Origin: Candidatus Aminicenantes bacterium
GTDB lineage: Bacteria > Acidobacteriota > Aminicenantia > Aminicenantales > UBA8522
DNA length: 64,000 bases
Direction of reading: 5' to 3'
NCBI GenBank assembly: GCA_037444845.1
Contig: JBBILQ010000005.1
Coordinates: 6,185-70,184 of the forward strand
Shown here: piece after piece, positions 1-64,000 of the stretch
How the letters are laid out: every line of letters starts with the position of its first letter
Position numbering within the stretch: the stretch's first letter is position 1
Program-made: the position numbers and the translations under genes
Notes under the pieces: model-generated
Database searches by the model: none
Told to the model about the DNA's origin: nothing
What the model saw: only the letters and a program-made list of their open reading frames with translations

Positions 1-762
1 CCGGTCGGAGTCACCAACTGCCTGAATTTTGGGAACCCTGAAAAGGCGGATGTCATGTGGCAGTTCAAGGAAGTAATCGAGGGCATGGCTGAAGCATGCC
101 GTGTTTTTTCTATCCCCGTTACAGGCGGGAACGTGAGCTTCTATAATGACACCAAAGGCGTATCGGTGTACCCGACTCCTGTCCTGGGTGTTATCGGCCT
201 GGTTGAGGACATCAGCCAGATGGTAAGCCCCGGGTTCAAAAGTGAAGGCGACATCGTCGTCCTTATAGGGGAGACGAAAGAAGAACTGGGAGGTTCCGAA
301 TACCTCAGGTCAGTTTTCAACCTGGAAAGAGGAAAACCACCGGCCATCGACCTCGAGAAAGAAAAGCGGGTTCATGAGATGTGTCTTGAGGCGATCTCTC
401 GGGGCCTTATCAGGTCTGCCCATGACATCTCCGAAGGCGGGCTGGCAGTCTGCGCCGCGGAAAGCTGTTTCTTGAGTCCCGCAAAAATTGGCTGCATCCT
501 TGACCTGGAAAGCTCTCTCCGGGCGGATGCGCTTCTCTTCGGCGAGACCCAATCGCGGATCATCGTCAGTCTCCCGAGCTCAATCCTTGCTTCGTTTCTG
601 GCGCTTGCCAAAGAGAACGGGGTTGAGGCCGCCCCGATAGGCACGTGCGGAGGCAGAAGATTTATCATTCGCTATGCTGGCCGAAAGGTCATTAACCTGC
701 CCGTAGAAGCTTGCTGGAGGATGTGGAAGGAAGCTATCCCCCGCCTGTTCTCTCTTCCTTAA
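1..762 (+). CDS. purL: Phosphoribosylformylglycinamidine synthase II (PurL), 3' part; 5' end lies outside the window
   Basis: Frame 1 is open from nt 1. The translation NCLNFGNPEKADVMWQFKEV...VTGGNVSFYN carries the PurL FGAM-synthase motifs. Stop at 760-762. Confidence 0.85.
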   Translation, partial: PVGVTNCLNFGNPEKADVMWQFKEVIEGMAEACRVFSIPVTGGNVSFYNDTKGVSVYPTPVLGVIGLVEDISQMVSPGFKSEGDIVVLIGETKEELGGSEYLRSVFNLERGKPPAIDLEKEKRVHEMCLEAISRGLIRSAHDISEGGLAVCAAESCFLSPAKIGCILDLESSLRADALLFGETQSRIIVSLPSSILASFLALAKENGVEAAPIGTCGGRRFIIRYAGRKVINLPVEACWRMWKEAIPRLFSLP

Positions 763-826
763 GGTTGACGAGCGGCTCCCCCTCCAAGTTGACTCTGCCC
801 GCGCTGACCGGAAAAAAGCAAAGATG

Positions 827-854
827 TTGATTTCAACGGCTGTTCGGCTAAAAT
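827..854 (+). promoter_or_regulatory. Putative sigma70 promoter for purN: TTGATT, 16 bp spacer, TAAAAT
   Basis: TTGATT at 827-832 and TAAAAT at 849-854, about 55 nt upstream of the purN ATG. An AGGAGAG ribosome-binding site sits at 893-899. Confidence 0.35.
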
Positions 855-908
855 AGGGAGGCAGTCAAAATTCTGAAGCCCGGAAGACCAGAAAGGAGAG
901 TCTAAAGC

Positions 909-1553
909 ATGGCCGAAGAAACTTTTATCAGCCCCAAAAAAAGAGGGAGGATTGCTGTTTTTTTGTCAGGCCGTGGATCCAATTTCAGGGCCATTCATGA
1001 CGCCATCCTGACGGGCGGGATCAACGCCGATATCGCTCTTGTCTTCAGCAATGTCGAGGATGCGCCCGGGCTTCAAACAGCTCGGGAACGCGGCCTTGAA
1101 ACTCTTCACCTCAACCCCAAGCTCTATTCCAGCCGTGAAGAGTACGACAAGGAAGCCGTCAAAGAAGCGAGGAAAAGAGCGATCGACTTGATCTGCCTGG
1201 CCGGCTACATGAGAATTCTGACTCCGTATTTCTGCCGTGAGTTCAGGCACCGGATCATGAACATCCATCCAGCCCTCCTCCCCTCTTTTCCCGGACTCCA
1301 CGTCCAGAAAAAGGCCATAGACTGGGGGGTGCGGTACTCCGGAGCCACAGTCCATTTTGTCGCCGAAGAGGTTGACATGGGGCCGATCATCATCCAGGCC
1401 GTCGTTCCTGTTCTGCAGGATGACACCGAAGAAACACTCAGCGCCAGGATCCTCAAAGAAGAGCACAAAATCTACCCTGAGGCCGTCCGCCTTTTCTTTG
1501 AAGGAAGGCTGGAAGTGCGCGGCCGGAGGGTCTTCATCAGGGAAAATGATTAA
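909..1553 (+). CDS. purN: Phosphoribosylglycinamide formyltransferase
   Basis: 214 aa with the GAR transformylase fold motifs ([20 protein letters not shown]). ATG preceded by AGGAGAG. Confidence 0.9.
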
Positions 1554-2853
1554 ATCGGTCGACGAGCAGCTGGCCATCATCAAAAAAGGGACGGTGGAGG
1601 TCATCCAGGAAGGAGAGCTTCGAGCCAAGCTCGCCCGGTCGCTCCGACAAGGAAAGCCGCTGCGTATCAAGGTCGGGTTTGACCCGACGGCACCCGATAT
1701 CCACCTCGGACACACTGTTCTGCTGCGCAAGATGAAGCATTTCGAGGACCTCGGCCACGAGGTCATCTTCCTCGTCGGTGACTTCACCGGGCTTATCGGA
1801 GACCCGTCCGGCAGGTCGGCCACCCGTCCGGCCATGAGCCGGGAGGAGATCGACAGGAATGCTGAGACGTATAAGGCTCAGATTTTCAAGATACTCGACC
1901 AAGAAAAAACAATCATCGATTTCAATTCCCGCTGGCTGAGCCGACTCACCAGCTTCGACCTCATTAACCTCACGTCCAAGTACACAGTCGCCCGGGTTCT
2001 CGAGCGGGACGATTTTTCCGATCGCCTCAAGAAGGGCCTGCCCATCTCTGTCCACGAGATCCTCTACCCGCTCATGCAGGCATACGACTCTGTTGCCCTG
2101 CGGGCGGACGTGGAGCTCGGCGGGACAGACCAGAAGTTTAACCTGCTCGTTGGCCGCGAGATCCAGCGCGAGTTCAACCAGGAGCCCCAGGTCGTCATCA
2201 CCGAGCCTTTGCTGGAAGGCCTGGACGGCGTCGAGAAAATGAGCAAGACTCTGGGCAACTTTGTCGGCATCACCGAACCGCCCAAAGAAATCTACGGCAA
2301 GATCATGTCCATCTCGGATGGGTTGATGTACAGATACTTTGAGCTCCTCACAGACGTGCCCATGGCCCAGGTTGAGGCCTGGAAAAAGGAAGCTGCTGCC
2401 GGCCAGATCAACCCCCGCGACCTCAAGGCCCGGCTGGCGGGGATGATCGTCGCCGATTTCTGGGGCAGGGCAAGCGCTGAAAAAGCCGCTGTGGAATTCG
2501 ACCGGGTTCACAAGCACAAGGAGATCCCCGCCGATGTGGACGAGAACACGATCGACGTGTCAATCGCCGAAGCGGCCAGCGAGAAAGCCAGCGCCTCAAA
2601 GAAACGCTCGCGGAGCCAGCACGAAGAGGCTCCGCTTAAATCTACTTTATCTATAGAATTAATAGATTTACTAGTGAATAGAAAGATTTTTCCATCCCGC
2701 GGGGAGGCCAAACGGGTTATCCGCCAAGGGGGGCTCACTCTCGACGGCAGCCGCGTCGCGGACATCGACTTCCGGCTGAGCCTGGCCGAAAAGCGCGATC
2801 ACATCCTGAAGGTAGGCAAGAGAAAATTCTACAAGATCAGGGTTCGAGACTGA
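1546..2853 (+). CDS. tyrS: Tyrosyl-tRNA synthetase with C-terminal S4 domain
   Basis: Class I HIGH (HLGH) and KMSKS (KMSKT) motifs, then an S4-like C-terminus. The true start is the internal ATG at 1546 (MIKSVDEQ), overlapping the purN stop by 8 nt. The upstream part of ORF 1357..2853 is purN read in another frame. Confidence 0.9.
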
Positions 2854-2887
2854 TATTACCCGCGGTCCTTAACGGCCTCATTCCAAG

Positions 2888-2908
2888 CAGAAGGTCAGGC
2901 GACTTCTG
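2888..2908. terminator. Weak hairpin between convergent tyrS and the thyX-like gene
   Basis: CAGAAG / CTTCTG stem with a 9-nt loop. There is no clear U-run. Confidence 0.25.
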
Positions 2909-2917
2909 GACTGATCG

Positions 2918-4423
2918 TTACTTCAGGAAGTCTGGAGGGAAGGTTTTCGGGTCTCTGCCGAAAACCTTTTTATAAACCCGAGGAAAGCGGTCTTTCCCGC
3001 CCAGGAGCATCAGGCTCGAGGGCATCACTTCCCGGGCAACGTCCGCCATTTTCCCGACAATCCTCCGGATGTCCCACTGCGCCGTCGCGTCCTGGCGCAG
3101 CCGGGAAATGTGGTAGAGCTCTCGGATGTTAACCTTGAGGATCGCCCGCCGTCTGTGGGCATTGGTCAGGACATAATCGGCAGCCTCTCCGGCCTCCCTT
3201 TTCAACCGGGCATACGCATCGTTCGTTTGCTCGATGACGGCCAGGAATTCCCCGGCTGCGCCGATGTCCTCGACAGAAGGGGGAATCGTCACGCCGAGCT
3301 CGGGGTCATACCTCTGCCTTGTCAGGGTGGCCATGCGGTGGCGCTTGAGCTGGGCAAAACAGGCAGCGGAAACGATCAGCTCAAAAGTCAGGTCCGCGTG
3401 CTCGAACTCCCGCAACGGAAAATCATAAAACTCCATGTGCTCGAGAGAAGATCTGATGAACTCGCTTTTCTCCGCCTGAGACATGTCGCGGACTTGACCA
3501 TGGCAAAACTCATAAGAACGGGCAGATACGGTGTGGATGAGCGCGGCCAGGATGCGGTCATCGCCGTCGGCCGTGTAACCGACGAGGCGGACAGCCCGGC
3601 GGTCGTCAGCCGGCCGGCGAAGGCCTTCCTGCTCAGGCTGGGGGAGCCTCTTGGCTCGCTCTTCCAGGCCGGCGCAAGTCTTTGAGTCAAAGTCGCCGGG
3701 CTCTGTGAAAAGAATGATCGACGGCGCCACCTCTTTGGCCAGGGCATAGATTTTTGCGTTAAGCTCTCGAAGCTCGGCCAGCTTTTTGGCGGCGAAGCGC
3801 CGGATGAGGAGCTCAAGATTACGGGCGTTGATGGTCATGCCCGCCTGTCCCTTTGTAGCCAGGCTGACGGCATACCGGGCATCCTCCTTGGCCCAACCAT
3901 CGAGGACGGGGTGATTCTTTGTATTCTGGGCAATATCCCTGTGCTTATTAAAAACATAAGGCTTGAGCTTCTTGTAAAGGCTTTCGTAAAGAGCGTTTTG
4001 GGCCCTGACCATCCGAACAAAAACTTCCTCCAGGCCGCTCTGCCTGATCTCCTCCGGGATGACAAAATCATCTCCCAAAGTGATGTAGCGTTGGGACTTT
4101 TCAGTGAAGGAGCAGAGCCGGAACTTTTCCACCTCCTCGAGCGCCAGACGGCTGAGGCCGATGAGGTCGAAGTTAAAGACAGCGTGCTCGGCGACCGAGT
4201 GATGGCCCATCTTAAATATGATGGTCTGGTTGGACCGCCTGGCCTTCTCCACCTCCTGGCGGGCTGCGGCCCTGAGCTCATCGATGGGCCGGGGGTCCCG
4301 GGAAATGCGGGCGTAGGCGGCAGAAAGCGTCTCTGGCGTCACATCGTCCCGGGGCGGAGCATGCCGCTTGAGGTCGGCGATGACTTCGCTGTCGATATTG
4401 TATCCGGCGAGGATTACTCTCAC
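2918..4423 (-). CDS. Tandem two-domain flavin-dependent thymidylate synthase (ThyX/Thy1)-like protein
   Basis: 501 aa, roughly two 250-aa halves, each with an EHxxF(T/N)F block. The N-terminal half has EKSQRY but its RHR is replaced by FRL. The C-terminal half keeps RHR (LKRHRMATLTRQRY) but the serine position is Thr. GTG start. Confidence 0.7.
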   Translation of the reverse strand: MRVILAGYNIDSEVIADLKRHAPPRDDVTPETLSAAYARISRDPRPIDELRAAARQEVEKARRSNQTIIFKMGHHSVAEHAVFNFDLIGLSRLALEEVEKFRLCSFTEKSQRYITLGDDFVIPEEIRQSGLEEVFVRMVRAQNALYESLYKKLKPYVFNKHRDIAQNTKNHPVLDGWAKEDARYAVSLATKGQAGMTINARNLELLIRRFAAKKLAELRELNAKIYALAKEVAPSIILFTEPGDFDSKTCAGLEERAKRLPQPEQEGLRRPADDRRAVRLVGYTADGDDRILAALIHTVSARSYEFCHGQVRDMSQAEKSEFIRSSLEHMEFYDFPLREFEHADLTFELIVSAACFAQLKRHRMATLTRQRYDPELGVTIPPSVEDIGAAGEFLAVIEQTNDAYARLKREAGEAADYVLTNAHRRRAILKVNIRELYHISRLRQDATAQWDIRRIVGKMADVAREVMPSSLMLLGGKDRFPRVYKKVFGRDPKTFPPDFLK

Positions 4424-4542
4424 GGCTTTTTACGATAAGAGCAGGAAAAGAAAATGTCAACTCACCGCCCCTAACTCGCTTATCCTCTCTCATTGATGAA
4501 TTTCTTGAAGTCATGTATTGTGGTTGGTGAAAGGAGCGAGAC

Positions 4543-5031
4543 ATGGTTAGCCTTGCCAGAGAGCCTGTGAGGAGACTTTTGGGCTACGCCGTTCGGGCCG
4601 AGATTGATTCCAGGAGGATTTACATGCAGTTAGCCAAACGAGTCAAGAATCCCCTCCTCAAGGAGAAGTTCCTAGTCCTGGCCTTCGAGGAAAAAAAGCA
4701 CAAGAAAGTCCTGGAAAACTTATTCGAGAGTCTTTATCGCGGAGAAAAGCTCCAGGTTCCTGAGAGCGTGTCTCCAAAGCTCCTCCCCGTTGTTCATCTC
4801 AAGCGCTCTTCTTCTCTTGTCGATATCCTCTACCAGGCCATGCAGGCGGAAAAGTCGGCCCAGGATTTTTATGCCGGCTTAGCCCGCAAGATCAGACCTC
4901 CCCAGAAGAAAATTCTCGAGTACTTGAGCCAGGTGGAAAGAAGCCACCACTTCATGCTCCGGAGCGAATACGCCATGGCTCAGCAGTTTGAGGATTATGG
5001 GGAGAGCGACATCGACAAGGTAGTTACCTGA
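4543..5031 (+). CDS. Ferritin-like diiron protein (rubrerythrin/erythrin family, no rubredoxin domain)
   Basis: 162 aa with two E...ExxH pairs (EEKKHKKVLE, VERSHHFMLRSE). AAGGAG ribosome-binding site 7 nt before the ATG. Confidence 0.65.
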   Translation: MVSLAREPVRRLLGYAVRAEIDSRRIYMQLAKRVKNPLLKEKFLVLAFEEKKHKKVLENLFESLYRGEKLQVPESVSPKLLPVVHLKRSSSLVDILYQAMQAEKSAQDFYAGLARKIRPPQKKILEYLSQVERSHHFMLRSEYAMAQQFEDYGESDIDKVVT

Positions 5032-5061
5032 CGCATCGGGACAGCGACGGGGACTTCCCTC

Positions 5062-8956
<3,895 letters not shown>

Positions 8957-8967
<11 letters not shown>

Positions 8968-9826
8968 TTTCTCTTTCCTTCGGACGAAAATGGGCTTTGC
9001 CAGGGCTTTCGCCCTGAATTTTTCGGTAAACATGATGGACCTGGGAAAGACACTCAAAAAGCCCTTCTTCTTTCGGGGCTTCGGCTGTTCCCAGGACTAA
9101 AATCCCCAGGTTTTTCAGGGAAGAATGGAGCTTCCGGAACATCTTGCTTTGCCCGTCGGCCGTGAAAAAAATGAGCATGTTCCGGCAGGAAATCAGGTCG
9201 AACTTCCCAGGGGAGGCTTCCCGGATAAAGTCATGCTGTTTGAACCTAACCATTTTTCTAATTCGATCGATTATTCGAAAACGATCGCTGTTTAATTTCT
9301 TGCAAAATTCATGTTTGCATTTTGGCGGAATATTTTTCATTTCAGCTCGCCTGTACAAAGCCTTCTTGGCCAAAGCAAGGCTCTTTGTGCTAACATCCGT
9401 GGCCAGGATGGATATCTTCAGTCTCTTCTTTTTCTTTCGCCTGACAAGATCCAGGCTCATGGCCAGGGAATAGGCTTCCTGCCCCTGGGAACAGCCAACC
9501 GACCAGATGGCAAGCTGGCCTTTCCTTTTGGCCAAAACGTTGTCGATCAAACTGGGGAAGACTTCTTTCTCCAAGTAAGAAAAGACGGCCCGATCTCTGA
9601 AGAAATCTGTCACCATGATGAAAAGCGCGTCTAAGAATCTGTAGCTTTCCAAAGGGTTATTTTGGAGATAGGCGATATAGTCGGAGTAACTTTTGGAATT
9701 GGTCGCACTTAGCCTCAGCTCCAAGCGCCTTTTGAGTGTTGTCGGACGGTATTCATGAGCGCTAAAGCCTGTGATGGCCGCAATTTCAGCCAACACTCTG
9801 TCAAATGTCGTCTCAGTTTGAGACAT
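8957..9826 (-). CDS. cheR: Chemotaxis protein methyltransferase CheR
   Basis: 289 aa with the CheR N-terminal helical domain and the SAM-dependent methyltransferase fold (LAIWSVGCSQGQEAYSLAM). ATG with an AGGGGA ribosome-binding site. Confidence 0.85.
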
Positions 9827-9984
9827 CGGCAGTCCCCTGTCGTTGTGTCCGGGACACTATTTTCCTGGAATGGGGAAAATAAGTCTATCGCCCCTAAGGA
9901 TGATTCCTGGGGTGATTATGGCCTCTCATGGCCGCTCTTAGAGAGGAGCCGAAATAGCCGTTAGCGGTTGGAAATCGTCTTCTC

Positions 9985-11406
9985 TTAGCCCTTCATCACG
10001 CCGACGGGAACGACCCGGGCCACCAGACGGCCAATACCGACCTCATGGGAGACCCTGACAACCTCATCCACATCTTTGTACGCGGCTGAGGCCTCCTCAG
10101 CCACTCCCTTCCAGCTCGTTGACTGAAGCTCGATCCCTTTTTTCTGGAGCTCGTCCCTGATCTGCTCGCCGCGAAAACGGCGGAGGGCCTCATGCCGGCT
10201 CATCACCCTTCCAGCGCCGTGGGCCGTCGAACTGAAACTCAGGTCTTCTGCTTCTCTGGTTCCGACCAAAAGATAAGACGCTGTGCCCATGCTTCCAGGG
10301 ATAATAACAGGCTGGCCGTAAGCCCGGTAGGCCTCGGGGATCTCTGGCCGGCCCGGACCGAAGCTGCGCGTCGCGCCTTTCCTGTGAACGCAGACCTCTC
10401 GCTCTTGACCGTTGATCACGTGCTTTTCGACCTTGGCCACGTTGTGGCAAACATCGTAGACCTGTCTCATGCCCTTGGAGCTCCCCATGACCTTGGCAAA
10501 TACGTCCCGCACCCAGTGGGCGATCATCTGCCGATTTGTGAAAGCATAGTTAACCGCTCCGCACATCGATTTGTAGTACTGCTCTCCGAGCGGCGAGCGG
10601 ATGGGCGCGTTGATGAGCTCACGGTCCGGAAGCCCTTTGATCCCGAAGACATTTTCCATTTTCTCGATGTAATCGGAAGCCACCTGGTGTCCCAGCCCGC
10701 GACTCCCGCAATGGATCATCACGAGGATCTGACCTTCGGCTTCGATCCCAAAGGCCTTGGCGATCGCTTCGTCATAGATGTGCGCAACTTTCTGAATCTC
10801 AAGAAAATGATTGCCCGCTCCCAGCGTTCCCAGTTGGGGAACTCCCCTCTCCAGGGCACGCTCGGAGATGTGGCTGGGGTCAGCGTCTTTCATCCGTCCG
10901 CCCTCTTCAGTCATCAGCAGGTCTTCTCTCTCTCCGTAGCCGTTCTCCACGGCCCATTCCGCGCCTTTAATCAGGATTTCCTTCAAGACGCTCCGGCTGA
11001 GTTTCGTGATCCCGCCTTTCCCCACGCCGGCGGGAACTTCCTTGAAGATCTCGGTGAGCAGCTCTTTCCGCCTGTCAGCAACGTCTTTTTCGGTGTAATC
11101 CGTCCGCAGCAGCCTGACCCCGCAGTTGATGTCATAACCGACTCCTCCAGGCGAAATGATCCCTCTGTCCATGTCGAAAGCGGCCACGCCGCCGATCGGA
11201 AACCCGTAGCCCTGATGGGCGTCGGGCATGACATAGGACATCCGCTCAATCCCCGGCAGGCAGGCCACGTTTCTTGCCTGCTGAAGAGTCATGTCCCTCT
11301 TGACGCTCTCGAGGAGTTTAGCCGAAGCAAAGAGGACCGCGGGCACTCTCATATCGCCACGCTTGGGGATTTCCCAGACGAATTCATTTATTTGACGAAT
11401 CTCCAT
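9985..11406 (-). CDS. rtcB: RNA-splicing ligase RtcB
   Basis: 473 aa carrying the signature MPDAHQGYGFPIGGV, GYDINCG and AHGAGR motifs. GAGGTGAG ribosome-binding site. Confidence 0.9.
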   Translation of the reverse strand: MEIRQINEFVWEIPKRGDMRVPAVLFASAKLLESVKRDMTLQQARNVACLPGIERMSYVMPDAHQGYGFPIGGVAAFDMDRGIISPGGVGYDINCGVRLLRTDYTEKDVADRRKELLTEIFKEVPAGVGKGGITKLSRSVLKEILIKGAEWAVENGYGEREDLLMTEEGGRMKDADPSHISERALERGVPQLGTLGAGNHFLEIQKVAHIYDEAIAKAFGIEAEGQILVMIHCGSRGLGHQVASDYIEKMENVFGIKGLPDRELINAPIRSPLGEQYYKSMCGAVNYAFTNRQMIAHWVRDVFAKVMGSSKGMRQVYDVCHNVAKVEKHVINGQEREVCVHRKGATRSFGPGRPEIPEAYRAYGQPVIIPGSMGTASYLLVGTREAEDLSFSSTAHGAGRVMSRHEALRRFRGEQIRDELQKKGIELQSTSWKGVAEEASAAYKDVDEVVRVSHEVGIGRLVARVVPVGVMKG

Positions 11407-11415
11407 GGTCTCACC

Positions 11416-11844
11416 TCACATATCGACGACCACCTGGACGGTGACAGAGTCGGCTTGTTCAATTTTCATCTCGTTGTAGGTGACCGCCTTGACCTCGCCA
11501 TGAAGCCTGTGCTTGGACGGCTCGTCGTCGCCGACAAAGACCGCCCTGAGCCAGAAGCCACCTCCAGTTCCGGCCTTGATTCTCATCTCCTCCACAGAGG
11601 CCAGGAGAAACGACTGGGTCTCGAAAGCGTAAATGACCTCCTCCAAAAAGTGCAGGAGTAGCTGCTCGAGGTCTCGCCCCTCCACACAAACGCGGCGCTT
11701 GACCGTCCTGGCCACCGCACCCACGTCCCACATCAGGGAAGCTGTGGCCAGGGCAGCGTTCGAAAAAGCCTCTTCAAGCGTGCGGCCGAAAGCCTGGAAC
11801 TTGGCATCAGCCGTGTGGTTGAGAAAGCGATACTTTTTTTCCAT
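11416..11844 (-). CDS. Archease (RtcB activator)
   Basis: The internal ATG at 11844 gives MEKKYRFLNHTADAKFQAFG, the archease N-terminal signature, about 142 aa. It lies immediately upstream of rtcB. Confidence 0.8.
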   Translation of the reverse strand: MEKKYRFLNHTADAKFQAFGRTLEEAFSNAALATASLMWDVGAVARTVKRRVCVEGRDLEQLLLHFLEEVIYAFETQSFLLASVEEMRIKAGTGGGFWLRAVFVGDDEPSKHRLHGEVKAVTYNEMKIEQADSVTVQVVVDM

Positions 11845-12006
11845 TGAGCTCCAGCTCCAAAAAATTATCAAAGAGCCTCGAGGCTCGTTTTCCTTCGACT
11901 TGACTATTATTTTACCATGATAAAACCGGTACGCCAAATCAGCCGGGAGGCTGGATTTGACTTCCTTTTTAACCTGCATTAGCATAAGCGGCTTAAGCAC
12001 CGAGCC

Positions 12007-12438
12007 GTGGACCAAAGCAGCCAGCCATCTTCCCTTGTCTTCAACCTATCCAGGTCGAGTGCTTTCTCTTTCAAATGCCAGGTCTGTGGCGCTTGCTGCC
12101 ACAACAAAGCCATCCTGATCGACCCCTGCGAAGCCCTCCGCCTCGCTCGAAACTTCGGCTTGACGACAACAGAATTCTTACACGTCTATGTCGAAAAAGG
12201 AGGCCAGGTTCTTCGCCTCAAACCCGACGGAAGCTGTGTGTTCCTCAAGCCGGAAGGATGCGGCGTCCACGACGACCGGCCTCTTGTCTGCCGCCTCTTC
12301 CCTCTCGGCCAGATTATCGATAGAAATGGCCAGGAGCGTTTTGCTGTGATGCCGCTTCACCCGGATTGTCTCGGGCTTCTCGGCGAAGAGGGTACAGTCG
12401 ATACGTACCTGGAGTCACAAGGGATCGACTTCTATTGA
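12007..12438 (+). CDS. YkgJ-family Cys-cluster protein (putative Fe-S or Zn binding)
   Basis: CxxCxxCC motif (KCQVCGACC) plus downstream Cys residues. GTG start; the start site is uncertain. Confidence 0.55.
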   Translation: MDQSSQPSSLVFNLSRSSAFSFKCQVCGACCHNKAILIDPCEALRLARNFGLTTTEFLHVYVEKGGQVLRLKPDGSCVFLKPEGCGVHDDRPLVCRLFPLGQIIDRNGQERFAVMPLHPDCLGLLGEEGTVDTYLESQGIDFY

Positions 12439-12706
12439 TCAGCTTTCGCCCAGTTCCAGGCGCGTGATTCTCTGAGCGGCGCGCGCGATGGAGAGGAAAA
12501 ACAGAAAACCCGCTTTTTGCCAACAACGGTTTCCTTGCCCGGGCTCAATTTCAGAACCGACTGGCCGGCATACTCGACCATCTTGTAGGCCATGTCGAGG
12601 TGGGGGGGCAATGGGGTCTCGTCCTTTTCGAGCCGCTTAACGCGTTCATCCTTGGCCTCAACAAAGTGCTTTTTCCGGGTTTGTCCAGGAAAGCCCGACC
12701 GCGCAG

Positions 12707-13717
12707 CTAAAACACTCCGGCAATGGAGGTGCCGCAGTCAGGGCATTTTCCGTCCTTGATGGCGTTTTTTTCAACATAAAAACCACTCCGGCGCAGGATT
12801 GGCATCTGGCATTTCGGGCAGAGCGTGTCCTCGGACTCTCCCCAAACATTGCCGATGTACACGTACTTGAGTCCTGCTCCCTTTCCCAAAGAAAAAGCCT
12901 TCTTTAGAGTCGCGATGGGCGTGGCCCGGGCGTCTGTGTATTTGTAATCAGGATGAAATCGGCTGATGTGCCAGGGGATGTCAGGGCTGACTGAGGCGAT
13001 AAACCGAGCGATGTCCCGCAGCTCGTCGTCGCCGTCGTTCATCCCCGGGACAACGAGCGTTGTCACTTCAACCCAGATCCCTAACTTCCTCATCAAGCGG
13101 ATCGACTCAAGGACCGGTTCAAGCCTGGCTCCGCAAACTTTTTTATAGGTTTCGTCGCGAAACGCTTTAAGGTCAACGTTGGCGGCATCGAGAAAAGGCT
13201 TTATTGTCTCCAGCGCCTCAGCGGTCATATACCCGTTGGTGACAAAAACGTTGGCCAGTCCTGCCGTCCGGCCGAGCCTGGCGGCGTCATAGGCGTACTC
13301 GAAAAAAATCGTCGGCTCAGTGTACGTATAAGAGATGCTCCGGCAGCCGCTGTCCCTGGCCCGCTGGACGACCTCCTCTGGCGAGAGCTTGTATCCTTCC
13401 CGGAATTCCCTGTCTTTTTTTGTCACCTGAGAAATTTGCCAGTTCTGGCAAAAAGGGCAGCGAAAATTGCAGCCCACGGTGGCGATGGAAAAAGAGGTCG
13501 AGCAGGGCAAAAAATGATAGAGGGGTTTTTTTTCGATTGGGTCGGTGTGTGCGGCGATAACTTCGCCGTAGACATGGGTAACAAGCTTCTGGTCTCTGTT
13601 TTCGCGCACCCCGCAAACGCCGAACTTTCCCAGGTCGACCTGACAGCGGTGGGCGCAGAGCGCGCACTCCACTCTCCCCTCGTCAAGGGGACGGTAGAGC
13701 ATGGCCTCTTTTTTCAT
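12707..13717 (-). CDS. amrS: AmmeMemoRadiSam-system radical SAM enzyme (AmrS-like)
   Basis: N-terminal CxxCxxxC (CALCAHRC), DPIEKKPL, and the radical SAM CNFRCPFCQNW motif. The start is the internal ATG at 13717 (MKKEAMLYRPLDEG). Confidence 0.7.
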   Translation of the reverse strand: MKKEAMLYRPLDEGRVECALCAHRCQVDLGKFGVCGVRENRDQKLVTHVYGEVIAAHTDPIEKKPLYHFLPCSTSFSIATVGCNFRCPFCQNWQISQVTKKDREFREGYKLSPEEVVQRARDSGCRSISYTYTEPTIFFEYAYDAARLGRTAGLANVFVTNGYMTAEALETIKPFLDAANVDLKAFRDETYKKVCGARLEPVLESIRLMRKLGIWVEVTTLVVPGMNDGDDELRDIARFIASVSPDIPWHISRFHPDYKYTDARATPIATLKKAFSLGKGAGLKYVYIGNVWGESEDTLCPKCQMPILRRSGFYVEKNAIKDGKCPDCGTSIAGVF

Positions 13718-13769
13718 CTCTGGCCTTCCTCTTCTCAGCCGGGCACCGCCCTGCCGATTCTTTTCAGGC

Positions 13770-14432
13770 TCAGGCCTTGGGTTCAAGGTCAGGGTAAAAT
13801 TCATCGGCCGAAGGGCAGACCGTACGCAGGGCGCATTCCGGGCAGCGGGGCTTCCGCGCCTGGCAGACCTTCCGGCCGTGATTGACCAGCATGTAATTGA
13901 AGTCGAGCCAGTCTCTCTTCGGCACAACGGCCAGCAAGTCCCTTTCGATCTTCTCGGGGTCTCTCTCCGAGCTCAGGCCTAGCCTGCCGGAAAGCCTTCG
14001 GACGTGCGTGTCCACAGCGATGCCCTCTGCTTTTCCGTACCCGGAAGACAGGACGATATTGGCTGTCTTCCTGGCCACGCCCGGAATGGTGATAAGGTCC
14101 CCCATCCGGTCGGGGACGCGGCCGCCAAAATCCCCGACGATTTTCTTGGCCGCGGCGATAATGCTCTTGGCTTTGTTGCGGAAAAAACCCGTCGGCCGGA
14201 TGATTTTCTCCAGCTCCTCCCGATCTGCCCGGGCCAGGTCAGCCACAGTCGGATACTTCTTGAATAAAGTCGGCGTGATTTTGTTCACTCGCTCGTCCGT
14301 GCACTGGGCGGCCAGGATCGTGGCGACAAGAATCTCAAGCGGCGTTTCGAAAGTCAGAGCCGTGCGGCTTGCTGGGTATTCTTTTCTAAGTATCTGAATG
14401 ATCTTGCCGACTCTCTTTTCATCCGGTTCCAT
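13770..14432 (-). CDS. nth: Endonuclease III (DNA glycosylase / AP lyase)
   Basis: HhH-GPD fold and a C-terminal 4Fe-4S Cys cluster (CxxxxxxCxxCxxxxxC). The likely ATG is at 14432 (MEPDEKRVGKI), after a GAGGAAG ribosome-binding site. Confidence 0.85.
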   Translation of the reverse strand: MEPDEKRVGKIIQILRKEYPASRTALTFETPLEILVATILAAQCTDERVNKITPTLFKKYPTVADLARADREELEKIIRPTGFFRNKAKSIIAAAKKIVGDFGGRVPDRMGDLITIPGVARKTANIVLSSGYGKAEGIAVDTHVRRLSGRLGLSSERDPEKIERDLLAVVPKRDWLDFNYMLVNHGRKVCQARKPRCPECALRTVCPSADEFYPDLEPKA

Positions 14433-14622
14433 CGTCTTCCTCTGACCTTGCTCCTCATGGACCGCCATGGACAAGAAACTTCAGTTTCTGCTGGAGGACG
14501 ATGTTCTTGACCCGGCCGAGGAGCCCGGCGTAAAAACCTTCTGCTTCGATCTCGGAGCCGATGGCTTCGGCCAGGGCGTCAAAAGGTTTGAGCCTGGCGT
14601 TGAGTGCCAACGTTTCTCCCCA

Positions 14623-15126
14623 TTAGAATTCAACGAATTTTTCTCTGGGAGCGCCGCAGATTGGGCATTTTTCCGGAGCCTCTCCCTCGACCGTGAACCC
14701 GCAAACCGAGCAGACATGGATGGCAATAAAATCCAGGTCCTTGCCCTGATCAACGGCTTCTTTGGCCTTCTTGTAGAGTCCGGCATGGACTTTTTCGGCC
14801 GCCAGAGCGGCGTTAAACCACATCACGGCCGCTTTCTCCCCCTGGCTCTCGGCCACCAGCGTGTAGGCAGGGTACATTTCCTTGACCTCGAAATTCTCGC
14901 CGTCCATGGCCGCTTCAAGGTTGTCGGCTGTCTTTCTGATTCCACTCAGGGTTCGCAAGTGGTTAACGGCATGGACCTGTTCAGCGAAGCTCGTGGCCCG
15001 GAAAAGCCTGGCCACGTTGGCCAGTTTGTCTTTTTCTGCAGCGTCGGAAAAGGCCAGGTATTTTATATGGGCCTGGCTTTCGCCGGCATAGGCATTCTTG
15101 AGGTTCTCCTCCGTCATTTTTTTCAT
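14623..15126 (-). CDS. rbr: Rubrerythrin
   Basis: N-terminal diiron ferritin-like domain and a C-terminal rubredoxin-like CSVCG...CPICG. GGGAGGG ribosome-binding site. Confidence 0.9.
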   Translation of the reverse strand: MKKMTEENLKNAYAGESQAHIKYLAFSDAAEKDKLANVARLFRATSFAEQVHAVNHLRTLSGIRKTADNLEAAMDGENFEVKEMYPAYTLVAESQGEKAAVMWFNAALAAEKVHAGLYKKAKEAVDQGKDLDFIAIHVCSVCGFTVEGEAPEKCPICGAPREKFVEF

Positions 15127-15138
15127 TTGACCCTCCCA

Positions 15139-16044
15139 TTAAATCGCAATCATTTTTTCGATGGCACCTCTGGCCCTCCGGCTGATGTCCGGCGGGACCT
15201 CGACCCGGGACGTCATCTCCTCAAGGGCCTTCCAGACTTTCCTCAGGTTGATTTTTTTCATGTTGGAACAAAGGGCCATCTCTTTGACCGGATAAAATTC
15301 CGGCTTCGGGTTTTCTTTCTTTAGCCTGTAGATGATTCCGGCTTCGGTGCCGACAATGACCTGCTGTCTCGTCGTCTCTCGCGCCGCCTTGACCATCGTG
15401 CCCGTGGACAAGACTTGATCCGCCATGTCGATGACCTCGGGCCGGCATTCAGGATGAACCCAGACCTCGGCGTCAGGGTAAAGACGTTTCTTCTCCAGGA
15501 CGTCTCTGGCATAAATCCGGTTGTGAACATAACAATAGCCATCCCAGGCGATGATCTTTTTGCCCGTCTGGCGGCCCACATAGGCAGCCAGGTTCTTATC
15601 CGGCACAAAAAGAATCTCCTCGTCCGGAACAGAGTTGACGACGCGGACAGCGTTGGACGACGTGCAGCAGACGTCTGATTCGGCCTTGACCTCGGCGGTT
15701 GTGTTGACGTAGCAGACAACCTTCCGGCCTGGATATCTTTTTTTCCAATCCCTGAGCTCCTGGCCGGTAATCATCGCCGCCATCGGGCAGCCAGCCTGGG
15801 GGTCGGGGAGGAGGACGATCTTGCGCGGCGAGAGAATAGCGGCAGTCTCAGCCATGAAATGGACGCCGCAGAACACGATCGTCTCTGCATCGACCCTGGC
15901 CGCTTCCTGGCTTAGCCCGAGTGAATCGCCGGTGAAATCGGCCACATCCTGGACTTCGCCAACCTGGTAGTTATGGGCCAGGATGACGGCCTTTCTTATT
16001 TGTTTGAGCTCCTTGATCCTGGAGACGGTCTCTTCTTTCGTCAT
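15139..16044 (-). CDS. nadA: Quinolinate synthase A
   Basis: 301 aa with the conserved NadA blocks (ILAHNYQ, VFCGVHFMAE, PECRPEV). Confidence 0.9.
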   Translation of the reverse strand: MTKEETVSRIKELKQIRKAVILAHNYQVGEVQDVADFTGDSLGLSQEAARVDAETIVFCGVHFMAETAAILSPRKIVLLPDPQAGCPMAAMITGQELRDWKKRYPGRKVVCYVNTTAEVKAESDVCCTSSNAVRVVNSVPDEEILFVPDKNLAAYVGRQTGKKIIAWDGYCYVHNRIYARDVLEKKRLYPDAEVWVHPECRPEVIDMADQVLSTGTMVKAARETTRQQVIVGTEAGIIYRLKKENPKPEFYPVKEMALCSNMKKINLRKVWKALEEMTSRVEVPPDISRRARGAIEKMIAI

Positions 16045-16105
16045 CGCTAACTCAAGCTCCCCTCAGTCCTTCACCTCTCCCCTTTTTCCAACCGGGAGGG
16101 AGGAT

Positions 16106-16678
16106 TCACATGGGCTCGATTTCAGCCCCGCAATTGATGCACTTATCCCCGGCCTTTTTGGTGAGGGTTCCGCAATGCGGGCACTCCTCGATCTCAACCT
16201 GGCAGCTCTGGCAATACTCTTCCAGGCCCTCGATCGGCCCATCACAGTACGGGCAGTAGCATTTCTCCGCTCCTGAAGAGGCGCCGGCCCCCTCCTCTTT
16301 TTCTGTCACAGCCCGCTTTTTCCTAAAATCTTCGATCGCCGCATGGAGGGCATCTGCTCCCAGGTTCGAGCAGTGAAGCTTGTTCTTGGGCAATCCTCCG
16401 AGCTCTTCGGCCACGGTCTCGTTGGTGATTTTCATCGCCTCGTCCAGCGTTTTGCCAATCGCCATTTCGCTGACCATGCTGGAGACGGCGATAGCCGCGC
16501 CGCAGCCAAACGTCTGGAACTTGATATCCTCGAGCCTGTTGTCTTTGACTTTGATATAGAAGGTCATCATATCGCCGCAAACCGGGTTGCCAACCTGGCC
16601 GACTCCATCGGCCTCCTTGATCACGCCGACGTTGCGGGGATTCTGGAAATGTTCCATGACTTTCTCGCTGTAAATCAT
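16106..16678 (-). CDS. IscU/NifU-type Fe-S scaffold fused to a C-terminal double zinc ribbon
   Basis: The N-terminal 125 aa form the IscU domain (GNPVCGD, FGCGAAIA, HCS). The roughly 60-aa C-terminal extension carries CYCPYC, CQSC, CPHCG and CINCG. Confidence 0.8.
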   Translation of the reverse strand: MIYSEKVMEHFQNPRNVGVIKEADGVGQVGNPVCGDMMTFYIKVKDNRLEDIKFQTFGCGAAIAVSSMVSEMAIGKTLDEAMKITNETVAEELGGLPKNKLHCSNLGADALHAAIEDFRKKRAVTEKEEGAGASSGAEKCYCPYCDGPIEGLEEYCQSCQVEIEECPHCGTLTKKAGDKCINCGAEIEPM

Positions 16679-17856
16679 TTCCTGCTCTCCTTCATGAATT
16701 CTGTGTAGAGCGGCGACATCTTGCGCAGCCTTTCGACAATCGGCGGGAAAACGTCGAGGAGATAATCAATATCCTCTTCTGTCGTGCCGTCGACCATGCT
16801 GAAAACGAGCGACCCCTGGGCCAGGGCATGGTCAATGCCCATAGCCAGGAGGACATGAGACGCTCTGAGCGCTCTCGAGGTGCAGGCCGAGCCGCTCGAT
16901 GCGGCAACGCCCTTCATATCCAGGTTAAGAAGCATAGCCTCGCCTTCGACAAATCGCACACAGAAGCTAGCGTGGTGGGGCAGCCGCTTCTCCCTGTGTC
17001 CGGTGAGGAGGACATGGTCCACGAGCCGCGGCAGCGCGTCGATCAACCGATCGCGAAGCTGTTCCGTTCTCATCATCCGCTCTGGCAGTCCGCTTATGGC
17101 AATTTCCGCTGCTTTGCCCAGGCCGACGATCCCGGCCACGTTCTCCGTGCCGGCACGGCGTCCAGCTTCCTGGATGCCGCCGTCTACGAGAGGCAAGATC
17201 CTCGTCCCCTTCCGGATAAAAAGCGCGGCGCTGCCCTTTGGGCCATAGAACTGGTCACCTGCAAGGCTGAGAGCGTCAACTCCGAGCGCGCCGACATCGA
17301 CCGGAATATTCCCCACGGCGGCCACGGCATCGGTGTGGACTGGAACGCCCGCATCGCGGCACACGCGGGCTATCTCGGCCAAAGGCTCAACCGTCCCCAC
17401 CTCGCTGTTGGCCAGCATGACCGAAACGAGGACAGTCTCTTTCTTGATCGCCCTCTTGACATCCTCCGGGTCGACAAGCCCGTGCCGATCCACGGGGACA
17501 AGAGTCGAGGAGAACCCGAATTTCTCCAGACTCCTGGCTGAAGAAAGAACGGATTGGTGCTCAACGGCCGAAACAACAACATGGTTCCCTTTTTCTCGCC
17601 TGGCCAGCGCTATCCCTTTTACGGCGAAATTATTGGCTTCAGACCCGGAAGCGGTGAAGAAGATTTCCTCGTTTGACGCACCGATGAGCTCCCCGACTTT
17701 TGCTCGCGCCTCCTCCATTGCTTCGAGGGCTTCCTGTCCTTCCGAATGGAGGCTCTGGGGGTTGCCATGCTTTTCCCTTAAAAAGGGCAACATAGTTTCG
17801 ACGACGCGCGGCTCGATAGGCGTGGCCGCTATGTGGTCGAGATAAACTCTTTTCAT
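16675..17856 (-). CDS. nifS: Cysteine desulfurase (NifS/IscS class)
   Basis: 393 aa PLP aminotransferase class V. The active-site region is SGSACTS. ATGA overlap with nifU. Confidence 0.9.
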   Translation of the reverse strand: MKRVYLDHIAATPIEPRVVETMLPFLREKHGNPQSLHSEGQEALEAMEEARAKVGELIGASNEEIFFTASGSEANNFAVKGIALARREKGNHVVVSAVEHQSVLSSARSLEKFGFSSTLVPVDRHGLVDPEDVKRAIKKETVLVSVMLANSEVGTVEPLAEIARVCRDAGVPVHTDAVAAVGNIPVDVGALGVDALSLAGDQFYGPKGSAALFIRKGTRILPLVDGGIQEAGRRAGTENVAGIVGLGKAAEIAISGLPERMMRTEQLRDRLIDALPRLVDHVLLTGHREKRLPHHASFCVRFVEGEAMLLNLDMKGVAASSGSACTSRALRASHVLLAMGIDHALAQGSLVFSMVDGTTEEDIDYLLDVFPPIVERLRKMSPLYTEFMKESRK

Positions 17857-17858
17857 CT

Positions 17859-18080
17859 CTAAACGGCGATGACTTCCTTTACTTCGGGAACTTCCCTTTT
17901 CAGGAGCCTTTCGATCCCCATCTTAAGTGTCATCTGGGACATCGGGCAACCGCCGCAGGCGCCGGTAAGCCTGACCTTGACGACTCCGTCATCCTGGACA
18001 TCGACGAGCTCGACATTCCCGCCGTCGGCCATCAGGGCCGGACGGACTTTATTCAGCGCAGCCTCAACTTTTTCTCTCAT
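17859..18080 (-). CDS. NifU C-terminal / Nfu-type Fe-S cluster carrier domain protein
   Basis: 73 aa with the CGGCPMS motif. Confidence 0.75.
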
Positions 18081-18119
18081 CCGTTTCTCCTTTCAGAATC
18101 ATCTATCACTATAGCCTGG

Positions 18120-18980
18120 CTAACGAAAATTTTCCATGATTATTTCGAGTTCTTTCCGGCGAACGGAAAGATCAACGAAAGCGATGGGCTGGTCCGTGTC
18201 GGGGAGGATGAGCTCCTCGTAACTCGGTTTTTCCTCCTCATAGAGGAGCCCGACAGCAATCCTGTCGTCGCGGTTCAGGATTTCCCAGGCTTTACTCTTA
18301 TCCCCGGGGCTGTAATCAGGCTCCTTCTCGATCATAAAGGTATTCTTTTTATACCATTCAAAGGTGTTAAGCTTATTGTAGGTGACACAAGGACTAAGGA
18401 CATCAATGAATGCAAACCCCTTGTGCCTCATCCCTTTCTCGATTAGAAAGGCCAGGTGACCGGCCTCGGCTGAAAACCCGCGGGCGACAAACGTTCCTCT
18501 CGCGGCCAGGGCAAGAACAGGCCCCTCAATCGGAAAATCCTTGGAGCCGAAGGGTGTGGAGATTGTCACCATGCCGAACATCGTTGTTGGCGACATTTGT
18601 CCCTGCGTAAGGGAATAAAGGCGGTTGTTGACCACGATATAGGTAATATCGACGTTCCTTCGTACGGCATGGAGGAAATGTCCGAGCCCTATTGAATAGG
18701 CGTCGCCGTCGCCGCTCACCCCAATAACCGTCAGCTTGGGATTGACCAGCTTGATGCCGGTGGCCACGGGCATGGCCCGGCCATGCAGGCCGTGGAACCC
18801 GTAAGAGTAAAAATAATTATTCATCCGGCCGTGGCAGCCGATTCCGGTGACAACAACCACATCCTCAGGCGCCAGGCCCATGTTTGCTGCCGCCCTCTTC
18901 AGGGCATCGAAGACTCCAAACAGGCCGCAGCCCGGGCACCAGGTGGGATGAGCACGGTGGTAGGTCTGTTTTTTTTTCAT
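18120..18980 (-). CDS. korB: 2-oxoacid:ferredoxin oxidoreductase beta subunit (TPP-binding)
   Basis: WCPGCG motif and the TPP-binding GDGD region. The ATG at 18980 overlaps the korA stop (ATGA). Confidence 0.8.
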   Translation of the reverse strand: MKKKQTYHRAHPTWCPGCGLFGVFDALKRAAANMGLAPEDVVVVTGIGCHGRMNNYFYSYGFHGLHGRAMPVATGIKLVNPKLTVIGVSGDGDAYSIGLGHFLHAVRRNVDITYIVVNNRLYSLTQGQMSPTTMFGMVTISTPFGSKDFPIEGPVLALAARGTFVARGFSAEAGHLAFLIEKGMRHKGFAFIDVLSPCVTYNKLNTFEWYKKNTFMIEKEPDYSPGDKSKAWEILNRDDRIAVGLLYEEEKPSYEELILPDTDQPIAFVDLSVRRKELEIIMENFR

Positions 18981-20719
18981 CGCACGGCTTTTTCCACTTG
19001 TTCGACGACCTCGCGCGGCCTGAAGGACCGCGTCCCGCAACGGAGAATGCTAACCATCTCAGGGAGTGGAATGACCTGACTCCTGATGAGCGTCGCCAGT
19101 TCGGCCGAACAATTATTTTCGATAACAAAAACCCTATCGCACTCGTCCAGGAACCTCTTGACAGCATGAACGGGAAAAGGCCAAAGGGTTCTGAGCTGAA
19201 GGCATTTAGCCTGGACATGTTTTTTTCGAAGCTCGGCCGCTGCTTCAAGGACCGGGCCCAGAGTCGAGCCGGTTGTGATCAACCCTGCGCCGGCTTTTCT
19301 TGACTCCCAGACTCTCGCGCGGGGAAGGTCTTTTGAGGCCTTCTTGAGTTTTTTCATCCTCTTTTCCATCATCCTCATCCTGTTCGATTCGCTCTCGTCC
19401 CGGTAACCGCTTTCGTCATGCTCAAGGCTCTCCACCATATGAAGGCCTTTCCTTGAAGAAGGCAGGGCGCGGGGGGATATTCCGTCGAAAGTGAACTCGT
19501 ACCTTTTGAAATCCTGGATCCCCAGAAGTTGTTCCTGGGTGAGGAGCTTGCCGCGGTCGATCCTGACTCGACTTAGGTCAAACCGAGGCGCAGTCCGGTA
19601 ATCCTGGCCCATGTCCAGCTCTGTCAGGAGCACGACCGGACATTGGTATTTTTCAGCCAGGTTGAAAGCCTCGGTTGTGAGCTCAAAACACTCGCTCAGA
19701 GTCCCGGGCGCAAGGATGATCCGCGCAAACTCGCCATGGGACCCGAAAACCCACTGGAGGATGTCTCCCTGCTGGGTTTTCGTGGGGATGCCTGTAGCCG
19801 GGCCGAGCCTCTGGATATGGGCGATGACGATCGGGATTTCAGCCATTCCGGCCAGACTGAAAGCTTCCATCATCAAGGAAGCACCCGGGCCCGACGTGGC
19901 CGTCATGGCGCGGGCGCCAGCGTAGGCAGCTCCCAGGGCCATGTTCAGAGCGGCAAGCTCGTCCTCGGTCTGGATGACGACGCCGTTAAACTGAGGCATG
20001 TGGCGAGCGAGCCAGTGGGAGATTTCCGAGGCGGGGCAGATGGGATAAGCAGCAAAAAAGCGGCATCCTGCCGCCAAAGCACCGAAAGCGATGGCTTCAT
20101 CACCAGAAAGAAGAAGGCGCTCCCCGTCTTCTTTTCTGGCCAGAGGAAGCCGCTCCCTCGCAAGAGTGATTTCTCTGGCTTTTTCATAGCCATAGGCAGC
20201 CGCCTGGATGTTTTTCTTTTCGACCTCCTCGCCCTTCCGCCTCAAGAACATCTCGGTGATGATTTCTTCGAATAGGGTTGTCTCCAGGTCAAGAAGAAAG
20301 GTGAGGGCTCCCAGGGCAATCATGTTCTTGAAGATTTCATGCCCGAACTTCTCCCTGGCCATGGCTCGGAGGGGAAACTTATGAAACGTCTTTCCTTCGG
20401 CCTGATCTCTTGGCGGCGTCACGACAACTTCGCCATCACAAAGAACAGTACCGCCTGCGGCCATGAGCGGCAGATTATCCAAGATGGCCTCGCAGTCGAA
20501 GGCCAAGAGGATGTTCACGAGATCGCCGGGGCCGTAATTTTCATTCAACGAAGCCCTAATCGTGGTGCGGGTTGGTTCTCCGCGGATATTGGAAGGAAAA
20601 TCCCTGCCGGTGACGACCTCCCAGCCGTGTCGCTTGAGCAACCTGGCCAGAACATTGCCCGTGAAGAGAACACCGTCTCCGGCCTTGCCGGCGATCATCA
20701 CGGACAGGTCTTTAATCAT
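18977..20719 (-). CDS. korA: 2-oxoacid:ferredoxin oxidoreductase alpha subunit, with an N-terminal gamma-like domain
   Basis: 580 aa. The N-terminus resembles the gamma subunit (IAGKAGDGVLFTGNVLA) and is followed by the alpha pyruvate-flavodoxin-oxidoreductase-like domain. Confidence 0.8.
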   Translation of the reverse strand: MIKDLSVMIAGKAGDGVLFTGNVLARLLKRHGWEVVTGRDFPSNIRGEPTRTTIRASLNENYGPGDLVNILLAFDCEAILDNLPLMAAGGTVLCDGEVVVTPPRDQAEGKTFHKFPLRAMAREKFGHEIFKNMIALGALTFLLDLETTLFEEIITEMFLRRKGEEVEKKNIQAAAYGYEKAREITLARERLPLARKEDGERLLLSGDEAIAFGALAAGCRFFAAYPICPASEISHWLARHMPQFNGVVIQTEDELAALNMALGAAYAGARAMTATSGPGASLMMEAFSLAGMAEIPIVIAHIQRLGPATGIPTKTQQGDILQWVFGSHGEFARIILAPGTLSECFELTTEAFNLAEKYQCPVVLLTELDMGQDYRTAPRFDLSRVRIDRGKLLTQEQLLGIQDFKRYEFTFDGISPRALPSSRKGLHMVESLEHDESGYRDESESNRMRMMEKRMKKLKKASKDLPRARVWESRKAGAGLITTGSTLGPVLEAAAELRKKHVQAKCLQLRTLWPFPVHAVKRFLDECDRVFVIENNCSAELATLIRSQVIPLPEMVSILRCGTRSFRPREVVEQVEKAVR

Positions 20720-20924
20720 CTTGGAACCCTAACATTGCCGTCCATCCGGGGAAACGCCGAGGCCTCAAGCTCCCTCCAAGGCGTCGAGCATGGCCTCATT
20801 ATAGTAAAAGTCTACTCTTTTTGTCAGCAAAATACAAGTATTTTTATAGGAATAGTAAGGATTGTGCGGCTTTCCACCCTCTGGCCAACCGGTCAGATCA
20901 GTTCGCGACCGGGGCGCGGCCGAC

Positions 20925-21812
20925 CTAAACCAGCTCCCCCCTCGCGACCAGGATCACCTTGCCCCCGACAAAGATGCCGATTTCTCCAGCTTTGTCCTCA
21001 GCGTTGAGCAGAAGAAGCGACTGCCGGCCGATTTCGTAGCCCTGTTCGACCCGAACGTTAACCAGGGGTGAGCCGAAATACCGGTGCTTGGCCATGTAGC
21101 CAGCAAGACAGCCGTTGGCGCTGCCGGTAGCCGGATCCTCGGGCACACCGTAATAGTCCGCAAACACGCGGACATTGAGGTCATTCTGCGAGCTGTATGT
21201 TTCCGGGCAGAAGACAAGAATTGACTTTGCCTCTGTGCCCTCGATCAGGCTGAAGTATTTCTCAAGGTTGATCCGGCTTCTTTTCACCGAACGGAGTGTC
21301 TTAAGCGGGACGATGATGAAGGGAACGCCGGTGGAGACTTCCTGAATCGGGAACTTTGCGTCGATTTCGCCGGCCTCCAGGCTTATCGCAGAGGCCACCG
21401 CCTCGGCCTCTATCGTTTTTCCAAACCTCGGCTTAATCTGCTTCATCCAGAGAATGTCCGGGACATCACCTCGGTAGGTGAAGGTGACGGGGATAGGGCC
21501 AACCTTGAGGTTGAGGACGACTTCTTTAACCGGAGCCTTGAGGATTTCCTGCTGGATGATGAAGGCTGTGCCCAGAGTCGGATGGCCCGCAAACGGGAGT
21601 TCCTCCTTCGGAGTGAAAATGCGGACGTCGAAACCGCCTCGGTTTTCCTCGTCCCTCAAGATGTACGTCGTCTCTGAAAAGTTGACCTCCCGGGCGATCT
21701 TCTGCATTTCCAGGTCAGAAAGAGAGCCGGCCCGGCGGACAACGGCCAACTCATTTCCGGCATACTTTTCTTCGGCAAACACGTCGACGATGTAGAAAGC
21801 AACGCTTTTCAT
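20925..21812 (-). CDS. PhzF-family isomerase
   Basis: 295 aa with the two-domain DAP-epimerase-like PhzF fold motifs (VDVFA..GN.LAVV). Confidence 0.75.
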   Translation of the reverse strand: MKSVAFYIVDVFAEEKYAGNELAVVRRAGSLSDLEMQKIAREVNFSETTYILRDEENRGGFDVRIFTPKEELPFAGHPTLGTAFIIQQEILKAPVKEVVLNLKVGPIPVTFTYRGDVPDILWMKQIKPRFGKTIEAEAVASAISLEAGEIDAKFPIQEVSTGVPFIIVPLKTLRSVKRSRINLEKYFSLIEGTEAKSILVFCPETYSSQNDLNVRVFADYYGVPEDPATGSANGCLAGYMAKHRYFGSPLVNVRVEQGYEIGRQSLLLLNAEDKAGEIGIFVGGKVILVARGELV

Positions 21813-21844
21813 GGCGGGATGGGTCGGATTTCTGTCAGAACGGC

Positions 21845-22021
21845 CTATTTTTTCCCGGCCGCCCTTTTCATTTTTTTATCGCAGCAGATGAAGACATGCT
21901 CTTCTGCGCAGCCGCAGGCTTCATCGACGATGAGGCGATACCCGCAAACGCCGCATTCGTAGGCGTCCCCCTTTTTTATTTTAGATGTCGGTTTTTTCGC
22001 CGTTTTTGCTTTCGTTGGCAT
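21845..22021 (-). CDS. Small desulforedoxin-like metal-binding protein (58 aa, 6 Cys); absent from the ORF track
   Basis: Read on the minus strand it gives MPTKAKTAKKPTSKIKKGDAYECGVCGYRLIVDEACGCAEEHVFICCDKKMKRAAGKK. A GGAGG ribosome-binding site sits 6 nt before the ATG. The YxCxxCG...CCxxxM spacing resembles the desulforedoxin / Dfx N-terminal domain. Confidence 0.6.
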   Translation of the reverse strand: MPTKAKTAKKPTSKIKKGDAYECGVCGYRLIVDEACGCAEEHVFICCDKKMKRAAGKK

Positions 22022-22128
22022 TCGATACCTCCTTCTTTTGGCGATTTAACTCGGCATGGATATCTTTACCACCAGAGCCTTCCCATGTCAACTTGGGGAC
22101 GGTCCTCCCGGAGGGCCATCCTCCTTTC

Positions 22129-23601
22129 TCACTCCCAGTCAAGGAGCCGTTTCTTCCCTTTGAGCTTGCGGATATCGGTCACATCCTGGCTGACTTCCAA
22201 ACAGCCCTTGTAAACTCCTTTTTCATCGCGAACGGCGAAATACCGGATATGGATGAATCTTTCCTTCGTTTCGATCCAGAATTCGGCGACGTCTCGGCGG
22301 CCTTCCTTAAAAGCGTCGAGGATGCGGTTGACCATGTGAACGCTCGCCGGCGGGTGGCAGTTCTGGACGCGGCGGCCGATGACTCCCGGGCTGCGCGGAA
22401 AGATCCTCTCGGCAGAAGCGGAGTAGTATCGGACCGTGTCATTCTCGTCGACAAAAGTGACATCAACAGGCAGGCTCTTGAGAATGAGATTAATAGCCTC
22501 CGGCGTGAGTGAGCCTGTGTCAAGCTCAACATCCGCCGGCGGACGCCTGTAAGAAGCGAGCGGCGGCCGCCCTTCAGCATGGACAGCCGGCTTCCATTCT
22601 TTCTCTGGCTCAATCCATGCGTATCCGACCTCCCCCTCCCCTTTTTTGACCCTTGCCCAGTCCTCGTCGCTGAGCGTTTCGAGGCTCATCGGAAAGAGGA
22701 TTTTCTCCTCCTTGTAGATCATGTCCGAGATCATCCCGCTCAGGTTGCGGCCGAGAGCGGCGATCTCAACAGCCAGGCCAGAATCGATGAGCCGGCGGAA
22801 CTCGCGGAGCCGAGCCCTGATATCGTCGTGGATGGCCCACATGATTTTAGACGGACCGCTCACTCCCTTTGATTCAAGGAGGGGAAAGAGCTGATTCTCC
22901 TTCTTCAGGTAGTGCTTTTCGACCTCCGCCAGGGTGGCGAGCTGGGAAACGAGGGCGTCTTTATGCTGCTTCAGGCCTGTTTCGCCCTCAGCCTCCACCT
23001 GCCCGAGCAGGTTGCTCCACCCCTCCAGAATCTTTTCGAGCGCCCTGTTTTCCTGCTCTAACGTACGGAGAGGATGACCCGGGACCAAAGACGGAAGCAG
23101 CTGGCTCTCCAGGGATTCCTTGAAAACCTGGACATGGACGTCGCAGAGGCGCTTGACTTCCTCTTCGGGCATTCCCTCGTCAATTAGCTGTTGTTCCATC
23201 TCAGAAATCTCTGTCGGGCTGACATCCTGGATGAGCTCGGCAAAACGCCTCTTCAACTCTTCCCTGTCCCCTCCCTCATGGAGCTCGCGAATAATATCCT
23301 TGAGCACCTCGAGTCTCGCTTCTTTTGAGGCAATCGGTTCGCTCTTCGCCTCGGCCAAGTCCAGTTCTGCCTCCTCCCCGCTCGCTCGCTTGATCTCGGC
23401 TTGAATCTTCTGAAGGAGTTCTGGCAGGGACATGCCCCCGAAACTGGCCGCCTGCTGCAACGTGGCCACTTTGCCGATTGTTTTTCGCATGACCGGACTT
23501 TTCAGCCGGGAGAATTTTGGCGTCAGGCCGACAAGAAAATTTAGGAGAAAAGGATATTTTTTCAACATCTCATCAATCTTCGTCCTGGCAGTAAGCCGCA
23601 T
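22129..23601 (-). CDS. DUF1858-DUF438-hemerythrin-like-PAS multidomain sensor protein
   Basis: 490 aa. The central region is hemerythrin-like (HxxxE/HD patterns) and the C-terminus is PAS-like. AAGGAGAG ribosome-binding site. Confidence 0.6.
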   Translation of the reverse strand: MRLTARTKIDEMLKKYPFLLNFLVGLTPKFSRLKSPVMRKTIGKVATLQQAASFGGMSLPELLQKIQAEIKRASGEEAELDLAEAKSEPIASKEARLEVLKDIIRELHEGGDREELKRRFAELIQDVSPTEISEMEQQLIDEGMPEEEVKRLCDVHVQVFKESLESQLLPSLVPGHPLRTLEQENRALEKILEGWSNLLGQVEAEGETGLKQHKDALVSQLATLAEVEKHYLKKENQLFPLLESKGVSGPSKIMWAIHDDIRARLREFRRLIDSGLAVEIAALGRNLSGMISDMIYKEEKILFPMSLETLSDEDWARVKKGEGEVGYAWIEPEKEWKPAVHAEGRPPLASYRRPPADVELDTGSLTPEAINLILKSLPVDVTFVDENDTVRYYSASAERIFPRSPGVIGRRVQNCHPPASVHMVNRILDAFKEGRRDVAEFWIETKERFIHIRYFAVRDEKGVYKGCLEVSQDVTDIRKLKGKKRLLDWE

Positions 23602-23634
23602 GGTTCTTCTCTCCTTTTCTTAAGTTAGCCGGCT

Positions 23635-24960
23635 CTAAGCAAGGCTGGCTCGTATTTTCACGGGATCGACGATGCCTCCAAGCTCGTCATCTATCAGGAT
23701 TGAGTCCTTCCTTTCAACGCCCGTCGAGATGATGGCCACTCTGGCCTCAATCAAATCCTCGATGAGTTTGACATAATCGAGAAAGGCATCCGGCAGGGAA
23801 GCTTCACCGGTCAGGCCATGGATGGGTTTTTCCCAACCCTTGACTTCACGATACTGGGGCACGACCTTATCTAATATCCAGGCCTCAGTGGGAAAAGACG
23901 GCAGTTTCTCTCCCCTGTAGCTGTAATTTGTGCAAACAAGAATGGTCTCGAATACGTCAAGAACATCCGGCTTTGTCAGGGCGATTTTCTCGATCCCGTT
24001 TACCCGGCAGGAGTGAGACACGGCGACAGCGTCAAACCAGCCGCAGCGCCGGGGCCGGCCTGTGGTTGCCCCGAACTCGTTCCCTCTTTCCGACAAGCAC
24101 CTCCCCTTTTCATCAGACACTTCGGTCGGGAACGGCCCGCTGCCCACCCGGGTTGTGTAGGCTTTCGTGACGCCAAGGACAGTGTCTATCTTTGTCGGGC
24201 TTATGCCCAGACCGGTGCAGACGCCTCCGGCCGAGGAATTCGAGGACGTCACGTAGGGATAGGTCCCGTGGTCAACGTCCAGGAGAGTACCTTGAGCTCC
24301 CTCAAAGAGGATGGCTTTGCCCTGGGCTGTCTGCTGCGCCAGGAGGAAAGAGACATCGCCGATATATCTTTCCACCTTTGAGGCGTAGGCGGCGTATTCC
24401 CTGAAGATTTCACCGGCATCAAGACCGGGAAAACCAAGTGCCCGGAACAGTTCATTCTTCTCAGCCACGTTTTCAGCAATTTTTTCTTCAAGGACAGCGA
24501 TGTCGAGAAGATCGCCCACTCGGACGCCGCAGCGGGCGACCTTATCTTCATAAGAAGGCCCTATGCCGCGGCTCGTTGTTCCGATTTTTTTGTTCCCCCG
24601 CCTTTCTTCCGCAATCCTCTCCAGAAGGACGTGATAAGGAAGGATAAGGTGGGCGCTCCGGCTGACGACAAGATGGGTTTCGACATCGATGCCCAGCGCT
24701 TCGAGAGCTGCCACTTCCTCGAGGAATGCTTTCGGGTGGAAGGCCACGCCGTTGCCGATAAGGCAGAGTGTCCCCGGGTGGAGGATGCCCGAAGGAATGA
24801 GGTGGAGGACGAGCTTTCGCCCGTTCAAGTAGACGGTATGGCCGGCGTTGTGGCCGCCCTGGTATCGGGCGACAACATCAAAACAAGGCGCGAGAAGGTC
24901 AACGACCTTGCCTTTCCCTTCATCTCCCCATTGAGTCCCGAGGACGATGACGTTGGACAT
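23635..24960 (-). CDS. purA: Adenylosuccinate synthetase
   Basis: The N-terminus VIVLGTQWGDEGKGKVVD plus GGHNAGHTV are classic PurA motifs. Confidence 0.95.
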   Translation of the reverse strand: MSNVIVLGTQWGDEGKGKVVDLLAPCFDVVARYQGGHNAGHTVYLNGRKLVLHLIPSGILHPGTLCLIGNGVAFHPKAFLEEVAALEALGIDVETHLVVSRSAHLILPYHVLLERIAEERRGNKKIGTTSRGIGPSYEDKVARCGVRVGDLLDIAVLEEKIAENVAEKNELFRALGFPGLDAGEIFREYAAYASKVERYIGDVSFLLAQQTAQGKAILFEGAQGTLLDVDHGTYPYVTSSNSSAGGVCTGLGISPTKIDTVLGVTKAYTTRVGSGPFPTEVSDEKGRCLSERGNEFGATTGRPRRCGWFDAVAVSHSCRVNGIEKIALTKPDVLDVFETILVCTNYSYRGEKLPSFPTEAWILDKVVPQYREVKGWEKPIHGLTGEASLPDAFLDYVKLIEDLIEARVAIISTGVERKDSILIDDELGGIVDPVKIRASLA

Positions 24961-25058
24961 ACGAATCCTTCCTCACGAATTGATCAGGATGCCTGACCGA
25001 GCCTTCAAGATGAATCGCGGAGAGAAAATTCTACCAGAAGTCAGCGCCTTCGACAAGC

Positions 25059-26078
25059 TCAGAATTGAAGCGCAACCTGGCCGAGAAGGACGTCGTTTTT
25101 AAGGCTGAGGCCTTTCTCCCTGTTAAAATCATACTCGATTTTGATCGCGACGTTGGAAGAAGGGCGATAGGCTAACCCGACAGCCCAACGTTTGAGATCC
25201 GAGGAAATTCCCGATCCGGGGGTTACGCCAGCAAGAAAACCAGGCCCGTGATAGGGGTCATCGGATTTCATCACCTGGTAGCTGATGAGAGGAGCAAATT
25301 CGTTTGTCTTTAGCGACAGGAGAAAAAAATGGCCTTCTGTTTCGCCACGAACATACTCGCCAGGGTTATCAATGAGGGCCTTCCCGTACTCATAGAAAAA
25401 CAGGAAAGAATCTGTCTGCCAGGTAACATCCGCTCCCTGCAGAACCAGGCTGCGGCTGCCCTCATCGTCATGTTTTCCCCGGTAGAAGGAAAAACCGGCC
25501 TCAAAGGATTGACTCAGGAAGACCCCTGCCCTTCCTCCAACTGCTTTGTCCCCGTTATTGTCCTTGAATTGCTGACCTGAAGGGATGTCTTGAGCCTCCC
25601 TCAGTCCGTTGCCCACGTACCCAGAATAATTGAAGAAGCTAATGCTCCCCTCGGCCATGAGCCCGATATCCCTCCAGCTTGCGGGGTAAAGGGCCTCCAC
25701 GTGGAGAGGAGCCTTGATGAAGTCTGTCTCATGGGGCCGGCTGGCCCGGTTGTATTTTCCAAAAGGAACGAGATAACAGCCAAGTCTCAGTTGGAAAGCC
25801 GACGAAGGCCGGATAGCGACCCAGGCCTCTTCGATTTCAACGCTGGTTTCGGTTTTGAACCTGACCTCGAGGTCGTAGAAGAATATCTTGTTCAATTCTC
25901 CGGCAGAAAGAAGGCCCGCCTGGACCTGTCTGAACGTTCCATCGGGAAACTTGGCCTGGCGCTCTCCGTTCTCGTACTGGAAGGAAAAATAACCGTTGGC
26001 TTTGAATTGAGCCTTCGTTTCCTGAGAGAAGATGCCGATAGAAAAGGAAAGAACAGCAAGGATGTCTCTGACTCTCAT
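25059..26078 (-). CDS. Predicted outer-membrane beta-barrel protein (porin-like)
   Basis: Signal peptide, alternating amphipathic strands, Tyr/Gly-rich, and a C-terminal ...ALQF with terminal Phe. Its ATG overlaps the stop of the upstream reductase (ATGA). Confidence 0.5.
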   Translation of the reverse strand: MRVRDILAVLSFSIGIFSQETKAQFKANGYFSFQYENGERQAKFPDGTFRQVQAGLLSAGELNKIFFYDLEVRFKTETSVEIEEAWVAIRPSSAFQLRLGCYLVPFGKYNRASRPHETDFIKAPLHVEALYPASWRDIGLMAEGSISFFNYSGYVGNGLREAQDIPSGQQFKDNNGDKAVGGRAGVFLSQSFEAGFSFYRGKHDDEGSRSLVLQGADVTWQTDSFLFFYEYGKALIDNPGEYVRGETEGHFFLLSLKTNEFAPLISYQVMKSDDPYHGPGFLAGVTPGSGISSDLKRWAVGLAYRPSSNVAIKIEYDFNREKGLSLKNDVLLGQVALQF

Positions 26079-27277
26079 AGGACCGAAAAATCAAACGTAT
26101 CTTCAAGCAGGTGGTTAATCCATTGACTCACCTGGCGCCTGGCGGTGACGGCCCTAACGATCTCGTTCGTGTCTTTTTCTGTTCCCATCCAGATGGCCCC
26201 GACCATGGCTCCGCCCAAAAGAACGATTTTTTTGTAGACTCCTTCGTCTTCTTTGAGTGTCCTGATTTCCTGGTAATCCAGCCCCTCTGGGTTCACCGTT
26301 CCGACTGAAGTCATGGTAATGCCGGCCACCTTGAGCGTGTTGGAGGGAACAGTCCCTTCGTATTTTTTTGGCTCGCCGAGGATGTTGTAAGCGACAGTCC
26401 GTGCCTGGTCGAAGGAGGCGGGAATGATGCCGTAGACCTTCCCATCATGCTGGATGCTGTCTCCGGCGCCGAATATTTGGGGCAGGTTTGTCCTGAGAAA
26501 ATCATCAACGACGAGGCCTTTATCAGTTGTCAACCCGGCCTCTATGAGGAGCCCGAGGTTTGGCCTGACTCCAGCCGCGATGACGGCCAGGTTGGCGACT
26601 GTCCCCTCTCCTCCTTTAAACTTCAATCCAGTGACTTCCTGTTGCCCTGCTATTTCCTCAGTCGCCACGCCCAGGCGGACGCGAATACCCTGGCTCTCGA
26701 TCTGCTTCTTGAGAAGAGAAGCTCCGTGCTTGTCCAGCTGGCGAGGCAGCAGCCGGTCAAAAAATTCAACGACTTCGACCTCGGCGCCCCGGGACTTGAG
26801 GCCGCGGGCGATCTCCAAACCCAGGAGCCCGCCCCCGATGACGACGACCCGGGAATGGTCCTTAAGAAAGTCGAGAATGGCCTGGGCGTCGTCGAGATTC
26901 CGGAGCGTGAAAACTCCTCGTTTTTCTGATCCCTTGATGGCCGGGATGAAAGAGGAAGCGCCGTTGGCCACCAAAAGGGCGTCATAGCTCACCTTTTTGC
27001 CGCTCTCGATCTCGACTTCCCTAGACTTCGGATGAATCTTCCTGACCGGCTTGCCCAGATGAATATTGATGTTCTGCCTGATATGCCAGTCCTCCGAGAA
27101 GGCAAAAAGACGCTCATAAGGCAACCTGCCGGCGATGTACTCGACCAGGTTGGGACGAGGATAGTATGGGACCTTTTCTTCAGCATAGACGTGGACCTCG
27201 ACCCCTGAATCCAGCTCACGAAGGGTCTTGGCTGCTATGGTCCCGGCCAGCCCGTTTCCGATGACGATCACCTTCAT
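26075..27277 (-). CDS. NAD(P)H:rubredoxin oxidoreductase-like flavoprotein (FAD/NAD pyridine nucleotide-disulfide oxidoreductase fold)
   Basis: The start is the internal ATG at 27277 (MKVIVIGNGLAG). There are two GxGxxG motifs and no Nox-type active-site Cys. It lies directly downstream of rubredoxin. Confidence 0.7.
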   Translation of the reverse strand: MKVIVIGNGLAGTIAAKTLRELDSGVEVHVYAEEKVPYYPRPNLVEYIAGRLPYERLFAFSEDWHIRQNINIHLGKPVRKIHPKSREVEIESGKKVSYDALLVANGASSFIPAIKGSEKRGVFTLRNLDDAQAILDFLKDHSRVVVIGGGLLGLEIARGLKSRGAEVEVVEFFDRLLPRQLDKHGASLLKKQIESQGIRVRLGVATEEIAGQQEVTGLKFKGGEGTVANLAVIAAGVRPNLGLLIEAGLTTDKGLVVDDFLRTNLPQIFGAGDSIQHDGKVYGIIPASFDQARTVAYNILGEPKKYEGTVPSNTLKVAGITMTSVGTVNPEGLDYQEIRTLKEDEGVYKKIVLLGGAMVGAIWMGTEKDTNEIVRAVTARRQVSQWINHLLEDTFDFSVL

Positions 27278-27302
27278 TTGAAAACCTCTGCTTCCTGAGC
27301 GC

Positions 27303-27464
27303 TCAGGCGACCTTCTGGAAAAATTCCTTGCCCACCCCGCACTGCGGGCAGACCCAATCGTCGGGCAAGTTATCGAAAGGAGTCCCCGGGCTGACGCCGG
27401 TATCAGGGTCTCCCTTCTCAGGGTCATAGACGTAGCCGCAGGCCGTGCACTCCCACTTCTCCAT
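27303..27464 (-). CDS. Rubredoxin (53 aa); absent from the ORF track
   Basis: [53 protein letters not shown] carries the canonical CxxCG...CPxCG motif. GGAGAG ribosome-binding site. Confidence 0.85.
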
Positions 27465-27525
27465 GTTTCTCTCCTTTTTTATCTTATGATGAATTCAATC
27501 AATGGAGACGCAACCTGCCGAAATC

Positions 27526-27978
27526 TCAGTCTTCCCACAGGGCATGTCTCTCATACTCGATTTCCAGGCGAAGCTTATGAGATTTTTCCTGTTTGACCAG
27601 GAACTCGAACAGCTTTTTCTGCTCCTTCTTCCTGGCTTTTTTGGCCAGGCTTGTGTACAGGTCAACGGCTTTCCTTTCCTTTTTGGCCGCGAAAATGAGA
27701 AGGTCCTGGAAATTCATCTCGGGAGTGAGAGGCTCGGCTACCAGATAGTCGCTTATCTTCAAATCCCTGACGTCCTTGCTCGCGGCGGCCTCAACTTTGA
27801 CCTTAGTCAACCCCAGGAGTATTTTCTTGTGGTTCTTCTCGTCCTTTCGGAGATCTTCAAGCAGCTTCCTCGAAGCTTGTTCCTTGGCCATATGGAGCAG
27901 CTTACCGTAATTCCTGGCCGCTTCCTCCTCCCTCTTGACGGCAAACTGAATGACCTCGGCAAAACTCGAAAATTTCAT
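27526..27978 (-). CDS. Ferritin-like diiron protein (erythrin-type), paralogous to 4543..5031
   Basis: 150 aa with two E...ExxH pairs (EDLRKDEKNHKKIL, VKQEKSHKLRLE). Confidence 0.65.
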   Translation of the reverse strand: MKFSSFAEVIQFAVKREEEAARNYGKLLHMAKEQASRKLLEDLRKDEKNHKKILLGLTKVKVEAAASKDVRDLKISDYLVAEPLTPEMNFQDLLIFAAKKERKAVDLYTSLAKKARKKEQKKLFEFLVKQEKSHKLRLEIEYERHALWED

Positions 27979-28137
27979 GGCCAGCTCCTTTCTTGCATTC
28001 TTTAAACTTCGAGACCCTGCCCGTCTAATTTCCCTGGATGCTTCGGGAAAGGCCTGCCCTGGAACAACATAAAACCTTATAACAAAAACAATTCTTCTGT
28101 CAACGAAGACATGATTTCAACCCCTGTGATAACGGGC

Positions 28138-28166
28138 TTGATTTGCGGACGCTTTTCGGTTAATAT
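28138..28166 (+). promoter_or_regulatory. Putative sigma70 promoter: TTGATT, 17 bp spacer, TAATAT
   Basis: Consensus-like hexamers with optimal spacing, 18 nt upstream of the 28184 ATG. Confidence 0.45.
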
Positions 28167-28183
28167 CTTAAAACTCAAAGCCG

Positions 28184-28594
28184 ATGAAACCATATGCTTG
28201 CCTTCTGGCCGGATGGCTTTTTCCCGGCCTTGGCCATTTTCTCCAGAAGAAATTCTGGCGGGGCGCTATCTTTCTCCTCGCCATTCTGGGCATGACGGGA
28301 ATGGGCCTGGCCATGGGGGGGAAGATCTACCCGCTTTATCTCGAAAAACCTCAGACCGTTCTTGAAATCGTCACCAACCTGTTCAAGAAGGAAAATCCGC
28401 TCGCTCTGCTGGCTTTTTTCGCCGACCTTGGCAACCTTCTAATCTATGCACTGAGCCGTTTTCTGTCTTTTGGGCAGGGAGCTCTTGAACGCTCCACCTT
28501 TGAGTTCGGGACAGCCTATGTGGCCGGTGCCGGGCTTCTGAACTACCTCATCGCCCTCGACGCCTTTGATATCGCCCGTGGAAAGAAGAAATGA
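28184..28594 (+). CDS. Hypothetical small membrane protein (3-4 TM helices)
   Basis: 136 aa, hydrophobic segments, no recognisable family. Confidence 0.5.
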   Translation: MKPYACLLAGWLFPGLGHFLQKKFWRGAIFLLAILGMTGMGLAMGGKIYPLYLEKPQTVLEIVTNLFKKENPLALLAFFADLGNLLIYALSRFLSFGQGALERSTFEFGTAYVAGAGLLNYLIALDAFDIARGKKK

Positions 28595-28770
28595 TCTTCC
28601 AAAGCCACCTTCTTTCTATGATCATCTACGCTTTTCTTGTCTCTGTCGTGCTGGCACTCGTCCGGAGGAACGAGTTAAAAAGCCAGGTCAAGTACGGCCT
28701 CTCCCTTTTTCTCATCATGGTCATCTGCGGGCTGGCCTTCGGCTGGTTCATGTTCCTTTTCACCCGCTGA
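28591..28770 (+). CDS. Hypothetical 59-aa membrane protein, translationally coupled; absent from the ORF track
   Basis: ATGA overlap with the stop of the previous gene. MIFQSHLLSMIIYAFLVSVVLALVRRNELKSQVKYGLSLFLIMVICGLAFGWFMFLFTR predicts two TM helices. Confidence 0.4.
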   Translation: MIFQSHLLSMIIYAFLVSVVLALVRRNELKSQVKYGLSLFLIMVICGLAFGWFMFLFTR

Positions 28771-28857
28771 TAGCTGTTTGGCAGTCCCCGGAAGCTTTCC
28801 CGCATATGTTTTCTTCCCCCAGAGCAACACAAACGGAGAAACTTCCGCGTCCCTTCT

Positions 28858-29060
28858 AGTGTCCCGTCTCGTAAGTACCTTGCCGAAGTCCTCCGCAAAG
28901 ACGGGACACTTCCATGGGGGAGTCAAGCTCCCCCCTCGGCGCTTCGCTACGCTCCGCTGACCCCCTGAGGGGAACGACGCCGTCCCCCTCAAACTCCCCC
29001 GCGGGTGGTGCGCCTTCAGGGACCGCGACTTAAGTGAAGTTATTTATGAGACGCACCACT
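28858..29060 (+). other. GC-rich structured non-coding region: 12-bp perfect inverted repeat, two short GC hairpins, and an 8-bp stem followed by a T-run
   Basis: AGTGTCCCGTCT (28858-28869) pairs with AGACGGGACACT (28899-28910). GGGGGAG-TCAAG-CTCCCCC lies at 28916-28934. GTGGTGCG (29005-29012) pairs with CGCACCAC (29052-29059) and is followed by TTTTTT. Confidence 0.4.
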
Positions 29061-29064
29061 AGTT

Positions 29065-29093
29065 TTTTATTCGCCCCCCTAATGTGTTATAAT
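29065..29093 (+). promoter_or_regulatory. Putative extended -10 promoter (TGtTATAAT) for ftsEX
   Basis: TGTTATAAT at 29085-29093 with a weak -35 (TTTTAT), about 95 nt upstream of the ftsE ATG. Confidence 0.4.
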
Positions 29094-29189
29094 CCTTGCT
29101 TCGAGCGGGGCGGAACAGGAAGAAAATGAACGGGCTTGCCGGCCTCAGGCCGGTCACCGGGTCTCGAGACGGCGCTTGAAAACATCGGG

Positions 29190-29870
29190 ATGATTGAGCT
29201 CTATCACATTTCCAAGCAGTACCAGGAGGGCCAGTGGGCTCTCATGGACATCAATCTCCACATTAAAAGGGGAGAGTTCTGGTTCGTCACGGGCCCGAGC
29301 GGCTCCGGCAAAACAACGCTCCTCAAGATTATTTTCCGTGAAATTTTGCCCACGCGCGGCCAGATCGTAATCGACGGCATTAATATCCTGCGCCTGCCAG
29401 ACCACAAAATCTGGAAGCTGCGCCGGTCGATGGGTATCGTCTTCCAGGACTTCCGCCTTCTCTTCCATAAAAAAGTCTTTGATAACGTGGCCATCGGTCT
29501 CTATGTCATGGGTATCCCGGTTAAAGAAATCCGCCGCCGCGTCTTCAACGCCCTCAGGCTCGTCAACCTTCATCAAAAAATGTGGGAATACCCCTCTCAC
29601 CTCTCGTACGGAGAGCAACAGCGTGTGGCCATTGCCCGGGCTGTGGTTAATGAGCCGCAGATCTTGTTGGCCGACGAACCGACCGGCAACCTCGACCCGG
29701 AGCTTGCGTTCGAGATCATCGGCGTATTCAAGGAAATCAACAGGCAAGGGACGACCGTCTTGATCTGCAGTCACGACAAGGAGCTCATCCGTCATTTCGG
29801 GGATAAGATTTTGTTCTTGTTTAAAGGAAAAATCATCGGAAAGGAAGTTCAACCATTCTCCAGAAAATAA
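29190..29870 (+). CDS. ftsE: Cell division ATP-binding protein FtsE
   Basis: MIELYHISKQY aligns with the FtsE N-terminus. Walker A GPSGSGKTT, ABC signature LSYGEQQR, Walker B LLADEPTGNLD. Confidence 0.9.
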   Translation: MIELYHISKQYQEGQWALMDINLHIKRGEFWFVTGPSGSGKTTLLKIIFREILPTRGQIVIDGINILRLPDHKIWKLRRSMGIVFQDFRLLFHKKVFDNVAIGLYVMGIPVKEIRRRVFNALRLVNLHQKMWEYPSHLSYGEQQRVAIARAVVNEPQILLADEPTGNLDPELAFEIIGVFKEINRQGTTVLICSHDKELIRHFGDKILFLFKGKIIGKEVQPFSRK

Positions 29871-29890
29871 CGTATTTTGTCCGGGATTCC

Positions 29891-30751
29891 TTGAATAACC
29901 TCTGGCAGTACAGGGTGCGAAACCTTTTATCCGCCACGATCATCGCCCTCTCCTTTCTTATCGTTGGCGTCTTTTTTTCTCTGTCCAACAACCTTCAGTT
30001 CCTGGCCAGCCGGCTCGCCGAGAACATGGTCGTTGCTTTTTTCCTCAACCCGGGAATATCGGCCAGGGAGCAAGCCAGGGTCGAAGAAGTCATCAAAGCT
30101 TCCCCTGGAGTTGCGCATGTCAAATTTGTCAGCCGCGAAGAGGCGCTGGCCAGGTTCCAGAAAAGTTTTCCTGAGCTCGAGGATATCCTGAAGAACCTTG
30201 GCTCAAACCCTTTCCCTGCCTCTTATGAGGCCGTCCTTCAGAAAAAGGCCTTCCTGTCAGAAGAAGCCCTTGGCCTCATCGAAGACATCAAAGCGCTCCC
30301 GGGAGTGGAGGATGTTCAGTTTAACCGCGATTGGGTGAAGAAAATGCAGTCCCTGAGCCGATTGGCCAGGGCCATCGGTTTTTTCCTCGGAGGCATACTC
30401 ATCTTGGCTTCGTTTTTTATCATCTCGAACGTCATCAGGCTCAATGTCTTCGCTCGCAAGAACGAAATCGAGATCCTCCGCCTGGTGGGGGCGACGAATA
30501 CTTTTATCCGGCTGCCTTTTCTCCTCGAAGGCCTCTCTCTCGGCGTTCTCGGCAGCGCCCTTTCCTTGGCCCTGTTGTCCATCCTGATCAAGCTTTTTCC
30601 GCTTTATCTGGGCCAATCCCTTGGCGTTCTCCAGGAATTCATCAACTTCCGCTATCTTTCTCTATCCCAATGCATCAGCCTAATCATCGGGAGTGCCCTG
30701 ATGGGATTGCTGGGGAGTTTGAGCTCGCTCTCCCGATTTTTAAAAATATGA
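29891..30751 (+). CDS. ftsX: Cell division permease FtsX
   Basis: Follows ftsE; four TM segments with a periplasmic loop, FtsX-like. TTG start. Confidence 0.8.
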   Translation: MNNLWQYRVRNLLSATIIALSFLIVGVFFSLSNNLQFLASRLAENMVVAFFLNPGISAREQARVEEVIKASPGVAHVKFVSREEALARFQKSFPELEDILKNLGSNPFPASYEAVLQKKAFLSEEALGLIEDIKALPGVEDVQFNRDWVKKMQSLSRLARAIGFFLGGILILASFFIISNVIRLNVFARKNEIEILRLVGATNTFIRLPFLLEGLSLGVLGSALSLALLSILIKLFPLYLGQSLGVLQEFINFRYLSLSQCISLIIGSALMGLLGSLSSLSRFLKI

Positions 30752-30760
30752 ACAAACGCT

Positions 30761-31399
30761 TCAGCGGTCGAGGACCCTCCGGCTCAGGAGATGGGCCTGG
30801 CGGATGGGTTCGGGTATCCTGAACCGGCAGCACTCCAGGACGATTTTGCGGCTCAGCGAGAAATTGACACGGTGTCCTGGCGACACGAAAACAGGCCTGA
30901 CCCCGGTTCGCGTCCTCAAACAGAAACCGACCTTCTCCTGCGCATGATTCTTGAAATACGTGAACGCTCCCCTCGCCTGAGGAGGCGGACGGAAGGGGAA
31001 AAAGGGCGTCTTGGCACAGCCGATGGTGGGAATGTCCAGGCCAACGCCAGCGTGGGAGGCTAATCCCATCCGGCGAGGATGGGCAATCCCGTTGCCGTCG
31101 AGAAGGGTTACATCGGGCCGGTACTTGATTCTCTGAAAGGCTGCGAAGAATGCTGGAGTCTCACGGAGAGACAGGAACCCGGGGATATAGGGCAAGCCGA
31201 CTTTCATCACGGCCTCGGCTGTTTCCACCATCTCAAGCTCAGGGAGCTTCATCACAACGACGACAGCCGCGATGAGCTCTTCTTTCTTGTCATAACTAAA
31301 ATCAGCTCCGGCGACGAGCGAGACTTCACCGCCGCCCCATTCCAGAATTAGGCGGCGGGCCAACTCTTCTTGAAGTCGAATGGCTCGGTCCAGTTTCAT
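30761..31399 (-). CDS. nfi: Endonuclease V (deoxyinosine 3' endonuclease)
   Basis: LVAGADFSY, LPYIPGFLSLRE and LLDGNGIAHPRRMGLASH match the Nfi active-site blocks. The start is probably the ATG at 31399 (MKLDRAIRL). Confidence 0.9.
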   Translation of the reverse strand: MKLDRAIRLQEELARRLILEWGGGEVSLVAGADFSYDKKEELIAAVVVVMKLPELEMVETAEAVMKVGLPYIPGFLSLRETPAFFAAFQRIKYRPDVTLLDGNGIAHPRRMGLASHAGVGLDIPTIGCAKTPFFPFRPPPQARGAFTYFKNHAQEKVGFCLRTRTGVRPVFVSPGHRVNFSLSRKIVLECCRFRIPEPIRQAHLLSRRVLDR

Positions 31400-31476
31400 C
31401 CCTGTCCTCATTTCATTGTTCCTTTTTTATTCTAACAAATTCTGCCCCGGCCGACACAGCGGAAGAGGCCCGTCAT

Positions 31477-31506
31477 TTGACACACCCGCCTGGTTTTATC
31501 TACAAT
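31477..31506 (+). promoter_or_regulatory. Putative sigma70 promoter: TTGACA, 18 bp spacer, TACAAT
   Basis: Near-consensus hexamers 9 nt upstream of the rodZ-like ATG. Confidence 0.45.
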
Positions 31507-31514
31507 TCTTGCAA

Positions 31515-32276
31515 ATGGCATCCCTCGGTCAGGAACTCAAGAGAGAGCGAGAGCTGAGAGGAATTTCTCTCCAGGAGATTGCCGCTTCGACCCGCATCCG
31601 CCTGAAATTCCTCGAGGCGCTGGAAGAGGACCGGCTCGACATTATCCCCGGCAAATTCTTCATCCGGGCTATCCTGAGCTCCTACGCCAAGAGCATCGGA
31701 CTCGATGAAAACCAGGTGCTCAACAGATACCAGGAACTCCAGAGCTCCTTTGACTACGAGGTCGAAGCCGCCGCTCCGAAGAAGTCAGGCGGCCAACCCA
31801 TCCGCCGCCGGAGAAACTTGCCCCTTTTCCTTGCCTGCATCTTTATCATCCTGGCCCTTGGGTTCATTTCTATTCTTGTCCTTGCGCCAGGGAAAAACCC
31901 GGAGGCGTCACTCAGGCCGGAGTTCAAACCGTCCCCCAGCCCAGCGCCGCCTGCGCCGGTCGAAGCACCAAAAACTGAGCAAAAAACTGAAGAGGGTCTG
32001 AACCTTGACATCTCTTTTCTCGAAGAAACCTGGCTCCAGGCTTCCGCCGACGGTGCTGTGATCTGGGATGGAATCAAGAAAGGGGGCGAATCACTCGAGG
32101 TTAGGGCATCTCGGGAAGTTGGGCTTAACCTCGGCAACGCCGGCGGACTCGCCTTCACCATCAACGGAAAAAAAGGAAAGCCTTTCGGGCCGAGGGGAGC
32201 TGTGCGCAAGGACATCAGGATTACCCCCAACAACTGCGGCGAATACCTTCTCCCGGAAAAGGAGAGCGAGAGCTAA
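31515..32276 (+). CDS. RodZ-like cytoskeleton protein (N-terminal XRE-type HTH, TM segment, C-terminal DUF4115-like domain)
   Basis: The start is the internal ATG at 31515 (MASLGQELKRERELRGISLQEIAASTRI). HTH, single TM segment and a Pro-rich linker. Confidence 0.6.
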   Translation: MASLGQELKRERELRGISLQEIAASTRIRLKFLEALEEDRLDIIPGKFFIRAILSSYAKSIGLDENQVLNRYQELQSSFDYEVEAAAPKKSGGQPIRRRRNLPLFLACIFIILALGFISILVLAPGKNPEASLRPEFKPSPSPAPPAPVEAPKTEQKTEEGLNLDISFLEETWLQASADGAVIWDGIKKGGESLEVRASREVGLNLGNAGGLAFTINGKKGKPFGPRGAVRKDIRITPNNCGEYLLPEKESES

Positions 32277-32282
32277 AAGACC

Positions 32283-34448
32283 ATGGCCATTCCAAGCAAA
32301 AAGGGGCCGCGCTTTGTCGGCGCCGTTATCATCCTGCTCATCATCCTCTTCTTTGCCATCGAGCTCTTTATCCGTGAATCACAGGAATTTTCCCCGACCT
32401 CAGTCACTGATGTCCTTCTTTCATCGCTCCAGATCATCGTCCTCCTGCTCTTCCTGATCTTCCTCCTCATCCTGGGCAGGTATCTCCTCAAGCTCAACCT
32501 GGAAAGAAAAAGAAAAGTCGCCGGTTCCCATTTCAAGACCAAGCTCGTCCTTTTCTTTATTTTCCTCTCCTTCATCCCGACGCTTCTCCTCTTTTTCTTT
32601 GCAAGCGACCTGATCAGCCGAAACATCGAGATGTGGTTCAAGACGCCTCTCGATAAGATCCTGGATGATGCCCAAGGCTTGGCCGAGGGCGTCTATGCCA
32701 GAGCAGAAGAAGAGGCCTACCATTACGCTCTTGAACTCGGCCGGGACATCAGGAATCAGAAGTTGATCCTTCTGGAGAACAGGCTGATCCTTCGTGAATT
32801 TATCCGGACCAAGTTGGCCGAATACCGCCTGGATGAGATCGGCATCTTCCTTGAAGAGGAAGAATTGTTCACCTATCTCAACCCAAACCTGCCGCTCCAA
32901 AACTACAAGTCCATCCAATCAGGGATGGTCCAGCGGGCTCAGGCCGGTGAGGTCTTCCGGACGATCGAGCCGATGGGAAACGGCGACATGATCCGCCGCG
33001 GCGTCAGCCTCTCCATTTCCGGCGCAGGTAAAGTTTTGGTGACGACGGGGAAATTTTTTCCCCAGAGCTACGCCCAGAAAATAAATGCCATCAACACCTA
33101 CGTCCAGAGATACCGCCTTTTCATCCCCCAGAAAGTCACGGTCAAGACGTTCTACGTGATCGTCCTGATGTTCGTGACCGTGGTGATTATTTTTGCCGCC
33201 AGCTGGATCGGCTTTCACCTGGCCAAGGGTATTACTGTGCCCATCGAAAAGCTGGCCTCGGCGACCAAGGAGGTTTCCCGCGGCAACCTGGATGTGCATG
33301 TCGAGGACCCCGCCTCTGATGAGCTGGGAACGCTCATTGACTCGTTCAACCAGATGATTTCCGACCTCAAGGGAAGCCAGGAGCATATCGCCCAAAAAAC
33401 CTCTGAGCTGGAAAACCGAAAGCAGTACATCGAGACGGTCCTGAACAACATCACCACCGGCGTCATCACTCTGGACGCTGGCGGAAATATCACGACCATC
33501 AACCCGTCGGCAAGGGAGATGCTGGCCCTGGAGGAACGACACCCTGTCGGCAAGAGCTTCCGGGATGTCCTCAGCAACCTCAGGTACAGCGAAATCGTTA
33601 AGAATATTGACTGGGGCCTGAGGAATAAATACAGGCTTTCTGATAAAGAAATCACCATCGTCTCAAACGGCCAGATAACGACCGTGGCCCTGGCGCTTTC
33701 CCCGCTCGAAGGATCGAACAGCGATTTTGCGGGAATGATCGTCGTGTTTGATAACCTCACCCAGCTCATCAAGGCCCAGAAAATAGCTGCCTGGAAAGAA
33801 GTCGCCCAGATGGTGGCCCATGAGATCAAAAACCCCTTGACTCCGATTCAGCTTTCAGCGGAAAGGATCATCAAAACCCTGAAGAAAAATGACGAGAATT
33901 CCCGGGCCGTGATAGAAGAGGGGGCGATGACGATCATCCAGGAGGCCCGGACGATCAAGTCTCTGGTGGATGAATTTTCCAACTTTGCCCGCCTGCCCAA
34001 GGTCGAGCCGAAGCCGGCCGACATGCGCAGCCTGATCGATCAGACGATCGCTCTTTTCCGCGGCATTTTCAGCCAGGTCGACTTCGAAATCGAGCATGGC
34101 CGGGACATCCCGCCCGCCCTGCAGCTTGATCCCGAGCAGATGAAAAGGGTCTTCATCAATATCATCGACAACGCCATCGAGGCGATGAACAAGAAAGGCA
34201 AGATCATCGTTCGCACGTCGCTTGAGAGAAAAGAGCAACGGGTGAAAGTCGAGATCGCCGACACGGGGCCGGGAATCTCCGCCGAGGACAAGGCCAAGCT
34301 CTTCTTGCCCTACTTTTCTACAAAGAAAAAGGGCACGGGGCTGGGGTTGGCCATCGTCAACCAGATTGTCAGAGAGCACAACGGCACGATCCAGGCTGAG
34401 AACAACGCGCCTACCGGTGCCAAGTTCATCATCTATCTCCCGGCATGA
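32283..34448 (+). CDS. NtrY-like sensor histidine kinase (multi-TM, HAMP, PAS, HisKA, HATPase)
   Basis: 721 aa. H-box MVAHEIKNPLTPIQLSAE; ATPase N/G boxes. It is followed by its cognate regulator. Confidence 0.75.
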   Translation: MAIPSKKGPRFVGAVIILLIILFFAIELFIRESQEFSPTSVTDVLLSSLQIIVLLLFLIFLLILGRYLLKLNLERKRKVAGSHFKTKLVLFFIFLSFIPTLLLFFFASDLISRNIEMWFKTPLDKILDDAQGLAEGVYARAEEEAYHYALELGRDIRNQKLILLENRLILREFIRTKLAEYRLDEIGIFLEEEELFTYLNPNLPLQNYKSIQSGMVQRAQAGEVFRTIEPMGNGDMIRRGVSLSISGAGKVLVTTGKFFPQSYAQKINAINTYVQRYRLFIPQKVTVKTFYVIVLMFVTVVIIFAASWIGFHLAKGITVPIEKLASATKEVSRGNLDVHVEDPASDELGTLIDSFNQMISDLKGSQEHIAQKTSELENRKQYIETVLNNITTGVITLDAGGNITTINPSAREMLALEERHPVGKSFRDVLSNLRYSEIVKNIDWGLRNKYRLSDKEITIVSNGQITTVALALSPLEGSNSDFAGMIVVFDNLTQLIKAQKIAAWKEVAQMVAHEIKNPLTPIQLSAERIIKTLKKNDENSRAVIEEGAMTIIQEARTIKSLVDEFSNFARLPKVEPKPADMRSLIDQTIALFRGIFSQVDFEIEHGRDIPPALQLDPEQMKRVFINIIDNAIEAMNKKGKIIVRTSLERKEQRVKVEIADTGPGISAEDKAKLFLPYFSTKKKGTGLGLAIVNQIVREHNGTIQAENNAPTGAKFIIYLPA

Positions 34449-35806
34449 GCAAAGAAACTATCCTTATCATCGACGACGAAGTCAGCATCCGGTCCTCCTT
34501 GAAAGGCATCCTGGAGGACGAGGGCTTCCGGGTGACAACCGTAGAAAGCGGAGAGGAAGGCCTGGAAGCGATCAGGAATCAGAACATCGACCTCGTCCTG
34601 CTGGATATCTGGTTGCCCAAGATGAACGGGGTGGACGTCTTAAAAAAAATTAAGACCATGGAAGAAACCCCTCCAGTGGTCATGATCTCAGGCCACGGCA
34701 CGATCGAGACGGCCGTGCGGGCCACCAAGCTCGGCGCCCACGATTTCCTCGAAAAGCCCCTCTCTCTCGAGAAAGTCGTCCTGACCGTGCGCAACGCCCT
34801 GAGGCAAAAAAAGCTCGAGGAGGAAAACATCCGGCTCCGCGAAAGGCTGAAGACGAAATACTACCTCATCGGTCACAGCCCTGCCATCCAGAGATTGAGA
34901 GAAGAGATCAAGCTGGCCGCTCTGTCCAACGGCCGCGTCCTTATCACCGGAGAAAACGGAACGGGCAAGGAACTTGTCGCCCGACTCATCCACCAGCAGA
35001 GCGCCCGTCGGGAGAAGAGGTTTGTTGAGGTCAACTGCTCGGCCGTCCCGGAGAATTTGATCGAGAGCGAGCTTTTCGGGTTCGTCCAAGGCGCCTTCGC
35101 CAACGCGCAAAAAGACAAGAAAGGAAAGCTGTTGCTGGCTGACGGCGGCACTCTTTTCCTGGACGAAGTCGGCGACTTGAGCGTGAAGGCGCAGGCTCAG
35201 CTCATCCGCGCCATCGAGGATCGAAGTTTTGAACCTGTGGGCTCGACGGAAGTCATTTCCTTCAACAGCCGGATCATCGCTGCAACGAGCAAGAGTCTGC
35301 GCGATCTTATTGCCAAGCGAAAGTTCCGTGAAGACTTGTTCTTTAAACTGAATGTCATCCCGTTGACCCTGCCGCCGCTGCGCGAGAGAGCCGGGGACAT
35401 CCCTCTCCTGATCGACCATTTCCTCAAGCACTTCTCTGAAGAGTACGGCCGGAAGCCGAAGTCCATGAGCCCGGAGGCGATGAACGCCTTTCTCAAGTAT
35501 GTCTGGCCTGGAAATGTGAGCGAGCTGATGAACGTCATCGAAAGGTTTGTCATCATGGTCCAAGAAGATGAGATTTCCGGCTCTCACCTTTCGCTCTTCG
35601 TCGAAACGAGAGAACTCGAATACATCTCCGGGTTCTTCGAGGGCCACTCTCTGGAAAAAGCCAAAGAGCAATTTGAAAAGCGGTTCATCCACGAAACACT
35701 GATGCGGAACAACTGGGAAATCCCAAGAGCCGCCTCTGACCTAAAAATCGACGAGCCCGCCCTGAGGGAGAAAATCAAGGCCTTGAACATAACGTTCGTC
35801 AGCTGA
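34445..35806 (+). CDS. NtrX/NtrC-family response regulator (REC, AAA+, Fis-type HTH) with a degenerate GAFTGA motif
   Basis: Receiver domain (DLVLLDIWLP), Walker A GENGTGKE, and a C-terminal HTH. The sigma54-contact motif reads ESELFGFVQGAFANAQ, not GAFTGA. Confidence 0.75.
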   Translation: MSKETILIIDDEVSIRSSLKGILEDEGFRVTTVESGEEGLEAIRNQNIDLVLLDIWLPKMNGVDVLKKIKTMEETPPVVMISGHGTIETAVRATKLGAHDFLEKPLSLEKVVLTVRNALRQKKLEEENIRLRERLKTKYYLIGHSPAIQRLREEIKLAALSNGRVLITGENGTGKELVARLIHQQSARREKRFVEVNCSAVPENLIESELFGFVQGAFANAQKDKKGKLLLADGGTLFLDEVGDLSVKAQAQLIRAIEDRSFEPVGSTEVISFNSRIIAATSKSLRDLIAKRKFREDLFFKLNVIPLTLPPLRERAGDIPLLIDHFLKHFSEEYGRKPKSMSPEAMNAFLKYVWPGNVSELMNVIERFVIMVQEDEISGSHLSLFVETRELEYISGFFEGHSLEKAKEQFEKRFIHETLMRNNWEIPRAASDLKIDEPALREKIKALNITFVS

Positions 35807-35819
35807 CCCCAAGGCAGCC

Positions 35820-36551
35820 ATGCCGCGTGACCAATCCGAAGCCATTGTCCTGCGCAGCTTTAACGTGGGCGACCAGGATAAAATCGTCGTCCTGTTTTCG
35901 CGGGAAAAGGGCCTTCTCAGGGCCATTGCCAAAGGAGCGCGGAAGTTCGGAAACCGCTTCGGCAGCAGCCTTGAGCCCATGTCTTTAGTCAGAATTTTTT
36001 ATCATGAAAAAGAGAGGCAGGAACTTCTGACCCTGAGCAGCTGCGACCTGCTCGATTCTTGCTTCGAGGTCCTTCGCGACTACAGGACTTCCTGCACGGT
36101 TTCTTATTTTGCTGAGCTCATCGAAGAATTTTTCCCGTCACGGGCCAGGGAGGACATCCTCTTTCGTCTCCTCCTCTCCATGCTCAAGGCGGTCAAGGAA
36201 GGGGGGGATCTGGACCTCGTGAGCCGCTACTTCGAGGCCTGGTTCCTGCAGATCAACGGCCTCCTGCCTGATTTCAAGCGCTGCAAGAAATGCCGCCAGC
36301 GGACCGAAGCGGGCGGCTGGCTCGCGCCGAGGATGGACGGCGTTTACTGCGCTGATTGCGCGCCGCAAAAAAAAGACCGGACAGCCCCCGAGGTCATCTC
36401 TTTCCTCGACTGGGTCAAAAAAAACCCTCCCCCGCGAAAAGGCGTCGCCCCCTTTGCTCCCGAGCAGCTTGAAGCCATCCGGAGGACTTTGCAGAGCCTC
36501 ATCATCTTCCACTTAGAGAAAGAACCCAAAAGCCTTCACTTCCTCAAGTAA
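35820..36551 (+). CDS. recO: DNA repair protein RecO
   Basis: N-terminal OB-fold (AIVLRSFNVGDQDKIVVLFSRE) and a C-terminal Cys4 zinc motif (CKKC...CADC). Confidence 0.8.
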   Translation: MPRDQSEAIVLRSFNVGDQDKIVVLFSREKGLLRAIAKGARKFGNRFGSSLEPMSLVRIFYHEKERQELLTLSSCDLLDSCFEVLRDYRTSCTVSYFAELIEEFFPSRAREDILFRLLLSMLKAVKEGGDLDLVSRYFEAWFLQINGLLPDFKRCKKCRQRTEAGGWLAPRMDGVYCADCAPQKKDRTAPEVISFLDWVKKNPPPRKGVAPFAPEQLEAIRRTLQSLIIFHLEKEPKSLHFLK

Positions 36552-37420
36552 AGGATGAGAATGACAGCGCCGATCCACAGGACGATGTTGACGAGGAGCG
36601 GCTTGTCCTGGAGGACGATCTCTTCAGGTCTCCCCCCCTTTTTCTTCTGATGGACGAGATAGAGATAACGGAAGATTCCGTAAAGGACAAACCCGGACGT
36701 CCAAACGAGGTTGTGGGTGCCAAATTTTTCGACGGTTTCCTCTGAAATCGTGTACAGACAATAGGCGATGAGAGTTGAGGCCGTGACCACGGCGATCATC
36801 TGGTCGAGCAGGTACGCGCTGTATTCCTTAAGGATGGGCCGGTGCTCCGAGGCTTTGTCTTCGAGGAGGACAAGCTCATGCCGCCTCTTGCTCATGGCAA
36901 GAAAAAGGGCGAGCAAGCTGGCGCAAATGAGAAGCCAGGAGGAAATAGGGACGTCGATGACCAGGCCGCCGGCGATGACGCGGATGACAAACCCCGCGGC
37001 GATGACAAAAATATCCAGGATGACCACCTGCTTGAGCTTCAAGCTGTAACCTAACTGAAGGAAAAAATAGAGGAGGACGACTAGGAAAAAAGACCGATGA
37101 AGGAAGAACGCTGCGACCAGGCTGGCGAGAGAAAAGAAAATGAAGGCCGTCAGAGCCGCAGCCGGCGTGAGGTCGCCGCGGGCGATCGGCCGCCGGGATT
37201 TCTTGGGATGGGCTCTGTCTTCCTCGCGGTCGCAGAGGTCGTTGAAAATATAAAAGGCGCTGCTCTGAAGGCAAAAGATGACAAAAGCTGCGCCGGCTCT
37301 GAGGAGGAGCGCCTCCTCGAAGAATTTCCTGGCAAAAATGAGGGCAGCGAAGACGAAGAAGTTCTTCGTCCACTGCGCTGGCCGCATCGACTCCACGATA
37401 ACGCGGATTTTCATCGTCAT
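36536..37420 (-). CDS. UbiA-family prenyltransferase (decaprenyl-phosphate phosphoribosyltransferase-like)
   Basis: 294 aa, 8-9 TM segments, QWTKNFFVFAALIFA N-terminal block, and Asp-rich NDLCDREEDRAHP motif. Confidence 0.65.
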   Translation of the reverse strand: MTMKIRVIVESMRPAQWTKNFFVFAALIFARKFFEEALLLRAGAAFVIFCLQSSAFYIFNDLCDREEDRAHPKKSRRPIARGDLTPAAALTAFIFFSLASLVAAFFLHRSFFLVVLLYFFLQLGYSLKLKQVVILDIFVIAAGFVIRVIAGGLVIDVPISSWLLICASLLALFLAMSKRRHELVLLEDKASEHRPILKEYSAYLLDQMIAVVTASTLIAYCLYTISEETVEKFGTHNLVWTSGFVLYGIFRYLYLVHQKKKGGRPEEIVLQDKPLLVNIVLWIGAVILILYLRK

Positions 37421-37502
37421 TTCGAGTCATTGTATAAAAAACGCACCCTGAGGGCAACTGGTTTTATCGCGTCTCTTAAGATCTTGTGATACAATAATTT
37501 TG

Positions 37503-39668
37503 ATGAAATCGTCGTCAAGGGAAGACTTCGGGCTGCCCGATGAAGTCAACTACAAGAAGCTGACTTCGAGGAACACGCTTGTCACCATCCTCCTGTTTGT
37601 GATCCCGTTTTTTCTTCTCTATCTCGCCGTCAACCACGAAGTCTCTTCTCTTATCAAAAGTCAAATCTACACCCACTTATCCGACACCGTCGCTGAGAAC
37701 ATCAAGACCATTGCCATTTTCCTCCAGGACAGGGAGACGGACCTCCGCTCCTTCTCCCATCTCAACATCGAAAAAATCGAGGAGGTCCAGAGTTTATCGC
37801 CGTTTCTGAAGACCCTGCTCAGCGAAAAAAAATGGTATGATTTCCTCATCGTCGCTGACCTTGAAGGCGACATTATCCTGTCCATCAACCGGGACATCTC
37901 TGGCAATATCGCCAACAGAAAGTACTTCCAGGTCTCCAGGGAAGGAAAATTTTTTAACTCTGGAGTTTTTTACTCGGACATTATTCAGTCGCCCGTCATG
38001 GTCCTTTCTCATCCCCTCCTCAACCAGGAGAATCGTATCATCGGAGTCCTGGCTGCTTCCGTCGACCTCAATAGCTTCTACGGCCTTCTTTTTGACCTCA
38101 GGATCGGCAAGACCAGCGAGCTCTTCCTCGTCGATAGCAGCGGGACGCTCCTCTCGCCGACAAAGCTTGGAGGAAGACTTCTTGCAGACAAGGGCTATTG
38201 GGAAAAGGAGGGCAATCCCCATCAAGGGGAACGCGGTGTCACGACGCACGTAGACTACCGCGGCCAGAAGGTCCTCTGCGCCTACGAGTTTCTGAGCCAG
38301 TTCAACTTCTTTCTCGTCTCGGAGATGGACCTCAAGGAAGCGCTGATCCTTCTCAGGGAGGTGAACAAGATCGTGCTCTTGCTTTTCATCCCGTTCTTTG
38401 TCCTTCTCATCGTCATTTCCAACCTTCACGCTCGCCGGACGACGTCTCTGGTCAAAAAATTGACCACGAACCTCAGGTCGGCGCTCGAGGAAGCCAGGGC
38501 TAAGAAAAAAGAGGTCGATGTGATGAACATTGAGCTGGAAAAGAGGGCCAAAGAAAGCGATCTCCTGGCCGAGGAATTGCGCCTTTCGGAAGAATACATC
38601 ACGAACCTCCTGGACAGCATTTCCCTGGGAGTCATCGGCCTCAATTCATCCGGAAAGATCACCCATCTCAATAAAGAGATCCGCGGTCTCTTCAACCTCC
38701 CTGATTTGAAGAAAGGACAGGATATTCTCAAAGCTCTGCCCTGGCTGAACGACAAGGATATCGAACTGGCCTTTGAGAACACGATCTTCAACGGCAGGCC
38801 CAACCGGGTCGAGAAAAGAAGGATCGACAGGGGAAAAGGAGACGAGTATTTCAACCTCTCATTCTTTCCTGTCGAGGACGGCCACGGCAAGATCCTCGGC
38901 GTGAGCATCCTCATCGAAAACGTCACCGAGCGGGAGAAACTCCACGGACAGCTCGCCGAATACGAAAAGCTCTCGGCCCTGAGCCAGCTGGCCCTCGGCG
39001 CCGCCCACGAGATCAACAACCCCCTCCTGGGCATATCCTCTTACCTCGAAATCCTCCGCGAGGGAGCCGGCGGAGAGAGAGACAAGCAGGAAATCGAGGT
39101 TGTCCTGGAGAATGTCTACAGAATCTCAGAGACGATCCGCGGTCTCCTTAATTTTGCCCGGCCCACTCCGCCCCAATTTACCAAGATTAACATCAACCAG
39201 CTCATAGCGGATACTCTGTCCTTCCTGAGTCATCAGCCTATCTTCAGGAACATAAAGATCGATAAAACCCTGCCTCCTTCCCTGCCTCAGGTCACGGCCG
39301 ACCCGAATCAAATCCGCCAGGTTTTGACGAACATGTTCATCAACGCAGCCCAGTCCATGCCGAAAGGCGGCGATCTCCGGGTGGAAACCTCCAAGGTCAA
39401 GTTCAAGGACCTCATCCAGGTTGACATCATCGACACGGGAATCGGTATCCCGCCGGATAACCTGAAAAAAATCTTCGACCCTTTTTTCACGACAAAAAAG
39501 AGCCAGGGAACAGGGCTCGGCTTGAGCATCAGCCTGAGTTATATCAAGAACCACTCCGGAGATATCTTTGTCCAGAGCGAGGTCAATAAAGGCACGGCAT
39601 TCTCTATCGTCCTGCCCATCCGGCAGAAAGGCAAAGCGTTGATGAAAGACGAGGAGATCATCTCGTGA
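37503..39668 (+). CDS. Sensor histidine kinase with a periplasmic Cache-like domain, PAS, HisKA and HATPase
   Basis: About 721 aa. Two TM segments flank a Cache-like sensor. H-box AAHEINNPLLGI; ATPase G-box. Confidence 0.75.
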   Translation: MKSSSREDFGLPDEVNYKKLTSRNTLVTILLFVIPFFLLYLAVNHEVSSLIKSQIYTHLSDTVAENIKTIAIFLQDRETDLRSFSHLNIEKIEEVQSLSPFLKTLLSEKKWYDFLIVADLEGDIILSINRDISGNIANRKYFQVSREGKFFNSGVFYSDIIQSPVMVLSHPLLNQENRIIGVLAASVDLNSFYGLLFDLRIGKTSELFLVDSSGTLLSPTKLGGRLLADKGYWEKEGNPHQGERGVTTHVDYRGQKVLCAYEFLSQFNFFLVSEMDLKEALILLREVNKIVLLLFIPFFVLLIVISNLHARRTTSLVKKLTTNLRSALEEARAKKKEVDVMNIELEKRAKESDLLAEELRLSEEYITNLLDSISLGVIGLNSSGKITHLNKEIRGLFNLPDLKKGQDILKALPWLNDKDIELAFENTIFNGRPNRVEKRRIDRGKGDEYFNLSFFPVEDGHGKILGVSILIENVTEREKLHGQLAEYEKLSALSQLALGAAHEINNPLLGISSYLEILREGAGGERDKQEIEVVLENVYRISETIRGLLNFARPTPPQFTKININQLIADTLSFLSHQPIFRNIKIDKTLPPSLPQVTADPNQIRQVLTNMFINAAQSMPKGGDLRVETSKVKFKDLIQVDIIDTGIGIPPDNLKKIFDPFFTTKKSQGTGLGLSISLSYIKNHSGDIFVQSEVNKGTAFSIVLPIRQKGKALMKDEEIIS

Positions 39669-41038
39669 GCCTGTATTCCATCCTGATCGTCGATGATGAG
39701 ATTCTCACCCTGAACAACCTGAAAAAGGTTTTGGAAAAAGAGAACTACGAAGTCCTGGTCACGAACTCGGGAGAAAAAGCCCTGGAGATGTTCGAAAAAT
39801 ATAAGCCTCAGCTCGTTCTCCTGGATCTGATGCTTCCGGGTATCTCGGGAATTGAAGTCCTCAAACGAATCAAAGAGCTGGAGAGAGAGACGATTGTCAT
39901 CATGATGAGCGCGTACGAGATCTTAGAGAAGGCTGTCGAGTCGATGAAATTGGGCGCCTACGATTATCTGCTGAAGCCGTTTAAGGTCAGCGACCTCAAG
40001 AACACCATTCGGAGGGCCCTCGAGACCCTTTCCTTGCGCATCCGCGTCCTGGAACATCTGGAATCAGAGAAAGGCCGTTATTATTTCGGGAAAATCATCG
40101 CTGAGAGCCGCGGGATGAAAGATGTCGTCCGGTTAGCCAAGAGGGTGGCGGCTTCAGATAAGACCACGGTTATTCTTCAGGGCGAAAGCGGAACAGGAAA
40201 AGAGCTCCTGGCCAAGGCCATTCACTACCACAGCCCGCGGGCCGAAAAACCGCTTGTGGAGATCAACTGCGCAGCGATCCCTGAAAACCTGTTAGAAAGC
40301 GAGCTCTTCGGGTACGAGGCCGGAGCCTTCACGGATGCCAGAAAAAGAAAAGCGGGTCTCCTGGAAAGAGGGGACGGTGGCACAGTTTTCTTCGATGAGA
40401 TTGGCGATATGTCGCTAAACCTCCAGGCCAAGCTGCTGCGCGTCCTGGAAGAAGAGACGTTTACACGCCTGGGAGGGGCGCAGCCGATCAAAGTCAACCT
40501 CCGGGTGATCGCCGCAACAAACCAGGATCTGGCCAAAGCAACAGAGAAAGGTCAATTCCGCTCCGACCTTTTCTACAGGCTGAACGTCGTGCCCATCGTC
40601 ATCCCGCCGCTCAGAGAAAGAAAAGAAGACATCCTTCCCCTGGCCCTCTCGCTCGTCCAGGAGCTCAACCAGGAACTGCGGCGCGCCTACAAGGGAATTA
40701 CCCAAGAAGCGGCTCAGGCCATGCTTTCTTATCCCTGGCCGGGTAATGTCAGAGAGCTCAGGAACATGATCGAAAGAATCATGTCTCTTTATGCGGAGGA
40801 AGAGGTTCAGTTCGTCCATTTTCCGGCTGAAATTCGGGATTATCGAGCTTTGCCGGAAAACAAAATCATCGAGAAAATCGCTCCCGGGGAATCGATGCCC
40901 ACTCTGGAAGAGCTCGAGAAGCTGTACATCGAAAAAGTCCTGGCCTCGACCGGCCGGAACAAATCTCATGCGGCCAGAATTCTGGGTATCCATCCGACGT
41001 CGCTTTTCAGAAAGCTGAAATCCTGGGAAACCCCCTGA
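39665..41038 (+). CDS. Sigma54-dependent response regulator (REC, AAA+, HTH)
   Basis: GTG start overlapping the kinase stop. Walker A GESGTGKE. GAFTGA-like motif ESELFGYEAGAFTDA with the Thr retained. Fis-type HTH at the C-terminus. Confidence 0.8.
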   Translation: MSLYSILIVDDEILTLNNLKKVLEKENYEVLVTNSGEKALEMFEKYKPQLVLLDLMLPGISGIEVLKRIKELERETIVIMMSAYEILEKAVESMKLGAYDYLLKPFKVSDLKNTIRRALETLSLRIRVLEHLESEKGRYYFGKIIAESRGMKDVVRLAKRVAASDKTTVILQGESGTGKELLAKAIHYHSPRAEKPLVEINCAAIPENLLESELFGYEAGAFTDARKRKAGLLERGDGGTVFFDEIGDMSLNLQAKLLRVLEEETFTRLGGAQPIKVNLRVIAATNQDLAKATEKGQFRSDLFYRLNVVPIVIPPLRERKEDILPLALSLVQELNQELRRAYKGITQEAAQAMLSYPWPGNVRELRNMIERIMSLYAEEEVQFVHFPAEIRDYRALPENKIIEKIAPGESMPTLEELEKLYIEKVLASTGRNKSHAARILGIHPTSLFRKLKSWETP

Positions 41039-41111
41039 CCCGCCTCTCGTATATCTGCTAATCCTTAAGCTCGGGCCAAGCGGCCGATGCCTGCCCCAAG
41101 CCAGAAGACCT

Positions 41112-41136
41112 TGCAAAATGCGTTAGTGCAAAATGC
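41112..41136 (+). promoter_or_regulatory. Putative enhancer (UAS): direct repeat TGCAAAATGC x2, 15 bp apart
   Basis: Repeats at 41112-41121 and 41127-41136, about 60-80 bp upstream of the -24/-12 element. Confidence 0.35.
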
Positions 41137-41190
41137 TATAATTCAGCGTCTAAAGATTTTTATTTTCTTTATTTTCAATAAGATAGAAAA

Positions 41191-41206
41191 TGGCATAAGG
41201 CTTGCA
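41191..41206 (+). promoter_or_regulatory. Sigma54 (-24/-12) promoter TGGCAT-N5-TTGCA
   Basis: TGGCATaaggcTTGCA matches TGGCAC-N5-TTGCW. It lies 34 nt upstream of the 41240 ATG, which has an AAAGGAGG ribosome-binding site, and immediately downstream of a sigma54-dependent regulator gene. Confidence 0.6.
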
Positions 41207-41239
41207 ATTCCTTGGGTGTGTTCATAAAGGAGGTTTGAC

Positions 41240-41500
41240 ATGAGCATTTATAACAAATCATCCGCTGCTATCAAAAAGAAAGAGGAGGATTCCCTCCTCG
41301 AAAATGAAGGCGGCCAGATGGCCGAGGTCATCCCTTTCCCTGATATCCAAAAGATAATCGCCAAAAAGCCCGGCCAGAAAAAGAAGGCCCGCCTGGAAGG
41401 GAAGTACCTTCATTATCGCGGCAAAAAAATCCCCATCCTCCAGTTCCAGAAATCCGGATACGACAAGCTCCTGAAGCTTCTTGTCAAAGAAATTGGCTGA
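41240..41500 (+). CDS. Hypothetical small Lys-rich protein (86 aa)
   Basis: Strong AAAGGAGG ribosome-binding site. No recognisable family. Confidence 0.5.
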   Translation: MSIYNKSSAAIKKKEEDSLLENEGGQMAEVIPFPDIQKIIAKKPGQKKKARLEGKYLHYRGKKIPILQFQKSGYDKLLKLLVKEIG

Positions 41501-41514
41501 GAAGAGGTAAGACG

Positions 41515-42819
41515 ATGGCCAAGAAAGAAGAAGCAAAAGTCCGGTACATCAGCCCCCTGCCCGAGCTGCGCGAGAAAGAGTACGACCCGTTTCTTGAAGC
41601 CACCCTGCAGTTCGAACGAGCAGCCACTTTTTTAGACCTGGACCACTGGATTTACCAGAGGCTCAAGTACCCGGAGCGAGAGCTCACCGTCCACTTAGCG
41701 ATCACACTTGATAACGGCCGAGCGGAAAGCTTCACGGGCTTTCGCGTCCAGCATTCCACTGTCCGCGGGCCGGCTAAAGGAGGCATCCGGTTCAGCCCGA
41801 ACGCATCGCTCAGCGAATGCAAGGCCCTTGCCACCTGGATGACCTGGAAATGCGCTGTCCTCGACCTTCCCTTCGGGGGCGGCAAAGGCGCGGTCATCTG
41901 CGACCCGCTCAAGATGTCGGAAAACGAGCTTAAGAAGCTGACCAAGGAGTACACCCTGGCTATCAGGGACATCATCGGGCCTTTTAAGGACATTCCAGCG
42001 CCGGATATGTTTACCAACGCCCAGACAATGGCCTGGATTGCCGACGCGTATGGCCAGGGGCAGGGATACCTGGAACCGGCGGTCGTCACCGGCAAGCCCG
42101 TCCACCTCTGGGGTTCTTTGGGGCGGGCCATGGCAACGGGCACAGGACTCTATTTCGTCCTCGAAGAAGCGGCCAAGCATCTCGATTTCCATCTTGAAGG
42201 AAAGAAGGTTGCTGTGCTCGGTTTCGGCAACGTCGGCTCTTCGATCGCCAAGCTCGTCCATCAAGCCGGCTGCACAATCATCGCCGTCACGGATATATTT
42301 GGAGGAATTCACAACGAGAAAGGCATCGACCCACTTGAGCTGGAAAAACAGGTTGCGCAAACGGGAAGCATCGTCAATTTCCCGGGGACAGAGCCGATCG
42401 ATAACGAAAGCTTGATTGCCCTGCCCTGCGACATCCTCATCCCCGCCGCCGTGGAAGGCCAGATCAACAGGGACAACGCGGACAGGGTGAAAGCCAGAAT
42501 CATCCTCGAAGGAGCAAACGGCCCGACGACCTTAGAGGCGGATGAGATCCTGAAAGATAAAAAAGTCCTCGTCGCGCCGGACATCCTGGCCAATGCCGGC
42601 GGAGTGACCGTCTCTTATCTTGAATGGGTCCAGAACCTTCAGAGGTATTTTTTCACAGAGGAGGAAGTCCGCGAAAAGACAGAAAAGAAGATGAAAAAGG
42701 CCTTCTGGGATGTCGTGGCCACGATGGAAAAATACGGCGTCACCATGAGGGAAGCAGCTTATATCCTGGCTGTAGGAAGGGTAGCGGAGTCCTTAACGGC
42801 CCTGGGAAGAGCCGCTTAG
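41515..42819 (+). CDS. gdh: Glutamate dehydrogenase (Glu/Leu/Phe/Val dehydrogenase family)
   Basis: 434 aa with the GGGKGAVICDP active-site Lys block and the GFGNVGS Rossmann motif. Confidence 0.9.
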   Translation: MAKKEEAKVRYISPLPELREKEYDPFLEATLQFERAATFLDLDHWIYQRLKYPERELTVHLAITLDNGRAESFTGFRVQHSTVRGPAKGGIRFSPNASLSECKALATWMTWKCAVLDLPFGGGKGAVICDPLKMSENELKKLTKEYTLAIRDIIGPFKDIPAPDMFTNAQTMAWIADAYGQGQGYLEPAVVTGKPVHLWGSLGRAMATGTGLYFVLEEAAKHLDFHLEGKKVAVLGFGNVGSSIAKLVHQAGCTIIAVTDIFGGIHNEKGIDPLELEKQVAQTGSIVNFPGTEPIDNESLIALPCDILIPAAVEGQINRDNADRVKARIILEGANGPTTLEADEILKDKKVLVAPDILANAGGVTVSYLEWVQNLQRYFFTEEEVREKTEKKMKKAFWDVVATMEKYGVTMREAAYILAVGRVAESLTALGRAA

Positions 42820-42856
42820 CCATCCGGGCTCACCTTCTTTCTTATAAATATGAACA

Positions 42857-42894
42857 GAGGGCGGGCAGCGGAACACATTCCCCTCCCCGCCCTC
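42857..42894. terminator. Hairpin between convergent genes (GAGGGCGGG / CCCGCCCTC, 20-nt loop)
   Basis: 9-bp GC stem with no clear U-run. Confidence 0.3.
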
Positions 42895-42924
42895 ACCCTA
42901 TTCTGAGCGTGAACGCGATCGACC

Positions 42925-45702
42925 TTAGAAATTGATGTAGAAAGACACGACGAACCTTCTCGGACTGGCGTAGGAAGTAGGCCTGCCGAAATTGGGATTT
43001 TCTGTCTTTGGAGTATAAGGGTCCCATTTTTCTACATCAAAGTATTTAACCGGGTCAACGTAAAGGACAGCCTGGTTATTAAAGAGGTTCATTATCCTTG
43101 CCTCGATGACACCGTTAAGCCTTCCAAAGGGAATGCGGTGCGAAAGCTGAAGATCAAGGTTTGCCCAAGGCTCAACCCTCCTGCTTCCCGCTGGCTCTAA
43201 ATATGCTCTGTTCGCATACCACCAGCTTCTTCCCTGAGCCTGCCAGGGCGCGCCGCTCTGATACCTGAAATAGGCTCCGATGGCCGTTCTCTTCCAGAAT
43301 TCCCAGGTAAAGAACGTTTTAAAAACATGTGTTCTATCTCCCAAAAGGGTGCCTTCTCTGTTAGGGTCTGTCATGTAAAGCCCGGGGCAATCATCAAGGG
43401 CAGAGGAGGCATAGAACAGGGATTCAGCATAGTCGAGGTCCCAGTTGCCATAAAGCTTGCTCCAGGTATACATCATTAGGAATGACCATCTCTCGGCATA
43501 GGGCCTCTGCACCTGGAGCGTAAACGCCCTATACTTTCTGCGAGCCCAGGGGACATCGCTGTACACAAATCGGGAAGGAGCAGTCCATTTTCCGAAATTT
43601 ATCAGGGGATAATCCTCGATGACGTTCTTAACCGTTCTAAACTGATACCATAAGTCAACCACCCAGCTTTTTCCAAAAAGCGGCCGGCTGTATCCAAAGA
43701 CAGTTTCATCCTGGTAAGTCGGCTTTATTTCGGGAAGAATAACCTTTCCTGTCTCCGCCGCTGAGGGAATTTCTCTTACAGGTGCTCCAGTGACCTCAAA
43801 ATATGCATCGATGCTAAAAATTCTCTTGGGGGCCGCGGCACGGGCAATGCTTTTGTTATCAAGAGCGTAATACCGGCCGAAATTACCGTAGAGTTTATCC
43901 CCGACTTTCTTATCAAGTACCAAGGTAAAACCAAGCCTTGGCTGAACCTCATCCGCAAAATCGAAATAGAACTTCCTTGTCTCTTTGCCCTTGGTCGAAT
44001 CGGCCAGCCAGGCGTCTTTATCCACGAGGAAAGAAAAGGCATTCTCTCCAAAGGTCAGGTATTCATCCCTGTTTAGAAGAACGCCGAGGTTGAGAGTCAA
44101 CCTTTCTCCTATGGTCACTGTATCCTGGACAAAAATAGCGTAGGTCCTTCCGGCAGACTTCTGAGTTGAGCCCTCCGGAAGGTATCTTGCCCGGAATCCA
44201 GGTCTTGAGGCGCCCCCGACAAACGGCGCAATGTTAGAGAAGTAAGTAATAGAGCCCCATCCATTGGCCACTCTATCGAGATACTCGCCACCATGATCAA
44301 ACCCAAAGCCTGCCTTTATGACATGGGTATGGTACCTAAAATCAAGATACTGAGTAAAAACTATTTTGAGCTCGTCCCGGAAGAAATCCTGCGTGTTGAA
44401 CATAGAGGCCCCGCCGACAAAAAGACCAGTTGCCGGGGCACCAAACATGTATCCTGAGACAGTTGCGAAATAGCCCATTCTATCAAGCCTTGCGGGGTCA
44501 AAAGCGGGCTTGTAGCCAAGCTCCGTCACTGGAACATCCCTGTTTTTCTGATCAACATGGTCATACTTTAATTCCAGGTAGGAGTTGGGGTTAATCACCC
44601 ATGTCCAGGAAAAATAGTAGATCCGCTCCGTCCCTTTATAGTTTGTGGCTGTGGAGGGATGGTCATTAACTCCAATCCCCGCATTCTCCCCTTCCGTCGA
44701 ACTGCTTCTGAGACTGGCGACAAATTGATGCTTGCGATGGGGATTGGCGCTGAGCTTCAGGAAGAATTCGTTGGTAGGATATTTTGAGTCAGGAACAGGA
44801 CCCCATCTATTGACCCTCCCCGTTGTTTTTGAATAGGGCAGATTGCCCGAGAAATACCACCATAATTTGTCCTTGATAAGTGGGCCTCCCAACCCGAGGG
44901 ATGGCCGGCTTACATCGGTCTTGGTGACGATGGTCGGGTCCTTGAACTTGGCGTACCAGTCTGCTGGCTCATAGACAAACCTGAGTGAACCTGAGAGGTT
45001 ATTTGTCCCTGACCTGGTAATAGCGTTCGTGACCATGCCCACGGCTCTCCCGAATTCAGCCGAGACGGCCCCTCTCTTTATATTAATTTCCTGAATATCC
45101 AGTTCTGAGAAGCTCGAAAACAAATTAGCAAAGAATGGGTTGGTGACGTTAGAGCCATCGTAAAGGAATACGTTGTCTTGCTGATTCCCGCCGGCATTCA
45201 ACCTTCCTCCAGCCACCCCTGGAGCAAGGGCGATGAGGGAACCATAGGTCCTTCCGAGCGGCAGATTCTGAATGACTTTTGATTCAATACTGGTTGATAT
45301 TTCAGTAGATTTGACATCGACTAACGGAGAAGCGGCCGTTACCGTAACTTCCTCCTCAACCCTTCCTACAGGAACCATGATAGCTTCAACCTGGGTTTCC
45401 TTGTCGAGGGCGACGATGACTTCAAGAGACAGGTCGATCATTTCTTGATGGGTTAATTCCAGTGTGTATCTTCCGGGAAGGAGTCCAGCAAACCGGAACA
45501 AGCCATTATCAGTTGTGGTGTATTCTCTCCCCGCTGGAAGAAGCGCCCCGGATATTTTTGCCTTTGCCTTGGCCAAGGGCACACCCTCTATGCTCTTAGC
45601 AACTCCAGAAACAGACCCCCTGGTTCCAACTGCCTGAGAATAGGCAAAGGAACATATAATAACCACCATTAGAATTAGAATCAACGGCTCTAATTTTTTC
45701 AT
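42925..45702 (-). CDS. Oar-like TonB-dependent outer-membrane receptor with an N-terminal carboxypeptidase-regulatory-like domain
   Basis: 925 aa. Signal peptide, a CarbPepD_reg-like N-terminal domain, a long beta-barrel region, and a terminal ...SFYINF. Confidence 0.65.
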   Translation of the reverse strand: MKKLEPLILILMVVIICSFAYSQAVGTRGSVSGVAKSIEGVPLAKAKAKISGALLPAGREYTTTDNGLFRFAGLLPGRYTLELTHQEMIDLSLEVIVALDKETQVEAIMVPVGRVEEEVTVTAASPLVDVKSTEISTSIESKVIQNLPLGRTYGSLIALAPGVAGGRLNAGGNQQDNVFLYDGSNVTNPFFANLFSSFSELDIQEINIKRGAVSAEFGRAVGMVTNAITRSGTNNLSGSLRFVYEPADWYAKFKDPTIVTKTDVSRPSLGLGGPLIKDKLWWYFSGNLPYSKTTGRVNRWGPVPDSKYPTNEFFLKLSANPHRKHQFVASLRSSSTEGENAGIGVNDHPSTATNYKGTERIYYFSWTWVINPNSYLELKYDHVDQKNRDVPVTELGYKPAFDPARLDRMGYFATVSGYMFGAPATGLFVGGASMFNTQDFFRDELKIVFTQYLDFRYHTHVIKAGFGFDHGGEYLDRVANGWGSITYFSNIAPFVGGASRPGFRARYLPEGSTQKSAGRTYAIFVQDTVTIGERLTLNLGVLLNRDEYLTFGENAFSFLVDKDAWLADSTKGKETRKFYFDFADEVQPRLGFTLVLDKKVGDKLYGNFGRYYALDNKSIARAAAPKRIFSIDAYFEVTGAPVREIPSAAETGKVILPEIKPTYQDETVFGYSRPLFGKSWVVDLWYQFRTVKNVIEDYPLINFGKWTAPSRFVYSDVPWARRKYRAFTLQVQRPYAERWSFLMMYTWSKLYGNWDLDYAESLFYASSALDDCPGLYMTDPNREGTLLGDRTHVFKTFFTWEFWKRTAIGAYFRYQSGAPWQAQGRSWWYANRAYLEPAGSRRVEPWANLDLQLSHRIPFGRLNGVIEARIMNLFNNQAVLYVDPVKYFDVEKWDPYTPKTENPNFGRPTSYASPRRFVVSFYINF

Positions 45703-45980
45703 TTTTTCCTCCTTTCTTTCCGTTATGAATCTTCCCTCCCTCTGCTTGTCTTAAAAATTCTCACTTCTTCAGTCAATAAACTGGGCTATTCTTCTTTAGT
45801 TCTTTCTCCCTCCACGGCCTTGCAATCTAATCTATATATAAATCCACTCAAATAAAATGTCAACTCAAGATTTTTCTTGCCCTCTCCCGGTTCTGGGACG
45901 TCGGACCTGATAACATATCCTCGAGCGCCTTCCTAATCCCTCCATCAAACTCCTGTCACTCCTCTCGGATATCAGTCATC

Positions 45981-47552
45981 CTATTTGTCACAGAACTTGA
46001 GGGGCTTTCGACGGCGCAAGGAAAGGGCGGAAGGCGTCAACGCAATGCCTCCAAGAGAGGTGCAGCGAAGTTCAGGCGGAAGCATCTGGCCGACAGAGAA
46101 GACGGCATCGATTGTCTCGTCGAGGGGGATGGGATTCCTGTACCCTCCTATGATCATGTCTGCGCAGACAAAAGCGCCCGCTGCAGCCATCGCGTTTCGG
46201 GTATGGCAAGGGATTTCGCAAACTCCCTGAACGAGGTCGCAAACTGAGCCCATGGTGTTCTGCAGGGAAATAGCCGCTGCATCGCTTGCTTGCTCGGCTG
46301 TGCCACCTCCCGCTTCGACGACCGCAGCCGCGGCCATGGCTGCGGCAGATCCGACCTCTACCTGGCAGCCGGCGATTTCAGCGGCAAAAGTCGCCCGCCT
46401 GGCAATGATCAGGCCGACCGCTCCTGCAGCAAAAAGGCTCAATGCTATTCCATCGAGACTCAAGTCTTTCTCTTCGGCCAGAGTCGCCAAAACCGCCGGG
46501 ATGACTCCTGAAGAGGCGCCGGTTGGCGCAGCGCAGACGACTCCCCCGCTGTTGCTGACATGAAGGACGGCCAAGGCACGAGCCGCCGCCCTGGTGGCTG
46601 CGCCTCCCGCAGGTGTTTTTCCTTCTGCCTCAGCCCGTAAAATGGCCGCTGCCGAAGGCTCAAGATGCTTCATTTTCAGGCTCTCGCCCCGGAGGCCTTG
46701 ATGAATGGCAGAGCGCATGATTTCCCATCGCTGGAGCATCTCAGCTTTGGCGGCCTCTTCAGACATTCCCAGGAGCACCGACTCGTACTCCAGCGCGGCT
46801 CTGCCGAGTGAACAGCCGCGCCCGCGGGCCACCGAAATCATGTCCCCGGCTGTGGAAAATAAAGGCTCTCCCTGCTGAACATAGAAAATTGGGGGAACAG
46901 ACCAAAGTCTGCGCACTGGAGAAAAACGTCGCAGTCTGTTGAGAGCAGCGTCATTCCATCGTCTGCGGCACTGAACCTGCAGCAAGGTTAAATTTCTTCG
47001 GCTCTGCACCTCTGGCGACCCGATGTCTTCATTTTCATCCCTCAGGGCAGTCATGATACCAGGCTCGGCCCCGCGCTCTGACTCGATAAGCAAGACAAAA
47101 GATTTGCCCGTCAGGCGAACGTTCCAGTCCTCGAGCTCGTTGATAATGATCAGCCCTCCGCCAGTTGATTGGGCCCCAAGGCGCAACTTTTTCCCGGATT
47201 GCCCCGTCATCTCGATTTTGACAGCGTTGGGATGATCAGCTTTTTCTAACGGACTCACCCTGAATTCCATGGAAATCCCAGACCGAGAAGCAAACTCAAG
47301 GGCCAGGGGAAACCGGTCATCCGTTATCGGCCACTCCAGGAACCCTGCCGCAAACGCGAGGTCCCCTCCCTGCTCGCTGTAGGTCCTGGCATAAGAACCC
47401 CGGGGGTCAAAGGCGAGCCTTACCCAAGCGGGCTTTTCTCCAAGCAATAACCTGGCCATCCTGCCAACCCTGTAGGAGCCGGCTGTGTGGGAGCTGGAGG
47501 GCCCACGCATGACCGGTCCGATGACATCGTTAAAAATGCTGATGAATTCCAT
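45981..47552 (-). CDS. sdaA: L-serine dehydratase, Fe-S dependent, single-chain (beta and alpha domains fused)
   Basis: MEFISIFNDVIGPVMRGPSSSHTAG N-terminus and a Cys-containing alpha domain. ATG at 47552. Confidence 0.85.
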   Translation of the reverse strand: MEFISIFNDVIGPVMRGPSSSHTAGSYRVGRMARLLLGEKPAWVRLAFDPRGSYARTYSEQGGDLAFAAGFLEWPITDDRFPLALEFASRSGISMEFRVSPLEKADHPNAVKIEMTGQSGKKLRLGAQSTGGGLIIINELEDWNVRLTGKSFVLLIESERGAEPGIMTALRDENEDIGSPEVQSRRNLTLLQVQCRRRWNDAALNRLRRFSPVRRLWSVPPIFYVQQGEPLFSTAGDMISVARGRGCSLGRAALEYESVLLGMSEEAAKAEMLQRWEIMRSAIHQGLRGESLKMKHLEPSAAAILRAEAEGKTPAGGAATRAAARALAVLHVSNSGGVVCAAPTGASSGVIPAVLATLAEEKDLSLDGIALSLFAAGAVGLIIARRATFAAEIAGCQVEVGSAAAMAAAAVVEAGGGTAEQASDAAAISLQNTMGSVCDLVQGVCEIPCHTRNAMAAAGAFVCADMIIGGYRNPIPLDETIDAVFSVGQMLPPELRCTSLGGIALTPSALSLRRRKPLKFCDK

Positions 47553-47566
47553 GTGCGCCCTCATTC

Positions 47567-47842
47567 TCAAATCATCAAATCGCCGCCGTTGATGTCGATC
47601 GAGGCGCCGGTGATGTAAGCGGCTTTTTCCGAACAGAGGAAGACAACGAGGTCGCCGATTTCCTCCGGACGGCCCAGCCTTTTCACCGGAAAAGAGCGGA
47701 TAAACTCCCGGAGCTCATCGCTTGTCGTCGTGGCCCGGGCCATCTTCGTGTCGATCAGGCCGGGGCAGACGGCGTTGACGGTGATGCCATAGGCTGCGAC
47801 CTCTTTGGCCGCCGCCCGTGACGATGGACACTCGACCTTCAA
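47567..47842 (-). pseudogene. 5'-truncated remnant of a short-chain dehydrogenase/reductase (FabG-like) gene
   Basis: Only the C-terminal ~90 aa of an SDR is present (YGITVNAVCPGLIDT...ITGASIDINGG). The Rossmann N-terminus (~160 aa) is missing; only 79 bp separate it from the deoC stop. Confidence 0.65.
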
Positions 47843-47921
47843 GTTCTCTACTCTCCCTCTTCATGCTCAAACCTCCCTGATGGTTGCCCTGGTTGTCTTC
47901 TTCCCCTGCCTGCTCAAGGGT

Positions 47922-48605
47922 TTAGTGAGATGAAGCGCTCTCCTTCAGCTTTTCCAGAATGGCCACAGTAGCCGTGGCGCCGATGCGAGAACAGCCCAGT
48001 TTTTTAACTTCAATGGCCCTCTCCAGGGTCCGGATACCTCCGGCTGCTTTAAGCTTTATCGAAGGCTTGGTGTATTCTCTCATCAGCCTGAGATCATGGT
48101 CTGTAGCGCCGCCGCTTCCGAACCCGGTCGATGTCTTGACGTAATCGACGCCGACCTCGTCAGCGATCCTGCAGGCGGCGATCTTCTCCTCATCAGTAAG
48201 ATAGCAGTTCTCGAAGATAACCTTGACGATGACGCCTTTGGCATGGGCGGCCTTGGTGACAGCGTCAAGGTCTTTCTTGACATAAGCGCAATCCCCGGAT
48301 TTCAACTTGCCGATGTTCAGCACGATATCGAGCTCGACCGCTCCGTCCTCGATAGCTTTCTTCGCCTCAAAGACTTTCGTCGCTGTTGTCGTCGCCCCGT
48401 GAGGAAACCCGATGACCGTGCCAACCCGCACCGGGCTGTCCTTCAACAGCTCAGCAGCCCGCCGGACATCGCAGGGCCGGACGCAGACGCTCGCCACTCT
48501 GTATTCATGAGCCAGCCTGCAGCCTTCTTCAACCTCTCTTTCCGTCAGGGACGGCTTAAGCAGGGAATGGTCGATCATCCCGGCGATCTCTTCATGCGTC
48601 GCCAT
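47922..48605 (-). CDS. deoC: Deoxyribose-phosphate aldolase
   Basis: 227 aa TIM barrel with DHSLLKP and VDYVKTSTGF (Schiff-base Lys) motifs. Confidence 0.85.
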   Translation of the reverse strand: MATHEEIAGMIDHSLLKPSLTEREVEEGCRLAHEYRVASVCVRPCDVRRAAELLKDSPVRVGTVIGFPHGATTTATKVFEAKKAIEDGAVELDIVLNIGKLKSGDCAYVKKDLDAVTKAAHAKGVIVKVIFENCYLTDEEKIAACRIADEVGVDYVKTSTGFGSGGATDHDLRLMREYTKPSIKLKAAGGIRTLERAIEVKKLGCSRIGATATVAILEKLKESASSH

Positions 48606-49680
48606 GGCTTTCTCCTTGTTTCAAGTTCCCGGCGCCTGCTTCTCGGCCGTTTCGGATGATGGCTTTGATCACGCCATCACGGTAGTTTGCCGCAAGCTCA
48701 AAAGCCTCAGCAGCCTCCTCCAGCCTGAACTCATGCGTGGCCAGGAAACGGACGCCTGCCTTTTTTGTCTTGATAAGGTCGAGAGCTTCTTCGTAACAGT
48801 GCCTCTGACGCCGGACGTTGAACATAGCGATTTCTTTGCGCCTGAGTTTATGGACGTCAAAAGAAACACGATCCACGGCCGGGATGCCGAGGATCATCAG
48901 CTTGCCTCCCGGCCTCAGCAAATCGACAGCTTGACCGAGGGCTGACGGGTCGCCCGAGCATTCGAAGACCGCATCAAGCTGGCCCGGCTCCTGCCTGGCG
49001 ATTTCAGCCACGATGTCTTCCTGGTCAGGATTCCCGGACCACACAGCTCCCGCCGTCCGAGATGCTGTGACTCGAGCGTCAACTTTGTCCGTTGCATAGA
49101 TCTTGGAGACGCCGTATGCGTGAGCCGCGAGAAGGACGCTGAGACCGATCGGGCCGGCGCCGAGGATAGCTATTTTTTGAGGGACGGGACCGTCAAGCAG
49201 CCTGAAACTGTGGATGCCTATGGACAGAGGTTCGACAAGCACTCCTTCTTCGAAGGTCACGCCTTCTTCGAGCGGATAGCAGTTCTCGGCAGGGATGACG
49301 ATGAATTCGCTCAGGCAACCATCGAGCTGGCCGGGCGTTCCGAGGAAAAGAAGCCGGCGGCAGGTGTTCGGCCGGCCGGCAAGGCACTGGTCACAGGTTC
49401 GGCAGACGACCGCCGGGTCCACGGCCACCCGGCTGCCTGGCTTGAGGCCCTGGACTGATCTCCCGGCCTCTTCAATCACGCCGGCGCACTCATGACCGAC
49501 AGTGAAAGGATACGCAACGACCTGATCGCCAATCCGGCCCTCATGATAATAATGGATATCCGAGCCGCACAGCCCGACAGCGCTGACGCGAACGAGGACG
49601 TCATTATGCTTGTCAAGGGCAGGCTTTGGGATTTCGCGAATTTCTATCTTCCTGATTCCCGCGAGGACGGCAGCTTTCAT
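48592..49680 (-). CDS. Zn-dependent alcohol/polyol dehydrogenase (sorbitol/threonine dehydrogenase family)
   Basis: GLCGSDIH, GHECAG, the structural-Zn Cys quartet (CRTCDQCLAGRPNTC), and GAGPIG Rossmann. Confidence 0.75.
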   Translation of the reverse strand: MKAAVLAGIRKIEIREIPKPALDKHNDVLVRVSAVGLCGSDIHYYHEGRIGDQVVAYPFTVGHECAGVIEEAGRSVQGLKPGSRVAVDPAVVCRTCDQCLAGRPNTCRRLLFLGTPGQLDGCLSEFIVIPAENCYPLEEGVTFEEGVLVEPLSIGIHSFRLLDGPVPQKIAILGAGPIGLSVLLAAHAYGVSKIYATDKVDARVTASRTAGAVWSGNPDQEDIVAEIARQEPGQLDAVFECSGDPSALGQAVDLLRPGGKLMILGIPAVDRVSFDVHKLRRKEIAMFNVRRQRHCYEEALDLIKTKKAGVRFLATHEFRLEEAAEAFELAANYRDGVIKAIIRNGREAGAGNLKQGESHGDA

Positions 49681-49733
49681 TTTTTCTCATCCCCTTTCCA
49701 AGTCAAGAAAATCCGGATGTCGGTTATAGCTCG

Positions 49734-51215
49734 CTATCTAAACGGGTTTTCGCCCGGGTAGAACATGCCTGCGGGCTGGTTAAAAAACACCTCTTCCACG
49801 CCTAACATCCGGACCGCCGCAAAAAGCGGTTTCCCGGCATGCAAGAAGGCCACCGCGGTGTGGTGGGGAAACCTCTTTTCGATCAAGACATGGCGATAGA
49901 ACCGGGCCATTTCTCTGACGGCGAAAACGCCGATGCCTCCAAAGGACTTCGGGTCGATGTCCAGGACTTCGCCCTCTGCCACGTAAGAGCGGAGAGTGGT
50001 TCCGGCCGTGGACTGGAGCCTGAAAATGGTCACCGCGCCCGGTCTGATGCGGCCTTCCATTGTTCCCCTCGTGATATCAGGCTCCTTGTCCCCCTCCATC
50101 AGCCTGTGCATGATGAGCTGGTATTTCAGGGCTCCGCCGGCCAAGCAAACCAGCGGTGTGTTGCCGCAATGGAATCCCATGAACAGGTCGGCGAGCTGGT
50201 AATCTTTGATTTTTTTCCCGGAAGCCTTCACCATGTCAGCCGGCACGGTGTTGTTGATGTCCAACAGTGTGGCGGGCAGCTCGGTCGCGCAGGTGGCCAT
50301 GTATTCGCTCAGGGCGCCGTAGATATCGACCTCGCAGGCGACAGGAATCCCCTTGGCCGCCAAACGGGAGTTGACGTAACAGGGAACGAACCCGAAATAT
50401 TTCTCGAAGGAAGGCCAGCACTTGTTGGCAAAAATGCCGTGCGAAGAAGCGCCGAGGTTGGCCTCAAAAAACATCATCAGGGCGATTTCGTACTGGGCCA
50501 GCTTCTCAAGGAGGTCGGGATAAGCCAGCCCCTTCCCGAGCTCTTTGGCCATGTCTCTGGCCACAGCCTTGATTCTTCGATCCCCGCGTGCGGCCTGGTA
50601 GATGTCGTAGAGGTCGAGCTCGCTGTTCTCCATTATTTCAACGCCCAAGTCATAAAGAGGCTTAAGGGGAGCGTTGCAGGCAAGGAAATCCTGAGGCCGG
50701 GGGCCGAAAGCAAAAACCTTGAGCTTTTTTAAGCCCGCGATGACCCGGGCCACAGGGATAAAATCGCCGATCATCCCGGCGACCTCGGCCGCCGTGCCGA
50801 CCGGATACTCCGGAATGTACGGGTTCAGACCTCTCAGGCCGATATTGTAACTTGCGCTGAGCAACCCGCAGAAAGCGTCCCCCCGGCCGCCGTACAGGTC
50901 TTTTCCCGTCTCCTCGGCTGCGGCCGCGAACATCACCGGCCCGTCAAACCGCTGGGCCAGGAGTGTCGCTGGGCCTTCCGGCCCAAAATTCCCGAGATAA
51001 ACGATAAGGGCGTTGATACCCCTGGTCTTGACCTCTTCCAGAGCTCTGAGGGCATCGCTTTCTTTCTCGACAACTGTCTTGATTTCCGTGATGGGTATTT
51101 TTTTTGCCCGGCAGGCTTCGGCCACGTTGACCCTTCTTTGCCTGGAAAGCTCGAGCGGGAAACAGTCGCGGCTCACGGCCACGATTCCGGGTTTAAGCCG
51201 GGGAATATTTGTCAT
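49734..51215 (-). CDS. L-arabinose isomerase-like protein (FucI/AraA superfamily)
   Basis: 493 aa. Lies directly downstream of araB-araD with a 4-bp overlap; the domain layout matches the sugar isomerase family. Confidence 0.55.
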   Translation of the reverse strand: MTNIPRLKPGIVAVSRDCFPLELSRQRRVNVAEACRAKKIPITEIKTVVEKESDALRALEEVKTRGINALIVYLGNFGPEGPATLLAQRFDGPVMFAAAAEETGKDLYGGRGDAFCGLLSASYNIGLRGLNPYIPEYPVGTAAEVAGMIGDFIPVARVIAGLKKLKVFAFGPRPQDFLACNAPLKPLYDLGVEIMENSELDLYDIYQAARGDRRIKAVARDMAKELGKGLAYPDLLEKLAQYEIALMMFFEANLGASSHGIFANKCWPSFEKYFGFVPCYVNSRLAAKGIPVACEVDIYGALSEYMATCATELPATLLDINNTVPADMVKASGKKIKDYQLADLFMGFHCGNTPLVCLAGGALKYQLIMHRLMEGDKEPDITRGTMEGRIRPGAVTIFRLQSTAGTTLRSYVAEGEVLDIDPKSFGGIGVFAVREMARFYRHVLIEKRFPHHTAVAFLHAGKPLFAAVRMLGVEEVFFNQPAGMFYPGENPFR

Positions 51216-51919
51216 TCCCTCCCTCCTCTTTTCTGGCCGTAATAGGCGCCGGAGCCGTGCTTTCGTTGATGATGTTTCTCCAGAAGATAGCGCGGGAAGA
51301 CAGCGCAGCGCCGGCTCAAAAGCAAGGTCCCGAAGGCCATTTTGGCAATTTTCTCTAAAGCCAGGCTATTCTCCACCGCTTCCCCGGGAGTCTTTCCCCA
51401 GGTGAAGGCGCCGTGCCCGGCCACAAGAACGCCGGGAATATCTTCCGGGCTCAGGCTCTGGAACCGCTCGACGATGACCAGACCCGTGTTTTTCTCGTAA
51501 TCCCGCTTGACTTCAGCCCGCCTCATGAAACGAGTGACGGGCACGGCTCCATAAAAAACATCCGCGTGCGTCGTCCCCAGGCAGGGGATCTCCCGGCCTG
51601 CCTGGGCGAAAATTGCGGCGTACTCGCTGTGAGTGTGGGCAACGGCAGCGATACCCGGAAAAGCCTTGTAGAGCTCGAGATGAGACGGCGTGTCTGAAGA
51701 AGGGACGAGGCTTCCCTCCACGCATTTCCCTTCGAGGTCGATGAGGACGATATCCGATGGCTTTAATTCCTTATAAGATACACCGCTCGGCTTGATGGCC
51801 ACCAGGCCTTTTTTCCGGTCAACTCCGCTGACATTGCCCCACGTGAGGGTCACCAGGTTGAGCCTGACCAGTTCCAGGTTGGCTCGCCAGACTTTCTCTT
51901 TGAGAGCCCGGAGCATCAC
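51212..51919 (-). CDS. araD: L-ribulose-5-phosphate 4-epimerase (class II aldolase fold)
   Basis: 235 aa with the metal-binding His block (AVAHTHSEYA). Confidence 0.8.
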   Translation of the reverse strand: MMLRALKEKVWRANLELVRLNLVTLTWGNVSGVDRKKGLVAIKPSGVSYKELKPSDIVLIDLEGKCVEGSLVPSSDTPSHLELYKAFPGIAAVAHTHSEYAAIFAQAGREIPCLGTTHADVFYGAVPVTRFMRRAEVKRDYEKNTGLVIVERFQSLSPEDIPGVLVAGHGAFTWGKTPGEAVENSLALEKIAKMAFGTLLLSRRCAVFPRYLLEKHHQRKHGSGAYYGQKRGGRE

Positions 51920-53628
51920 TCGGCCTTTCTCTGCCGGTCGCGGATGGCCAGCAGGTCTTTCATGACATTAAACATATTCCCCGTCCACTCCTTCGTGCCG
52001 AAAGCGTCATGGAGCTGGAGGTAGAGCCGATAGAGTTCCTTATAGACCTTGTGATTCTCTGCGTTCGGCCGGAAGGTTTCAGCCCTGACGCCGCACATGG
52101 CTCGCTGCGCCTCGATAAAATCGGCATGGCCGCCTCGCTTCTTCCCGGCGACGACAGCGCCGGCGATCGAAGCTCCAAGGGCGCAGGTCTGGGGCGAGCG
52201 GGCGATCTTCATTTCCCGGCCTGTGACGTCAGCGTAAACCTGCAGGACAAACGGGTTCTTTTCGGCGATGCCGCCGCAGTTGACGATCTCGGAAATTCTG
52301 ACGCCGTACTCTTCAAACCTGTTAATGATAGTCAGGGCGCCGAACGCCGTGGCCTCGATAAGGGCCCGGTAAACCTCCTCGGGCGTCGTGGCGAGCGTCT
52401 GGCCGATGAGCAGCCCTGCCAGCCGCTGGTCGACAAGGACAGTCCGGTTGCCATGATTCCAGTCCAGGGCTAAAAGGCCGGATTGGCCCGGCTTGAGTTT
52501 AGCTGCTTTAGCTGTCAGCGCCTCGTGCGCACCCTCGGCCGTCCCTCCCGGGTTGATGGAATGCACAAACCAGTTAAAGATGTCCCCAACAGCCGATTGT
52601 CCCGCCTCGAGTCCAAAAAAGCCGGGCAGGACCGAGCCGTCGACGATGCCGCACAGCCCTGGGATATCAGCTAACGCGTCCGTGTTGGGCCAGACGGTGA
52701 TGTCGCATGTGCTCGTCCCGAGAATCTTAACCAAGACGTCCGGCGCGACGCCCGCTCCCACAGCCCCAAAATGAGCGTCAAAAGCGCTGACCGCGACCGG
52801 AATGCCAGCCTCCAGGCCAAGTCGCCGGGCCCACTCGCCTGAAAGCCTTCCCGCCTCCGCATCAGAAGTGAAAGTTTTATCGTAGAGGCGGCCTCGGAGT
52901 TCTCCCAGCCTGGGGTCAAGCCTGGTCAGAAACTCCCGCGAAGGCAATCCTCCCCAGGCGTCGTTAAACATGGCCTTGTGTCCGGCCGCGCAGCGGCTCC
53001 GCTTCATGGTCAACGGGTCTGAGTTTCCCGTCAACAACCCGGGAATGTAGTCGCAGCATTCGACCCAGCTAAAAGCCGCTTCGAAAACCCGCCTGTCTGT
53101 CCGCAGGCAGTGGAAAATTTTGCTGAAGAACCATTCGGAAGAGTAGGTGCCGCCGCACTTGGCCAGATACTCGGGATGCTCCTTTCGAGCGAGCTCGGTG
53201 ATCTCCGCAGCCTCGGCAAAAGCCGTGTGATCTTTCCACAACCAGGCCATGGCGTTTGGATTATCCTTGAACTCATCCCTGAAGCTCAACGGCGTGCCGG
53301 CCCGGTCGACGGGAAATGGCGTTGAGCCTGTCGTGTCGATGCCGATGCCGATAATCTGCTCTTTCTTCAGGGTCGAGTCAGCCTTTTTCGCCTCGGCCAG
53401 GACCTTGCGCACGACTCGTTCGGCTCCCCTGATATAGTCCCCGGGATCCTGCCGGGCCAGGTTAGAATCAGCGGGGTCGAGGATGATTCCTGCCTGGCCA
53501 GTCTCGTACTCATGGACTGCAGCGGCTATCTCCCGGCCGTTGCCCACGTCAGCCAACAGAGCCCGGACAGAGTTTGTCCCGAAATCAAAGCCCAGGCTAA
53601 GGGCTCTTCCCTTCATTTCACCTTCCAT
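51916..53628 (-). CDS. araB: Ribulokinase (FGGY carbohydrate kinase)
   Basis: 570 aa. FGGY N- and C-terminal domains; the N-terminus reads LSLGFDFGTNSVRALL. Confidence 0.8.
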   Translation of the reverse strand: MEGEMKGRALSLGFDFGTNSVRALLADVGNGREIAAAVHEYETGQAGIILDPADSNLARQDPGDYIRGAERVVRKVLAEAKKADSTLKKEQIIGIGIDTTGSTPFPVDRAGTPLSFRDEFKDNPNAMAWLWKDHTAFAEAAEITELARKEHPEYLAKCGGTYSSEWFFSKIFHCLRTDRRVFEAAFSWVECCDYIPGLLTGNSDPLTMKRSRCAAGHKAMFNDAWGGLPSREFLTRLDPRLGELRGRLYDKTFTSDAEAGRLSGEWARRLGLEAGIPVAVSAFDAHFGAVGAGVAPDVLVKILGTSTCDITVWPNTDALADIPGLCGIVDGSVLPGFFGLEAGQSAVGDIFNWFVHSINPGGTAEGAHEALTAKAAKLKPGQSGLLALDWNHGNRTVLVDQRLAGLLIGQTLATTPEEVYRALIEATAFGALTIINRFEEYGVRISEIVNCGGIAEKNPFVLQVYADVTGREMKIARSPQTCALGASIAGAVVAGKKRGGHADFIEAQRAMCGVRAETFRPNAENHKVYKELYRLYLQLHDAFGTKEWTGNMFNVMKDLLAIRDRQRKAE

Positions 53629-56027
53629 TCGTGGATCCCTGCTGAGAAATTCTGCTGCAACTTGATTTCAAGGCGAAGCGCCTGGGTCCTGACGGGCCTG
53701 AACCTCATTATGTTAAAGGCGTCTTTTTCCAGGCCGTAGGGATCGAGGTTCTCGACAGGCCGCCATTCATCACCGGTTTTGTACAGGACCTGCCAGGCGG
53801 CCGGAACGCGGCATTCGCCCCGGCCCGTGTCGTCGTACCAGTAGACTTCAACTGCAGACACGGGAGCCGGGCGGGCGAAGTCATACTGAACCCATTCCGT
53901 GGTTCCCCTGGCAGGCCACCAGTGAAAATAAGGGCATTCCTGGTCGCTCGAGCTCGTTGGCTCCCGTTGATCATTAACGGCAAACGCAGGTCTGTCGCTC
54001 GAGGCGCTGACTGCGCTTCGCGAAGCGACCGTTGGGTTGGGCAGGACACGAGCTTTGGCGGCTTCCCTGGCAAGCCAAACAGCCATCTCCCCTTCCCCGC
54101 GGTGGGCCCAGGCATAATAAGGGATGGCTGTAAACTCCCGGCTGATGCTCTCCACAGAACCTGCCATCCGGCCCTCCCGAAGCGCTGCGGCTCCGCCCTT
54201 GACGACAAAGACGCCGTTGAGAAGACCATCCCGTTTCTCCGATTCGAGCGTCGCCTCGTCGGGCAGCACAAGGTTGCTCGCAAGGCCGTTGTTATCCGGC
54301 CATTCGGCACAGTAGACAAGAGGGCCGCGCTCCAGGGCGACCCTGCCCTCATCGCTTTTGACGGCCTGATGAGCCACTACCCGACGAACGGGCATCGGAA
54401 CATCGAGCTCGACAACATCCCCGCTCTTCCAGGCGCGCCGGACGACGGCATAACCCTGGCTGATTTCGAGCTCGATTTCCTGGCCGTTTGCCCGAAGGGC
54501 GATCGGGCTCTTTTCCTCATCAAGATAACGATAGAGATCGCCCGGCACCGGCTTGCCCAGGGCCCAGCCGGGAATCCGAAGAAGGAGACTAAACTCGGCG
54601 GGCCTCTCAAGAGCAAAGGAAACCATGACCTTCCCTTCCCAGGGATAGCGCGTTTCCTGCTCGACCCGGATCTTCTGTCCCCTGAAGTTCATGCTGGCGT
54701 TCCCTGCCGCATAGAGGTTGACGTACAGGGCATCATCCCTCGTTGCGTACATAAACCCGGGAACTTGAGGGATGAAGCGGGTGACGTTCGACGGGCAGCA
54801 AGCGCAGTTAAACCATGGGCTGCGTCGGTGCTGGCCAAAGGAGGCCAGCGGGTTGGGATAGAAAAACAGGTCGCCGCTCAACCCGATTCCCGAAAGGAGG
54901 GCGTTATAAAGGGTTCTCTCGAGGATGTCGATGTGCTTCGACTCTCCTGTGAGGAGGAACATGCGGTGATTCCAGAGGACAAACCCGATGGAGGCGCAGG
55001 TTTCACAGTACGCTGACGCGTTGGGAAGTTCATAATCAGGGCCAAACCCCTCGATGCCGCCCGCTGCGCCTATGCCGCCGGTGATGTACATCTTCTTAAA
55101 CACGATATTCTCCCAGAGTTTGTCGAGAGCTTCGAGGTAGGCTCTGTCGCCGGTCAGGGCGGCCACATCGGCCATTCCCGAATACATGTACGTAGCGCGG
55201 ACAGCATGTCCGACCGCTTCCGCCTGCTGGCTGACGGGTTTGTGGTCCTGGGAGTATTCGCCGTAGAGCTTTCTCTCCTTGGCGTTTCCCCGTTCAGCAA
55301 GAAAGAAATTGGCCAGCTCCAGGTATTTCTTTTTTCCGGTCAGGCGGTAGAGCTTGACCAGGCCGATCTCGATCTCCTGGTGGCCGGGAACATCGTGCCT
55401 CTTGCCCGGGCCAAAAACGTTTAAAATCAAATCAGCGCTCTTGAGCGCCACGTTAAGGAGGTTCTTTTTCCCCGTAGCCCGGTAATGGGCCACGGCTGCT
55501 TCATAAAGGTGTCCGAGATTGTAAAGCTCGTGGCTCATGTAGAGGTTGGACCAACGCTCCTTGCCCACCCAGTCCACGGGCGGATGAGCAGGGTCGATCG
55601 TCCGCGCCGTGTAGAGATACCCATCGTCCTCCTGGGCTGCAGCGATCTTGGCGATGAGCTCGTCCACGTATTTCTCAAGCCCCGGGTCGGGGTGCGTCAT
55701 CAGAGCATAGGATGCTCCTTCGATGACCTTGAAGACATCAGAATCGTCGAAGGGATATTTGGTGCAAAAGGAGCCTTCTTTCAGGCCTGCGGCGATCTCG
55801 AAATTTGCGATTCGGCCGGTCGTTTCACACTGTTTGAAGGCAAACGGGATGGTGACGGCGCGGTTCGTCTCAATCCTCGGCGCCCAGAACTCGTCAACCA
55901 GCTTGACTTCAGTAAAGAGAACCGGGCTAAGAGGGTATCCCGATTGAACCGCTTTCTTGCAAGAAACCCCAGAACCCAAGATGCCCAGAATGGCGATGGC
56001 AAAACAAGGCCATTTTGTCCTTTTCAT
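53613..56027 (-). CDS. GH127-family beta-L-arabinofuranosidase-like lipoprotein with a C-terminal F5/8 type C (discoidin) domain
   Basis: Lipoprotein signal (LGILGSGVSC). The Zn/Cys motif NCACCPSN is characteristic of GH127 (DUF1680). A discoidin-like domain forms the C-terminus. Confidence 0.7.
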   Translation of the reverse strand: MKRTKWPCFAIAILGILGSGVSCKKAVQSGYPLSPVLFTEVKLVDEFWAPRIETNRAVTIPFAFKQCETTGRIANFEIAAGLKEGSFCTKYPFDDSDVFKVIEGASYALMTHPDPGLEKYVDELIAKIAAAQEDDGYLYTARTIDPAHPPVDWVGKERWSNLYMSHELYNLGHLYEAAVAHYRATGKKNLLNVALKSADLILNVFGPGKRHDVPGHQEIEIGLVKLYRLTGKKKYLELANFFLAERGNAKERKLYGEYSQDHKPVSQQAEAVGHAVRATYMYSGMADVAALTGDRAYLEALDKLWENIVFKKMYITGGIGAAGGIEGFGPDYELPNASAYCETCASIGFVLWNHRMFLLTGESKHIDILERTLYNALLSGIGLSGDLFFYPNPLASFGQHRRSPWFNCACCPSNVTRFIPQVPGFMYATRDDALYVNLYAAGNASMNFRGQKIRVEQETRYPWEGKVMVSFALERPAEFSLLLRIPGWALGKPVPGDLYRYLDEEKSPIALRANGQEIELEISQGYAVVRRAWKSGDVVELDVPMPVRRVVAHQAVKSDEGRVALERGPLVYCAEWPDNNGLASNLVLPDEATLESEKRDGLLNGVFVVKGGAAALREGRMAGSVESISREFTAIPYYAWAHRGEGEMAVWLAREAAKARVLPNPTVASRSAVSASSDRPAFAVNDQREPTSSSDQECPYFHWWPARGTTEWVQYDFARPAPVSAVEVYWYDDTGRGECRVPAAWQVLYKTGDEWRPVENLDPYGLEKDAFNIMRFRPVRTQALRLEIKLQQNFSAGIHEWKVK

Positions 56028-56208
56028 CCGCCTAACCTCCTCATTTTCCTGGCAGGAATTCCTATTCTATCACCTTTCTTTGATCACCGCCAACCCGCAA
56101 AACCCGCCAGCGGCTCCATCCGGAGTCTCTTTGAATTCGCCTGCACCTTTGTTTTTTCCTCTAACGAGCTCGCAGGGGATCCTGTATTCACCATCAAAGA
56201 AATCGCTT

Positions 56209-58965
56209 CTATTTGACCGGGACAGTCTGAGGCCCTATGGTCCAGCCCCTCCGGTCTTTGATGAACACCTTTCGGCTGAGCTTTTTTCCTCCAGCTTCGA
56301 GGTTGACGACGTATTCGCCCGGATCGACGAGCTGGCCTCTCGACCGGTCCCAGCCTGCCTCGCCCACCTCCTCTTTTGTCGGCGTGGCCCTCATATCCCA
56401 GAGCACAGCGTTCAGGCCAGGGTCGGTTTTTCCGGAGATCTCCCGGAGGACCTGGCCGTAGGGGTCAGTGATCGTGATTTTGACCTTATCCTTTGGCTTT
56501 TCTTTAAGATAATAATTGAAAGTCACGGCGTTTGGCTCGTTGGGAGTGGCCAGGTGCCTGTCCCCCATGAGCCGGTAGTTCCCCCATCCCCTCGTCATCC
56601 ACTGGGTGCGAGGTTCAACCTCAAAAAGATAAACATCTTCATCCAAGACTTTATCGTTGAGCTCCTGGAGCGGCGAGACGTCCGTCACGAAAACGCCGCG
56701 GCCGTAGGTTCCCACGACGAGGTCGTTCTCGCGGGGATGAACGAGAAAGTCTTTGACCGGAGCTGACGGCAGGTTGTTTTTCAGCCGCACCCACGTCCCG
56801 CCGCTGTCGATGGAGACGAAAACGCCGCCGTCAGACCCCAGAAAAACGAGATCCGGATTCTTCCGGTCTTCGAAGACGACGTTCACCGGGAATTCAGGCA
56901 GGCTGCTCCCAAGACTCTTCCAGGTTGCTCCATAGTCCTCCGTCTTATAAACAAACGGCCGGAAATCGTCGTTGCGAAAACCGGTCTTGGCCACGTAAGC
57001 CTTGCCTTCTCTGTGGTGGGAAGCGAAGACCCGGCTGACCCAGCGGTCTTCGGGCGCGCCCGCGCGGCTCAAGTTTGCCGTCAGATCCGACCAGTTTGCT
57101 CCGCTGTCGCGGGTCAGCCAGACTTTGCCGTCGTCCGTCCCCACCCAAATGAGCCCGGGCGAGAGCGGAGATTCGGATATGGTCGTGACCGTGCAGAACG
57201 TGATATGGCCCCGGCCCGCCGTCTTTTCGGGGTCGTTAAGGGTCAGGTCCTGGCTAATCTCCTGCCAGGTGTCGCCGCGGTTAAACGACCGCAGGAGCAC
57301 CTGAGCGCCGGTGTAGATAATCCGGCTGTTGTGCGGCGAGATATGGATGGGCGGGGTCCAGTTGAACCTGTAAGGGGGTTTCCCTTTTTCTCGGACAGGC
57401 TGAATATTCGTCCGCATGCCGAGTTTCTGGTCCACCCGGCTGTGGCCGCCGAACTGATACGTGTTATAAACCCAGCGGCTATCCTCAGGATCGACGACGT
57501 TGACCATTCCGTCCTGGACGCCGACGGTCACCCAATCCTCCAACGTGACTTCGCCCGACCAGGCGTTCGACGGCCCTTTCCAGGAGTCATGGTCCTGGAG
57601 GCCGCCGTAGATGTTATACGGCTCTTCCATGTCCACGCCGACGGCGTAGAACTCGCCGAGAGGGATGTTGTAGAGATGATCGCACGTCTTGCCGCCGTCA
57701 TAAGAGATGTAGACCCCGCCGTCGCTGCCGAAGAGCATCCGGTCGGAGTTCTCGGGGTCAATCCAGAATGCGCGCACGTCGCCAAAGGCCGAGGCAAAGA
57801 GCGTCGGAGGCCAGCCTAAGTTCTTCCAGGTTTTTCCGCCGTCATAGGAATAGGCAATGGCGATGCCGGTAATATAAACATTCTGATCGTCGTTGGGATC
57901 AACGCATATCTGGTTAAACGAGTAAGCGGCTTTGCCGGAGACATCGTCCCGGTCTGAGTTCATTTTTTTCCAGGTCGCTCCGGCGTCGTCAGACCGGTAG
58001 ACTTCGCCTGCGATGGCCCTCGGCCGCGGCTCAATCCCGCGGCGGCGGTCTTCCTTTGCTTCCTCCTCGGTTGGCGGACGCATGTTGGCATTTTCGACGA
58101 CGGCATAGACGATGTCCGGGTTCTTGCGGTAGAGATCGACGCCGATCCGGCCGATTTTTCCCGAGGGAAGCCCGCCGCCGAGCCGCTGCCAGGTTCGGCC
58201 TGCATCCGTTGTTTTGTAGATGCCGCTTTCTGGCCCGCCCTCCTCAAAATGCCAGGGATAGCGGTATTTTTCGTAGGCCGCGGCGTACAGAATGTCGGGG
58301 TTTTTCAAGTTCATGGCCAGGTCAATGACGCCGACCTTTTCGTTGATATAAAGAACCCTCTCCCATGATATCCCGCCGTCCATTGTCTTAAAAACTCCGC
58401 GCTCATCGTTAAACGAAAAAAGATGGCCCATGGCTGCCACGTAGACGACGTCCGGGTTCTTGGGATGAATGACAATCCGGGCGACGTGATGGGAATCGCG
58501 GAGTCCCATGTTCGTCCAGGTCTTGCCGCTGTCAGTGGATTTGTAAACGCCGTCCCCGCGATGGGAGCTCCGCGCGTTATAGGCTTCGCCTGTCCCCACC
58601 CAAAGGATGTCCGGGGTGGAGGGAGCCACGGCGATAGCGCCGATGGAGAGGTACTCCTGGCCGTCAAAGACGGGCTCGAATGTCGTGCCGTTGTTCGTCG
58701 TCTTCCAGACGCCCCCGTTTCTTGTGGCCACATAGAAAGTATAAAGGTGGGCTTTTGCTGGCGCATCGGGCACGGCAAAACCTGTCACCCAGGAGCCGCA
58801 GCGAAAAGGCCCGAGGTTGCGGAAGGTGAAGTTCTTGAGGAGCGCTTGACCGAAGCTTGGCCTGTCTTCCGCTCTGACAAAATCGATAGAAACGATAAAA
58901 ACTATCGGAATAATAAAAATTAACCTTGCCGCCAGAAAACCGGGCATTCGCTGGTTTGCCTTCAT
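56209..58965 (-). CDS. Secreted BNR/Asp-box repeat (sortilin/Vps10-like) protein, putative glycoside hydrolase
   Basis: Ten or more Asp-box repeats (STDSGKTW, TMDGGISW, TTDAGRTW, SDDAGATW, SYDGGKTW, SFNRGDTW, TRDSGANW, TEDYGATW, SIDSGGTW). Signal peptide; the probable ATG is at 58965. Confidence 0.6.
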   Translation of the reverse strand: MKANQRMPGFLAARLIFIIPIVFIVSIDFVRAEDRPSFGQALLKNFTFRNLGPFRCGSWVTGFAVPDAPAKAHLYTFYVATRNGGVWKTTNNGTTFEPVFDGQEYLSIGAIAVAPSTPDILWVGTGEAYNARSSHRGDGVYKSTDSGKTWTNMGLRDSHHVARIVIHPKNPDVVYVAAMGHLFSFNDERGVFKTMDGGISWERVLYINEKVGVIDLAMNLKNPDILYAAAYEKYRYPWHFEEGGPESGIYKTTDAGRTWQRLGGGLPSGKIGRIGVDLYRKNPDIVYAVVENANMRPPTEEEAKEDRRRGIEPRPRAIAGEVYRSDDAGATWKKMNSDRDDVSGKAAYSFNQICVDPNDDQNVYITGIAIAYSYDGGKTWKNLGWPPTLFASAFGDVRAFWIDPENSDRMLFGSDGGVYISYDGGKTCDHLYNIPLGEFYAVGVDMEEPYNIYGGLQDHDSWKGPSNAWSGEVTLEDWVTVGVQDGMVNVVDPEDSRWVYNTYQFGGHSRVDQKLGMRTNIQPVREKGKPPYRFNWTPPIHISPHNSRIIYTGAQVLLRSFNRGDTWQEISQDLTLNDPEKTAGRGHITFCTVTTISESPLSPGLIWVGTDDGKVWLTRDSGANWSDLTANLSRAGAPEDRWVSRVFASHHREGKAYVAKTGFRNDDFRPFVYKTEDYGATWKSLGSSLPEFPVNVVFEDRKNPDLVFLGSDGGVFVSIDSGGTWVRLKNNLPSAPVKDFLVHPRENDLVVGTYGRGVFVTDVSPLQELNDKVLDEDVYLFEVEPRTQWMTRGWGNYRLMGDRHLATPNEPNAVTFNYYLKEKPKDKVKITITDPYGQVLREISGKTDPGLNAVLWDMRATPTKEEVGEAGWDRSRGQLVDPGEYVVNLEAGGKKLSRKVFIKDRRGWTIGPQTVPVK

Positions 58966-59137
58966 CCTTTTACCATCCCGCGACAATTCCGTTCTCCTTT
59001 CATTTCTTTTTTCTCTCTTATAGTACAGTTAAGAGCCAGTGTCAAAACCCCGGCCCGAAGCAGATGCCGTCCTTGCCATTGTTTGATGCCTTGATCTGTG
59101 CTATAAGCTAACAAAAGGAACATGAAGGAGGGAGTGA

Positions 59138-60304
59138 ATGAAGAAAAACAGAGGCCTTTATCTCAGCGTGGCAATCATGGCCGTCATCCTGGTCAGTTTC
59201 TTTTCCTGCAAAGGCGAGAAAGCCAAACAGCAAAAACCATTTGAAGGACTCATTAAAATGGACATTCGAAAACAATCCTTCGGCAGGCTGCCCGACGGGT
59301 CCGAGGTCGAAGTGTTCACCCTGACCAACAGCCACGGACTCAAGGCCAGGATCATGACCTATGGCGCGACCCTTGTCTCCCTCGAAGTGCCGGACAAGAG
59401 CGGGGAACTAACCGATATCGTTTTGGGCCACGACTCTCTGGAGGGCTATCTTGACCCGGCTCGAAACCCCTACTTCGGCTCGATCGTCGGCCGGTATGGA
59501 AACCGAATCGCTCGGGGCAGGTTCACTCTCGACGGCGTCGAATACCAGCTCGCTGCAAATAACGGCGCAAACCACCTCCACGGCGGGGTCAAGGGGTTCG
59601 ATAAGGTCCTCTGGACGGCCGAACCCATAAAGGAGGAAGCCGCTGTCGGAGTCAAGCTCCGTTACCTGAGCCGAGACGGGGAGGAAGGCTACCCCGGGAA
59701 TCTGATTGCAACCGTGATTTACTGGCTGACAGAAGCGAACGAGTTACGAATCAGCTACGAAGCCGAGACCGACAGGCCCACTCCAGTCAACCTTACCCAT
59801 CACAGCTACTTCAACCTGGCCGGGCAGGGAGAAGGCGATATCCTTGGCCATGAACTGATGCTTAACGCCAGCCACTTCACTCCTGTTGACGAAGGCCTCA
59901 TCCCGACAGGCGAGGTCCGTCCCGTCGCGGGAACGCCCTGGGATTTCACCATCCCCAGGGCTATCGGCGCTGAGATCGCCGCCGTCCCTGGCGGATACGA
60001 CCACAATTTCGTCCTGCGCGACGGCGAAGGGACGCTCAGGCTGGCGGGCCGCGTCGTGGAACGCGCGAGCGGCCGCGTGATGGAAATTTACACCATAGAG
60101 CCGGGAATCCAGTTCTACTCGGGAAATTTCCTGGACGGCACAATCACCGGCAAGAGCGGAAAAGCCTACCGGAAGCATTACGGGTTCTGCCTGGAACCGC
60201 AGCATTTTCCCGACTCGCCGAACAAGCCTGACTTCCCCTCGACGATCCTTCGCCCCGGCGAGAAATACACGAGCCTGACCGTCCATAAATTTTTCACCAG
60301 GTAA
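59138..60304 (+). CDS. Aldose 1-epimerase (mutarotase), lipoprotein
   Basis: Lipobox (FFSC), then the GalM fold blocks (GATLVSL, HGG.KGFD). Confidence 0.8.
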   Translation: MKKNRGLYLSVAIMAVILVSFFSCKGEKAKQQKPFEGLIKMDIRKQSFGRLPDGSEVEVFTLTNSHGLKARIMTYGATLVSLEVPDKSGELTDIVLGHDSLEGYLDPARNPYFGSIVGRYGNRIARGRFTLDGVEYQLAANNGANHLHGGVKGFDKVLWTAEPIKEEAAVGVKLRYLSRDGEEGYPGNLIATVIYWLTEANELRISYEAETDRPTPVNLTHHSYFNLAGQGEGDILGHELMLNASHFTPVDEGLIPTGEVRPVAGTPWDFTIPRAIGAEIAAVPGGYDHNFVLRDGEGTLRLAGRVVERASGRVMEIYTIEPGIQFYSGNFLDGTITGKSGKAYRKHYGFCLEPQHFPDSPNKPDFPSTILRPGEKYTSLTVHKFFTR

Positions 60305-60428
60305 CCTGGGCTCGTTTTGTTTCTATCGCCAGCCTCAAGATATTTTGATTTTCTTTGGCAATTTCTTCAATCTATAATAAGAGACGAATTTTCTGGTCGC
60401 TGTCAGGTTCGCATGAAAAGCTTACAGT

Positions 60429-61139
60429 GTGATGAAACTCAGTTTTAACCAGCCGGCGTTCATTCCGTGGGGCGGGTTTTTCGCTCGCCTGATGTCCTCC
60501 GACAAAATGGTTCTCCTCGATGAGACCATCCTGGCCCGCGGTTTCACGTACGTCAACAGAAATCGCATCAAAGGACCCGAGGGAGAGGTCTGGATAACCG
60601 TGCCGCTCAAGCGCAAGGGCCGCGGCCGGCAGAAGATAAGAGACATCGAAATCTACGAAAAAGAAAGGTGGGCCAAAAAATTCTTGCTGACTCTCAAACA
60701 TTACTACGGCAAATCCGTCTATTTTGAGCCCGTCTTCGCCGACATTCGCGCGGCCGCGGAGAATCCTGGAGAAAATTTTCTACCTCTAACACGGGCCCTC
60801 CTTGATATCCTGAAAACTGGGTTGGGCATCGAGACGGAGCTGATTCTCCAGTCCCGCCTCGGCATCGCCGGCAGGGGCACTCCCCTGCTCGTTTCCATCG
60901 CCAAAAAGCTCGGCGCTCATGAAGTCATCCTGCCTTATTTTTCGGAAAAAGCGATAGATTGCGCTCAGTTCAGGGATGAACATATCCGGGTGAGGCTGTT
61001 GCGCTATTTGCCGCCCCAGTATCCTCAATTCTGGGGTGATTTCCTCATGAACCTCTCAAGTCTTGACTTGTTGCTGTGCTGCGGCCGGGACGGGCGCGCG
61101 GCCATCGAAAAGGGCATCCGCTTTTGTGACCTGCCATGA
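60429..61139 (+). CDS. WbqC-like family protein
   Basis: The NQPAFIPWGGFF...NRNRI...TVPL...YF...QF...LSSLDLLLCCG pattern matches the conserved WbqC-like blocks. GTG then ATG at 60432. Confidence 0.7.
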   Translation: MMKLSFNQPAFIPWGGFFARLMSSDKMVLLDETILARGFTYVNRNRIKGPEGEVWITVPLKRKGRGRQKIRDIEIYEKERWAKKFLLTLKHYYGKSVYFEPVFADIRAAAENPGENFLPLTRALLDILKTGLGIETELILQSRLGIAGRGTPLLVSIAKKLGAHEVILPYFSEKAIDCAQFRDEHIRVRLLRYLPPQYPQFWGDFLMNLSSLDLLLCCGRDGRAAIEKGIRFCDLP

Positions 61140-61155
61140 AAGGACTGGTGACAAG

Positions 61156-61812
61156 ATGAAAAAAAGCCTGATCGAATCTGATGCTTTTCAGAAGAAATCA
61201 CGGGAGAGTCTTGAGAAGCTGAAGGAGTTCAGCAAGAGGCGCGCTTTTGTGTTCATGCCTCAAAGCGCTGCTCTTCTCATCGTCGATATGCAGAGGTATT
61301 TTCTGGACAGGCGCTCGCACGCTTTTATTCCAGACGCTCCTCTGATCACAGGCCAAATCAAAAATCTGTCAGCAGCATTCCTGAAAATGAATTTGCCGGT
61401 TATCCTCACGCGCCACATCAACACCCAGAGAAACGCCAAACTCATGGGCAAATGGTGGAAAGACGTCATCACGGAAAAGAGCAGGCTGAGCCACGTCATC
61501 CCCGAATTAGATTTCCAGGGGGCGACTGTAATCAAAAAAACCCAGTATGATGCCTTTTACCGGACCAATCTCGAGAATATATTAAAAAGAAAAAAAGTTA
61601 AGCAGGTTGTCATAACGGGAGTGGCGACCCACCTCTGCTGCGAGACCACGGCAAGGTCTGCCTTTATGAGAGGATTCACAGTCTTCCTGCCCGTGGACGG
61701 GACAGCGACTTTCGCGGAAAGTTTTCTTGAGGCGTCACTCCTCAACCTCGCTCATGGCTTCGCTATCCCCGTGCTCTGTGAGGAGCTGATGGACCGAATG
61801 GAGGTGTCTTGA
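61156..61812 (+). CDS. Isochorismatase-family cysteine hydrolase
   Basis: The start is the internal ATG at 61156 (MKKSLIES). LIVDMQ, the catalytic-Cys block ITGVATHLCCETTARSA, and the typical length. Confidence 0.7.
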   Translation: MKKSLIESDAFQKKSRESLEKLKEFSKRRAFVFMPQSAALLIVDMQRYFLDRRSHAFIPDAPLITGQIKNLSAAFLKMNLPVILTRHINTQRNAKLMGKWWKDVITEKSRLSHVIPELDFQGATVIKKTQYDAFYRTNLENILKRKKVKQVVITGVATHLCCETTARSAFMRGFTVFLPVDGTATFAESFLEASLLNLAHGFAIPVLCEELMDRMEVS

Positions 61813-62705
61813 TGATACCTGTCACGGATGTGGCCATAATCGGAGCAGGGCCTGCCGGAGTCTCAGCCGCCATTCAATTGAGGCGGTATGGCATCGAATT
61901 TATCGTTCTCGAAAAAGAGAGAATCGGAGGACTGCTGCTAAACGCGAACCTCGTAGAAAACTACCCCGGCTTCCCTGGGGGCATTCCGGGTCAGGATCTC
62001 GTCAGGCTTTTGGAGAGCCACCTGGAAAATTCCGGAGTTCACGTCTCATTCCAGGAAGTTCTGGAACTCGATCATGACGGGAGCGTTTTTATTATCAGGA
62101 CAAACGGGGGAGCGCTGGCTTCCCGGATCGCGGTGATTGCCTCGGGCACTGTTCCCCTCAGGCTTACGCAGGCCGTTCCCAAGGAGATAGAAAGCCGTAT
62201 TTTTTATGAAATTGTCCCGCTGGCCCAGGTTTCGGGCAAAAAAATTGCCGTCATCGGCTCAGGTGACGCCGCCTTTGACTACGCGCTGAGCCTCTCTCAA
62301 AAGAACGAGGTTCTCATCCTCAACAGATCGGAAAAAATCAAATGCCTTCCGCTCCTCTGGAAAAGAGCCATGGAGGTGTCAACAATCTCATATCTCGAGA
62401 ATCTCCAGGTCACAACCATCAACCAGGCTGATAGCGGGCTGCTCCTCTGTGGTCGCAGCCCTCATGAGAAGCGTGACATCCATGTTTCCTTTCTTGTTGT
62501 GGCCGTGGGAAGAAGGCCGAATCTTGATTTCTTGAGCCAGAATCTTAAAAATAACCTGAAGGAATATAGAAAAGAAAGGTTGCTTTATATGGCCGGTGAT
62601 GTTAAAAACGGCATTTACAGACAGGCTGCCATATCTGCCGGTGACGGAATCAAGGCGGCCATGGAAATCTTCAAGGAAAAAAAGGAGGCTCAGTCGTGCG
62701 CATAA
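61809..62705 (+). CDS. Thioredoxin-reductase-fold FAD/NAD(P) flavoprotein lacking the redox-active CxxC (ferredoxin-NADP reductase-like)
   Basis: VAIIGAGPAG, ENYPGFPGGI (a TrxB-like block), and a second GxGxxA (VIGSGDAA). There is no CATC/CxxC. A 4-bp overlap links it to the neighbouring genes on both sides. Confidence 0.6.
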   Translation: MMIPVTDVAIIGAGPAGVSAAIQLRRYGIEFIVLEKERIGGLLLNANLVENYPGFPGGIPGQDLVRLLESHLENSGVHVSFQEVLELDHDGSVFIIRTNGGALASRIAVIASGTVPLRLTQAVPKEIESRIFYEIVPLAQVSGKKIAVIGSGDAAFDYALSLSQKNEVLILNRSEKIKCLPLLWKRAMEVSTISYLENLQVTTINQADSGLLLCGRSPHEKRDIHVSFLVVAVGRRPNLDFLSQNLKNNLKEYRKERLLYMAGDVKNGIYRQAAISAGDGIKAAMEIFKEKKEAQSCA

Positions 62706-63631
62706 TTGCCAAAACAGGCCGGGAAGACGTGGCCATGGTTTATATCGGAGAAACAGGAAAAGGAAACTTTATTGAATTCGTAGAATCTCTCCAGCCTCCC
62801 CTTCCCATAGAGGAAAAATGGGTTTTGACTGTTTCGACGCTGCAGGGATGCCCTGTCTGCTGCCGTTTTTGTGATGCGGGAGGATTCTACAAAGGAATTC
62901 TGACCAAAGACGAGATTATTTCCCAGATTGATTACCTGGTAGAGAGAAGATTTCCTGAGAAAAAGGTGCCTGTTAAGAAGTTCAAAATTCAGTTTGCCAG
63001 AATGGGTGAGCCTTCTTTCAACCCCGATGTCCTGGAAGTGCTTGAGTGTCTGCCTGAATTATACGATGCGCCGGGGCTTATTCCGTCCTTCTCCACCGTT
63101 GCTCCAGCAAGTCCGCATGATTTTTTCGAAAGATTGCTAAAAATAAAGAACCTAAAATATGCCAGGAGCTTTCAACTTCAGTTCTCTGTCCATTCCACAG
63201 ACGATCAGGCGAGAGACTGGCTTATCCCGGTCAAAAAGTGGAGCTTTGAAGAGATCGCAGCGTTTGGAAGGAGATTCGCCGATGGCGGAGGCAAAAAAAT
63301 AACCCTCAATTTTGCCCTGGCAGAGGGACTGCCGGTTGACCCCTGTCGGCTCTTGAAATACTTCTCCCCCGATACATTTCTGATAAAAATTACCCCCGTC
63401 AACCCGACGCTCCAGGCTGCAAGGAACCGGATTTCTTCGCTGGTTCCTCATCCTGATGGAGAGAGAATCATCTCTGACCTGAGGAAGGCCGGTTATGAAG
63501 TTATGCTCAGTATCGGAGAACTGGAAGAGAACCGTATCGGAAGCAATTGCGGGATGTATATCGCCGCCTATGAAAAGACCCGCCAGCTCACAGGCGGAAG
63601 CTATGCCTATGAGATCAAAAGATTCTCTTAA
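62696..63631 (+). CDS. RlmN/Cfr-like radical SAM enzyme, N-terminally truncated and lacking the Cys118-equivalent
   Basis: VSTLQGCPVCCRFCDAG...ILTKDEIISQ aligns with the RlmN VSSQVGCALECKFCST...NLRVSEIIGQ block. MGEPSFNP matches the MGMGEPLLN block. The C-terminal NCGMY aligns with the RlmN AACGQL methyl-carrier Cys. There is no N-terminal ~70-aa domain, and a Thr sits at the resolving-Cys position. Confidence 0.65.
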   Translation: MRIIAKTGREDVAMVYIGETGKGNFIEFVESLQPPLPIEEKWVLTVSTLQGCPVCCRFCDAGGFYKGILTKDEIISQIDYLVERRFPEKKVPVKKFKIQFARMGEPSFNPDVLEVLECLPELYDAPGLIPSFSTVAPASPHDFFERLLKIKNLKYARSFQLQFSVHSTDDQARDWLIPVKKWSFEEIAAFGRRFADGGGKKITLNFALAEGLPVDPCRLLKYFSPDTFLIKITPVNPTLQAARNRISSLVPHPDGERIISDLRKAGYEVMLSIGELEENRIGSNCGMYIAAYEKTRQLTGGSYAYEIKRFS

Positions 63632-63655
63632 AGGCTATCGGATAACGCCGCGGCT

Positions 63656-63675
63656 GAGCGGTCCAGCGCTTTTTT
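63656..63675 (+). terminator. Putative intrinsic terminator after the four-gene operon
   Basis: A GAGCG-GTCCAG-CGCT hairpin followed by TTTTTT, 25 nt after the rSAM stop. Confidence 0.4.
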
Positions 63676-63696
63676 AACAGCGAGATGAGCCTGTTT

Positions 63697-64000
63697 CTAC
63701 CCGATGCGGAGGACTTTGGCGCCGCGGATTATGCGGTTTTTGATTTCGAGCAGGGCTCTGTTCGCCTCCTCGAGCGGAAACGCCTGCACCTCAGGTTTAA
63801 TGGGAATCTTGGCCGCCAGATCCAGAAACTCGGCCACATCCGTCCTCGTCACGTTGGCCACGCTCTTGATTTCTTTTTCCATCCAGAGGTGGGCAGGATA
63901 ATCGAGTTTCAGGAGACAGTCTTTATCCGCGTCCTCCTTGCGGATGGCGTTGATAACGAGCCTTCCGCCGCTTGCCAGATTCTTCAGGGCTTCGACAACC
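63697..64000 (-). CDS. Zn-dependent alcohol dehydrogenase, C-terminal part; the gene continues beyond the window end
   Basis: Frame is open to the window edge. The C-terminus ...ANRALLEIKNRIIRGAKVLRIG is typical of medium-chain dehydrogenases. Confidence 0.6.
   Translation of the reverse strand, partial: VVEALKNLASGGRLVINAIRKEDADKDCLLKLDYPAHLWMEKEIKSVANVTRTDVAEFLDLAAKIPIKPEVQAFPLEEANRALLEIKNRIIRGAKVLRIG

Follow-up and report, generated by a model that had tools for sequence, protein, structure and literature searches.

The gene examined here lies on the minus strand of the window, by which we mean the whole 64,000-nucleotide stretch of DNA that was analyzed, and encodes a protein composed of two ThyX-like halves (Table 1). 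The open reading frame proposed for this position in a first-pass annotation is real, and homologues of 490–506 aa align end to end with the 501-aa window protein; the annotation had left out the strand, and the start codon is GTG. A promoter-like sequence ends 8 nt upstream of this codon, no obvious Shine–Dalgarno sequence precedes the thyX GTG start, and the thyX mRNA may be leaderless.

On one side, thyX is convergent with three plus-strand genes: purL, which is partial at the window edge, purN, and tyrS. Its neighbors on the other side are a rubrerythrin gene and a gene for a large hybrid sensor kinase. The kinase is a 1331-aa protein with four PAS domains, a GAF domain, HisKA and HATPase domains, and two receiver domains, and its gene lies directly downstream of a gene for a CheR-type methyltransferase. 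Farther along, a gene for an RtcB RNA ligase is followed by an archease gene, and RtcB was found near thyX in 16 of 80 related loci.

The tyrS, purN, purL, and RtcB genes each recurred in 9–16 of the 80 related loci, only within an Aminicenantes-like subset, and none of the neighbors in these 80 loci was conserved across phyla. The first-pass annotation had taken the adjacency of purN, purL, and tyrS as consistent with a role in nucleotide metabolism. The genes do adjoin thyX, but they are weak evidence for function, with tyrS and purN on the opposite strand and the synteny restricted to 14–16 of the 80 loci, all within that subset, and the neighborhood says little about what thyX does. We found no thyA and no second thyX in the 64-kb window, a sample too small to show that this gene encodes the sole thymidylate synthase. 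In a published COG table, ThyX of whatever type is present in six of six Acidobacteria genomes and ThyA in zero of six.

Table 1. Coordinates of features in the window and of one assembly gap in a related locus. Mtb, M. tuberculosis; Tm, T. maritima.
Feature	Position	Strand	Basis or remark
Tandem ThyX coding sequence	2918–4423	minus	501 codons plus stop; GTG start at 4423
N-half Thy1 domain, residues 1–240	3704–4423	minus	PF02511 E 4.3e-34 for this half alone; aligned to Mtb and Tm ThyX
Inter-domain linker, residues 241–277	3593–3703	minus	Poorly conserved, length variable, gapped in alignment A1
C-half Thy1 domain, residues 278–501	2921–3592	minus	PF02511 E 2e-32 for this half alone; aligned to Mtb and Tm ThyX
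N-half G73-H74-H75-S76	4196–4207	minus	Corresponds to Mtb G68-H69-F70-S71 and Tm H53 and T55; third-subunit FAD contact
N-half motif K100-F101-R102-LCSFTEK-S110-Q-R112-Y113	4085–4126	minus	Alignment to Mtb and Tm ThyX; family conservation
C-half motif R361-H362-R363-MATLT-R369-Q-R371-Y372	3308–3343	minus	RHR intact; Ser and Arg positions unconserved in family
C-half R443-QDAT-A-Q449-W450	3074–3097	minus	R443 corresponds to Tm R174 and Mtb R199, the uracil-binding Arg
Promoter-like TTGACA-17 nt-TATCGT	4432–4460	minus	10 of 12 consensus matches; consensus match only
Hybrid sensor kinase gene	5062–9826	minus	
RtcB gene, then archease gene	9985–12015	minus	
10-N gap artefact, locus L081 of GCA_023228195.1	3751–3762 (in L081)		Linker region

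Domain architecture and predicted fold

The Pfam Thy1 profile (PF02511) matched two stretches of the 501-aa protein with an E value of 5.6e-66 and a score of 222 bits, compared to a cutoff of 24.8. When residues 1–250 were scanned alone, the match covered profile positions 8–191 of 191 (E 4.3e-34, 118 bits), and residues 271–501 scanned alone matched positions 1–191 of 191 (E 2e-32, 113 bits). The fusion of two Thy1-like halves read from the translation at first pass was thus confirmed as two full domains. The window protein also scored 130.5 bits against the NCBIfam thyX equivalog TIGR02170, for which the cutoff is 87.9, and both halves matched structures solved for the ThyX enzymes of M. tuberculosis, T. 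maritima, and H. pylori. Compared to each other, the N-half and C-half were 24.5% identical (blastp E 3e-6; hhalign probability 97.4%), values that point to halves that are homologous to each other but old.

AF2 models built from a shallow alignment had a pLDDT of 62, and those built from a diverse alignment (A2) had a pLDDT of 93.1 and a pTM of 0.91. A pTM this high means that the position of one domain relative to the other is predicted with confidence. In foldseek, the best PDB matches of the AF2 model were exclusively single-domain ThyX chains that aligned to one half or the other at a probability of 1.00, with TM-scores of 0.64–0.76 to the target (~0.74 per half) and 0.29–0.38 to the query. 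No two-domain ThyX structure was among the PDB matches listed.

Division of active-site residues between the halves

Three subunits build each active site of M. tuberculosis ThyX: R95, H96, and R97 of subunit A clamp FAD, and R95 and R199 contact dUMP; S71 and R190 of subunit B contact the FAD phosphates and ribityl; and R87, S105, and R107 of subunit C hold dUMP, with Y108 serving as a lid (PMC6514825, a review of FDTS structures). We aligned each half of the window protein, both singly and as family profiles, to M. tuberculosis ThyX and to T. maritima ThyX, for which the sequence used was identical to 1kq4 at 219 of 220 positions.

In the N-half, positions 1 and 2 of the RHR motif are degenerate (K100-F101), the third Arg is kept as R102, and S110-Q-R112-Y113 follows at canonical spacing. 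The N-half had been described at first pass as having lost RHR and kept the S-Q-R-Y segment, a description that holds, but in the alignment to M. tuberculosis ThyX the residues in place of RHR are KFR rather than FRL. In the C-half, RHR is intact and the loop that follows is shorter by two residues, so that the motif-Ser position falls at R369 by profile alignment or at R371 by strict x7 spacing. The earlier description of this half was likewise right about a kept RHR and a missing motif Ser, but the residue at that position is Arg and not Thr; T366 and T368 are nearby. A complete RHRx7S motif within one domain is therefore absent from both halves, with KFRx7S in the N-half and RHR without the Ser in the C-half.

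Across the two halves together, however, the full residue set of one three-subunit composite site is present, with the A-role residues in the C-half and the B-role and C-role residues in the N-half. The C-half residues with the FAD-holder role are Q358, R361, H362, R363, R443, and Q449-W450. Those of the N-half with dUMP-holder and third-subunit roles are H74, S76, R92, E108, S110, R112, Y113, R183, and R201. We take the subunit B His (T. maritima H53; H74 here) to contribute also to the FAD/folate side, and R183 is presumably the equivalent of the phosphate contact made by T. maritima R147.

We then scored conservation in a set of 136 sequences, consisting of the window protein and 135 full-length two-domain representatives that differ by more than 50%. 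In the N-half, H74, S76, E79, H80, R92, E96, R102, E108, S110, Q111, R112, Y113, R183, N199, and R201 were 95–100% conserved, with values of 96–100% for the dUMP-holding and third-subunit residues (R92, S110, R112, Y113, S76, and R201, together with H74). In the C-half, Q358, R361, H362, R363, R443, Q449, and W450 were 99–100% conserved. The degenerate positions were variable in the same set. N-half position 100 was H, K, R, or S in 24, 15, 15, and 14% of sequences, position 101 was H, F, or S in 27, 26, and 12%, and RHR occurred in the N-half of only three of the 136 representatives. C-half position 369 was P, A, or V in 32, 19, and 10%, position 371 was P or D in 35 and 21%, position 353 was Ala, the canonical residue was not conserved at any of these positions or at position 336, and none of the 136 representatives had both Ser and Arg at the C-half motif positions.

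By the alignments to the M. tuberculosis and T. maritima enzymes, only the C-half conserves the A-role set (R361–R363 and R443), and only the N-half conserves the C-role set (R92, S110, R112, and Y113), the B-role Ser (S76), R183, and H74. Two positions are less strictly divided: both halves retain a conserved B-role Arg (R201 in the N-half and R434 in the C-half), and N-half R209, which corresponds to the uracil-binding Arg, has remained Arg or Lys in 74% of members. Mean pairwise identity was 0.46 for the N-half, 0.36 for the C-half, and 0.12 for the linker, which ranges from 18 to 73 aa across the family. These sequence comparisons point clearly to purifying selection on both the N-half and the C-half, and they indicate that complementary motif loss is systematic across the family, excluding chance.

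Inteins interrupt the N-half of two homologues, P0182 (797 aa) and P0269 (795 aa), at points equivalent to the window residues L103/C104 and H74/H75, respectively. The two inteins are different. The one at L103/C104 lies within the segment containing the degenerate RHR and SxRY, and the other, right after G73-H74, carries a LAGLIDADG homing-endonuclease domain. Inteins typically sit in essential, conserved sites, and their presence at these active-site motifs fits the N-half motifs being functionally critical.

Predicted assembly and alternative readings

Canonical ThyX is a homotetramer of 220–260 aa subunits with four active sites; it binds FAD and depends on NADPH and CH2H4folate for its conversion of dUMP to dTMP. 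In a 222-symmetric tetramer, these sites are A(B,C), D(C,B), B(A,D), and C(D,A). From the division of residues described above, we think it probable that the window protein is a working ThyX/FDTS, converting dUMP to dTMP, that arose by an ancient duplication–fusion, with labor divided between the copies, and that forms a two-site pseudo-tetramer. In this proposal, an ancient tandem duplication and fusion of a ThyX subunit would have been followed by a division of labor in which the C-half took the FAD-holding (A) role and the N-half took the dUMP-holding (C) and third-subunit (B) roles. Two polypeptides would pair to give a pseudo-tetramer in which the C-halves occupy positions A and D and the N-halves occupy B and C. 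Two complete composite sites would result, each consisting of one C-half and two N-halves, and the other two sites would be unable to bind dUMP and would lack a conserved FAD clamp. Because each live site would need two different N-halves, the fusion protein would at least have to dimerize.

We predict dimeric assembly, two active sites, and catalytic activity by combining sequence with published geometry; both the quaternary structure and the interface chosen as intramolecular are inferred from 222 symmetry alone. The covalent pseudo-dimer with complementary motif loss and asymmetric sites envisaged in the first-pass annotation is supported by the conservation across 136 members and by the mapping of subunit roles from M. 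tuberculosis ThyX. Its alternative suggestion, that one half has been taken over for regulation, is unsupported in that form, as neither half is self-sufficient, but the degenerate site does carry newly conserved residues.

Those residues bear on what the second pair of sites might do. At positions of the supposedly dead site, R102 in the N-half was 100% conserved, and R338, Y372, Y417, and R434 in the C-half were 96, 98, 98, and 99% conserved, respectively; because conservation is this high, simple decay of a dead site does not fit. Two of these residues are new, with R338 replacing the B-role Ser and Y417 replacing the phosphate Arg. The degenerate site pair could thus have been repurposed, with the Arg/Tyr cluster lining a distinct conserved pocket for another ligand (e.g., NAD(P)H, a nucleotide effector, or folate), so that one site pair would be catalytic and the other would be regulatory or would dock a cofactor. 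In M. tuberculosis ThyX, NADP+ can take the place of FAD in its site (PMC6514825), which would be in keeping with such a pocket. The cluster residues could instead be structural or could reach the neighboring live site, as neighboring FADs in ThyX have their AMP moieties turned toward one another (PMC6514825), and we regard repurposing as unlikely. If it were true, ThyX would have a second site with a task of its own (e.g., the docking of NAD(P)H or nucleotide allostery), which is impossible in a symmetric homotetramer.

A different possibility is that the protein is a ThyX-like enzyme that acts on another substrate or catalyzes another reaction, for example as a PolB-type UMP C5-methylase or some other enzyme that modifies pyrimidines, rather than a housekeeping thymidylate synthase. 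ThyX-like paralogues with other substrates exist, the window protein is only ~22–25% identical to characterized ThyX enzymes, and 6j61, a PolB-type ThyX-like UMP C5-methylase, was among the PDB matches. This single-domain protein shares the Thy1 fold and weakly matched the C-half (E 0.037), but over the whole protein its E value was 0.0019, compared to 1.5e-8 for M. tuberculosis ThyX, placing the window protein closer in sequence to bona fide ThyX than to 6j61. Moreover, all of the residues that contact dUMP and FAD in the M. tuberculosis enzyme are present in trans and are 96–100% conserved, the TIGR02170 equivalog cutoff is passed, and the gene is single-copy, in a housekeeping context, in hundreds of genomes from many phyla. 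We therefore consider a different substrate quite improbable. It is more improbable still, and can be largely set aside, that one half is a decaying pseudo-domain while the other homo-oligomerizes alone, or that both halves are fully active in an enzyme with four sites: each half is still recognized as a complete Thy1 domain, but the N-half is without positions 1 and 2 of RHR, the C-half has neither the Ser and Arg residues for dUMP nor the His and Ser of the third subunit, and selection on both halves appears clearly to be purifying.

Distribution, comparison with known enzymes, and significance

A word-indexed search returned more than 5,000 relatives of the window protein, the best 120 of which were all ~500 aa, were covered over their full length, and were FAD-dependent thymidylate synthases wherever named. 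An exhaustive HMMER search of 50%-identity cluster representatives gave 447 clusters at E ≤ 1e-30, and the best 150 of these were almost all two-domain proteins of 460–570 aa. In a scan of one genome per species, we found tandem ThyX in at least 583 genomes, with carriers among the Aminicenantes, other Acidobacteriota, Omnitrophota, Syntrophales, Elusimicrobia, Margulisiibacteriota, WOR-1, and Auribacterota. A MAG labeled Nanoarchaeota was a further carrier. Uncultured bacteria thus carry tandem ThyX widely, and it is routinely given the annotation ThyX; the window gene is an ordinary member of a very large family. The closest named relatives place the window in an Aminicenantes-like MAG. No cultured isolate was among the named best 120 matches of a 'Terriglobales' homologue (P0068), all of which were Aminicenantes-type or Acidobacteriota MAGs.

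Close relatives, up to 88% identical, occurred in MAGs labeled Clostridiales, Eubacteriales, and Planctomycetia (L001 and several other loci). These labels look unreliable, as the nearest named kin are Aminicenantes or Omnitrophota. An apparent split version of the tandem protein, with adjacent genes for Thy1 proteins of 250 and 253 aa, was rejected, as a 10-N scaffold gap lies in the linker (Table 1). Neither tandem ThyX nor the complementary split was described in the open-access literature that we searched, and a fixed division of active-site labor between fused halves is apparently an undescribed variant of a known enzyme.

Canonical ThyX enzymes (T. maritima TM0449, M. tuberculosis Rv2754c, and the H. 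pylori enzyme; EC 2.1.1.148) have the Thy1 fold in common with the window protein and share its catalytic residues: RHR, the Ser/Arg/Tyr set, the Arg that contacts uracil, and the His and Ser contributed by the third subunit. The chemistry and the geometry of a site built by three subunits are presumed to be alike as well. The window protein differs in consisting of two fused, diverged copies rather than one 220–260 aa subunit, and its predicted assembly is a homodimer with two FAD and two sites, whereas canonical ThyX is a homotetramer with four. A precedent for the logic of the split comes from H. pylori ThyX, for which Leduc et al. in 2004 reportedly found that inactive mutants complement between subunits, the site being shared between monomers. 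There, too, subunits that lack different residues jointly rebuild a site, but that case involves laboratory point mutants in separate chains, whereas tandem ThyX is natural, fixed by fusion, and conserved across phyla.

Chlamydial ThyX may be of the same tandem type, which would show that such proteins are active thymidylate synthases. C. trachomatis ThyX (CT632), which is said to have been characterized biochemically by Griffin et al. in 2005, is ~529 aa, roughly twice the normal size of ThyX. The chlamydial protein has been called too divergent for ThyX phylogenies. Chlamydial sequences were absent from the best 120 matches of each of three homologue searches, and a search for chlamydial ThyX by cluster look-ups and in the scan that found the at least 583 genomes returned only MAG-derived proteins.

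ThyX is a target for antibacterial drugs. Its active site, shared by three subunits, has been hard to dissect. The natural fusion offers evolutionary information on the subunit from which each residue acts, and it provides a system in which each role could be mutated separately, without subunit mixing. For annotators, it means that thousands of genuine ThyX proteins will fail a check for the RHRx7S motif in either half. The split leaves the presumed function of the enzyme unchanged, and tandem ThyX is a variant of a known enzyme and nothing new in kind. The fusion predicts only half as many sites as usual, and if chlamydial ThyX is of the tandem type, this asymmetry would be relevant to inhibitor design.

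What the first reader, a model, noticed from the sequence alone, without database searches (positions are those of the whole stretch)
41112..41206. Near-consensus sigma54 promoter with direct-repeat UAS immediately downstream of a sigma54-dependent response regulator
TGGCAT-N5-TTGCA has the correct 5-nt spacing. It lies 34 nt upstream of a strongly ribosome-bound small ORF, which is followed by gdh. Two TGCAAAATGC repeats lie about 60-80 bp upstream, at enhancer-like distance.

This predicts that the Cache-domain kinase / bEBP pair (37503-41038) controls glutamate dehydrogenase through the enhancer.
Basis: seen in the sequence. Interest (0 to 1): 0.55.

Follow-up and report, generated by a model that had tools for sequence, protein, structure and literature searches.

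The report
Conserved sigma-54 promoter and enhancer for gdh
This is a real, deeply conserved sigma-54 promoter with its upstream enhancer, through which the neighbouring sensor kinase and activator pair most likely switches on a two-gene operon (an unknown small protein plus glutamate dehydrogenase) in uncultured Aminicenantes bacteria; it is a well-supported but ordinary kind of bacterial gene switch.

Summary
TGGCAT-N5-TTGCA lies at 41191-41206 and is the only such match in 64 kb. Two exact TGCAAAATGC copies lie at 41112-21 and 41127-36.

Comparison with 44 orthologous Aminicenantes genome loci and 4 metagenome loci shows HK-bEBP-small ORF-gdh synteny wherever the contig reaches far enough. 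All of them have the same intergenic layout at almost fixed, ungapped spacing:
- an enhancer of two (rarely three) GCA-N3-TGC dyad units exactly 15 bp apart, centred about -100 and -85;
- an AT-rich, IHF-like block at about -56 to -31;
- an invariant GG/GC -24/-12 element.

The flanking intergenic DNA is unconserved. The bEBP has REC, AAA+ and HTH_8 domains and an invariant GAFTDA loop, a variant of GAFTGA listed as compatible with activation.

- The "direct repeats" are dyad units that together form a roughly 28-bp palindrome.
- The operon's first gene is a conserved orphan 86-aa protein.
- The Cache sensor lacks the amino-acid-binding motif, so its signal is unknown.
- Sigma-54 control of gdh already has precedents (B. 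subtilis rocG/RocR; Geobacter), and the layout mirrors atoSC-atoDAEB.

This is a new member of a known kind. There is no experimental proof, and rpoN could not be checked.

The parts
37500..39668 (+). Sensor histidine kinase (722 aa from TTG 37500; ATG at 37503). It has an N-terminal TM-flanked dCache_1 domain, then PAS, HisKA and HATPase_c.
   Evidence: Pfam. The best NCBIfam match is AtoS at 295 bits, below the 646 cutoff. Orthologs are present in about 40 loci immediately upstream of the bEBP. The amino-acid motif of dCache_1AA is not met.
39665..41038 (+). Sigma-54-dependent response regulator (bEBP, 457 aa). It has REC, an AAA+ sigma-54 interaction domain with a GAFTDA loop, an AAA lid and a Fis-type HTH_8. 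Its start overlaps the kinase stop by 4 nt.
   Evidence: Pfam. The best NCBIfam match is AtoC at 434 bits, below the 714 cutoff. GAFTDA is invariant in 42/42 orthologs and the HTH is highly conserved. GAFTDA is listed among functional variants (PMC4641369).
41111..41140 (.). Enhancer (UAS). It consists of two TGCAAAATGC units (41112-21, 41127-36), each with a GCA-N3-TGC dyad core, 15 bp apart, centred about -100 and -85 from the predicted start. The whole element is dyad-symmetric.
   Evidence: The conserved block runs from -80 to -51 relative to the TGG, at 1.0-2.0 bits per column. Units lie at -78/-63 in most loci (28-29), one or two bp closer in nine, and are always 15 bp apart. The leave-out PWM scores 34.2 on + and 20.6 on -, and this is the only hit in the window.
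41134..41142 (+). TGCTATAAT, an extended -10 look-alike that overlaps the right flank of the enhancer. It is probably just the symmetric TATA flank of the dyad unit. A weak sigma-70 promoter occluded by the activator cannot be excluded.
   Evidence: Sequence. Relatives mostly have TGCTATAGT, and the left flank mirrors it (CTATAGCA...). The simple sigma-70 scan finds no -35/-10 pair here.
41159..41186 (+). Conserved AT-rich block between the enhancer and the promoter. It contains TTTATTTTC twice and TTTCAATAAGATA (41173-85). It is IHF-site-like or intrinsically bent DNA, and presumably helps DNA looping.
   Evidence: The conserved block runs from -30 to -5 relative to the TGG. The match to WATCAANNNNTTR has 2 mismatches in the window, 0 in 12 relatives and 1 in 21. 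The PWM hit of 28.8 is unique in the window.
41191..41206 (+). Sigma-54 (-24/-12) promoter TGGCATAAGGCTTGCA. The predicted transcript start is about 41216-41218.
   Evidence: T, GG and TGC columns are invariant (2.0 bits) across 40 non-redundant loci. The leave-out PWM scores 20.6; the next best in the window is 10.8.
41227..41233 (+). Shine-Dalgarno AAGGAGG, 6 nt before the ATG of the small ORF.
   Evidence: Sequence. GGAGG is present at the same place in nearly all relatives.
41240..41500 (+). First gene of the operon, a conserved, basic 86-aa protein of unknown function. It has a variable, disordered N-terminus and an invariant C-terminal KIPILQFQKSGYDKLLKLLVKEIG region.
   Evidence: It has 122 homologs, all about 76-113 aa, and the few that carry an organism name are Aminicenantes (one is labelled Clostridiales). 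Alignment A1 has 14 invariant columns. It is always directly upstream of gdh wherever the contig extends downstream. There is no Pfam or NCBIfam hit. AF2 gives pLDDT 66 with a beta-hairpin plus helices. There is no PDB fold match. Only 18 cluster representatives exist among 1.84 billion proteins, with no fusions.
41515..42819 (+). Glutamate dehydrogenase (434 aa), the second gene, starting 14 nt after the small ORF stop.
   Evidence: Pfam ELFV_dehydrog_N plus ELFV_dehydrog. The closest solved structures are the Thermococcus/Pyrococcus/Thermotoga enzymes and B. subtilis RocG/GudB, with E values of 1e-114 to 1e-133. It is 74-96% identical across the loci.

Best explanation
The 201-bp gap between the response-regulator gene and the small ORF holds a complete sigma-54 control region for a two-gene operon, an 86-aa protein followed by glutamate dehydrogenase.

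Proposed mechanism:
1. Sigma-54 RNA polymerase sits in a closed complex on TGGCAT-N5-TTGCA (41191-41206).
2. The Cache/PAS histidine kinase, on sensing a signal that is still unknown, phosphorylates the REC domain of the adjacent bEBP.
3. The activated bEBP oligomerises on the dyad-symmetric enhancer (two GCA-N3-TGC units 15 bp apart, 41111-41140, about -100 and -85).
4. The conserved AT-rich or IHF-like block (41159-41186) bends the DNA so that the AAA+ ring, through its GAFTDA loops, contacts sigma-54.
5. ATP hydrolysis opens the promoter. Transcription starts near 41217 and runs through the small ORF and gdh.

What is shown: the sequence elements, their uniqueness, their strict conservation and spacing, the gene order, and the domain content of the proteins.

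What is inferred: which protein binds the repeats, RpoN dependence, the start site, the role of the AT block, and the physiological signal and direction of GDH action.
For: - The promoter pattern is unique in 64 kb, with 0.08 expected by chance.
- The repeat is exact and occurs only here.
- Gene order HK-bEBP-small ORF-gdh is kept in every one of 45 genome loci as far as the contig reaches, despite protein divergence down to 42-55%.
- When loci are anchored on the promoter, the enhancer and the AT block line up without gaps. Motif columns carry 1-2 bits and flanks 0.1-0.3 bits.
- Enhancer units stay at -78/-63 (within 2 bp) with an invariant 15-bp spacing.
- Leave-out PWMs find only this site in the window and only orthologous sites in 456 kb of related DNA, apart from one unrelated promoter and two weak intragenic matches.
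- In a metagenome scan for the enhancer pattern, the only 4 of 120 loci with a sigma-54 promoter at the right distance were orthologous bEBP-small ORF-gdh loci.
- The bEBP has REC, the Sigma54_activat domain, the lid and HTH_8. Its GAFTDA loop is invariant and is regarded as a functional variant.
- No sigma-70-type -35/-10 pair and no + strand terminator lie in the gap.
- Precedents exist: rocG under SigL/RocR, Geobacter GDH is RpoN-dependent, and AtoC binds a palindromic UAS directly downstream of atoSC.
Against: - There is no experimental evidence of any kind.
- An rpoN gene could not be looked for in these genomes. None lies in the window or the fetched loci.
- The assignment of the enhancer to the adjacent bEBP rests on synteny only.
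- No terminator separates the bEBP gene from the operon, so read-through transcription could contribute.
- The window's copy of the IHF-like site has 2 mismatches, and AT-rich DNA matches that consensus easily.
- The 15-bp unit spacing (about 1.4 helical turns) does not obviously fit a simple two-dimer, same-face model, so the binding geometry is unresolved.
- The anchor used to align the promoters was chosen as the best consensus match, so the promoter PWM hits at anchors are partly circular. The ungapped alignment of the enhancer is independent of that choice.
Confidence: 0.8

Rival explanations
1. The promoter is sigma-54-dependent, but a different bEBP encoded elsewhere activates it (for example a nitrogen regulator of the NtrC type). 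In this reading the adjacent kinase/regulator pair is only a neighbour or controls other genes.
For: GCA/TGC half-sites are generic for NtrC-family HTH proteins. GDH is a nitrogen-metabolism enzyme. No binding data exist. A second NtrY/NtrX-like pair lies 5 kb upstream.
Against: The bEBP gene sits directly upstream of the enhancer in all ~42 loci that retain upstream sequence, across strongly diverged genomes. The enhancer-plus-promoter composite was found nowhere else. The NtrX-like protein has a degenerate GAFANA loop, and no UAS-like site lies near it.
Confidence: 0.08
2. The operon is mainly transcribed by sigma-70 polymerase. This would come either from read-through from the kinase/regulator genes or from the TGCTATAAT extended -10 look-alike (41134-42). 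The palindromic repeats would then act as an operator for repression rather than as an enhancer, or would serve both roles, as NtrC sites do at glnAp1/glnAp2.
For: TGCTATAAT is a perfect extended -10 sequence. TGCTATAGT or TGCTATAAT recurs in many relatives. There is no terminator after the bEBP gene.
Against: No -35/-10 pair passes the scan. The TATA flank is mirrored on the left side of the units, so it is explained by dyad symmetry. This reading does not explain the invariant GG-N10-GC element at fixed distance. Several relatives have TGCAAT or TGCGAG at that place.
Confidence: 0.07
3. The conserved blocks are not transcriptional signals for gdh. Instead they would belong to a small RNA or another structured element in the intergenic region.
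For: In Desulfovibrio many bEBPs drive small RNAs located just downstream of their genes.
Against: There is no Rfam match at E<=1. The promoter is followed within about 23 nt by a strong Shine-Dalgarno sequence and a conserved protein-coding ORF. No terminator follows the promoter on the + strand.
Confidence: 0.02

Closest known systems
E. coli atoSC - atoDAEB (AtoS kinase, AtoC bEBP, sigma-54 promoter with palindromic AtoC enhancer)
   Same: The layout matches: kinase gene, NtrC-family response-regulator gene, then, in the same direction, a sigma-54 promoter with a palindromic upstream enhancer driving a catabolic operon. AtoS and AtoC are the best NCBIfam matches of the two proteins.
   Different: Scores are far below the equivalog cutoffs (295 against 646 bits; 434 against 714 bits), so these are not AtoS/AtoC orthologs. 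The sensor here is a periplasmic dCache_1 domain. The enhancer is about 28-34 bp (two 9-10-bp dyad units 15 bp apart) rather than two inverted 20-bp sites. The target is gdh plus a small protein, not short-chain fatty acid genes.
Bacillus subtilis rocG (glutamate dehydrogenase) under SigL (sigma-54) and the bEBP RocR
   Same: A glutamate dehydrogenase of the same structural subfamily (RocG and GudB are among the closest solved structures) is transcribed from a sigma-54-type promoter activated by a dedicated bEBP.
   Different: RocR is a one-component, ornithine-binding activator without a REC domain or a partner kinase. From my own knowledge (Belitsky and Sonenshein 1999), the rocG enhancer lies downstream of the gene, whereas here it is upstream at about -100/-85. 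rocG is monocistronic, whereas here gdh follows a small ORF.
Geobacter sulfurreducens RpoN regulon (GDH gene GSU1305)
   Same: Glutamate dehydrogenase expression depends on RpoN.
   Different: That finding came from microarray data. No dedicated adjacent two-component system or enhancer was described in the passages read.
Enteric glnAp2 / NtrBC paradigm
   Same: The mechanism is the same: a phosphorylated NtrC-family regulator bound to dyad sites roughly 100 bp upstream activates a -24/-12 promoter by looping. The half-sites contain GCA/TGC. This rests on established knowledge.
   Different: The kinase here is a membrane Cache sensor, not cytoplasmic NtrB/PII. The site sequence and spacing differ (TGCA-N11-TGCA or GCA-N3-TGC units against TGCACC-N5-GGTGCA). 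A conserved AT or IHF-like block is present here.

Membership tests
Sigma-54 (-24/-12) promoter | GG and GC dinucleotides exactly one helical turn apart (GG-N10-GC) within TGGCAC-N5-TTGCW | tested here: met
   TGGCATAAGGCTTGCA at 41191-41206 has one deviation (T for C at position 6).
Sigma-54 (-24/-12) promoter | Intergenic position, on the same strand as and shortly upstream of a gene | tested here: met
   It lies 34 nt before ATG 41240, with AAGGAGG in between.
Sigma-54 (-24/-12) promoter | Conservation at orthologous positions | tested here: met
   The T, GG and TGC columns are invariant across 40 non-redundant loci. The element is present in 44/44 genome loci that include the region, and in 4 metagenome loci.
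Sigma-54 (-24/-12) promoter | The genome encodes RpoN, and transcription depends on it and starts about 12 nt after the GC | not testable with these tools
   No RpoN-box ORF lies in the window or the loci. No transcript data are available.
Bacterial enhancer-binding protein (NtrC-family response regulator) | REC domain, AAA+ sigma-54 interaction domain and C-terminal Fis-type HTH | tested here: met
   Response_reg 1e-30, Sigma54_activat 1.9e-69, AAA_lid_14 and HTH_8 4.9e-12.
Bacterial enhancer-binding protein (NtrC-family response regulator) | GAFTGA sigma-54 contact loop | tested here: met
   The loop is the variant GAFTDA, invariant in 42/42 orthologs. It is listed among variants expected to keep activity (PMC4641369). 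Activity itself was not tested.
AtoS/AtoC equivalogs | Score above the NCBIfam equivalog cutoff | tested here: not met
   AtoS scores 295.3 against a cutoff of 646, and AtoC 433.6 against 714.
bEBP enhancer (UAS) | Two or more dyad-symmetric sites roughly 80-150 bp upstream of the start, conserved with the promoter | tested here: met
   Two GCA-N3-TGC units lie at about -100 and -85. They score on both strands (34.2 and 20.6 bits), and position and 15-bp spacing are fixed.
bEBP enhancer (UAS) | Bound by the cognate activator | not testable with these tools
   Only synteny supports the assignment.
IHF binding site | WATCAANNNNTTR with an AT-rich 5' flank, between the UAS and the promoter | tested here: inconclusive
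   The window copy TTTCAATAAGATA has 2 mismatches. Twelve relatives have 0 and 21 have 1, on either strand at two positions. AT-rich DNA matches this consensus easily.
dCache_1AA amino-acid sensor domain | AA_motif Y121-R126-W128-(Y129)...Y144...D173 (PctA numbering; PMC8915833) | tested here: not met
   R is kept. Y121 is G, W128 is Y (invariant) and Y144 is variable. D173 is N in 23/36 orthologs, a change reported to abolish binding in PctA.
RocR/rocG system | One-component PAS-type activator, with the enhancer downstream of a monocistronic gdh | tested here: not met
   The regulator here has a REC domain and a partner kinase, the enhancer is upstream, and gdh is the second gene.

The most novel reading that the evidence does not exclude
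The most novel reading is that the 86-aa orphan protein is a previously unknown partner of glutamate dehydrogenase, such as a regulatory or assembly subunit, or a feedback modulator of the two-component system. This protein is always the first gene behind this promoter and lies 8-25 nt upstream of gdh throughout the Aminicenantia. A further possibility is that the non-amino-acid Cache sensor recognises a new signal that gates amino-acid catabolism in this uncultured lineage.
Probability: 0.25. Interest if true: 0.5.

Novelty: new member of a known kind. Interest (0 to 1): 0.3.

Why it matters
The finding gives a precise, testable regulatory circuit in a lineage with no cultured, genetically tractable members: a membrane sensor, a bEBP, and sigma-54-dependent gdh. 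Glutamate dehydrogenase is the gateway between amino-acid and central carbon metabolism. The enhancer consensus, its fixed phasing and the GAFTDA activator could be reconstituted in E. coli to find the signal. The obligatory small protein in front of gdh is a new orphan family whose function could be tested biochemically. As a mechanism it adds nothing new to sigma-54 biology.

Tried and rejected
- **Amino-acid sensing by the Cache domain.** The published AA_motif is not conserved: W128 is Y, Y121 is G and D173 is N in most orthologs. I rejected it as a basis for naming the signal.
- **Function of the small protein.** It has no Pfam or NCBIfam hit. The AF2 model is only moderately confident, at pLDDT 66. 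Foldseek against the PDB gave nothing below E=5. An exhaustive profile search found only 18 short relatives and no fusions.
- **Wider regulon.** PWM scans of the window and the 45 loci and one metagenome scan for the enhancer pattern found the composite only at orthologous gdh loci.
- **Alternative sigma-70 promoter or terminator in the gap.** The scan found none. The TGCTATAAT look-alike is explained by enhancer symmetry.
- **Structured RNA.** There is no Rfam match.
- **rpoN.** No RpoN-box ORF lies in the window or the loci, and no literature links Aminicenantes to sigma-54.
- **AtoSC orthology.** The scores are below the cutoffs.
- **Same-type enhancer upstream of the second sigma-54 promoter in L012.** None was seen.

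Full report

Yes. The + strand reads ...aaaaTGGCATAAGGCTTGCAattcc..., with TGGCAT at 41191-96 and TTGCA at 41202-06. GG (41192-93) and GC (41204-05) are 12 bp apart start to start, which is the canonical -24/-12 geometry. The pattern TGGCAY-N5-TTGCW occurs once in the 64-kb window on both strands, against 0.08 expected from shuffles.

TGCAAAATGC occurs exactly twice, at 41112-21 and 41127-36, 15 bp start to start. The only other site within one mismatch is at 9301.

The small ORF starts at 41240 behind AAGGAGG (41227-33) and ends at 41500. A 434-aa ELFV-family glutamate dehydrogenase follows at 41515-42819. Upstream lie a dCache_1-PAS-HisKA-HATPase kinase (37500-39668) and a REC-Sigma54_activat-AAA_lid-HTH_8 regulator (39665-41038), whose start overlaps the kinase stop.

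**2. Where the sequence comes from, and its relatives**

The 86-aa protein has 122 homologs of about 76-113 aa. The few that carry an organism name are called Aminicenantes. A genome-collection scan with its alignment (A1) returned 45 loci, mostly labelled Aminicenantes, Aminicenantales or Saccharicenans.

A tblastn search of the window's proteins against these loci shows the order kinase, bEBP, small ORF, gdh in every locus as far as the contig extends; about 35 loci carry all four genes. Identities fall to 55% for the kinase, 68% for the bEBP, 42% for the small protein and 74% for GDH. The flanking genes (RecO, UbiA, an outer-membrane barrel protein) are only partly conserved.

**3. Phylogenetic footprint**

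I extracted the gap between the bEBP stop and the small ORF in each locus and anchored on the best -24/-12 match. The upstream 110 bp then line up without any gaps. Column information content (40 non-redundant sequences) shows three blocks against a background of 0.1-0.3 bits:
- **(a)** -80 to -51 relative to the T of TGGCAC (window 41111-41140), consensus TtgCaaatTgcaatat.gCaAAATgctAta, 1.0-2.0 bits;
- **(b)** -30 to -5 (41161-41186), an AT-rich block, consensus TaatttatTtatttT.aA.aA.tTa;
- **(c)** TGGCAc...aTTGCatT, with the T, GG and TGC columns invariant at 2.0 bits.

The GCA-N3-TGC cores sit at -78/-63 in most loci (28-29), at -77/-62 in 8 and at -76/-61 in 1. They are always 15 bp apart. 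Two loci add a third unit at -47.

Position-weight matrices built without the window and its closest relative hit only this site in the window. The promoter scores 20.6 bits (next best 10.8), the enhancer 34.2 bits on + and 20.6 on -, and the AT block 28.8.

In 456 kb of related loci the promoter PWM hits the orthologous position in all 44 loci that include the region. The only other hits are one clear extra site (L012:3089, in front of an outer-membrane-protein-like gene) and two weak minus-strand matches (14-15 bits) inside gdh coding sequence.

The choice of anchor is partly circular for the promoter. It is not circular for the ungapped register of the enhancer and the AT block.

**4.

The two "direct repeats" are each a small dyad (GCA-N3-TGC, with TGCA self-complementary). 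Together they form a larger dyad-symmetric element. In several relatives it is a perfect palindrome, for example L045 TTGCAATTTGCAATATTGCAAATTGCAA, and the PWM scores on both strands.

With the start predicted at about 41217, the units are centred near -100 and -85 and the AT block spans about -56 to -31. The AT block resembles the IHF consensus WATCAANNNNTTR, with 0 mismatches in 12 loci and 1 in 21. The window's copy, TTTCAATAAGATA, has 2 mismatches, and AT-rich DNA matches this consensus easily. I therefore treat "IHF site or intrinsic bend" as inference.

TGCTATAAT (41134-42) looks like an extended -10 element. It is mirrored on the left flank of the units in relatives (CTATAGCA...TGCTATAG), so enhancer symmetry explains it. 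The sigma-70 scan finds no -35/-10 pair and no + strand terminator in the gap. No Rfam family matches.

**5. The proteins**

*The bEBP.* It carries GAFTDA rather than GAFTGA. This is invariant in all 42 orthologs, as is most of the HTH. A study of Desulfovibrio vulgaris EBPs lists GAFTDA among variants expected to keep activating ability (PMC4641369). The best NCBIfam matches are AtoS and AtoC, but far below the equivalog cutoffs, so the pair is AtoSC-like and not orthologous.

*The Cache domain.* I tested it against the published amino-acid-binding motif (PMC8915833). R126 is kept, but Y121 is G, W128 is an invariant Y, Y144 varies, and D173 is N in 23 of 36 orthologs. That paper reports that the D173N change abolishes binding in PctA. 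The signal is therefore unknown, and the attractive idea of "amino acid sensed, gdh induced" is not supported.

*GDH.* It is closest to the Thermococcus/Pyrococcus/Thermotoga enzymes and to B. subtilis RocG/GudB. Its cofactor preference and physiological direction were not determined.

*The small protein.* It is a genuine conserved gene with 14 invariant columns, mostly C-terminal, but it is an orphan:
- no Pfam or NCBIfam family;
- an AF2 model of pLDDT 66, with a disordered N-terminus and a beta-hairpin plus two helices;
- no fold match in the PDB;
- only 18 cluster representatives in 1.84 billion proteins, all 41-90 aa and none fused to another domain.

**6. Mechanism**

This is the best-supported reading, with confidence about 0.8. 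Sigma-54 polymerase occupies 41191-41206. The kinase phosphorylates the adjacent bEBP in response to an unknown periplasmic or PAS-sensed signal. The bEBP assembles on the dyad enhancer, and the AT block helps looping. ATP hydrolysis opens the promoter, and one transcript from about 41217 encodes the small protein and GDH.

The elements, their conservation and phasing, the synteny and the domain content are shown. Binding, RpoN dependence, the start site and the physiology are inferred.

**7. Rivals**

- A different bEBP acts here (0.08). Universal adjacency and the uniqueness of the composite argue against it.
- Sigma-70 or read-through transcription dominates, with the palindrome acting as an operator (0.07). 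This does not explain the invariant GG-N10-GC.
- The elements belong to a small RNA (0.02). The immediate Shine-Dalgarno sequence and conserved ORF contradict it.

**8. Comparison with what is known**

The mechanism and layout match the classical NtrC-family paradigm. They are closest to atoSC-atoDAEB, where AtoC binds a palindromic site upstream of a sigma-54 promoter directly downstream of atoSC (PMC3118216).

Sigma-54 control of a glutamate dehydrogenase is also known. B. subtilis rocG needs SigL and the bEBP RocR (PMC10404663), and Geobacter GDH is RpoN-dependent (PMC2725144).

The differences here are a Cache-type membrane kinase, the specific enhancer sequence with 15-bp unit spacing, the GAFTDA loop, and the orphan first gene. 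No paper in the searchable library links Aminicenantes to sigma-54.

**9. Regulon**

Only 4 had a sigma-54 promoter at the expected +78 offset, and all 4 are orthologous bEBP-small ORF-gdh loci. No extra targets were seen, but this test is weak.

**10. Verdict**

It is a new member of a known kind: a solid regulatory prediction for an uncultured lineage, not a surprise for sigma-54 specialists. The most novel element is the obligatory orphan small protein ahead of gdh. Interest is 0.3.

Noticed in passing
window 41240-41500: An orphan 86-aa basic protein family is always encoded 8-25 nt upstream of gdh in Aminicenantes. It has an invariant C-terminal PILQFQKSGYDKLLKLLVKEI region, no known domain, no fold match and no fusions. 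It could be a GDH partner.
   Followed up: partly
window 32283-35806: A second kinase/regulator pair lies 5 kb upstream, on the same strand and separated by recO and a UbiA-family gene. The pair is NtrY-like (NtrY_N-HAMP-PAS-HisKA) and NtrX-like. The regulator has a degenerate GAFANA loop instead of GAFTGA, so it may not contact sigma-54. The tail of this gene is also conserved upstream of recO in several relatives.
   Followed up: partly
L012 3084-3103: A second strong sigma-54 promoter match (TTTGGCATGTATCTTGCTAT, 22 bits) lies downstream of gdh, in front of a + strand outer-membrane barrel-like gene. No GCA-N3-TGC enhancer is visible upstream of it. In the window the corresponding barrel gene (42925-45702) is on the opposite strand, convergent with gdh.
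   Followed up: partly
window 37487-37505: TGATACAAT (an extended -10-like sequence) ends only 7 nt before ATG 37503 of the kinase gene, and there is no Shine-Dalgarno sequence. The kinase/regulator operon may be transcribed as a leaderless or nearly leaderless mRNA.
   Followed up: no
window 41816-41835 (- strand): A weak sigma-54-like match (GGTGGCAAGGGCCTTGCATT, 10.8 bits) lies inside gdh on the antisense strand. It is also seen in L011 and L023. It most likely reflects conserved coding sequence rather than a promoter.
   Followed up: no
L002, L003, L004 and many other loci (record titles): The closest relatives of the window (up to 96% protein identity) are deposited as 'Clostridiales bacterium' or 'uncultured Eubacteriales bacterium'. 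Their gene content and the small-protein family place them with the Aminicenantes. These are probably placeholder or wrong taxonomic labels.
   Followed up: no
window 45981-51215 (- strand): The genes downstream of the barrel protein encode a serine dehydratase alpha-chain protein, a DeoC/LacD aldolase, a zinc alcohol dehydrogenase and a fucose-isomerase-like protein. The neighbourhood mixes amino-acid and sugar catabolism.
   Followed up: no
window 41159-41176: A tandem TTTATTTTC repeat (two copies) and an imperfect inverted repeat, ATTTTCTTTATT/AAGATAGAAAAT, lie inside the AT-rich block between the enhancer and the promoter. They may contribute to intrinsic curvature.
   Followed up: no

Follow-up and report, generated by a model that had tools for sequence, protein, structure and literature searches.

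A mobile three-gene cassette of a cysteine hydrolase, a flavoprotein and an RlmN/Cfr-like radical SAM enzyme in Candidatus Aminicenantes

Near the right end of the window, i.e., the whole stretch of 64,000 nucleotides that was analysed, four genes follow each other so closely that an earlier note took them for one operon of an undescribed modification or biosynthetic system. Which of these genes belong together, and what might they do? The locus comprises:

60432-61139, plus strand: WbqC-like gene, 235 aa from ATG, with an alternative GTG at 60429
61156-61812, plus strand: cassette gene 1, isochorismatase-fold cysteine hydrolase, 218 aa
61812-62705, plus strand: cassette gene 2, TrxR-fold FAD/NAD(P)H flavoprotein without CxxC, 297 aa
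62696-63631, plus strand: cassette gene 3, RlmN/Cfr-like radical SAM enzyme (rSAM), 311 aa, GTG start
61140-63695, no strand: inserted segment, i.e., the complete three-gene cassette, missing from the syntenic loci of related genomes
63697-64000, minus strand: 3' end of a convergent Zn-dependent alcohol dehydrogenase (ADH), the right flank of the insertion, continuing past the window edge

The ORF calls agree with four co-directional genes, and a Pfam profile search bore out the families to which the four proteins had been assigned. The gaps had been given as +16, -4 and -10 nt. The first and the last are right; the second is -1 nt if the flavoprotein starts at ATG 61812, as in the database copy P0123, and -4 nt if it starts at the in-frame TTG 61809. 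The proposed signals fared less well. The TATAAT of the leader is present at about 60373, but a consensus scan does not call it a promoter, and the number of promoter-like sites in this region does not exceed chance (2 found, 2.4 expected). The hairpin with a T-run behind the last gene was not confirmed either: no terminator was called, and 63625-63700 folds like its shuffled versions (z = 0.03).

The membership of the WbqC-like gene is best judged from related genomes. Its product matches WbqC (PF08889, E 2.5e-54, Pfam), and homologues of 66-90% identity come mostly from MAGs of Aminicenantales/Acidobacteriota. In the loci L091 and L092, an aldose epimerase gene, WbqC and a convergent ADH gene follow each other with nothing between the latter two; this ADH_N/ADH_zinc_N gene is homologous to the flanking ADH of the window, the ORF of which spans 63697-63882 on the minus strand. 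By blastn, window segments 60431-61111 and 63696-64000 lie side by side in L091 (7000-7680 and 7721-8025), and L092 shows the same. Because the trio is missing from this epimerase-WbqC-ADH arrangement in related Aminicenantes, it is a 2.5-kb low-GC insertion. The inserted segment has a GC content of 49.6%, the window mean being 54.8% (z = -2.2); a value that low is reached in only 1.6% of 2.5-kb windows. The cassette also occurs at a different site, in L087, with 83.5% nucleotide identity, and the rSAM of the window shares 53-67% identity with those of Thermoplasmatota, Methanogenium, Chloroflexota, Bacteroidota and others. These comparisons show 61156-63631 as a self-contained and horizontally mobile cassette, inserted between the WbqC-like gene and the convergent ADH gene.

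The WbqC-like gene is a resident neighbour outside this cassette. A four-gene pathway that includes it, the model of the earlier note, can invoke the 16-nt gap and the shared strand in the window, and also the close relative L090, which has the same arrangement and 86-90% nucleotide identity over the shared region. The gap between WbqC and the hydrolase, however, amounts to 85 nt in L090, a TonB receptor gene takes the upstream place in L087, the syntenic relatives have WbqC and lack the trio, and WbqC is near the trio in none of 80 species loci. We consider this pathway hardly credible. What stands is the physical adjacency, as a four-gene unit limited to this genome and L090.

The conserved unit is three genes, not four. 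In species-representative genomes, from which the counts of gene order and adjacency were drawn, 80 species loci bear the trio. The order hydrolase, flavoprotein, rSAM on one strand is found at 56 of 66 informative species loci, and the flavoprotein lies directly upstream of the rSAM at 70 of 71. Order, strand and short gaps or overlaps are all present in the window (-1, or -4, and -10 nt). The hosts, hundreds of anaerobic bacteria and archaea, belong to many bacterial phyla, to Thermoplasmatota and to the methanogens. Gene fusions complement the picture: the flavoprotein is fused to the rSAM in P0261, P0285 and P0302, and the hydrolase C-terminally to the rSAM in P0287, P0294, P0303, P0320 and P0327 (Elusimicrobiota), each type being seen on several independent contigs. 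An order conserved across phyla and domains, together with these pairwise fusions, shows that hydrolase, flavoprotein and rSAM form one functional unit. The hydrolase may be an accessory, since it is not adjacent in 10 of the 66 loci. The surroundings offer no hint to a substrate. No extra gene family recurs around the trio, the commonest Pfam family accounting for 4 of 83 neighbours, and no riboswitch was found. The earlier note had let its case depend on co-occurrence of the four genes elsewhere: as a four-gene claim it fails, as a three-gene claim it passes strongly. The combination of rSAM, flavoprotein and hydrolase is real and conserved, and, in line with the note's remark that no described pathway was recognised, neither curated models nor the literature that could be searched gave a description of it.

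The rSAM had been called truncated. It is a full-length member of a family of its own: the 120 best homologues all have 297-343 aa and share the N-terminus MRIIAKTG, and about 310 aa is the full family length. The family is large: in species-representative genomes 572 matches were confirmed, and a search of protein clusters (90% identity) gave about 6,000 hits with E ≤ 0.001. Known models describe it poorly. The window protein scores 29.4 bits against Pfam Radical_SAM (threshold 29.5) and 46.9 bits against RlmN TIGR00048, its best NCBIfam match (cutoff 290); for TIGR04432 and NF000424 the scores are 31.3 and 33.6 bits, the cutoffs 550 and 530. The confidently predicted structure (pLDDT 88) nevertheless finds RlmN and Cfr as top folds in Foldseek, with TM 0.60-0.69 and E down to 8e-14. 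With RlmN/Cfr the rSAM shares, at only about 20% identity, the fold, the CxxxCxxC, GEP, 'SxH..D..R' and 'NP' motifs and the 'CGQ' loop cysteine. The cluster motif, C52-x3-C56-x2-C59, is kept without exception in 22 and in 69 members of the family. Cys285 is invariant in the loop 'IGSNCGQ', which aligns with 'IDAACGQ' of Cfr, and corresponds to RlmN C355 / Cfr C338. The resolving cysteine, RlmN C118 / Cfr C105, is missing. Its position, seven residues before the cluster motif, is Thr45 in the window and Thr or Ile throughout the family, never Cys, according to per-column cysteine fractions and alignments to 4pl1 (C118A RlmN) and 9p0p (Cfr). The N-terminal RNA-binding domain is missing too: the match to TIGR00048 begins by pairing residue 10 of the protein with position 78 of the model. 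Further differences from RlmN/Cfr are the obligate flavoprotein and hydrolase partners, with their fusions.

RlmN and Cfr act on C2 or C8 of A2503 in 23S rRNA and on A37 of tRNA. To our knowledge, no other class A radical SAM methylases have been characterised, and these two are RNA-directed. One may ask whether the rSAM is a paralogous C-methyltransferase of rRNA, tRNA or protein with two accessory proteins, serving housekeeping or Cfr-like resistance. JGI annotates family members as 23S rRNA (adenine2503-C2)-methyltransferase, and no characterised protein other than RlmN/Cfr is related by fold; very strong conservation at scattered positions is reminiscent of housekeeping modification genes, horizontal mobility of resistance genes. 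Yet the cutoffs for RlmN and Cfr are missed by far, 72,556 plasmids and the phage and viral collections contain no member of the family, and a tightly coupled, sometimes fused hydrolase has no role in RNA methylation. The missing N-terminal domain and the Thr at the C118 position argue against an RlmN-type RNA enzyme. This explanation appears quite improbable, and the earlier note was right that this is no conventional rRNA-methyltransferase operon. Its other conclusion, that C-methylation of an sp2 carbon is implied, is not safe: one of the two defining cysteines is absent, and the relatives include QueT fusions (see below).

The flavoprotein matches Pyr_redox_2/3 in Pfam (E ~1e-22) and reaches 146.7 bits against TIGR01292 (cutoff 343). 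It shares with low-Mr TrxR and with the TrxR-type ferredoxin-NADP reductase YumC the two-Rossmann fold and the conserved FAD and NAD(P)H motifs, here GxGxxG, GxGDAAFDYA and GD...RQ. The absence of the redox CxxC, proposed in the earlier note, is confirmed by alignment to TrxR 4zn0, where 'VSYCAICDG' faces 'IFYEIVP'; lacking it, the protein is not a thioredoxin reductase. An electron donor of the YumC/FNR type had been suggested. TrxR proper is in fact the closer relative (E 2e-30, as compared to 3e-12 to 1e-8 for the YumC/FNR type), and the flavoprotein scores under all curated cutoffs. The donor role itself is plausible in view of adjacency, fold and, in particular, the fusions. Two points count against it, however: NAD(P)H is thermodynamically ill suited to reduce rSAM clusters, and the cassette-bearing anaerobes possess low-potential ferredoxins. 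Alternatively, the flavoprotein could act on the substrate.

A more specific task for the flavin would be to stand in for the missing cysteine. Cys285 would receive a methyl group from SAM, a 5'-dA radical would activate it, and the resulting methylene would be transferred to an sp2 carbon in a small molecule, as in class A methylation; hydride or electrons from the flavoprotein would then free the Cys-CH2-substrate adduct. Reduced flavin does comparable resolving in ThyX and TrmFO. The idea has its attractions: the closest solved folds and sequences are those of RlmN/Cfr, the 'CGQ' cysteine, methyl-carrying in RlmN, is invariant, with Thr or Ile in the place of C118, and an obligate, sometimes fused flavoprotein partner calls for explanation. 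It has to live, on the other hand, with the loss of the class-defining catalytic residue. The only conserved cysteine of the flavoprotein, Cys179 (90%), would be of little help; from our own alignment to HRRxxxR of TrxR we infer that it lies in the NADPH-phosphate-binding segment, away from the flavin. Moreover, the nearest clade lacks the resolving cysteine as well, yet occurs flavoprotein-free in phage-like contigs, and its QueT fusions hint at non-methylating chemistry. Flavin-resolved methylation is, on balance, unlikely.

This nearest clade, phrog_24834, is a phage-borne group of short RlmN-like proteins, 35% identical to the rSAM (E 1e-41; hhalign probability 100%, E 2e-44). It belongs to the same length class and has likewise lost the N-domain and the cysteine at the C118 position. 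Shared, too, is a conserved C-terminal cysteine, here in 'TCGN'. Unlike the cassette rSAM, the clade is never seen with flavoprotein or hydrolase: its members either stand alone, in contigs that resemble those of phages or jumbo phages, or are fused to QueT, in part with an additional MTA/SAH nucleosidase. The fusions are P0365 (QueT-rSAM) and P0376 (QueT-rSAM-MTA/SAH nucleosidase).

QueT leads to queuosine salvage. QueL is a radical SAM queuine lyase that converts queuine to preQ1, and QueK is the nucleosidase of this salvage. In C. difficile, QueL (Q186P0 / YP_001088187.1) is described as a radical enzyme whose gene adjoins those of an ECF-S transporter and the queuosine hydrolase (PMC11130926, PMC11570991). 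The QueT-fused relatives are possibly the QueL group, a link made through the descriptions in the literature (PMC11130926, PMC11570991), not through sequence. By analogy, the cassette might provide a QueL-like radical lyase for micronutrient salvage, which would cut a conjugated heterocycle or a cofactor precursor at a C-N or C-O bond; the hydrolase would play a QueK-type part and free the substrate from a conjugate, and the flavoprotein would supply electrons. Besides the fusions and the genomic setting of queL, a mobile, context-free cassette of sediment and digester anaerobes suits salvage. The analogy suffers from the trio loci, since QueT, tgt or a nucleosidase is near none of the 80; nor is there any clustering or fusion with QueT/QrtT and queuosine nucleosidase, as in QueL, a linkage confined to P0365 and P0376 of the sister clade. 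Eighty metagenomic loci of the sister clade are phage-like and free of QueT, and archaeal hosts make no queuosine. Such a lyase is of low probability.

The hydrolase is a clear member of the isochorismatase family (PF00857, E 6e-39, 134.3 bits against a gathering threshold of 27, Pfam). Its catalytic triad is kept over 45 homologues: Asp44 and Lys128 in at least 95% each, Cys161 in 100%. Fold and Asp-Lys-Cys triad are those of EntB/PhzD, PncA, RutB, CSHase and BiuH. Its best PDB relative is the isochorismatase domain of EntB (E 1.5e-19); EntB has 'HIGC' where the cassette hydrolase has 'HLCC', and the nucleophilic cysteine is retained in the latter only. It stays under the cutoff of every NCBIfam equivalog model.

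Taken together, we tentatively favour, at somewhat below an even chance, that the cassette is a self-sufficient module for tailoring or salvage of a small molecule, with an NAD(P)H-driven rSAM reductase of its own. The flavoprotein, having lost the disulfide centre and kept both dinucleotide motifs, would pass electrons from NAD(P)H to the [4Fe-4S] cluster of the rSAM. The latter would cleave SAM to a 5'-deoxyadenosyl radical and, using the loop Cys285, convert a small soluble substrate instead of rRNA. The hydrolase would act on the same molecule, splitting an amide or ester bond just before or after the radical step. The outcome would be either an RlmN-type methyl(ene) transfer without the second cysteine or a non-methylating radical C-X cleavage. 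With a dedicated reductase, the cassette would not have to rely on the ferredoxin or flavodoxin of its host, in keeping with its mobility. Catalytic competence of all three proteins is favoured by the invariant CxxxCxxC and Cys285, the triad of the hydrolase and the conserved flavoprotein motifs. Against such a module it may be said that genes which lie scattered and context-free and are very strongly conserved across domains would be expected just as well of enzymes acting on universal macromolecules, e.g., tRNA, rRNA or ribosomal proteins.

Possible, if rather doubtful, is the stronger proposal of a new mechanistic subclass of RlmN-like rSAM enzymes, in which the dedicated, sometimes fused flavoprotein takes the place of the resolving cysteine, of the host reductase or of both. 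Together with the hydrolase, the enzyme would C-methylate a small metabolite or cofactor precursor of wide availability, or cleave a C-X bond in it. If true, it would mean a new salvage or tailoring pathway in hundreds of anaerobic bacterial and archaeal species, methanogens included. Transfer of the cassette between bacteria and archaea of anoxic habitats suggests a shared metabolite or micronutrient, processed by the communities living there.

Whatever the substrate, we have a large sister family of RlmN/Cfr that kept one catalytic cysteine, lost the other together with the RNA-binding domain, and is tied to a flavoprotein and a hydrolase; this mix of kept and lost features offers a direct test of how far class A chemistry reaches. 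With the flavoprotein-rSAM fusions there is a natural system in which the in vivo reduction of radical SAM clusters can be studied. Annotation, too, could be amended: the members are now called 'radical SAM protein' or are mislabelled as 23S rRNA methyltransferase.

All four co-directional open reading frames claimed in the earlier note are present in the window. Pfam upholds the domain assignments of their products, and alignment confirms that the flavoprotein has no CxxC motif. The genes are:

60429 (GTG) or 60432 (ATG) to 61139, + strand: WbqC-like gene, open reading frame; PF08889, 2.5e-54 (Pfam)
61156-61812, + strand: isochorismatase-family hydrolase gene, open reading frame; PF00857, 6e-39 (Pfam)
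61812 (ATG; in-frame TTG at 61809) to 62705, + strand: TrxR-fold flavoprotein gene; Pyr_redox_2/3, about 1e-22 (Pfam)
62696 (GTG) to 63631, + strand: radical SAM (rSAM) gene; PF04055, 29.4 bits (Pfam)

The PF04055 score is marginally below the Pfam threshold of 29.5 bits. From the WbqC-like gene to the rSAM gene, the intergenic gaps are +16, −1 and −10 nt; counted to the TTG, the second is −4. Nothing similar to the last three genes is described in the searchable literature, and the combination of hydrolase, flavoprotein and rSAM enzyme is real and apparently undescribed. To this extent the claim of a new system stands; it has, however, to be reduced to three genes, the WbqC-like gene being unrelated.

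With each GTDB species represented by a single genome, a scan yielded at least 572 confirmed matches, of which the best 80 loci were fetched. Gene neighbours were scored by tblastn with the four window proteins, and counts were limited to loci with enough upstream DNA. Among these best 80 of at least 572 matches, the flavoprotein gene directly precedes the rSAM gene in 70 of 71 informative loci, and is itself preceded by the hydrolase gene in 55 of 66, to which a fragmented copy (L010) may be added. WbqC was detected by tblastn in none of the same 80 species loci. The trio is hosted by the cultured Methanogenium sp. MK-MG (L023), Methanomicrobiaceae, Thermoplasmatota, Chloroflexota, Cloacimonadota, Krumholzibacteriota, Fraserbacteria, Acetothermia and Thermodesulfobacteriota. 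At some loci, e.g., L076, rSAM or hydrolase reading frames looked longer; on inspection these were set aside as open frames that run on upstream through high-GC DNA.

Across 1.84 billion representatives, searched exhaustively by HMM and with domains assigned by Pfam, both pairwise fusions were retrieved: flavoprotein with rSAM (P0261, P0285, P0302) and rSAM with isochorismatase (P0287, P0294, P0303, P0320, P0327), the latter all from Elusimicrobiota. The fusions are called proteins, and some of their clusters comprise several sequences, drawn from more than one contig. They demonstrate physical coupling of the cassette proteins. Together with the conserved gene order, they provide strong evidence that the three proteins act together.

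How the trio came to lie beside a WbqC-like gene can be read from related genomes. Homologues of the WbqC-like protein with 66-90% identity occur mostly in metagenome-assembled genomes (MAGs) of Aminicenantales/Acidobacteriota, so that the window probably derives from an Aminicenantes genome. Two loci, L091 and L092, whose WbqC proteins are 75% and 70% identical to the window copy, have the same flanks as the window: leftward GH127 and BNR/sortilin genes, then rightward aldose epimerase and WbqC genes, then a leftward Zn-ADH gene, with no gene between WbqC and ADH. Since window positions 60431-61111 and 63696-64000 are contiguous in L091 (blastn), the stretch of about 61140-63695 is a 2.5-kb insertion comprising exactly the trio. 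The four-gene arrangement is otherwise found only in a close relative, L090, which is 86-90% identical in nucleotides across the DNA that it has in common with the window, and in which 85 nt separate WbqC from the hydrolase gene. With 83.5% nucleotide identity, a further copy of the cassette occupies a different site in L087, adjoining a TonB-dependent receptor gene. The GC content of the cassette is 49.6% vs 54.8% for the window (z = −2.2). Judged by sequence, the trio is a horizontally mobile and catalytically intact module.

The resident block deserves a few remarks of its own. Its GH127 beta-L-arabinofuranosidase-like, BNR/sortilin-domain, aldose 1-epimerase and WbqC-like genes (window 53613-61139) are syntenic in several Aminicenantes-type genomes (L090, L091, L092), and its WbqC-family protein is here tied to carbohydrate-utilisation genes, not to O-antigen clusters. 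L090 (GCA_029907205.1, JARYMI010000008.1), to which the window is most closely related, was deposited as 'Clostridiales bacterium'; this label is probably wrong, as its synteny and the next-nearest homologues of its WbqC gene all point to Aminicenantales/Acidobacteriota. For the WbqC-like protein, no relative of solved structure could be detected, and its AF2 model, built from a 7-sequence alignment and of low confidence (pLDDT 63), had no Foldseek match at E ≤ 0.001.

The rSAM enzyme had been considered a truncated RlmN/Cfr-like protein. It is, instead, complete and belongs to a family of its own. Among 5.8 billion protein clusters, 6,090 matched at E ≤ 0.001, and the best 120 of these measure 297-343 aa, are 58-100% identical and share the same N-terminus. 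The homologues stem from WOR-3, Stahlbacteria, Cloacimonadota, Bacteroidota, Zixibacteria, Marinimicrobia, Latescibacterota, Aminicenantes and Thermoplasmata archaea; the family was not found on plasmids, in phage genomes or in IMG/VR contigs. AF2 modelled the protein with confidence (pLDDT 88), and the best PDB folds for the model are RlmN (6fz6, 3rfa, 4pl1) and Cfr (9p0p), with TM values of 0.60-0.69. Among NCBIfam families, too, RlmN (46.9 vs a cutoff of 290 bits) and Cfr (about 31-34 vs 530-550) are nearest, yet far from being reached.

In RlmN, C355 is the methyl carrier, while C118, like C105 of Cfr, is the resolving cysteine. The only invariant cysteines of the cassette rSAM, as seen in alignments of 22 and 69 sequences, are C52, C56 and C59 of the CxxxCxxC motif and C285 in 'IGSNCG'. 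By profile alignment, C285 corresponds to the cysteine in 'AACGQ' of Cfr and hence to RlmN C355. The position of RlmN C118 and Cfr C105, in contrast, is taken by Thr45 (alignments with C118A-RlmN and Cfr), and the RNA-binding N-domain of RlmN is absent. In fold, then, the protein is of the RlmN/Cfr kind, but it is without two features that define this family. The C-methylation that the earlier note had deduced from the family relationship is not established: a threonine stands at the resolving position, and some of the short RlmN-like rSAM enzymes may be something other than methyltransferases.

The nearest relatives of the cassette rSAM form a sister clade, which matches phrog_24834 and is far closer than RlmN (35% identity, E 1e-41; hhalign E 2e-44). 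phrog_24834 is a large clade of RlmN-like rSAM proteins of about 340 aa. Compared with RlmN, the sister clade likewise lacks the N-domain and the cysteine at the C118 position, but keeps the C-terminal cysteine in 'TCGN'. Its genes reside in phage replication and nucleotide-metabolism modules, e.g., of Bacteroides phage Versailles (L088 4833-5840) and Moorella phage MTATph1 (L089 4830-5654), further in jumbo-phage-like contigs (L093, L095) and in 80 gut/rumen metagenome loci (L098-L177). In MTATph1, one small open reading frame separates the gene from that of thymidylate synthase. A homologue search with the sister-clade protein P0359 gave no source name pointing to a function or a cultured host.

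Two members, P0365 and P0376, are fused to QueT, a transporter of queuosine precursors. P0376, a single protein of 814 aa, carries an MTA/SAH nucleosidase in addition to its QueT and RlmN-like rSAM domains; its gene stands alone in a Bacilli MAG (GCA_024408655.1; L097 6001-8445), and NCBI labels it as a nucleosidase only. By its domains, it could be a one-polypeptide machine for queuosine or queuine salvage. A metagenome scan for QueT-type relatives gave phage-like loci, none of them with QueT. QueL is a radical enzyme that converts queuine to preQ1, and in C. difficile its gene adjoins those of an ECF-S transporter and the queuosine hydrolase QueK (PMC11130926, PMC11570991, PMC12632869). That QueL might belong to the sister clade is a literature-based lead.

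The partners of the rSAM enzyme retain their catalytic equipment. The hydrolase keeps the triad Asp44-Lys128-Cys161; among solved structures, the isochorismatase domain of EntB (E 1.5e-19) is its best relative, and amidases, for instance RutB (1e-11), rank lower. It has the nucleophilic cysteine that EntB lacks, and it reached no NCBIfam equivalog cutoff. In the flavoprotein, the motifs for FAD and NAD(P)H are retained. Its similarity to TrxR (2e-30) exceeds that to FNRs of the TrxR type (3e-12 to 1e-8); TrxR is also its nearest NCBIfam family, with 146.7 vs a cutoff of 343 bits. Cys179 of the flavoprotein (window about 62346-62348), in the segment 'NRSEKIKCLP' of the NADPH domain, is kept in about 90% of the family. 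It is unlikely to act in trans as the resolving cysteine, being placed, by inference, in the segment that binds the NADPH phosphate.

From these pieces a tentative mechanism may be drawn. The flavoprotein would serve as a reductase belonging to the module itself, passing electrons from NAD(P)H to the rSAM cluster. This role fits the fusion order, reductase before rSAM, and the fact that the cassette is portable between hosts whose electron carriers differ. The rSAM enzyme would generate a 5'-dA radical and use Cys285, and the hydrolase would process the small-molecule substrate that the two share, at an amide or ester. An RNA or protein as target of the rSAM enzyme is less probable, given the missing RNA-binding domain and the hydrolase being found fused. 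The outcome may be a methyl(ene) transfer that dispenses with the second cysteine and is perhaps resolved by the flavin, or else a C–X cleavage like that of QueL. Searches for riboswitches, neighbours, defence systems (PADLOC gave no match) and literature yielded no clue to the substrate.

The regulatory signals claimed earlier are weak. No promoter was called at the TATAAT site, and the region has no more promoter-like sites than chance would give. Nor was a terminator called at the hairpin and T-run on the 3' side, where the sequence folds like shuffled sequence (z = 0.03). Rfam revealed no relevant riboswitch or leader, either in the window at permissive E-values or at 12 trio loci.

Neither all-vs-all clustering of reading frames (82 loci) nor a Pfam scan of 83 immediate neighbours disclosed any other conserved neighbour of the trio. 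In L014, L032, L036, L043, L078 and L081, from Krumholzibacteriia, Latescibacterota and unclassified MAGs, a gene of an MttB-family methyltransferase precedes the trio, often together with a corrinoid-protein gene, and a porin-like gene and quinolinate synthase NadA follow on the opposite strand. This neighbourhood, seen in 5-6 loci of one clade, is probably clade-specific synteny, though a connection with methylamine, corrinoid or NAD metabolism is conceivable. Some lineages have added genes of their own to the cassette: a glyoxalase/VOC-fold gene in two Thermoplasmata loci, L001 and L015, which overlaps the rSAM stop by 4 nt (L001 8951-9334) and is followed by ABC transporter genes, and, closely downstream of the rSAM gene in L016 and L022, genes for an O-methyltransferase, a crotonase-like protein and a second methyltransferase.

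Follow-up and report, generated by a model that had tools for sequence, protein, structure and literature searches.

Organisation of the locus

The window, by which we mean the whole stretch of 64,000 nucleotides analysed, carries near its 3' end a run of plus-strand genes closing with a radical-SAM enzyme gene of a one-Cys, RlmN-like family. The genes and features are listed by position.

60429..61139, plus strand: WbqC-like gene (Pfam PF08889, 184.8 bits), ending 16 nt ahead of the hydrolase gene
61156..61812, plus strand: isochorismatase-family cysteine hydrolase (Pfam PF00857, 133.8 bits)
61809..62705, plus strand: flavoprotein of the thioredoxin-reductase FAD/NAD(P)H fold, lacking CxxC (Pfam Pyr_redox_2/3)
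62683..62688, plus strand: AGGAGG resembling a Shine-Dalgarno sequence, within the end of the upstream gene and 7 nt ahead of the GTG of the radical-SAM gene
62696..63631, plus strand: radical-SAM enzyme gene, 311 aa, coordinates including the stop codon
62828..62830, plus strand: Thr45 codon (ACT), by alignment the equivalent of the resolving Cys118 of RlmN
62849..62872, plus strand: [4Fe-4S]/SAM cluster motif C52-x3-C56-x2-C59, invariant in the family alignment
62873..62875, plus strand: Asp60, the residue that follows C59, characteristic of the one-Cys clade, in which the Asp is conserved
63548..63550, plus strand: Cys285 codon (TGC), within IGSNCGM, by alignment the equivalent of RlmN Cys355 (AACGQL)

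The radical-SAM gene is the third and last member of a translationally coupled module, following the cysteine hydrolase and the flavoprotein. The hydrolase, which is likely to start at the ATG at 61156, inside an open reading frame spanning 61063..61812, overlaps the flavoprotein start with its stop by 4 nt, and a 10-nt overlap in turn joins the flavoprotein stop to the radical-SAM start. The WbqC-like gene is probably co-transcribed with the module in the window; as a member of the module it was rejected, being absent from all 83 other loci.

Translation of the radical-SAM gene was assigned to a GTG at 62696, the earliest start downstream of an in-frame stop, and this assignment is supported by homologues, mostly ATG-started, which align from residue 1 with its N-terminus (M-[KR]-I-I-A-K-T-G). 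More than 6000 homologues were found, the close ones all of about 310 aa, and the NCBI data contain a 100 % identical copy of the protein. Identity within the family runs at 50-69 % over many bacterial phyla and archaea, Thermoplasmata and methanogens among them, and the one-Cys clade as a whole numbers thousands of proteins, from bacteria, archaea and phages alike.

An rlmN gene that is truncated, carries a frameshift or is decaying would offer a trivial explanation of these features, for which nothing speaks except a length shorter than that of RlmN. Against it stand the intact reading frame with its Shine-Dalgarno sequence, the identical NCBI protein and the thousands of homologues of the same length, a confident AF2 model (pLDDT 89.3), and the conserved, overlapping gene that occupies the DNA upstream. 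The same architecture recurred in about 300 full-length relatives, none of which had a Cys at the resolving position, and the gene is thus neither a truncation nor the product of a wrong start. The sequence-only reading, made from the letters of the window, had named a different start codon or a frameshift upstream of 62696 as the way in which a resolving Cys might be recovered. This was looked for and failed; the position of the first start, the Shine-Dalgarno sequence and the conserved flavoprotein gene lying there rule out any such restoration of the Cys or of the N-terminal domain. The artefact is therefore already refuted and its chance of being right is negligible, and what the window carries is an intact gene of the one-Cys clade, which is large, distinct and widespread.

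Relationship to RlmN and Cfr

Radical_SAM was the sole Pfam match of the protein. Its top NCBIfam match was RlmN (TIGR00048, E 1.8e-12), at 46.9 bits against the cutoff of 290 bits set for the whole-protein HMM score of this equivalog, and the protein is thus not an RlmN; the Cfr models TIGR04432 and NF000424 returned 31.3 and 33.6 bits against cutoffs of 550 and 530, which places it outside Cfr. In Foldseek searches, RlmN (3rfa) came first with an E-value of 3.6e-13 and a TM score of 0.68, followed by Cfr at 1e-8, with other radical-SAM folds reaching only 1e-5. Among the proteins known to be related to RlmN and Cfr, both class A methylases, the one-Cys clade stands closest.

Class A radical-SAM methylases employ two conserved catalytic Cys, a carrier of the methyl group and, seven residues ahead of the cluster motif, a resolving Cys; in RlmN these are C355 and C118, and C118 variants trap the covalent cross-link (PMC9692996). 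Profile-profile alignment by hhalign with E. coli RlmN covered RlmN residues 109-360 at a probability of 91.6 %, and placed T45 opposite C118 and C285 opposite C355; a phmmer comparison with the sequences of the C118A crystal structures gave the identical register. The claim of the sequence-only reading that the protein is an RlmN/Cfr relative with a Thr in place of the resolving Cys and with its methyl-carrier Cys kept, for which it had proposed an alignment with RlmN and Cfr as a check, was thus borne out. Its further observation of a late start and a missing N-terminal domain also held, both in the alignment with the RlmN HMM and in the AF2 model. The alignment with the RlmN model begins at about position 78, so that the N-terminal helical domain of about 75 residues is absent; just three beta-strands precede core strand 1, and the beta-strand extension is retained. 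In Cfr and RlmN this helical domain is the proposed RNA binder (PMC2836569).

The family alignment showed that the missing Cys is not a peculiarity of the window gene; across the sequences compared, it is the conserved state of the whole clade. Among 205 aligned sequences the only invariant Cys were C52, C56, C59 and C285, the last present in 205 of 205, and C55, C118 and C217 of the protein itself were unconserved. Position 45 was occupied by Ile (138 sequences), Thr (44), Met (10), Leu (8), Val (3) or Ser (1), and never by Cys. When about 300 relatives were considered, sister groups included, none carried a Cys at -7 relative to the cluster motif, and about 98 % retained the C-terminal CGx motif. 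Two further hallmarks were apparent in a set of 314 sequences, namely an Asp after the third cluster Cys (304) and a Lys-Trp pair at -11/-10 of the cluster motif (281); the residue equivalent to Asp60 is Ser, Ala or Gly in E. coli RlmN, in 6fz6 and in a two-Cys phage protein. Set against the definition of class A, the protein thus has the single radical-SAM domain, the CxxxCxxC motif with C52, C56 and C59 invariant, and the RlmN-type fold, but only C285 of the two catalytic Cys, T45 standing at the place of the other. Throughout the clade the [4Fe-4S]/SAM core and the beta-extension are retained, as is a C-terminal loop with one invariant Cys (CG[QN]); the helical RNA-binding domain and a second, resolving Cys are absent without exception.

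Many members bear the JGI label 23S rRNA (adenine2503-C2)-methyltransferase, which is almost certainly wrong for this clade, its archaeal members included. Our literature searches found no paper on the one-Cys family and no characterised member.

The flavoprotein and hydrolase partners

The flavoprotein gave its best PDB match to a thioredoxin reductase (4zn0, 1.9e-30), with E-I-V-P in place of the CxxC, and scored 146.7 bits against TIGR01292, where thioredoxin reductases exceed a cutoff of 343. Both dinucleotide motifs are present, and no Cys was conserved among 77 homologues. Its gene lay upstream of the radical-SAM gene at 81 of 83 loci and overlapped the radical-SAM start, usually by 4 nt, at 66 of 82; natural fusions of the two proteins also occur (P0125, P0145 and P0173). 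The hydrolase has a conserved Asp-Lys-Cys triad and an LCCE motif, with EntB (2fq1, 1.5e-19) as its PDB match, and a gene for it was found in 61 of the 78 loci with room for one. In four cases (P0155, P0159, P0160 and P0193) the hydrolase is fused C-terminally to the radical-SAM enzyme, and since three of these four domains have lost the catalytic Cys, hydrolysis may not be essential.

Clustering of the 83 loci and a Pfam survey of 55 genes from the flanks brought up, as further neighbours, no more than synteny within lineages and isolated singletons, BioY, Ham1 and Macro among them. Adenine phosphoribosyltransferase (APRT) was the only recurrent extra neighbour, in two arrangements at 5 of about 85 loci. 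An anti-phage defence system was also considered and dropped, as PADLOC gave no relevant match.

The sequence-only reading had suggested that the cross-link might be resolved in another way or by a partner protein, or that the enzyme might do something other than transfer methyl groups to RNA. The genomic context, with two partners coupled or fused to the enzyme and transporter fusions among its relatives, favours this line of thought in general; a partner as resolver, however, is unlikely as a general answer. No second conserved Cys that could serve as an alternative resolver was found in the radical-SAM alignment or in the flavoprotein homologues, and the only conserved Cys among the partners are the catalytic Cys of the hydrolase and its neighbour in LCCE. 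A resolving Cys supplied in trans was set aside, given the loss of the hydrolase Cys in most of the fusions and the existence of phage relatives without a partner.

Sister groups in phages and in transporter fusions

The best family-level match of the protein was phrog_24834, a phage family with no annotated function, at 105.6 bits (E 5e-30) over profile positions 56-321 of 336. True members score 357-418 bits against this profile, which in PHROGs has no curated cutoff, and the comparison of scores indicates a related sister family and not the protein's own. The phage sister group gave 263 matches in viral contigs, its genes being located in early or DNA-metabolism regions, and a census of neighbours at 80 viral loci revealed no conserved neighbour. 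At two loci (L092 and L093) an isochorismatase-like gene follows one phrog_24834 member. The one-Cys layout in phage enzymes that have no conserved neighbour is what renders a partner-supplied resolver unlikely in general, and it counts for a resolution intrinsic to the enzyme. A short phage protein (L095) has both Cys and no N-terminal domain, from which it follows that this domain is not obligatory in the RlmN-like family.

The second sister group consists of a few fusions of a QueT-like transporter, a one-Cys radical-SAM enzyme and an MTA/SAH nucleosidase, with an identity of 30-35 % to the radical-SAM protein. The QueT-like ECF substrate-binding component and the nucleosidase hint at a small molecule, as the missing helical domain hints at a target other than RNA. 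MTA/SAH nucleosidase removes SAH and 5'-deoxyadenosine, both of them by-products of class A chemistry. The QueT-like and nucleosidase partners appear only in these sister-group fusions; queK/nucleosidase, QueT/QrtT and tgt were all missing from the window and from the directly adjoining same-strand genes that were sampled at the 83 loci. The APRT neighbours suggest base salvage; they and the QueT-like fusions are weak clues to the substrate. The median pI of the family, 8.4, is compatible with nucleic-acid binding and uninformative as a proxy for it.

Proposed role and alternative chemistries

The lack of an RNA-binding domain and of a second Cys, and the tie to a flavoprotein and a hydrolase, lead us to propose that the enzyme probably carries out uncharacterised chemistry on a non-ribosomal target. 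The explanation that best accounts for the evidence overall, and to which we give about an even chance, is a module enzyme that catalyses a class-A-like reaction with no second Cys, and whose substrate is non-ribosomal and probably nucleobase-like. Both substrate and chemistry are here inferred. Cys285 would be methylated by one SAM, as is the carrier Cys of RlmN, and a second SAM would supply the 5'-deoxyadenosyl radical that converts it into a thiomethylene radical, which would then add to the substrate at an sp2 carbon. This substrate would not be rRNA and is probably a small nucleobase-like molecule, with a purine as the first guess. The enzyme itself would release the adduct, without a second thiol, the candidate residues being the clade-specific Asp60 and Lys41-Trp42 before strand 1; the roles of Asp60 and Lys41 are proposed from their conservation. 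The flavoprotein would most likely pass electrons from NAD(P)H to the cluster and/or the Cys radical, and the hydrolase may act on the substrate or the product at an amide or ureido group. The conserved Cys285 could instead be a hydrogen-atom donor or the site of a thiyl radical.

This last possibility leads to an enzyme that is not a methyltransferase at all, in which the 5'-deoxyadenosyl radical cleaves a C-N or C-C bond in, or rearranges, a nucleobase derivative taken up by the cell, as QueL does (queuine to preQ1), with Cys285 as hydrogen-atom donor or radical relay, the flavoprotein re-reducing the enzyme and the hydrolase trimming the product. The QueT-family transporter and nucleosidase fusions echo the logic of queK-qrtT-queL in C. 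difficile, where the salvage pathway combines the enzyme with a nucleosidase and a component of an ECF transporter (PMC11130926, PMC11570991), and the clade-wide absence of the resolving Cys and the APRT neighbours point the same way. However, the core and the C-terminal CGQ motif most resemble the methyl-carrier loop of RlmN, and no tgt, queK or preQ1 riboswitch was found near the window gene, at 8 related loci or at the locus of a QueT-like fusion; indeed the scans of the window, of those 8 loci and of the DNA ahead of that one fusion gave no riboswitch of any kind. QueL was filed by its discoverers under IPR006638, which also offers this idea no help; being a general radical-SAM signature, the entry has no bearing on a kinship of QueL with RlmN. 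We consider such cleavage or rearrangement rather unlikely. Methylation of an adenine carbon in RNA or DNA, with the helical domain dispensed with and the cross-link resolved by a non-thiol base, is a distinctly poorer prospect. RlmN and Cfr are the nearest relatives by sequence and by fold, many members carry the JGI methyltransferase label, the two-Cys phage protein manages without the N-terminal domain, and the phage sisters lie in early or DNA-metabolism regions. In contrast, the scores do not come near the cutoffs of RlmN and Cfr, members of the family are present in Thermoplasmata and methanogens when an early survey found RlmN/Cfr missing from Archaea save one species (PMC2836569), and neither the obligatory coupling to a hydrolase and a flavoprotein nor the transporter fusion of relatives would be expected of an RNA methylase.

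The sequence-only reading had also raised a single-turnover cross-linker, a suicide enzyme whose thiomethylene radical adds to the target and stays bound for want of a resolver. The trapped cross-link of RlmN C118 variants lends this some logic in a clade with no Cys there (PMC9692996), but we found no support for it and regard it as very improbable. The strong purifying conservation across many bacterial phyla and archaea, the clade's own invariant polar residues near the cluster and the coupling to an electron-supplying flavoprotein in one operon would fit a catalytic, multiple-turnover enzyme better, and the module holds no candidate gene for a target.

A bolder extension of the class-A-like reaction proposed above, which we hold to be quite unlikely, is that the one-Cys clade represents a new mechanistic class: thiomethylene-radical addition with no second thiol, relying on Asp60 as acid/base and, in the window's family, on reducing equivalents from flavin. 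If true, anaerobic bacteria, archaea and phages would possess a radical-SAM/flavin hybrid that C-alkylates or remodels free purine-like bases and could be, for example, a source of C-methylated adenines. The cobamide lower ligand 2-methyladenine offers a possible tie to such products.

The two-Cys mechanism defines the class A methylases, and here a clade of thousands keeps the carrier Cys only. It would represent either a thiol-free variant of the textbook mechanism or an RlmN scaffold recruited for other radical chemistry. With its flavoprotein and hydrolase partners, backed by natural fusions, it forms a defined three-protein system open to reconstitution. Continued use of the rRNA methyltransferase label would mislead inference on m2A and on Cfr-like resistance genes in metagenomes.

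Comparison with known systems

RlmN, the dual-specificity RNA m2A methyltransferase (PDB 3RFA, 5HR7), has the closest solved fold to the radical-SAM protein. Both share the CxxxCxxC, MGEP, S-x-H and N-P motifs, the C-terminal mobile loop and a CGQ at the methyl-carrier position, at an identity of only about 19-24 %. RlmN has the N-terminal helical domain and Cys118, whereas the one-Cys enzymes lack the domain and have Ile or Thr at 118, with the Asp after the cluster motif and the K-W before strand 1 as features of their own and a genomic context of hydrolase and flavoprotein that RlmN does not share. Cfr, the 23S rRNA A2503 C8 methyltransferase (PDB 9P0P), has the same class A fold, but its C105 has no equivalent in the radical-SAM protein, nor does its N-terminal domain.

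The flavoprotein resembles thioredoxin reductase and the ferredoxin-NADP+ reductases of the thioredoxin-reductase type (match at 3e-12) in its two-Rossmann FAD/NAD(P)H fold, and differs from thioredoxin reductase in having lost the CxxC redox disulfide and in being always paired with a radical-SAM enzyme or fused to one. QueL, the queuine lyase of Clostridioides difficile (CD1684, UniProt Q186P0), is a radical-SAM enzyme acting on a free modified purine base; compared here by description, its likeness is functional only and serves as a lead. Members of phrog_24834 are stand-alone phage or prophage genes without the flavoprotein, with a Thr at -7 in 119 of 120 and a C-terminal CGN, at an identity of about 30-35 % to the radical-SAM protein, with which they share the length class of about 318 aa, the one-Cys layout and the KW and FCD hallmarks.

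A one-cysteine sister of RlmN and Cfr

The radical-SAM gene of the window stands last in a three-gene module, and the ORF before it ends 10 nt into the gene.

Features of the module
61156-61812, plus strand: isochorismatase-family hydrolase, first gene
61809-62705, plus strand: flavoprotein of thioredoxin-reductase fold (Pyr_redox_2/3), middle gene
62683-62688: AGGAGG, read from the sequence, 7 nt 5' of the GTG start of the radical-SAM ORF
62696-63631, plus strand: radical-SAM ORF of 311 aa with a GTG start, from ORF calling

In Pfam the radical-SAM protein matched only the generic Radical_SAM domain (29.4 bits). RlmN (TIGR00048) was the top NCBIfam model with 46.9 bits (trusted cutoff 290), and the Cfr models gave 31-34 bits against cutoffs of 530-550. 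In a phmmer search of PDB sequences every match was an RlmN or Cfr chain (3e-7 to 7e-3), and LTVST of the query was paired with LAVSS of the RlmN constructs crystallised as C118A. When 40 homologues were aligned as a profile to E. coli RlmN, the match spanned residues 109-360 of the latter (probability 91.6 %), with T45 opposite C118, the resolving cysteine, and C285 opposite C355, the methyl carrier; the cluster motif is C52-x3-C56-x2-C59. As the query begins at about position 78 of the RlmN model, the N-terminal helical domain is absent; the beta-strands that extend the core sheet are retained. The sequence-only reading, which had described an RlmN/Cfr relative with the carrier cysteine kept and both the resolving cysteine and the N-terminal domain gone, was thus correct.

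An AlphaFold2 model built on the family alignment (mean pLDDT 89.3, pTM 0.89) lost confidence only near the C-terminal cysteine loop, and Foldseek ranked RlmN (E 3.6e-13, TM 0.68) and Cfr (1e-8) ahead of the remaining radical-SAM folds in the PDB (1e-5 at best). Relatives in the protein database number more than 6000, and every one of the best 120 is about 310 aa long; three of these are near-identical to the query (83-100 %) and the others share 58-69 % identity with it. The length of these relatives, the conserved cysteines, the confident model and the Foldseek ranks establish the window protein as a genuine full-length sister of RlmN and Cfr, and a member of neither family. We are nearly certain that the gene belongs to a distinct one-cysteine clade, being neither RlmN nor a truncation. 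An artefact, such as a truncated gene, was rejected as vanishingly improbable on the grounds of the length of relatives and of model confidence.

Sources named among the best 120 include WOR-3, Zixibacteria, Cloacimonetes, Bacteroidota, Marinimicrobia, Aminicenantes, Latescibacterota and Thermoplasmata, to which 80 genomic loci add Thermotogae (Thermosipho, Fervidobacterium), Methanospirillaceae, Methanoregulaceae, Anaerolineales, Acetothermia, Chrysiogenales and others. Of 1.84 billion cluster representatives, searched exhaustively, 97 matched at E<=1e-30; the count rises to 343 at E<=1e-10 and to 1245 at E<=1e-3. In an alignment of 205 sequences no cysteine is invariant apart from the three that ligate the cluster and C285 (motif IGSNCGQ); C55, C118 and C217 of the window protein are not conserved, and position 45 is I in 138 sequences, T in 44, M in 10, L in 8, V in 3 and S in 1. 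Among about 300 full-length sequences, all sister groups included, none carries a cysteine seven residues before the cluster motif, and the C-terminal CG[QNM] is kept in about 98 %. Across all groups Asp directly follows the third cluster cysteine in 304 of 314 sequences, and K-W stands at -11/-10 in 281 of 314. The residue at the Asp position is S, A or G in E. coli RlmN, in the 6fz6 protein and in a short phage protein.

In the window enzyme the RlmN-type radical-SAM core is intact; a single invariant cysteine matches the methyl carrier in position and surrounding sequence, and there is no second one. The feature is real and extends beyond the single window gene, further than the sequence-only reading had gone. 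A literature search found no description of the family, many members of which are labelled 23S rRNA (adenine2503-C2)-methyltransferase by JGI; the one-cysteine finding corrects this widespread mis-annotation.

Flavoprotein and hydrolase partners

ORFs were called in 83 related loci and compared with the window genes. In 81 of the 83, the gene immediately 5' of the radical-SAM gene, on the same strand, is a homologue of the flavoprotein gene; its stop overlaps the radical-SAM start in 66 of 82 (most commonly by 4 nt), and the hydrolase gene has a homologue in 61 of the 78 loci with sufficient upstream sequence. No further neighbour is conserved across the 83 loci: other recurrent genes reflect lineage synteny (e.g. 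UvrD, MurA, EF-G and S7/S12 in Bacteroidales), and no Pfam family occurs in more than two loci among the 55 immediately flanking genes.

The flavoprotein, whose top PDB match is a thioredoxin reductase (1.9e-30), reaches 146.7 bits on TIGR01292, below the cutoff of 343. Both dinucleotide-binding motifs are retained; the position of the thioredoxin reductase CxxC reads E-I-V-P, and no cysteine is conserved among 77 homologues. The hydrolase has EntB as its closest PDB relative, weak NCBIfam matches to the ureido/amide hydrolases BiuH and RutB, and a conserved Asp-Lys-Cys triad. It and its homologues carry an unusual LCCE motif with two adjacent cysteines, where isochorismatase-family cysteine hydrolases usually have Cys-Val; the second cysteine is present in 90 % of 51 homologues.

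Flavoprotein::radical-SAM fusions (P0125, 625 aa, from a cluster of seven members; P0145; P0173) and radical-SAM::isochorismatase fusions (P0155, P0159, P0160, P0193) confirm that the three module proteins work together. In the window's family, the enzyme, built on an RlmN-type scaffold whose one-cysteine active site is conserved, is coupled obligatorily with two proteins, an NAD(P)H/FAD protein lacking a disulfide and a protein of cysteine-hydrolase fold. Three of the four hydrolase fusions (P0159, P0160, P0193) have lost the catalytic cysteine, and P0160 also the Asp, so hydrolysis may not always be needed and the domain in these three may be a non-catalytic binding or scaffold domain.

Around the module, a WbqC-like gene (60429-61139; PF08889, 184.8 bits; no NCBIfam model) lies 16 nt upstream on the same strand in the window, and is absent from this place in all 83 other loci. 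Further upstream, a sugar-utilisation cluster (49734-60304), unrelated to the radical-SAM finding, comprises minus-strand genes for an L-fucose-isomerase-like protein, a class II aldolase, an FGGY kinase, a GH127 beta-L-arabinofuranosidase and a large BNR/sortilin-repeat protein, followed by a plus-strand aldose 1-epimerase. PADLOC gave no relevant match and Rfam no regulatory clue; a cobalamin riboswitch in a Thermosipho MAG (L056:836-1028, minus strand, 87.3 bits), about 7 kb from the module on the opposite strand, is probably unrelated.

Fused and phage relatives

Two triple fusions, P0253 and P0262, join a QueT-like ECF substrate-binding component, a one-cysteine radical-SAM domain and a C-terminal MTA/SAH nucleosidase (223.9 bits against a cutoff of 169 in P0253); P0248 is a QueT-like::radical-SAM fusion without the nucleosidase. 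Identity of these QueT-like fusions is 30-35 %. P0253 comes from a Bacilli MAG (L096:6001-8445), its NCBI name covers the nucleosidase only, and no preQ1 riboswitch was found upstream of it.

With the radical-SAM part of P0253 as query, prophages and phages, e.g. Lachnospiraceae prophages and Bacteroides phage Versailles, yielded a large group of proteins, each about 318 aa long. This group is phrog_24834, of no known function, and is the nearest named family of the window protein, which scores 105.6 bits on its profile, more than twice its RlmN score. Viral contigs contain 263 matches to the group, and no neighbouring gene is conserved there; an isochorismatase-like gene follows one member at two loci (L092/L093). 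In one prophage lineage (Lachnospiraceae loci L089-L091, about 3774-4772) a PAPS-reductase-family gene and an ORF of 64-66 aa precede the phage-type radical-SAM gene, with DNA methylase and SNF2 helicase genes around them, and this may be a nucleic-acid modification region.

A 320-aa protein of Stenotrophomonas phage ANB28 (L095:5881-6840; PQ434692.1 33911-34870), annotated RlmN, has no N-terminal domain and keeps both catalytic cysteines (at -7 in VICCSTQSGC, and in GGGCGQL), so loss of the domain and loss of the resolving cysteine were separate events. It looks like a minimal two-cysteine class A enzyme of phages; its gene lies inside a cluster of phage tRNA genes, and Vibrio, Salmonella, Xanthomonas and Aeromonas phages carry similar genes.

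Proposed chemistry and alternatives

RlmN and Cfr use two SAM molecules: the first methylates C355, and the second yields a 5'-deoxyadenosyl radical that takes hydrogen from the S-methyl group, leaving a thiomethylene radical that adds to C2 or C8 of adenine (PMC9692996). C118 is the base that triggers fragmentation of the cross-link in RlmN, and the Cys radical requires one electron from a still unknown donor (PMC9692996). The one-cysteine clade would retain the carrier chemistry and resolve the adduct without a thiol. This function would lie in the radical-SAM protein itself, since stand-alone phage members have the same one-cysteine layout; from the alignment, Asp60 and Lys41, both specific to the clade, suggest themselves as candidates for it. 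The most plausible role of the flavoprotein is to donate electrons, as a dedicated partner, to the cluster and perhaps also to the Cys radical; the hydrolase is most plausibly a partner at the level of substrate or product.

The evidence points away from rRNA as substrate, as the helical domain is absent, relatives are fused to an ECF component and the family occurs in archaea, from which RlmN/Cfr were essentially absent in an early survey (PMC2836569). Weak hints favour a purine-like base as the first guess: adenine is the base on which RlmN and Cfr act, an adenine phosphoribosyltransferase gene adjoins the module, and the fused nucleosidase frees adenine. The phosphoribosyltransferase occurs at five loci in two arrangements, about 120-140 nt downstream of the radical-SAM gene in L067, L070, L075 and L084 and upstream at L101:524-1075; these are Chrysiogenales and Aminicenantes loci and one metagenomic contig with a flavoprotein::radical-SAM fusion. 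MTA/SAH nucleosidases release adenine from SAH, MTA or 5'-deoxyadenosine.

Taken together, thiol-free carrier-cysteine chemistry with a flavoprotein donor, a hydrolase partner and a non-rRNA purine-like substrate has, in our estimate, about an even chance of being right. A lyase or rearrangement enzyme of the QueL type is rather unlikely; in its favour, the transporter and nucleosidase fusions are functionally reminiscent of the queK-qrtT-queL salvage cluster of C. difficile (PMC11130926, PMC11570991). A nucleic-acid methylase with a non-thiol base is improbable. The single-turnover cross-linker raised in the sequence-only reading is very improbable, as strong conservation of the clade and the presence of a redox partner speak against it. 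The one-cysteine system, whose function we infer, poses a clean mechanistic question and can be reconstituted.

Among known systems, QueL was filed by its discoverers under IPR006638, a generic radical-SAM signature. The window protein shares fold and cluster with RlmN, Cfr and the class A methylases; it falls below their HMM cutoff and lacks their N-terminal domain and second cysteine.
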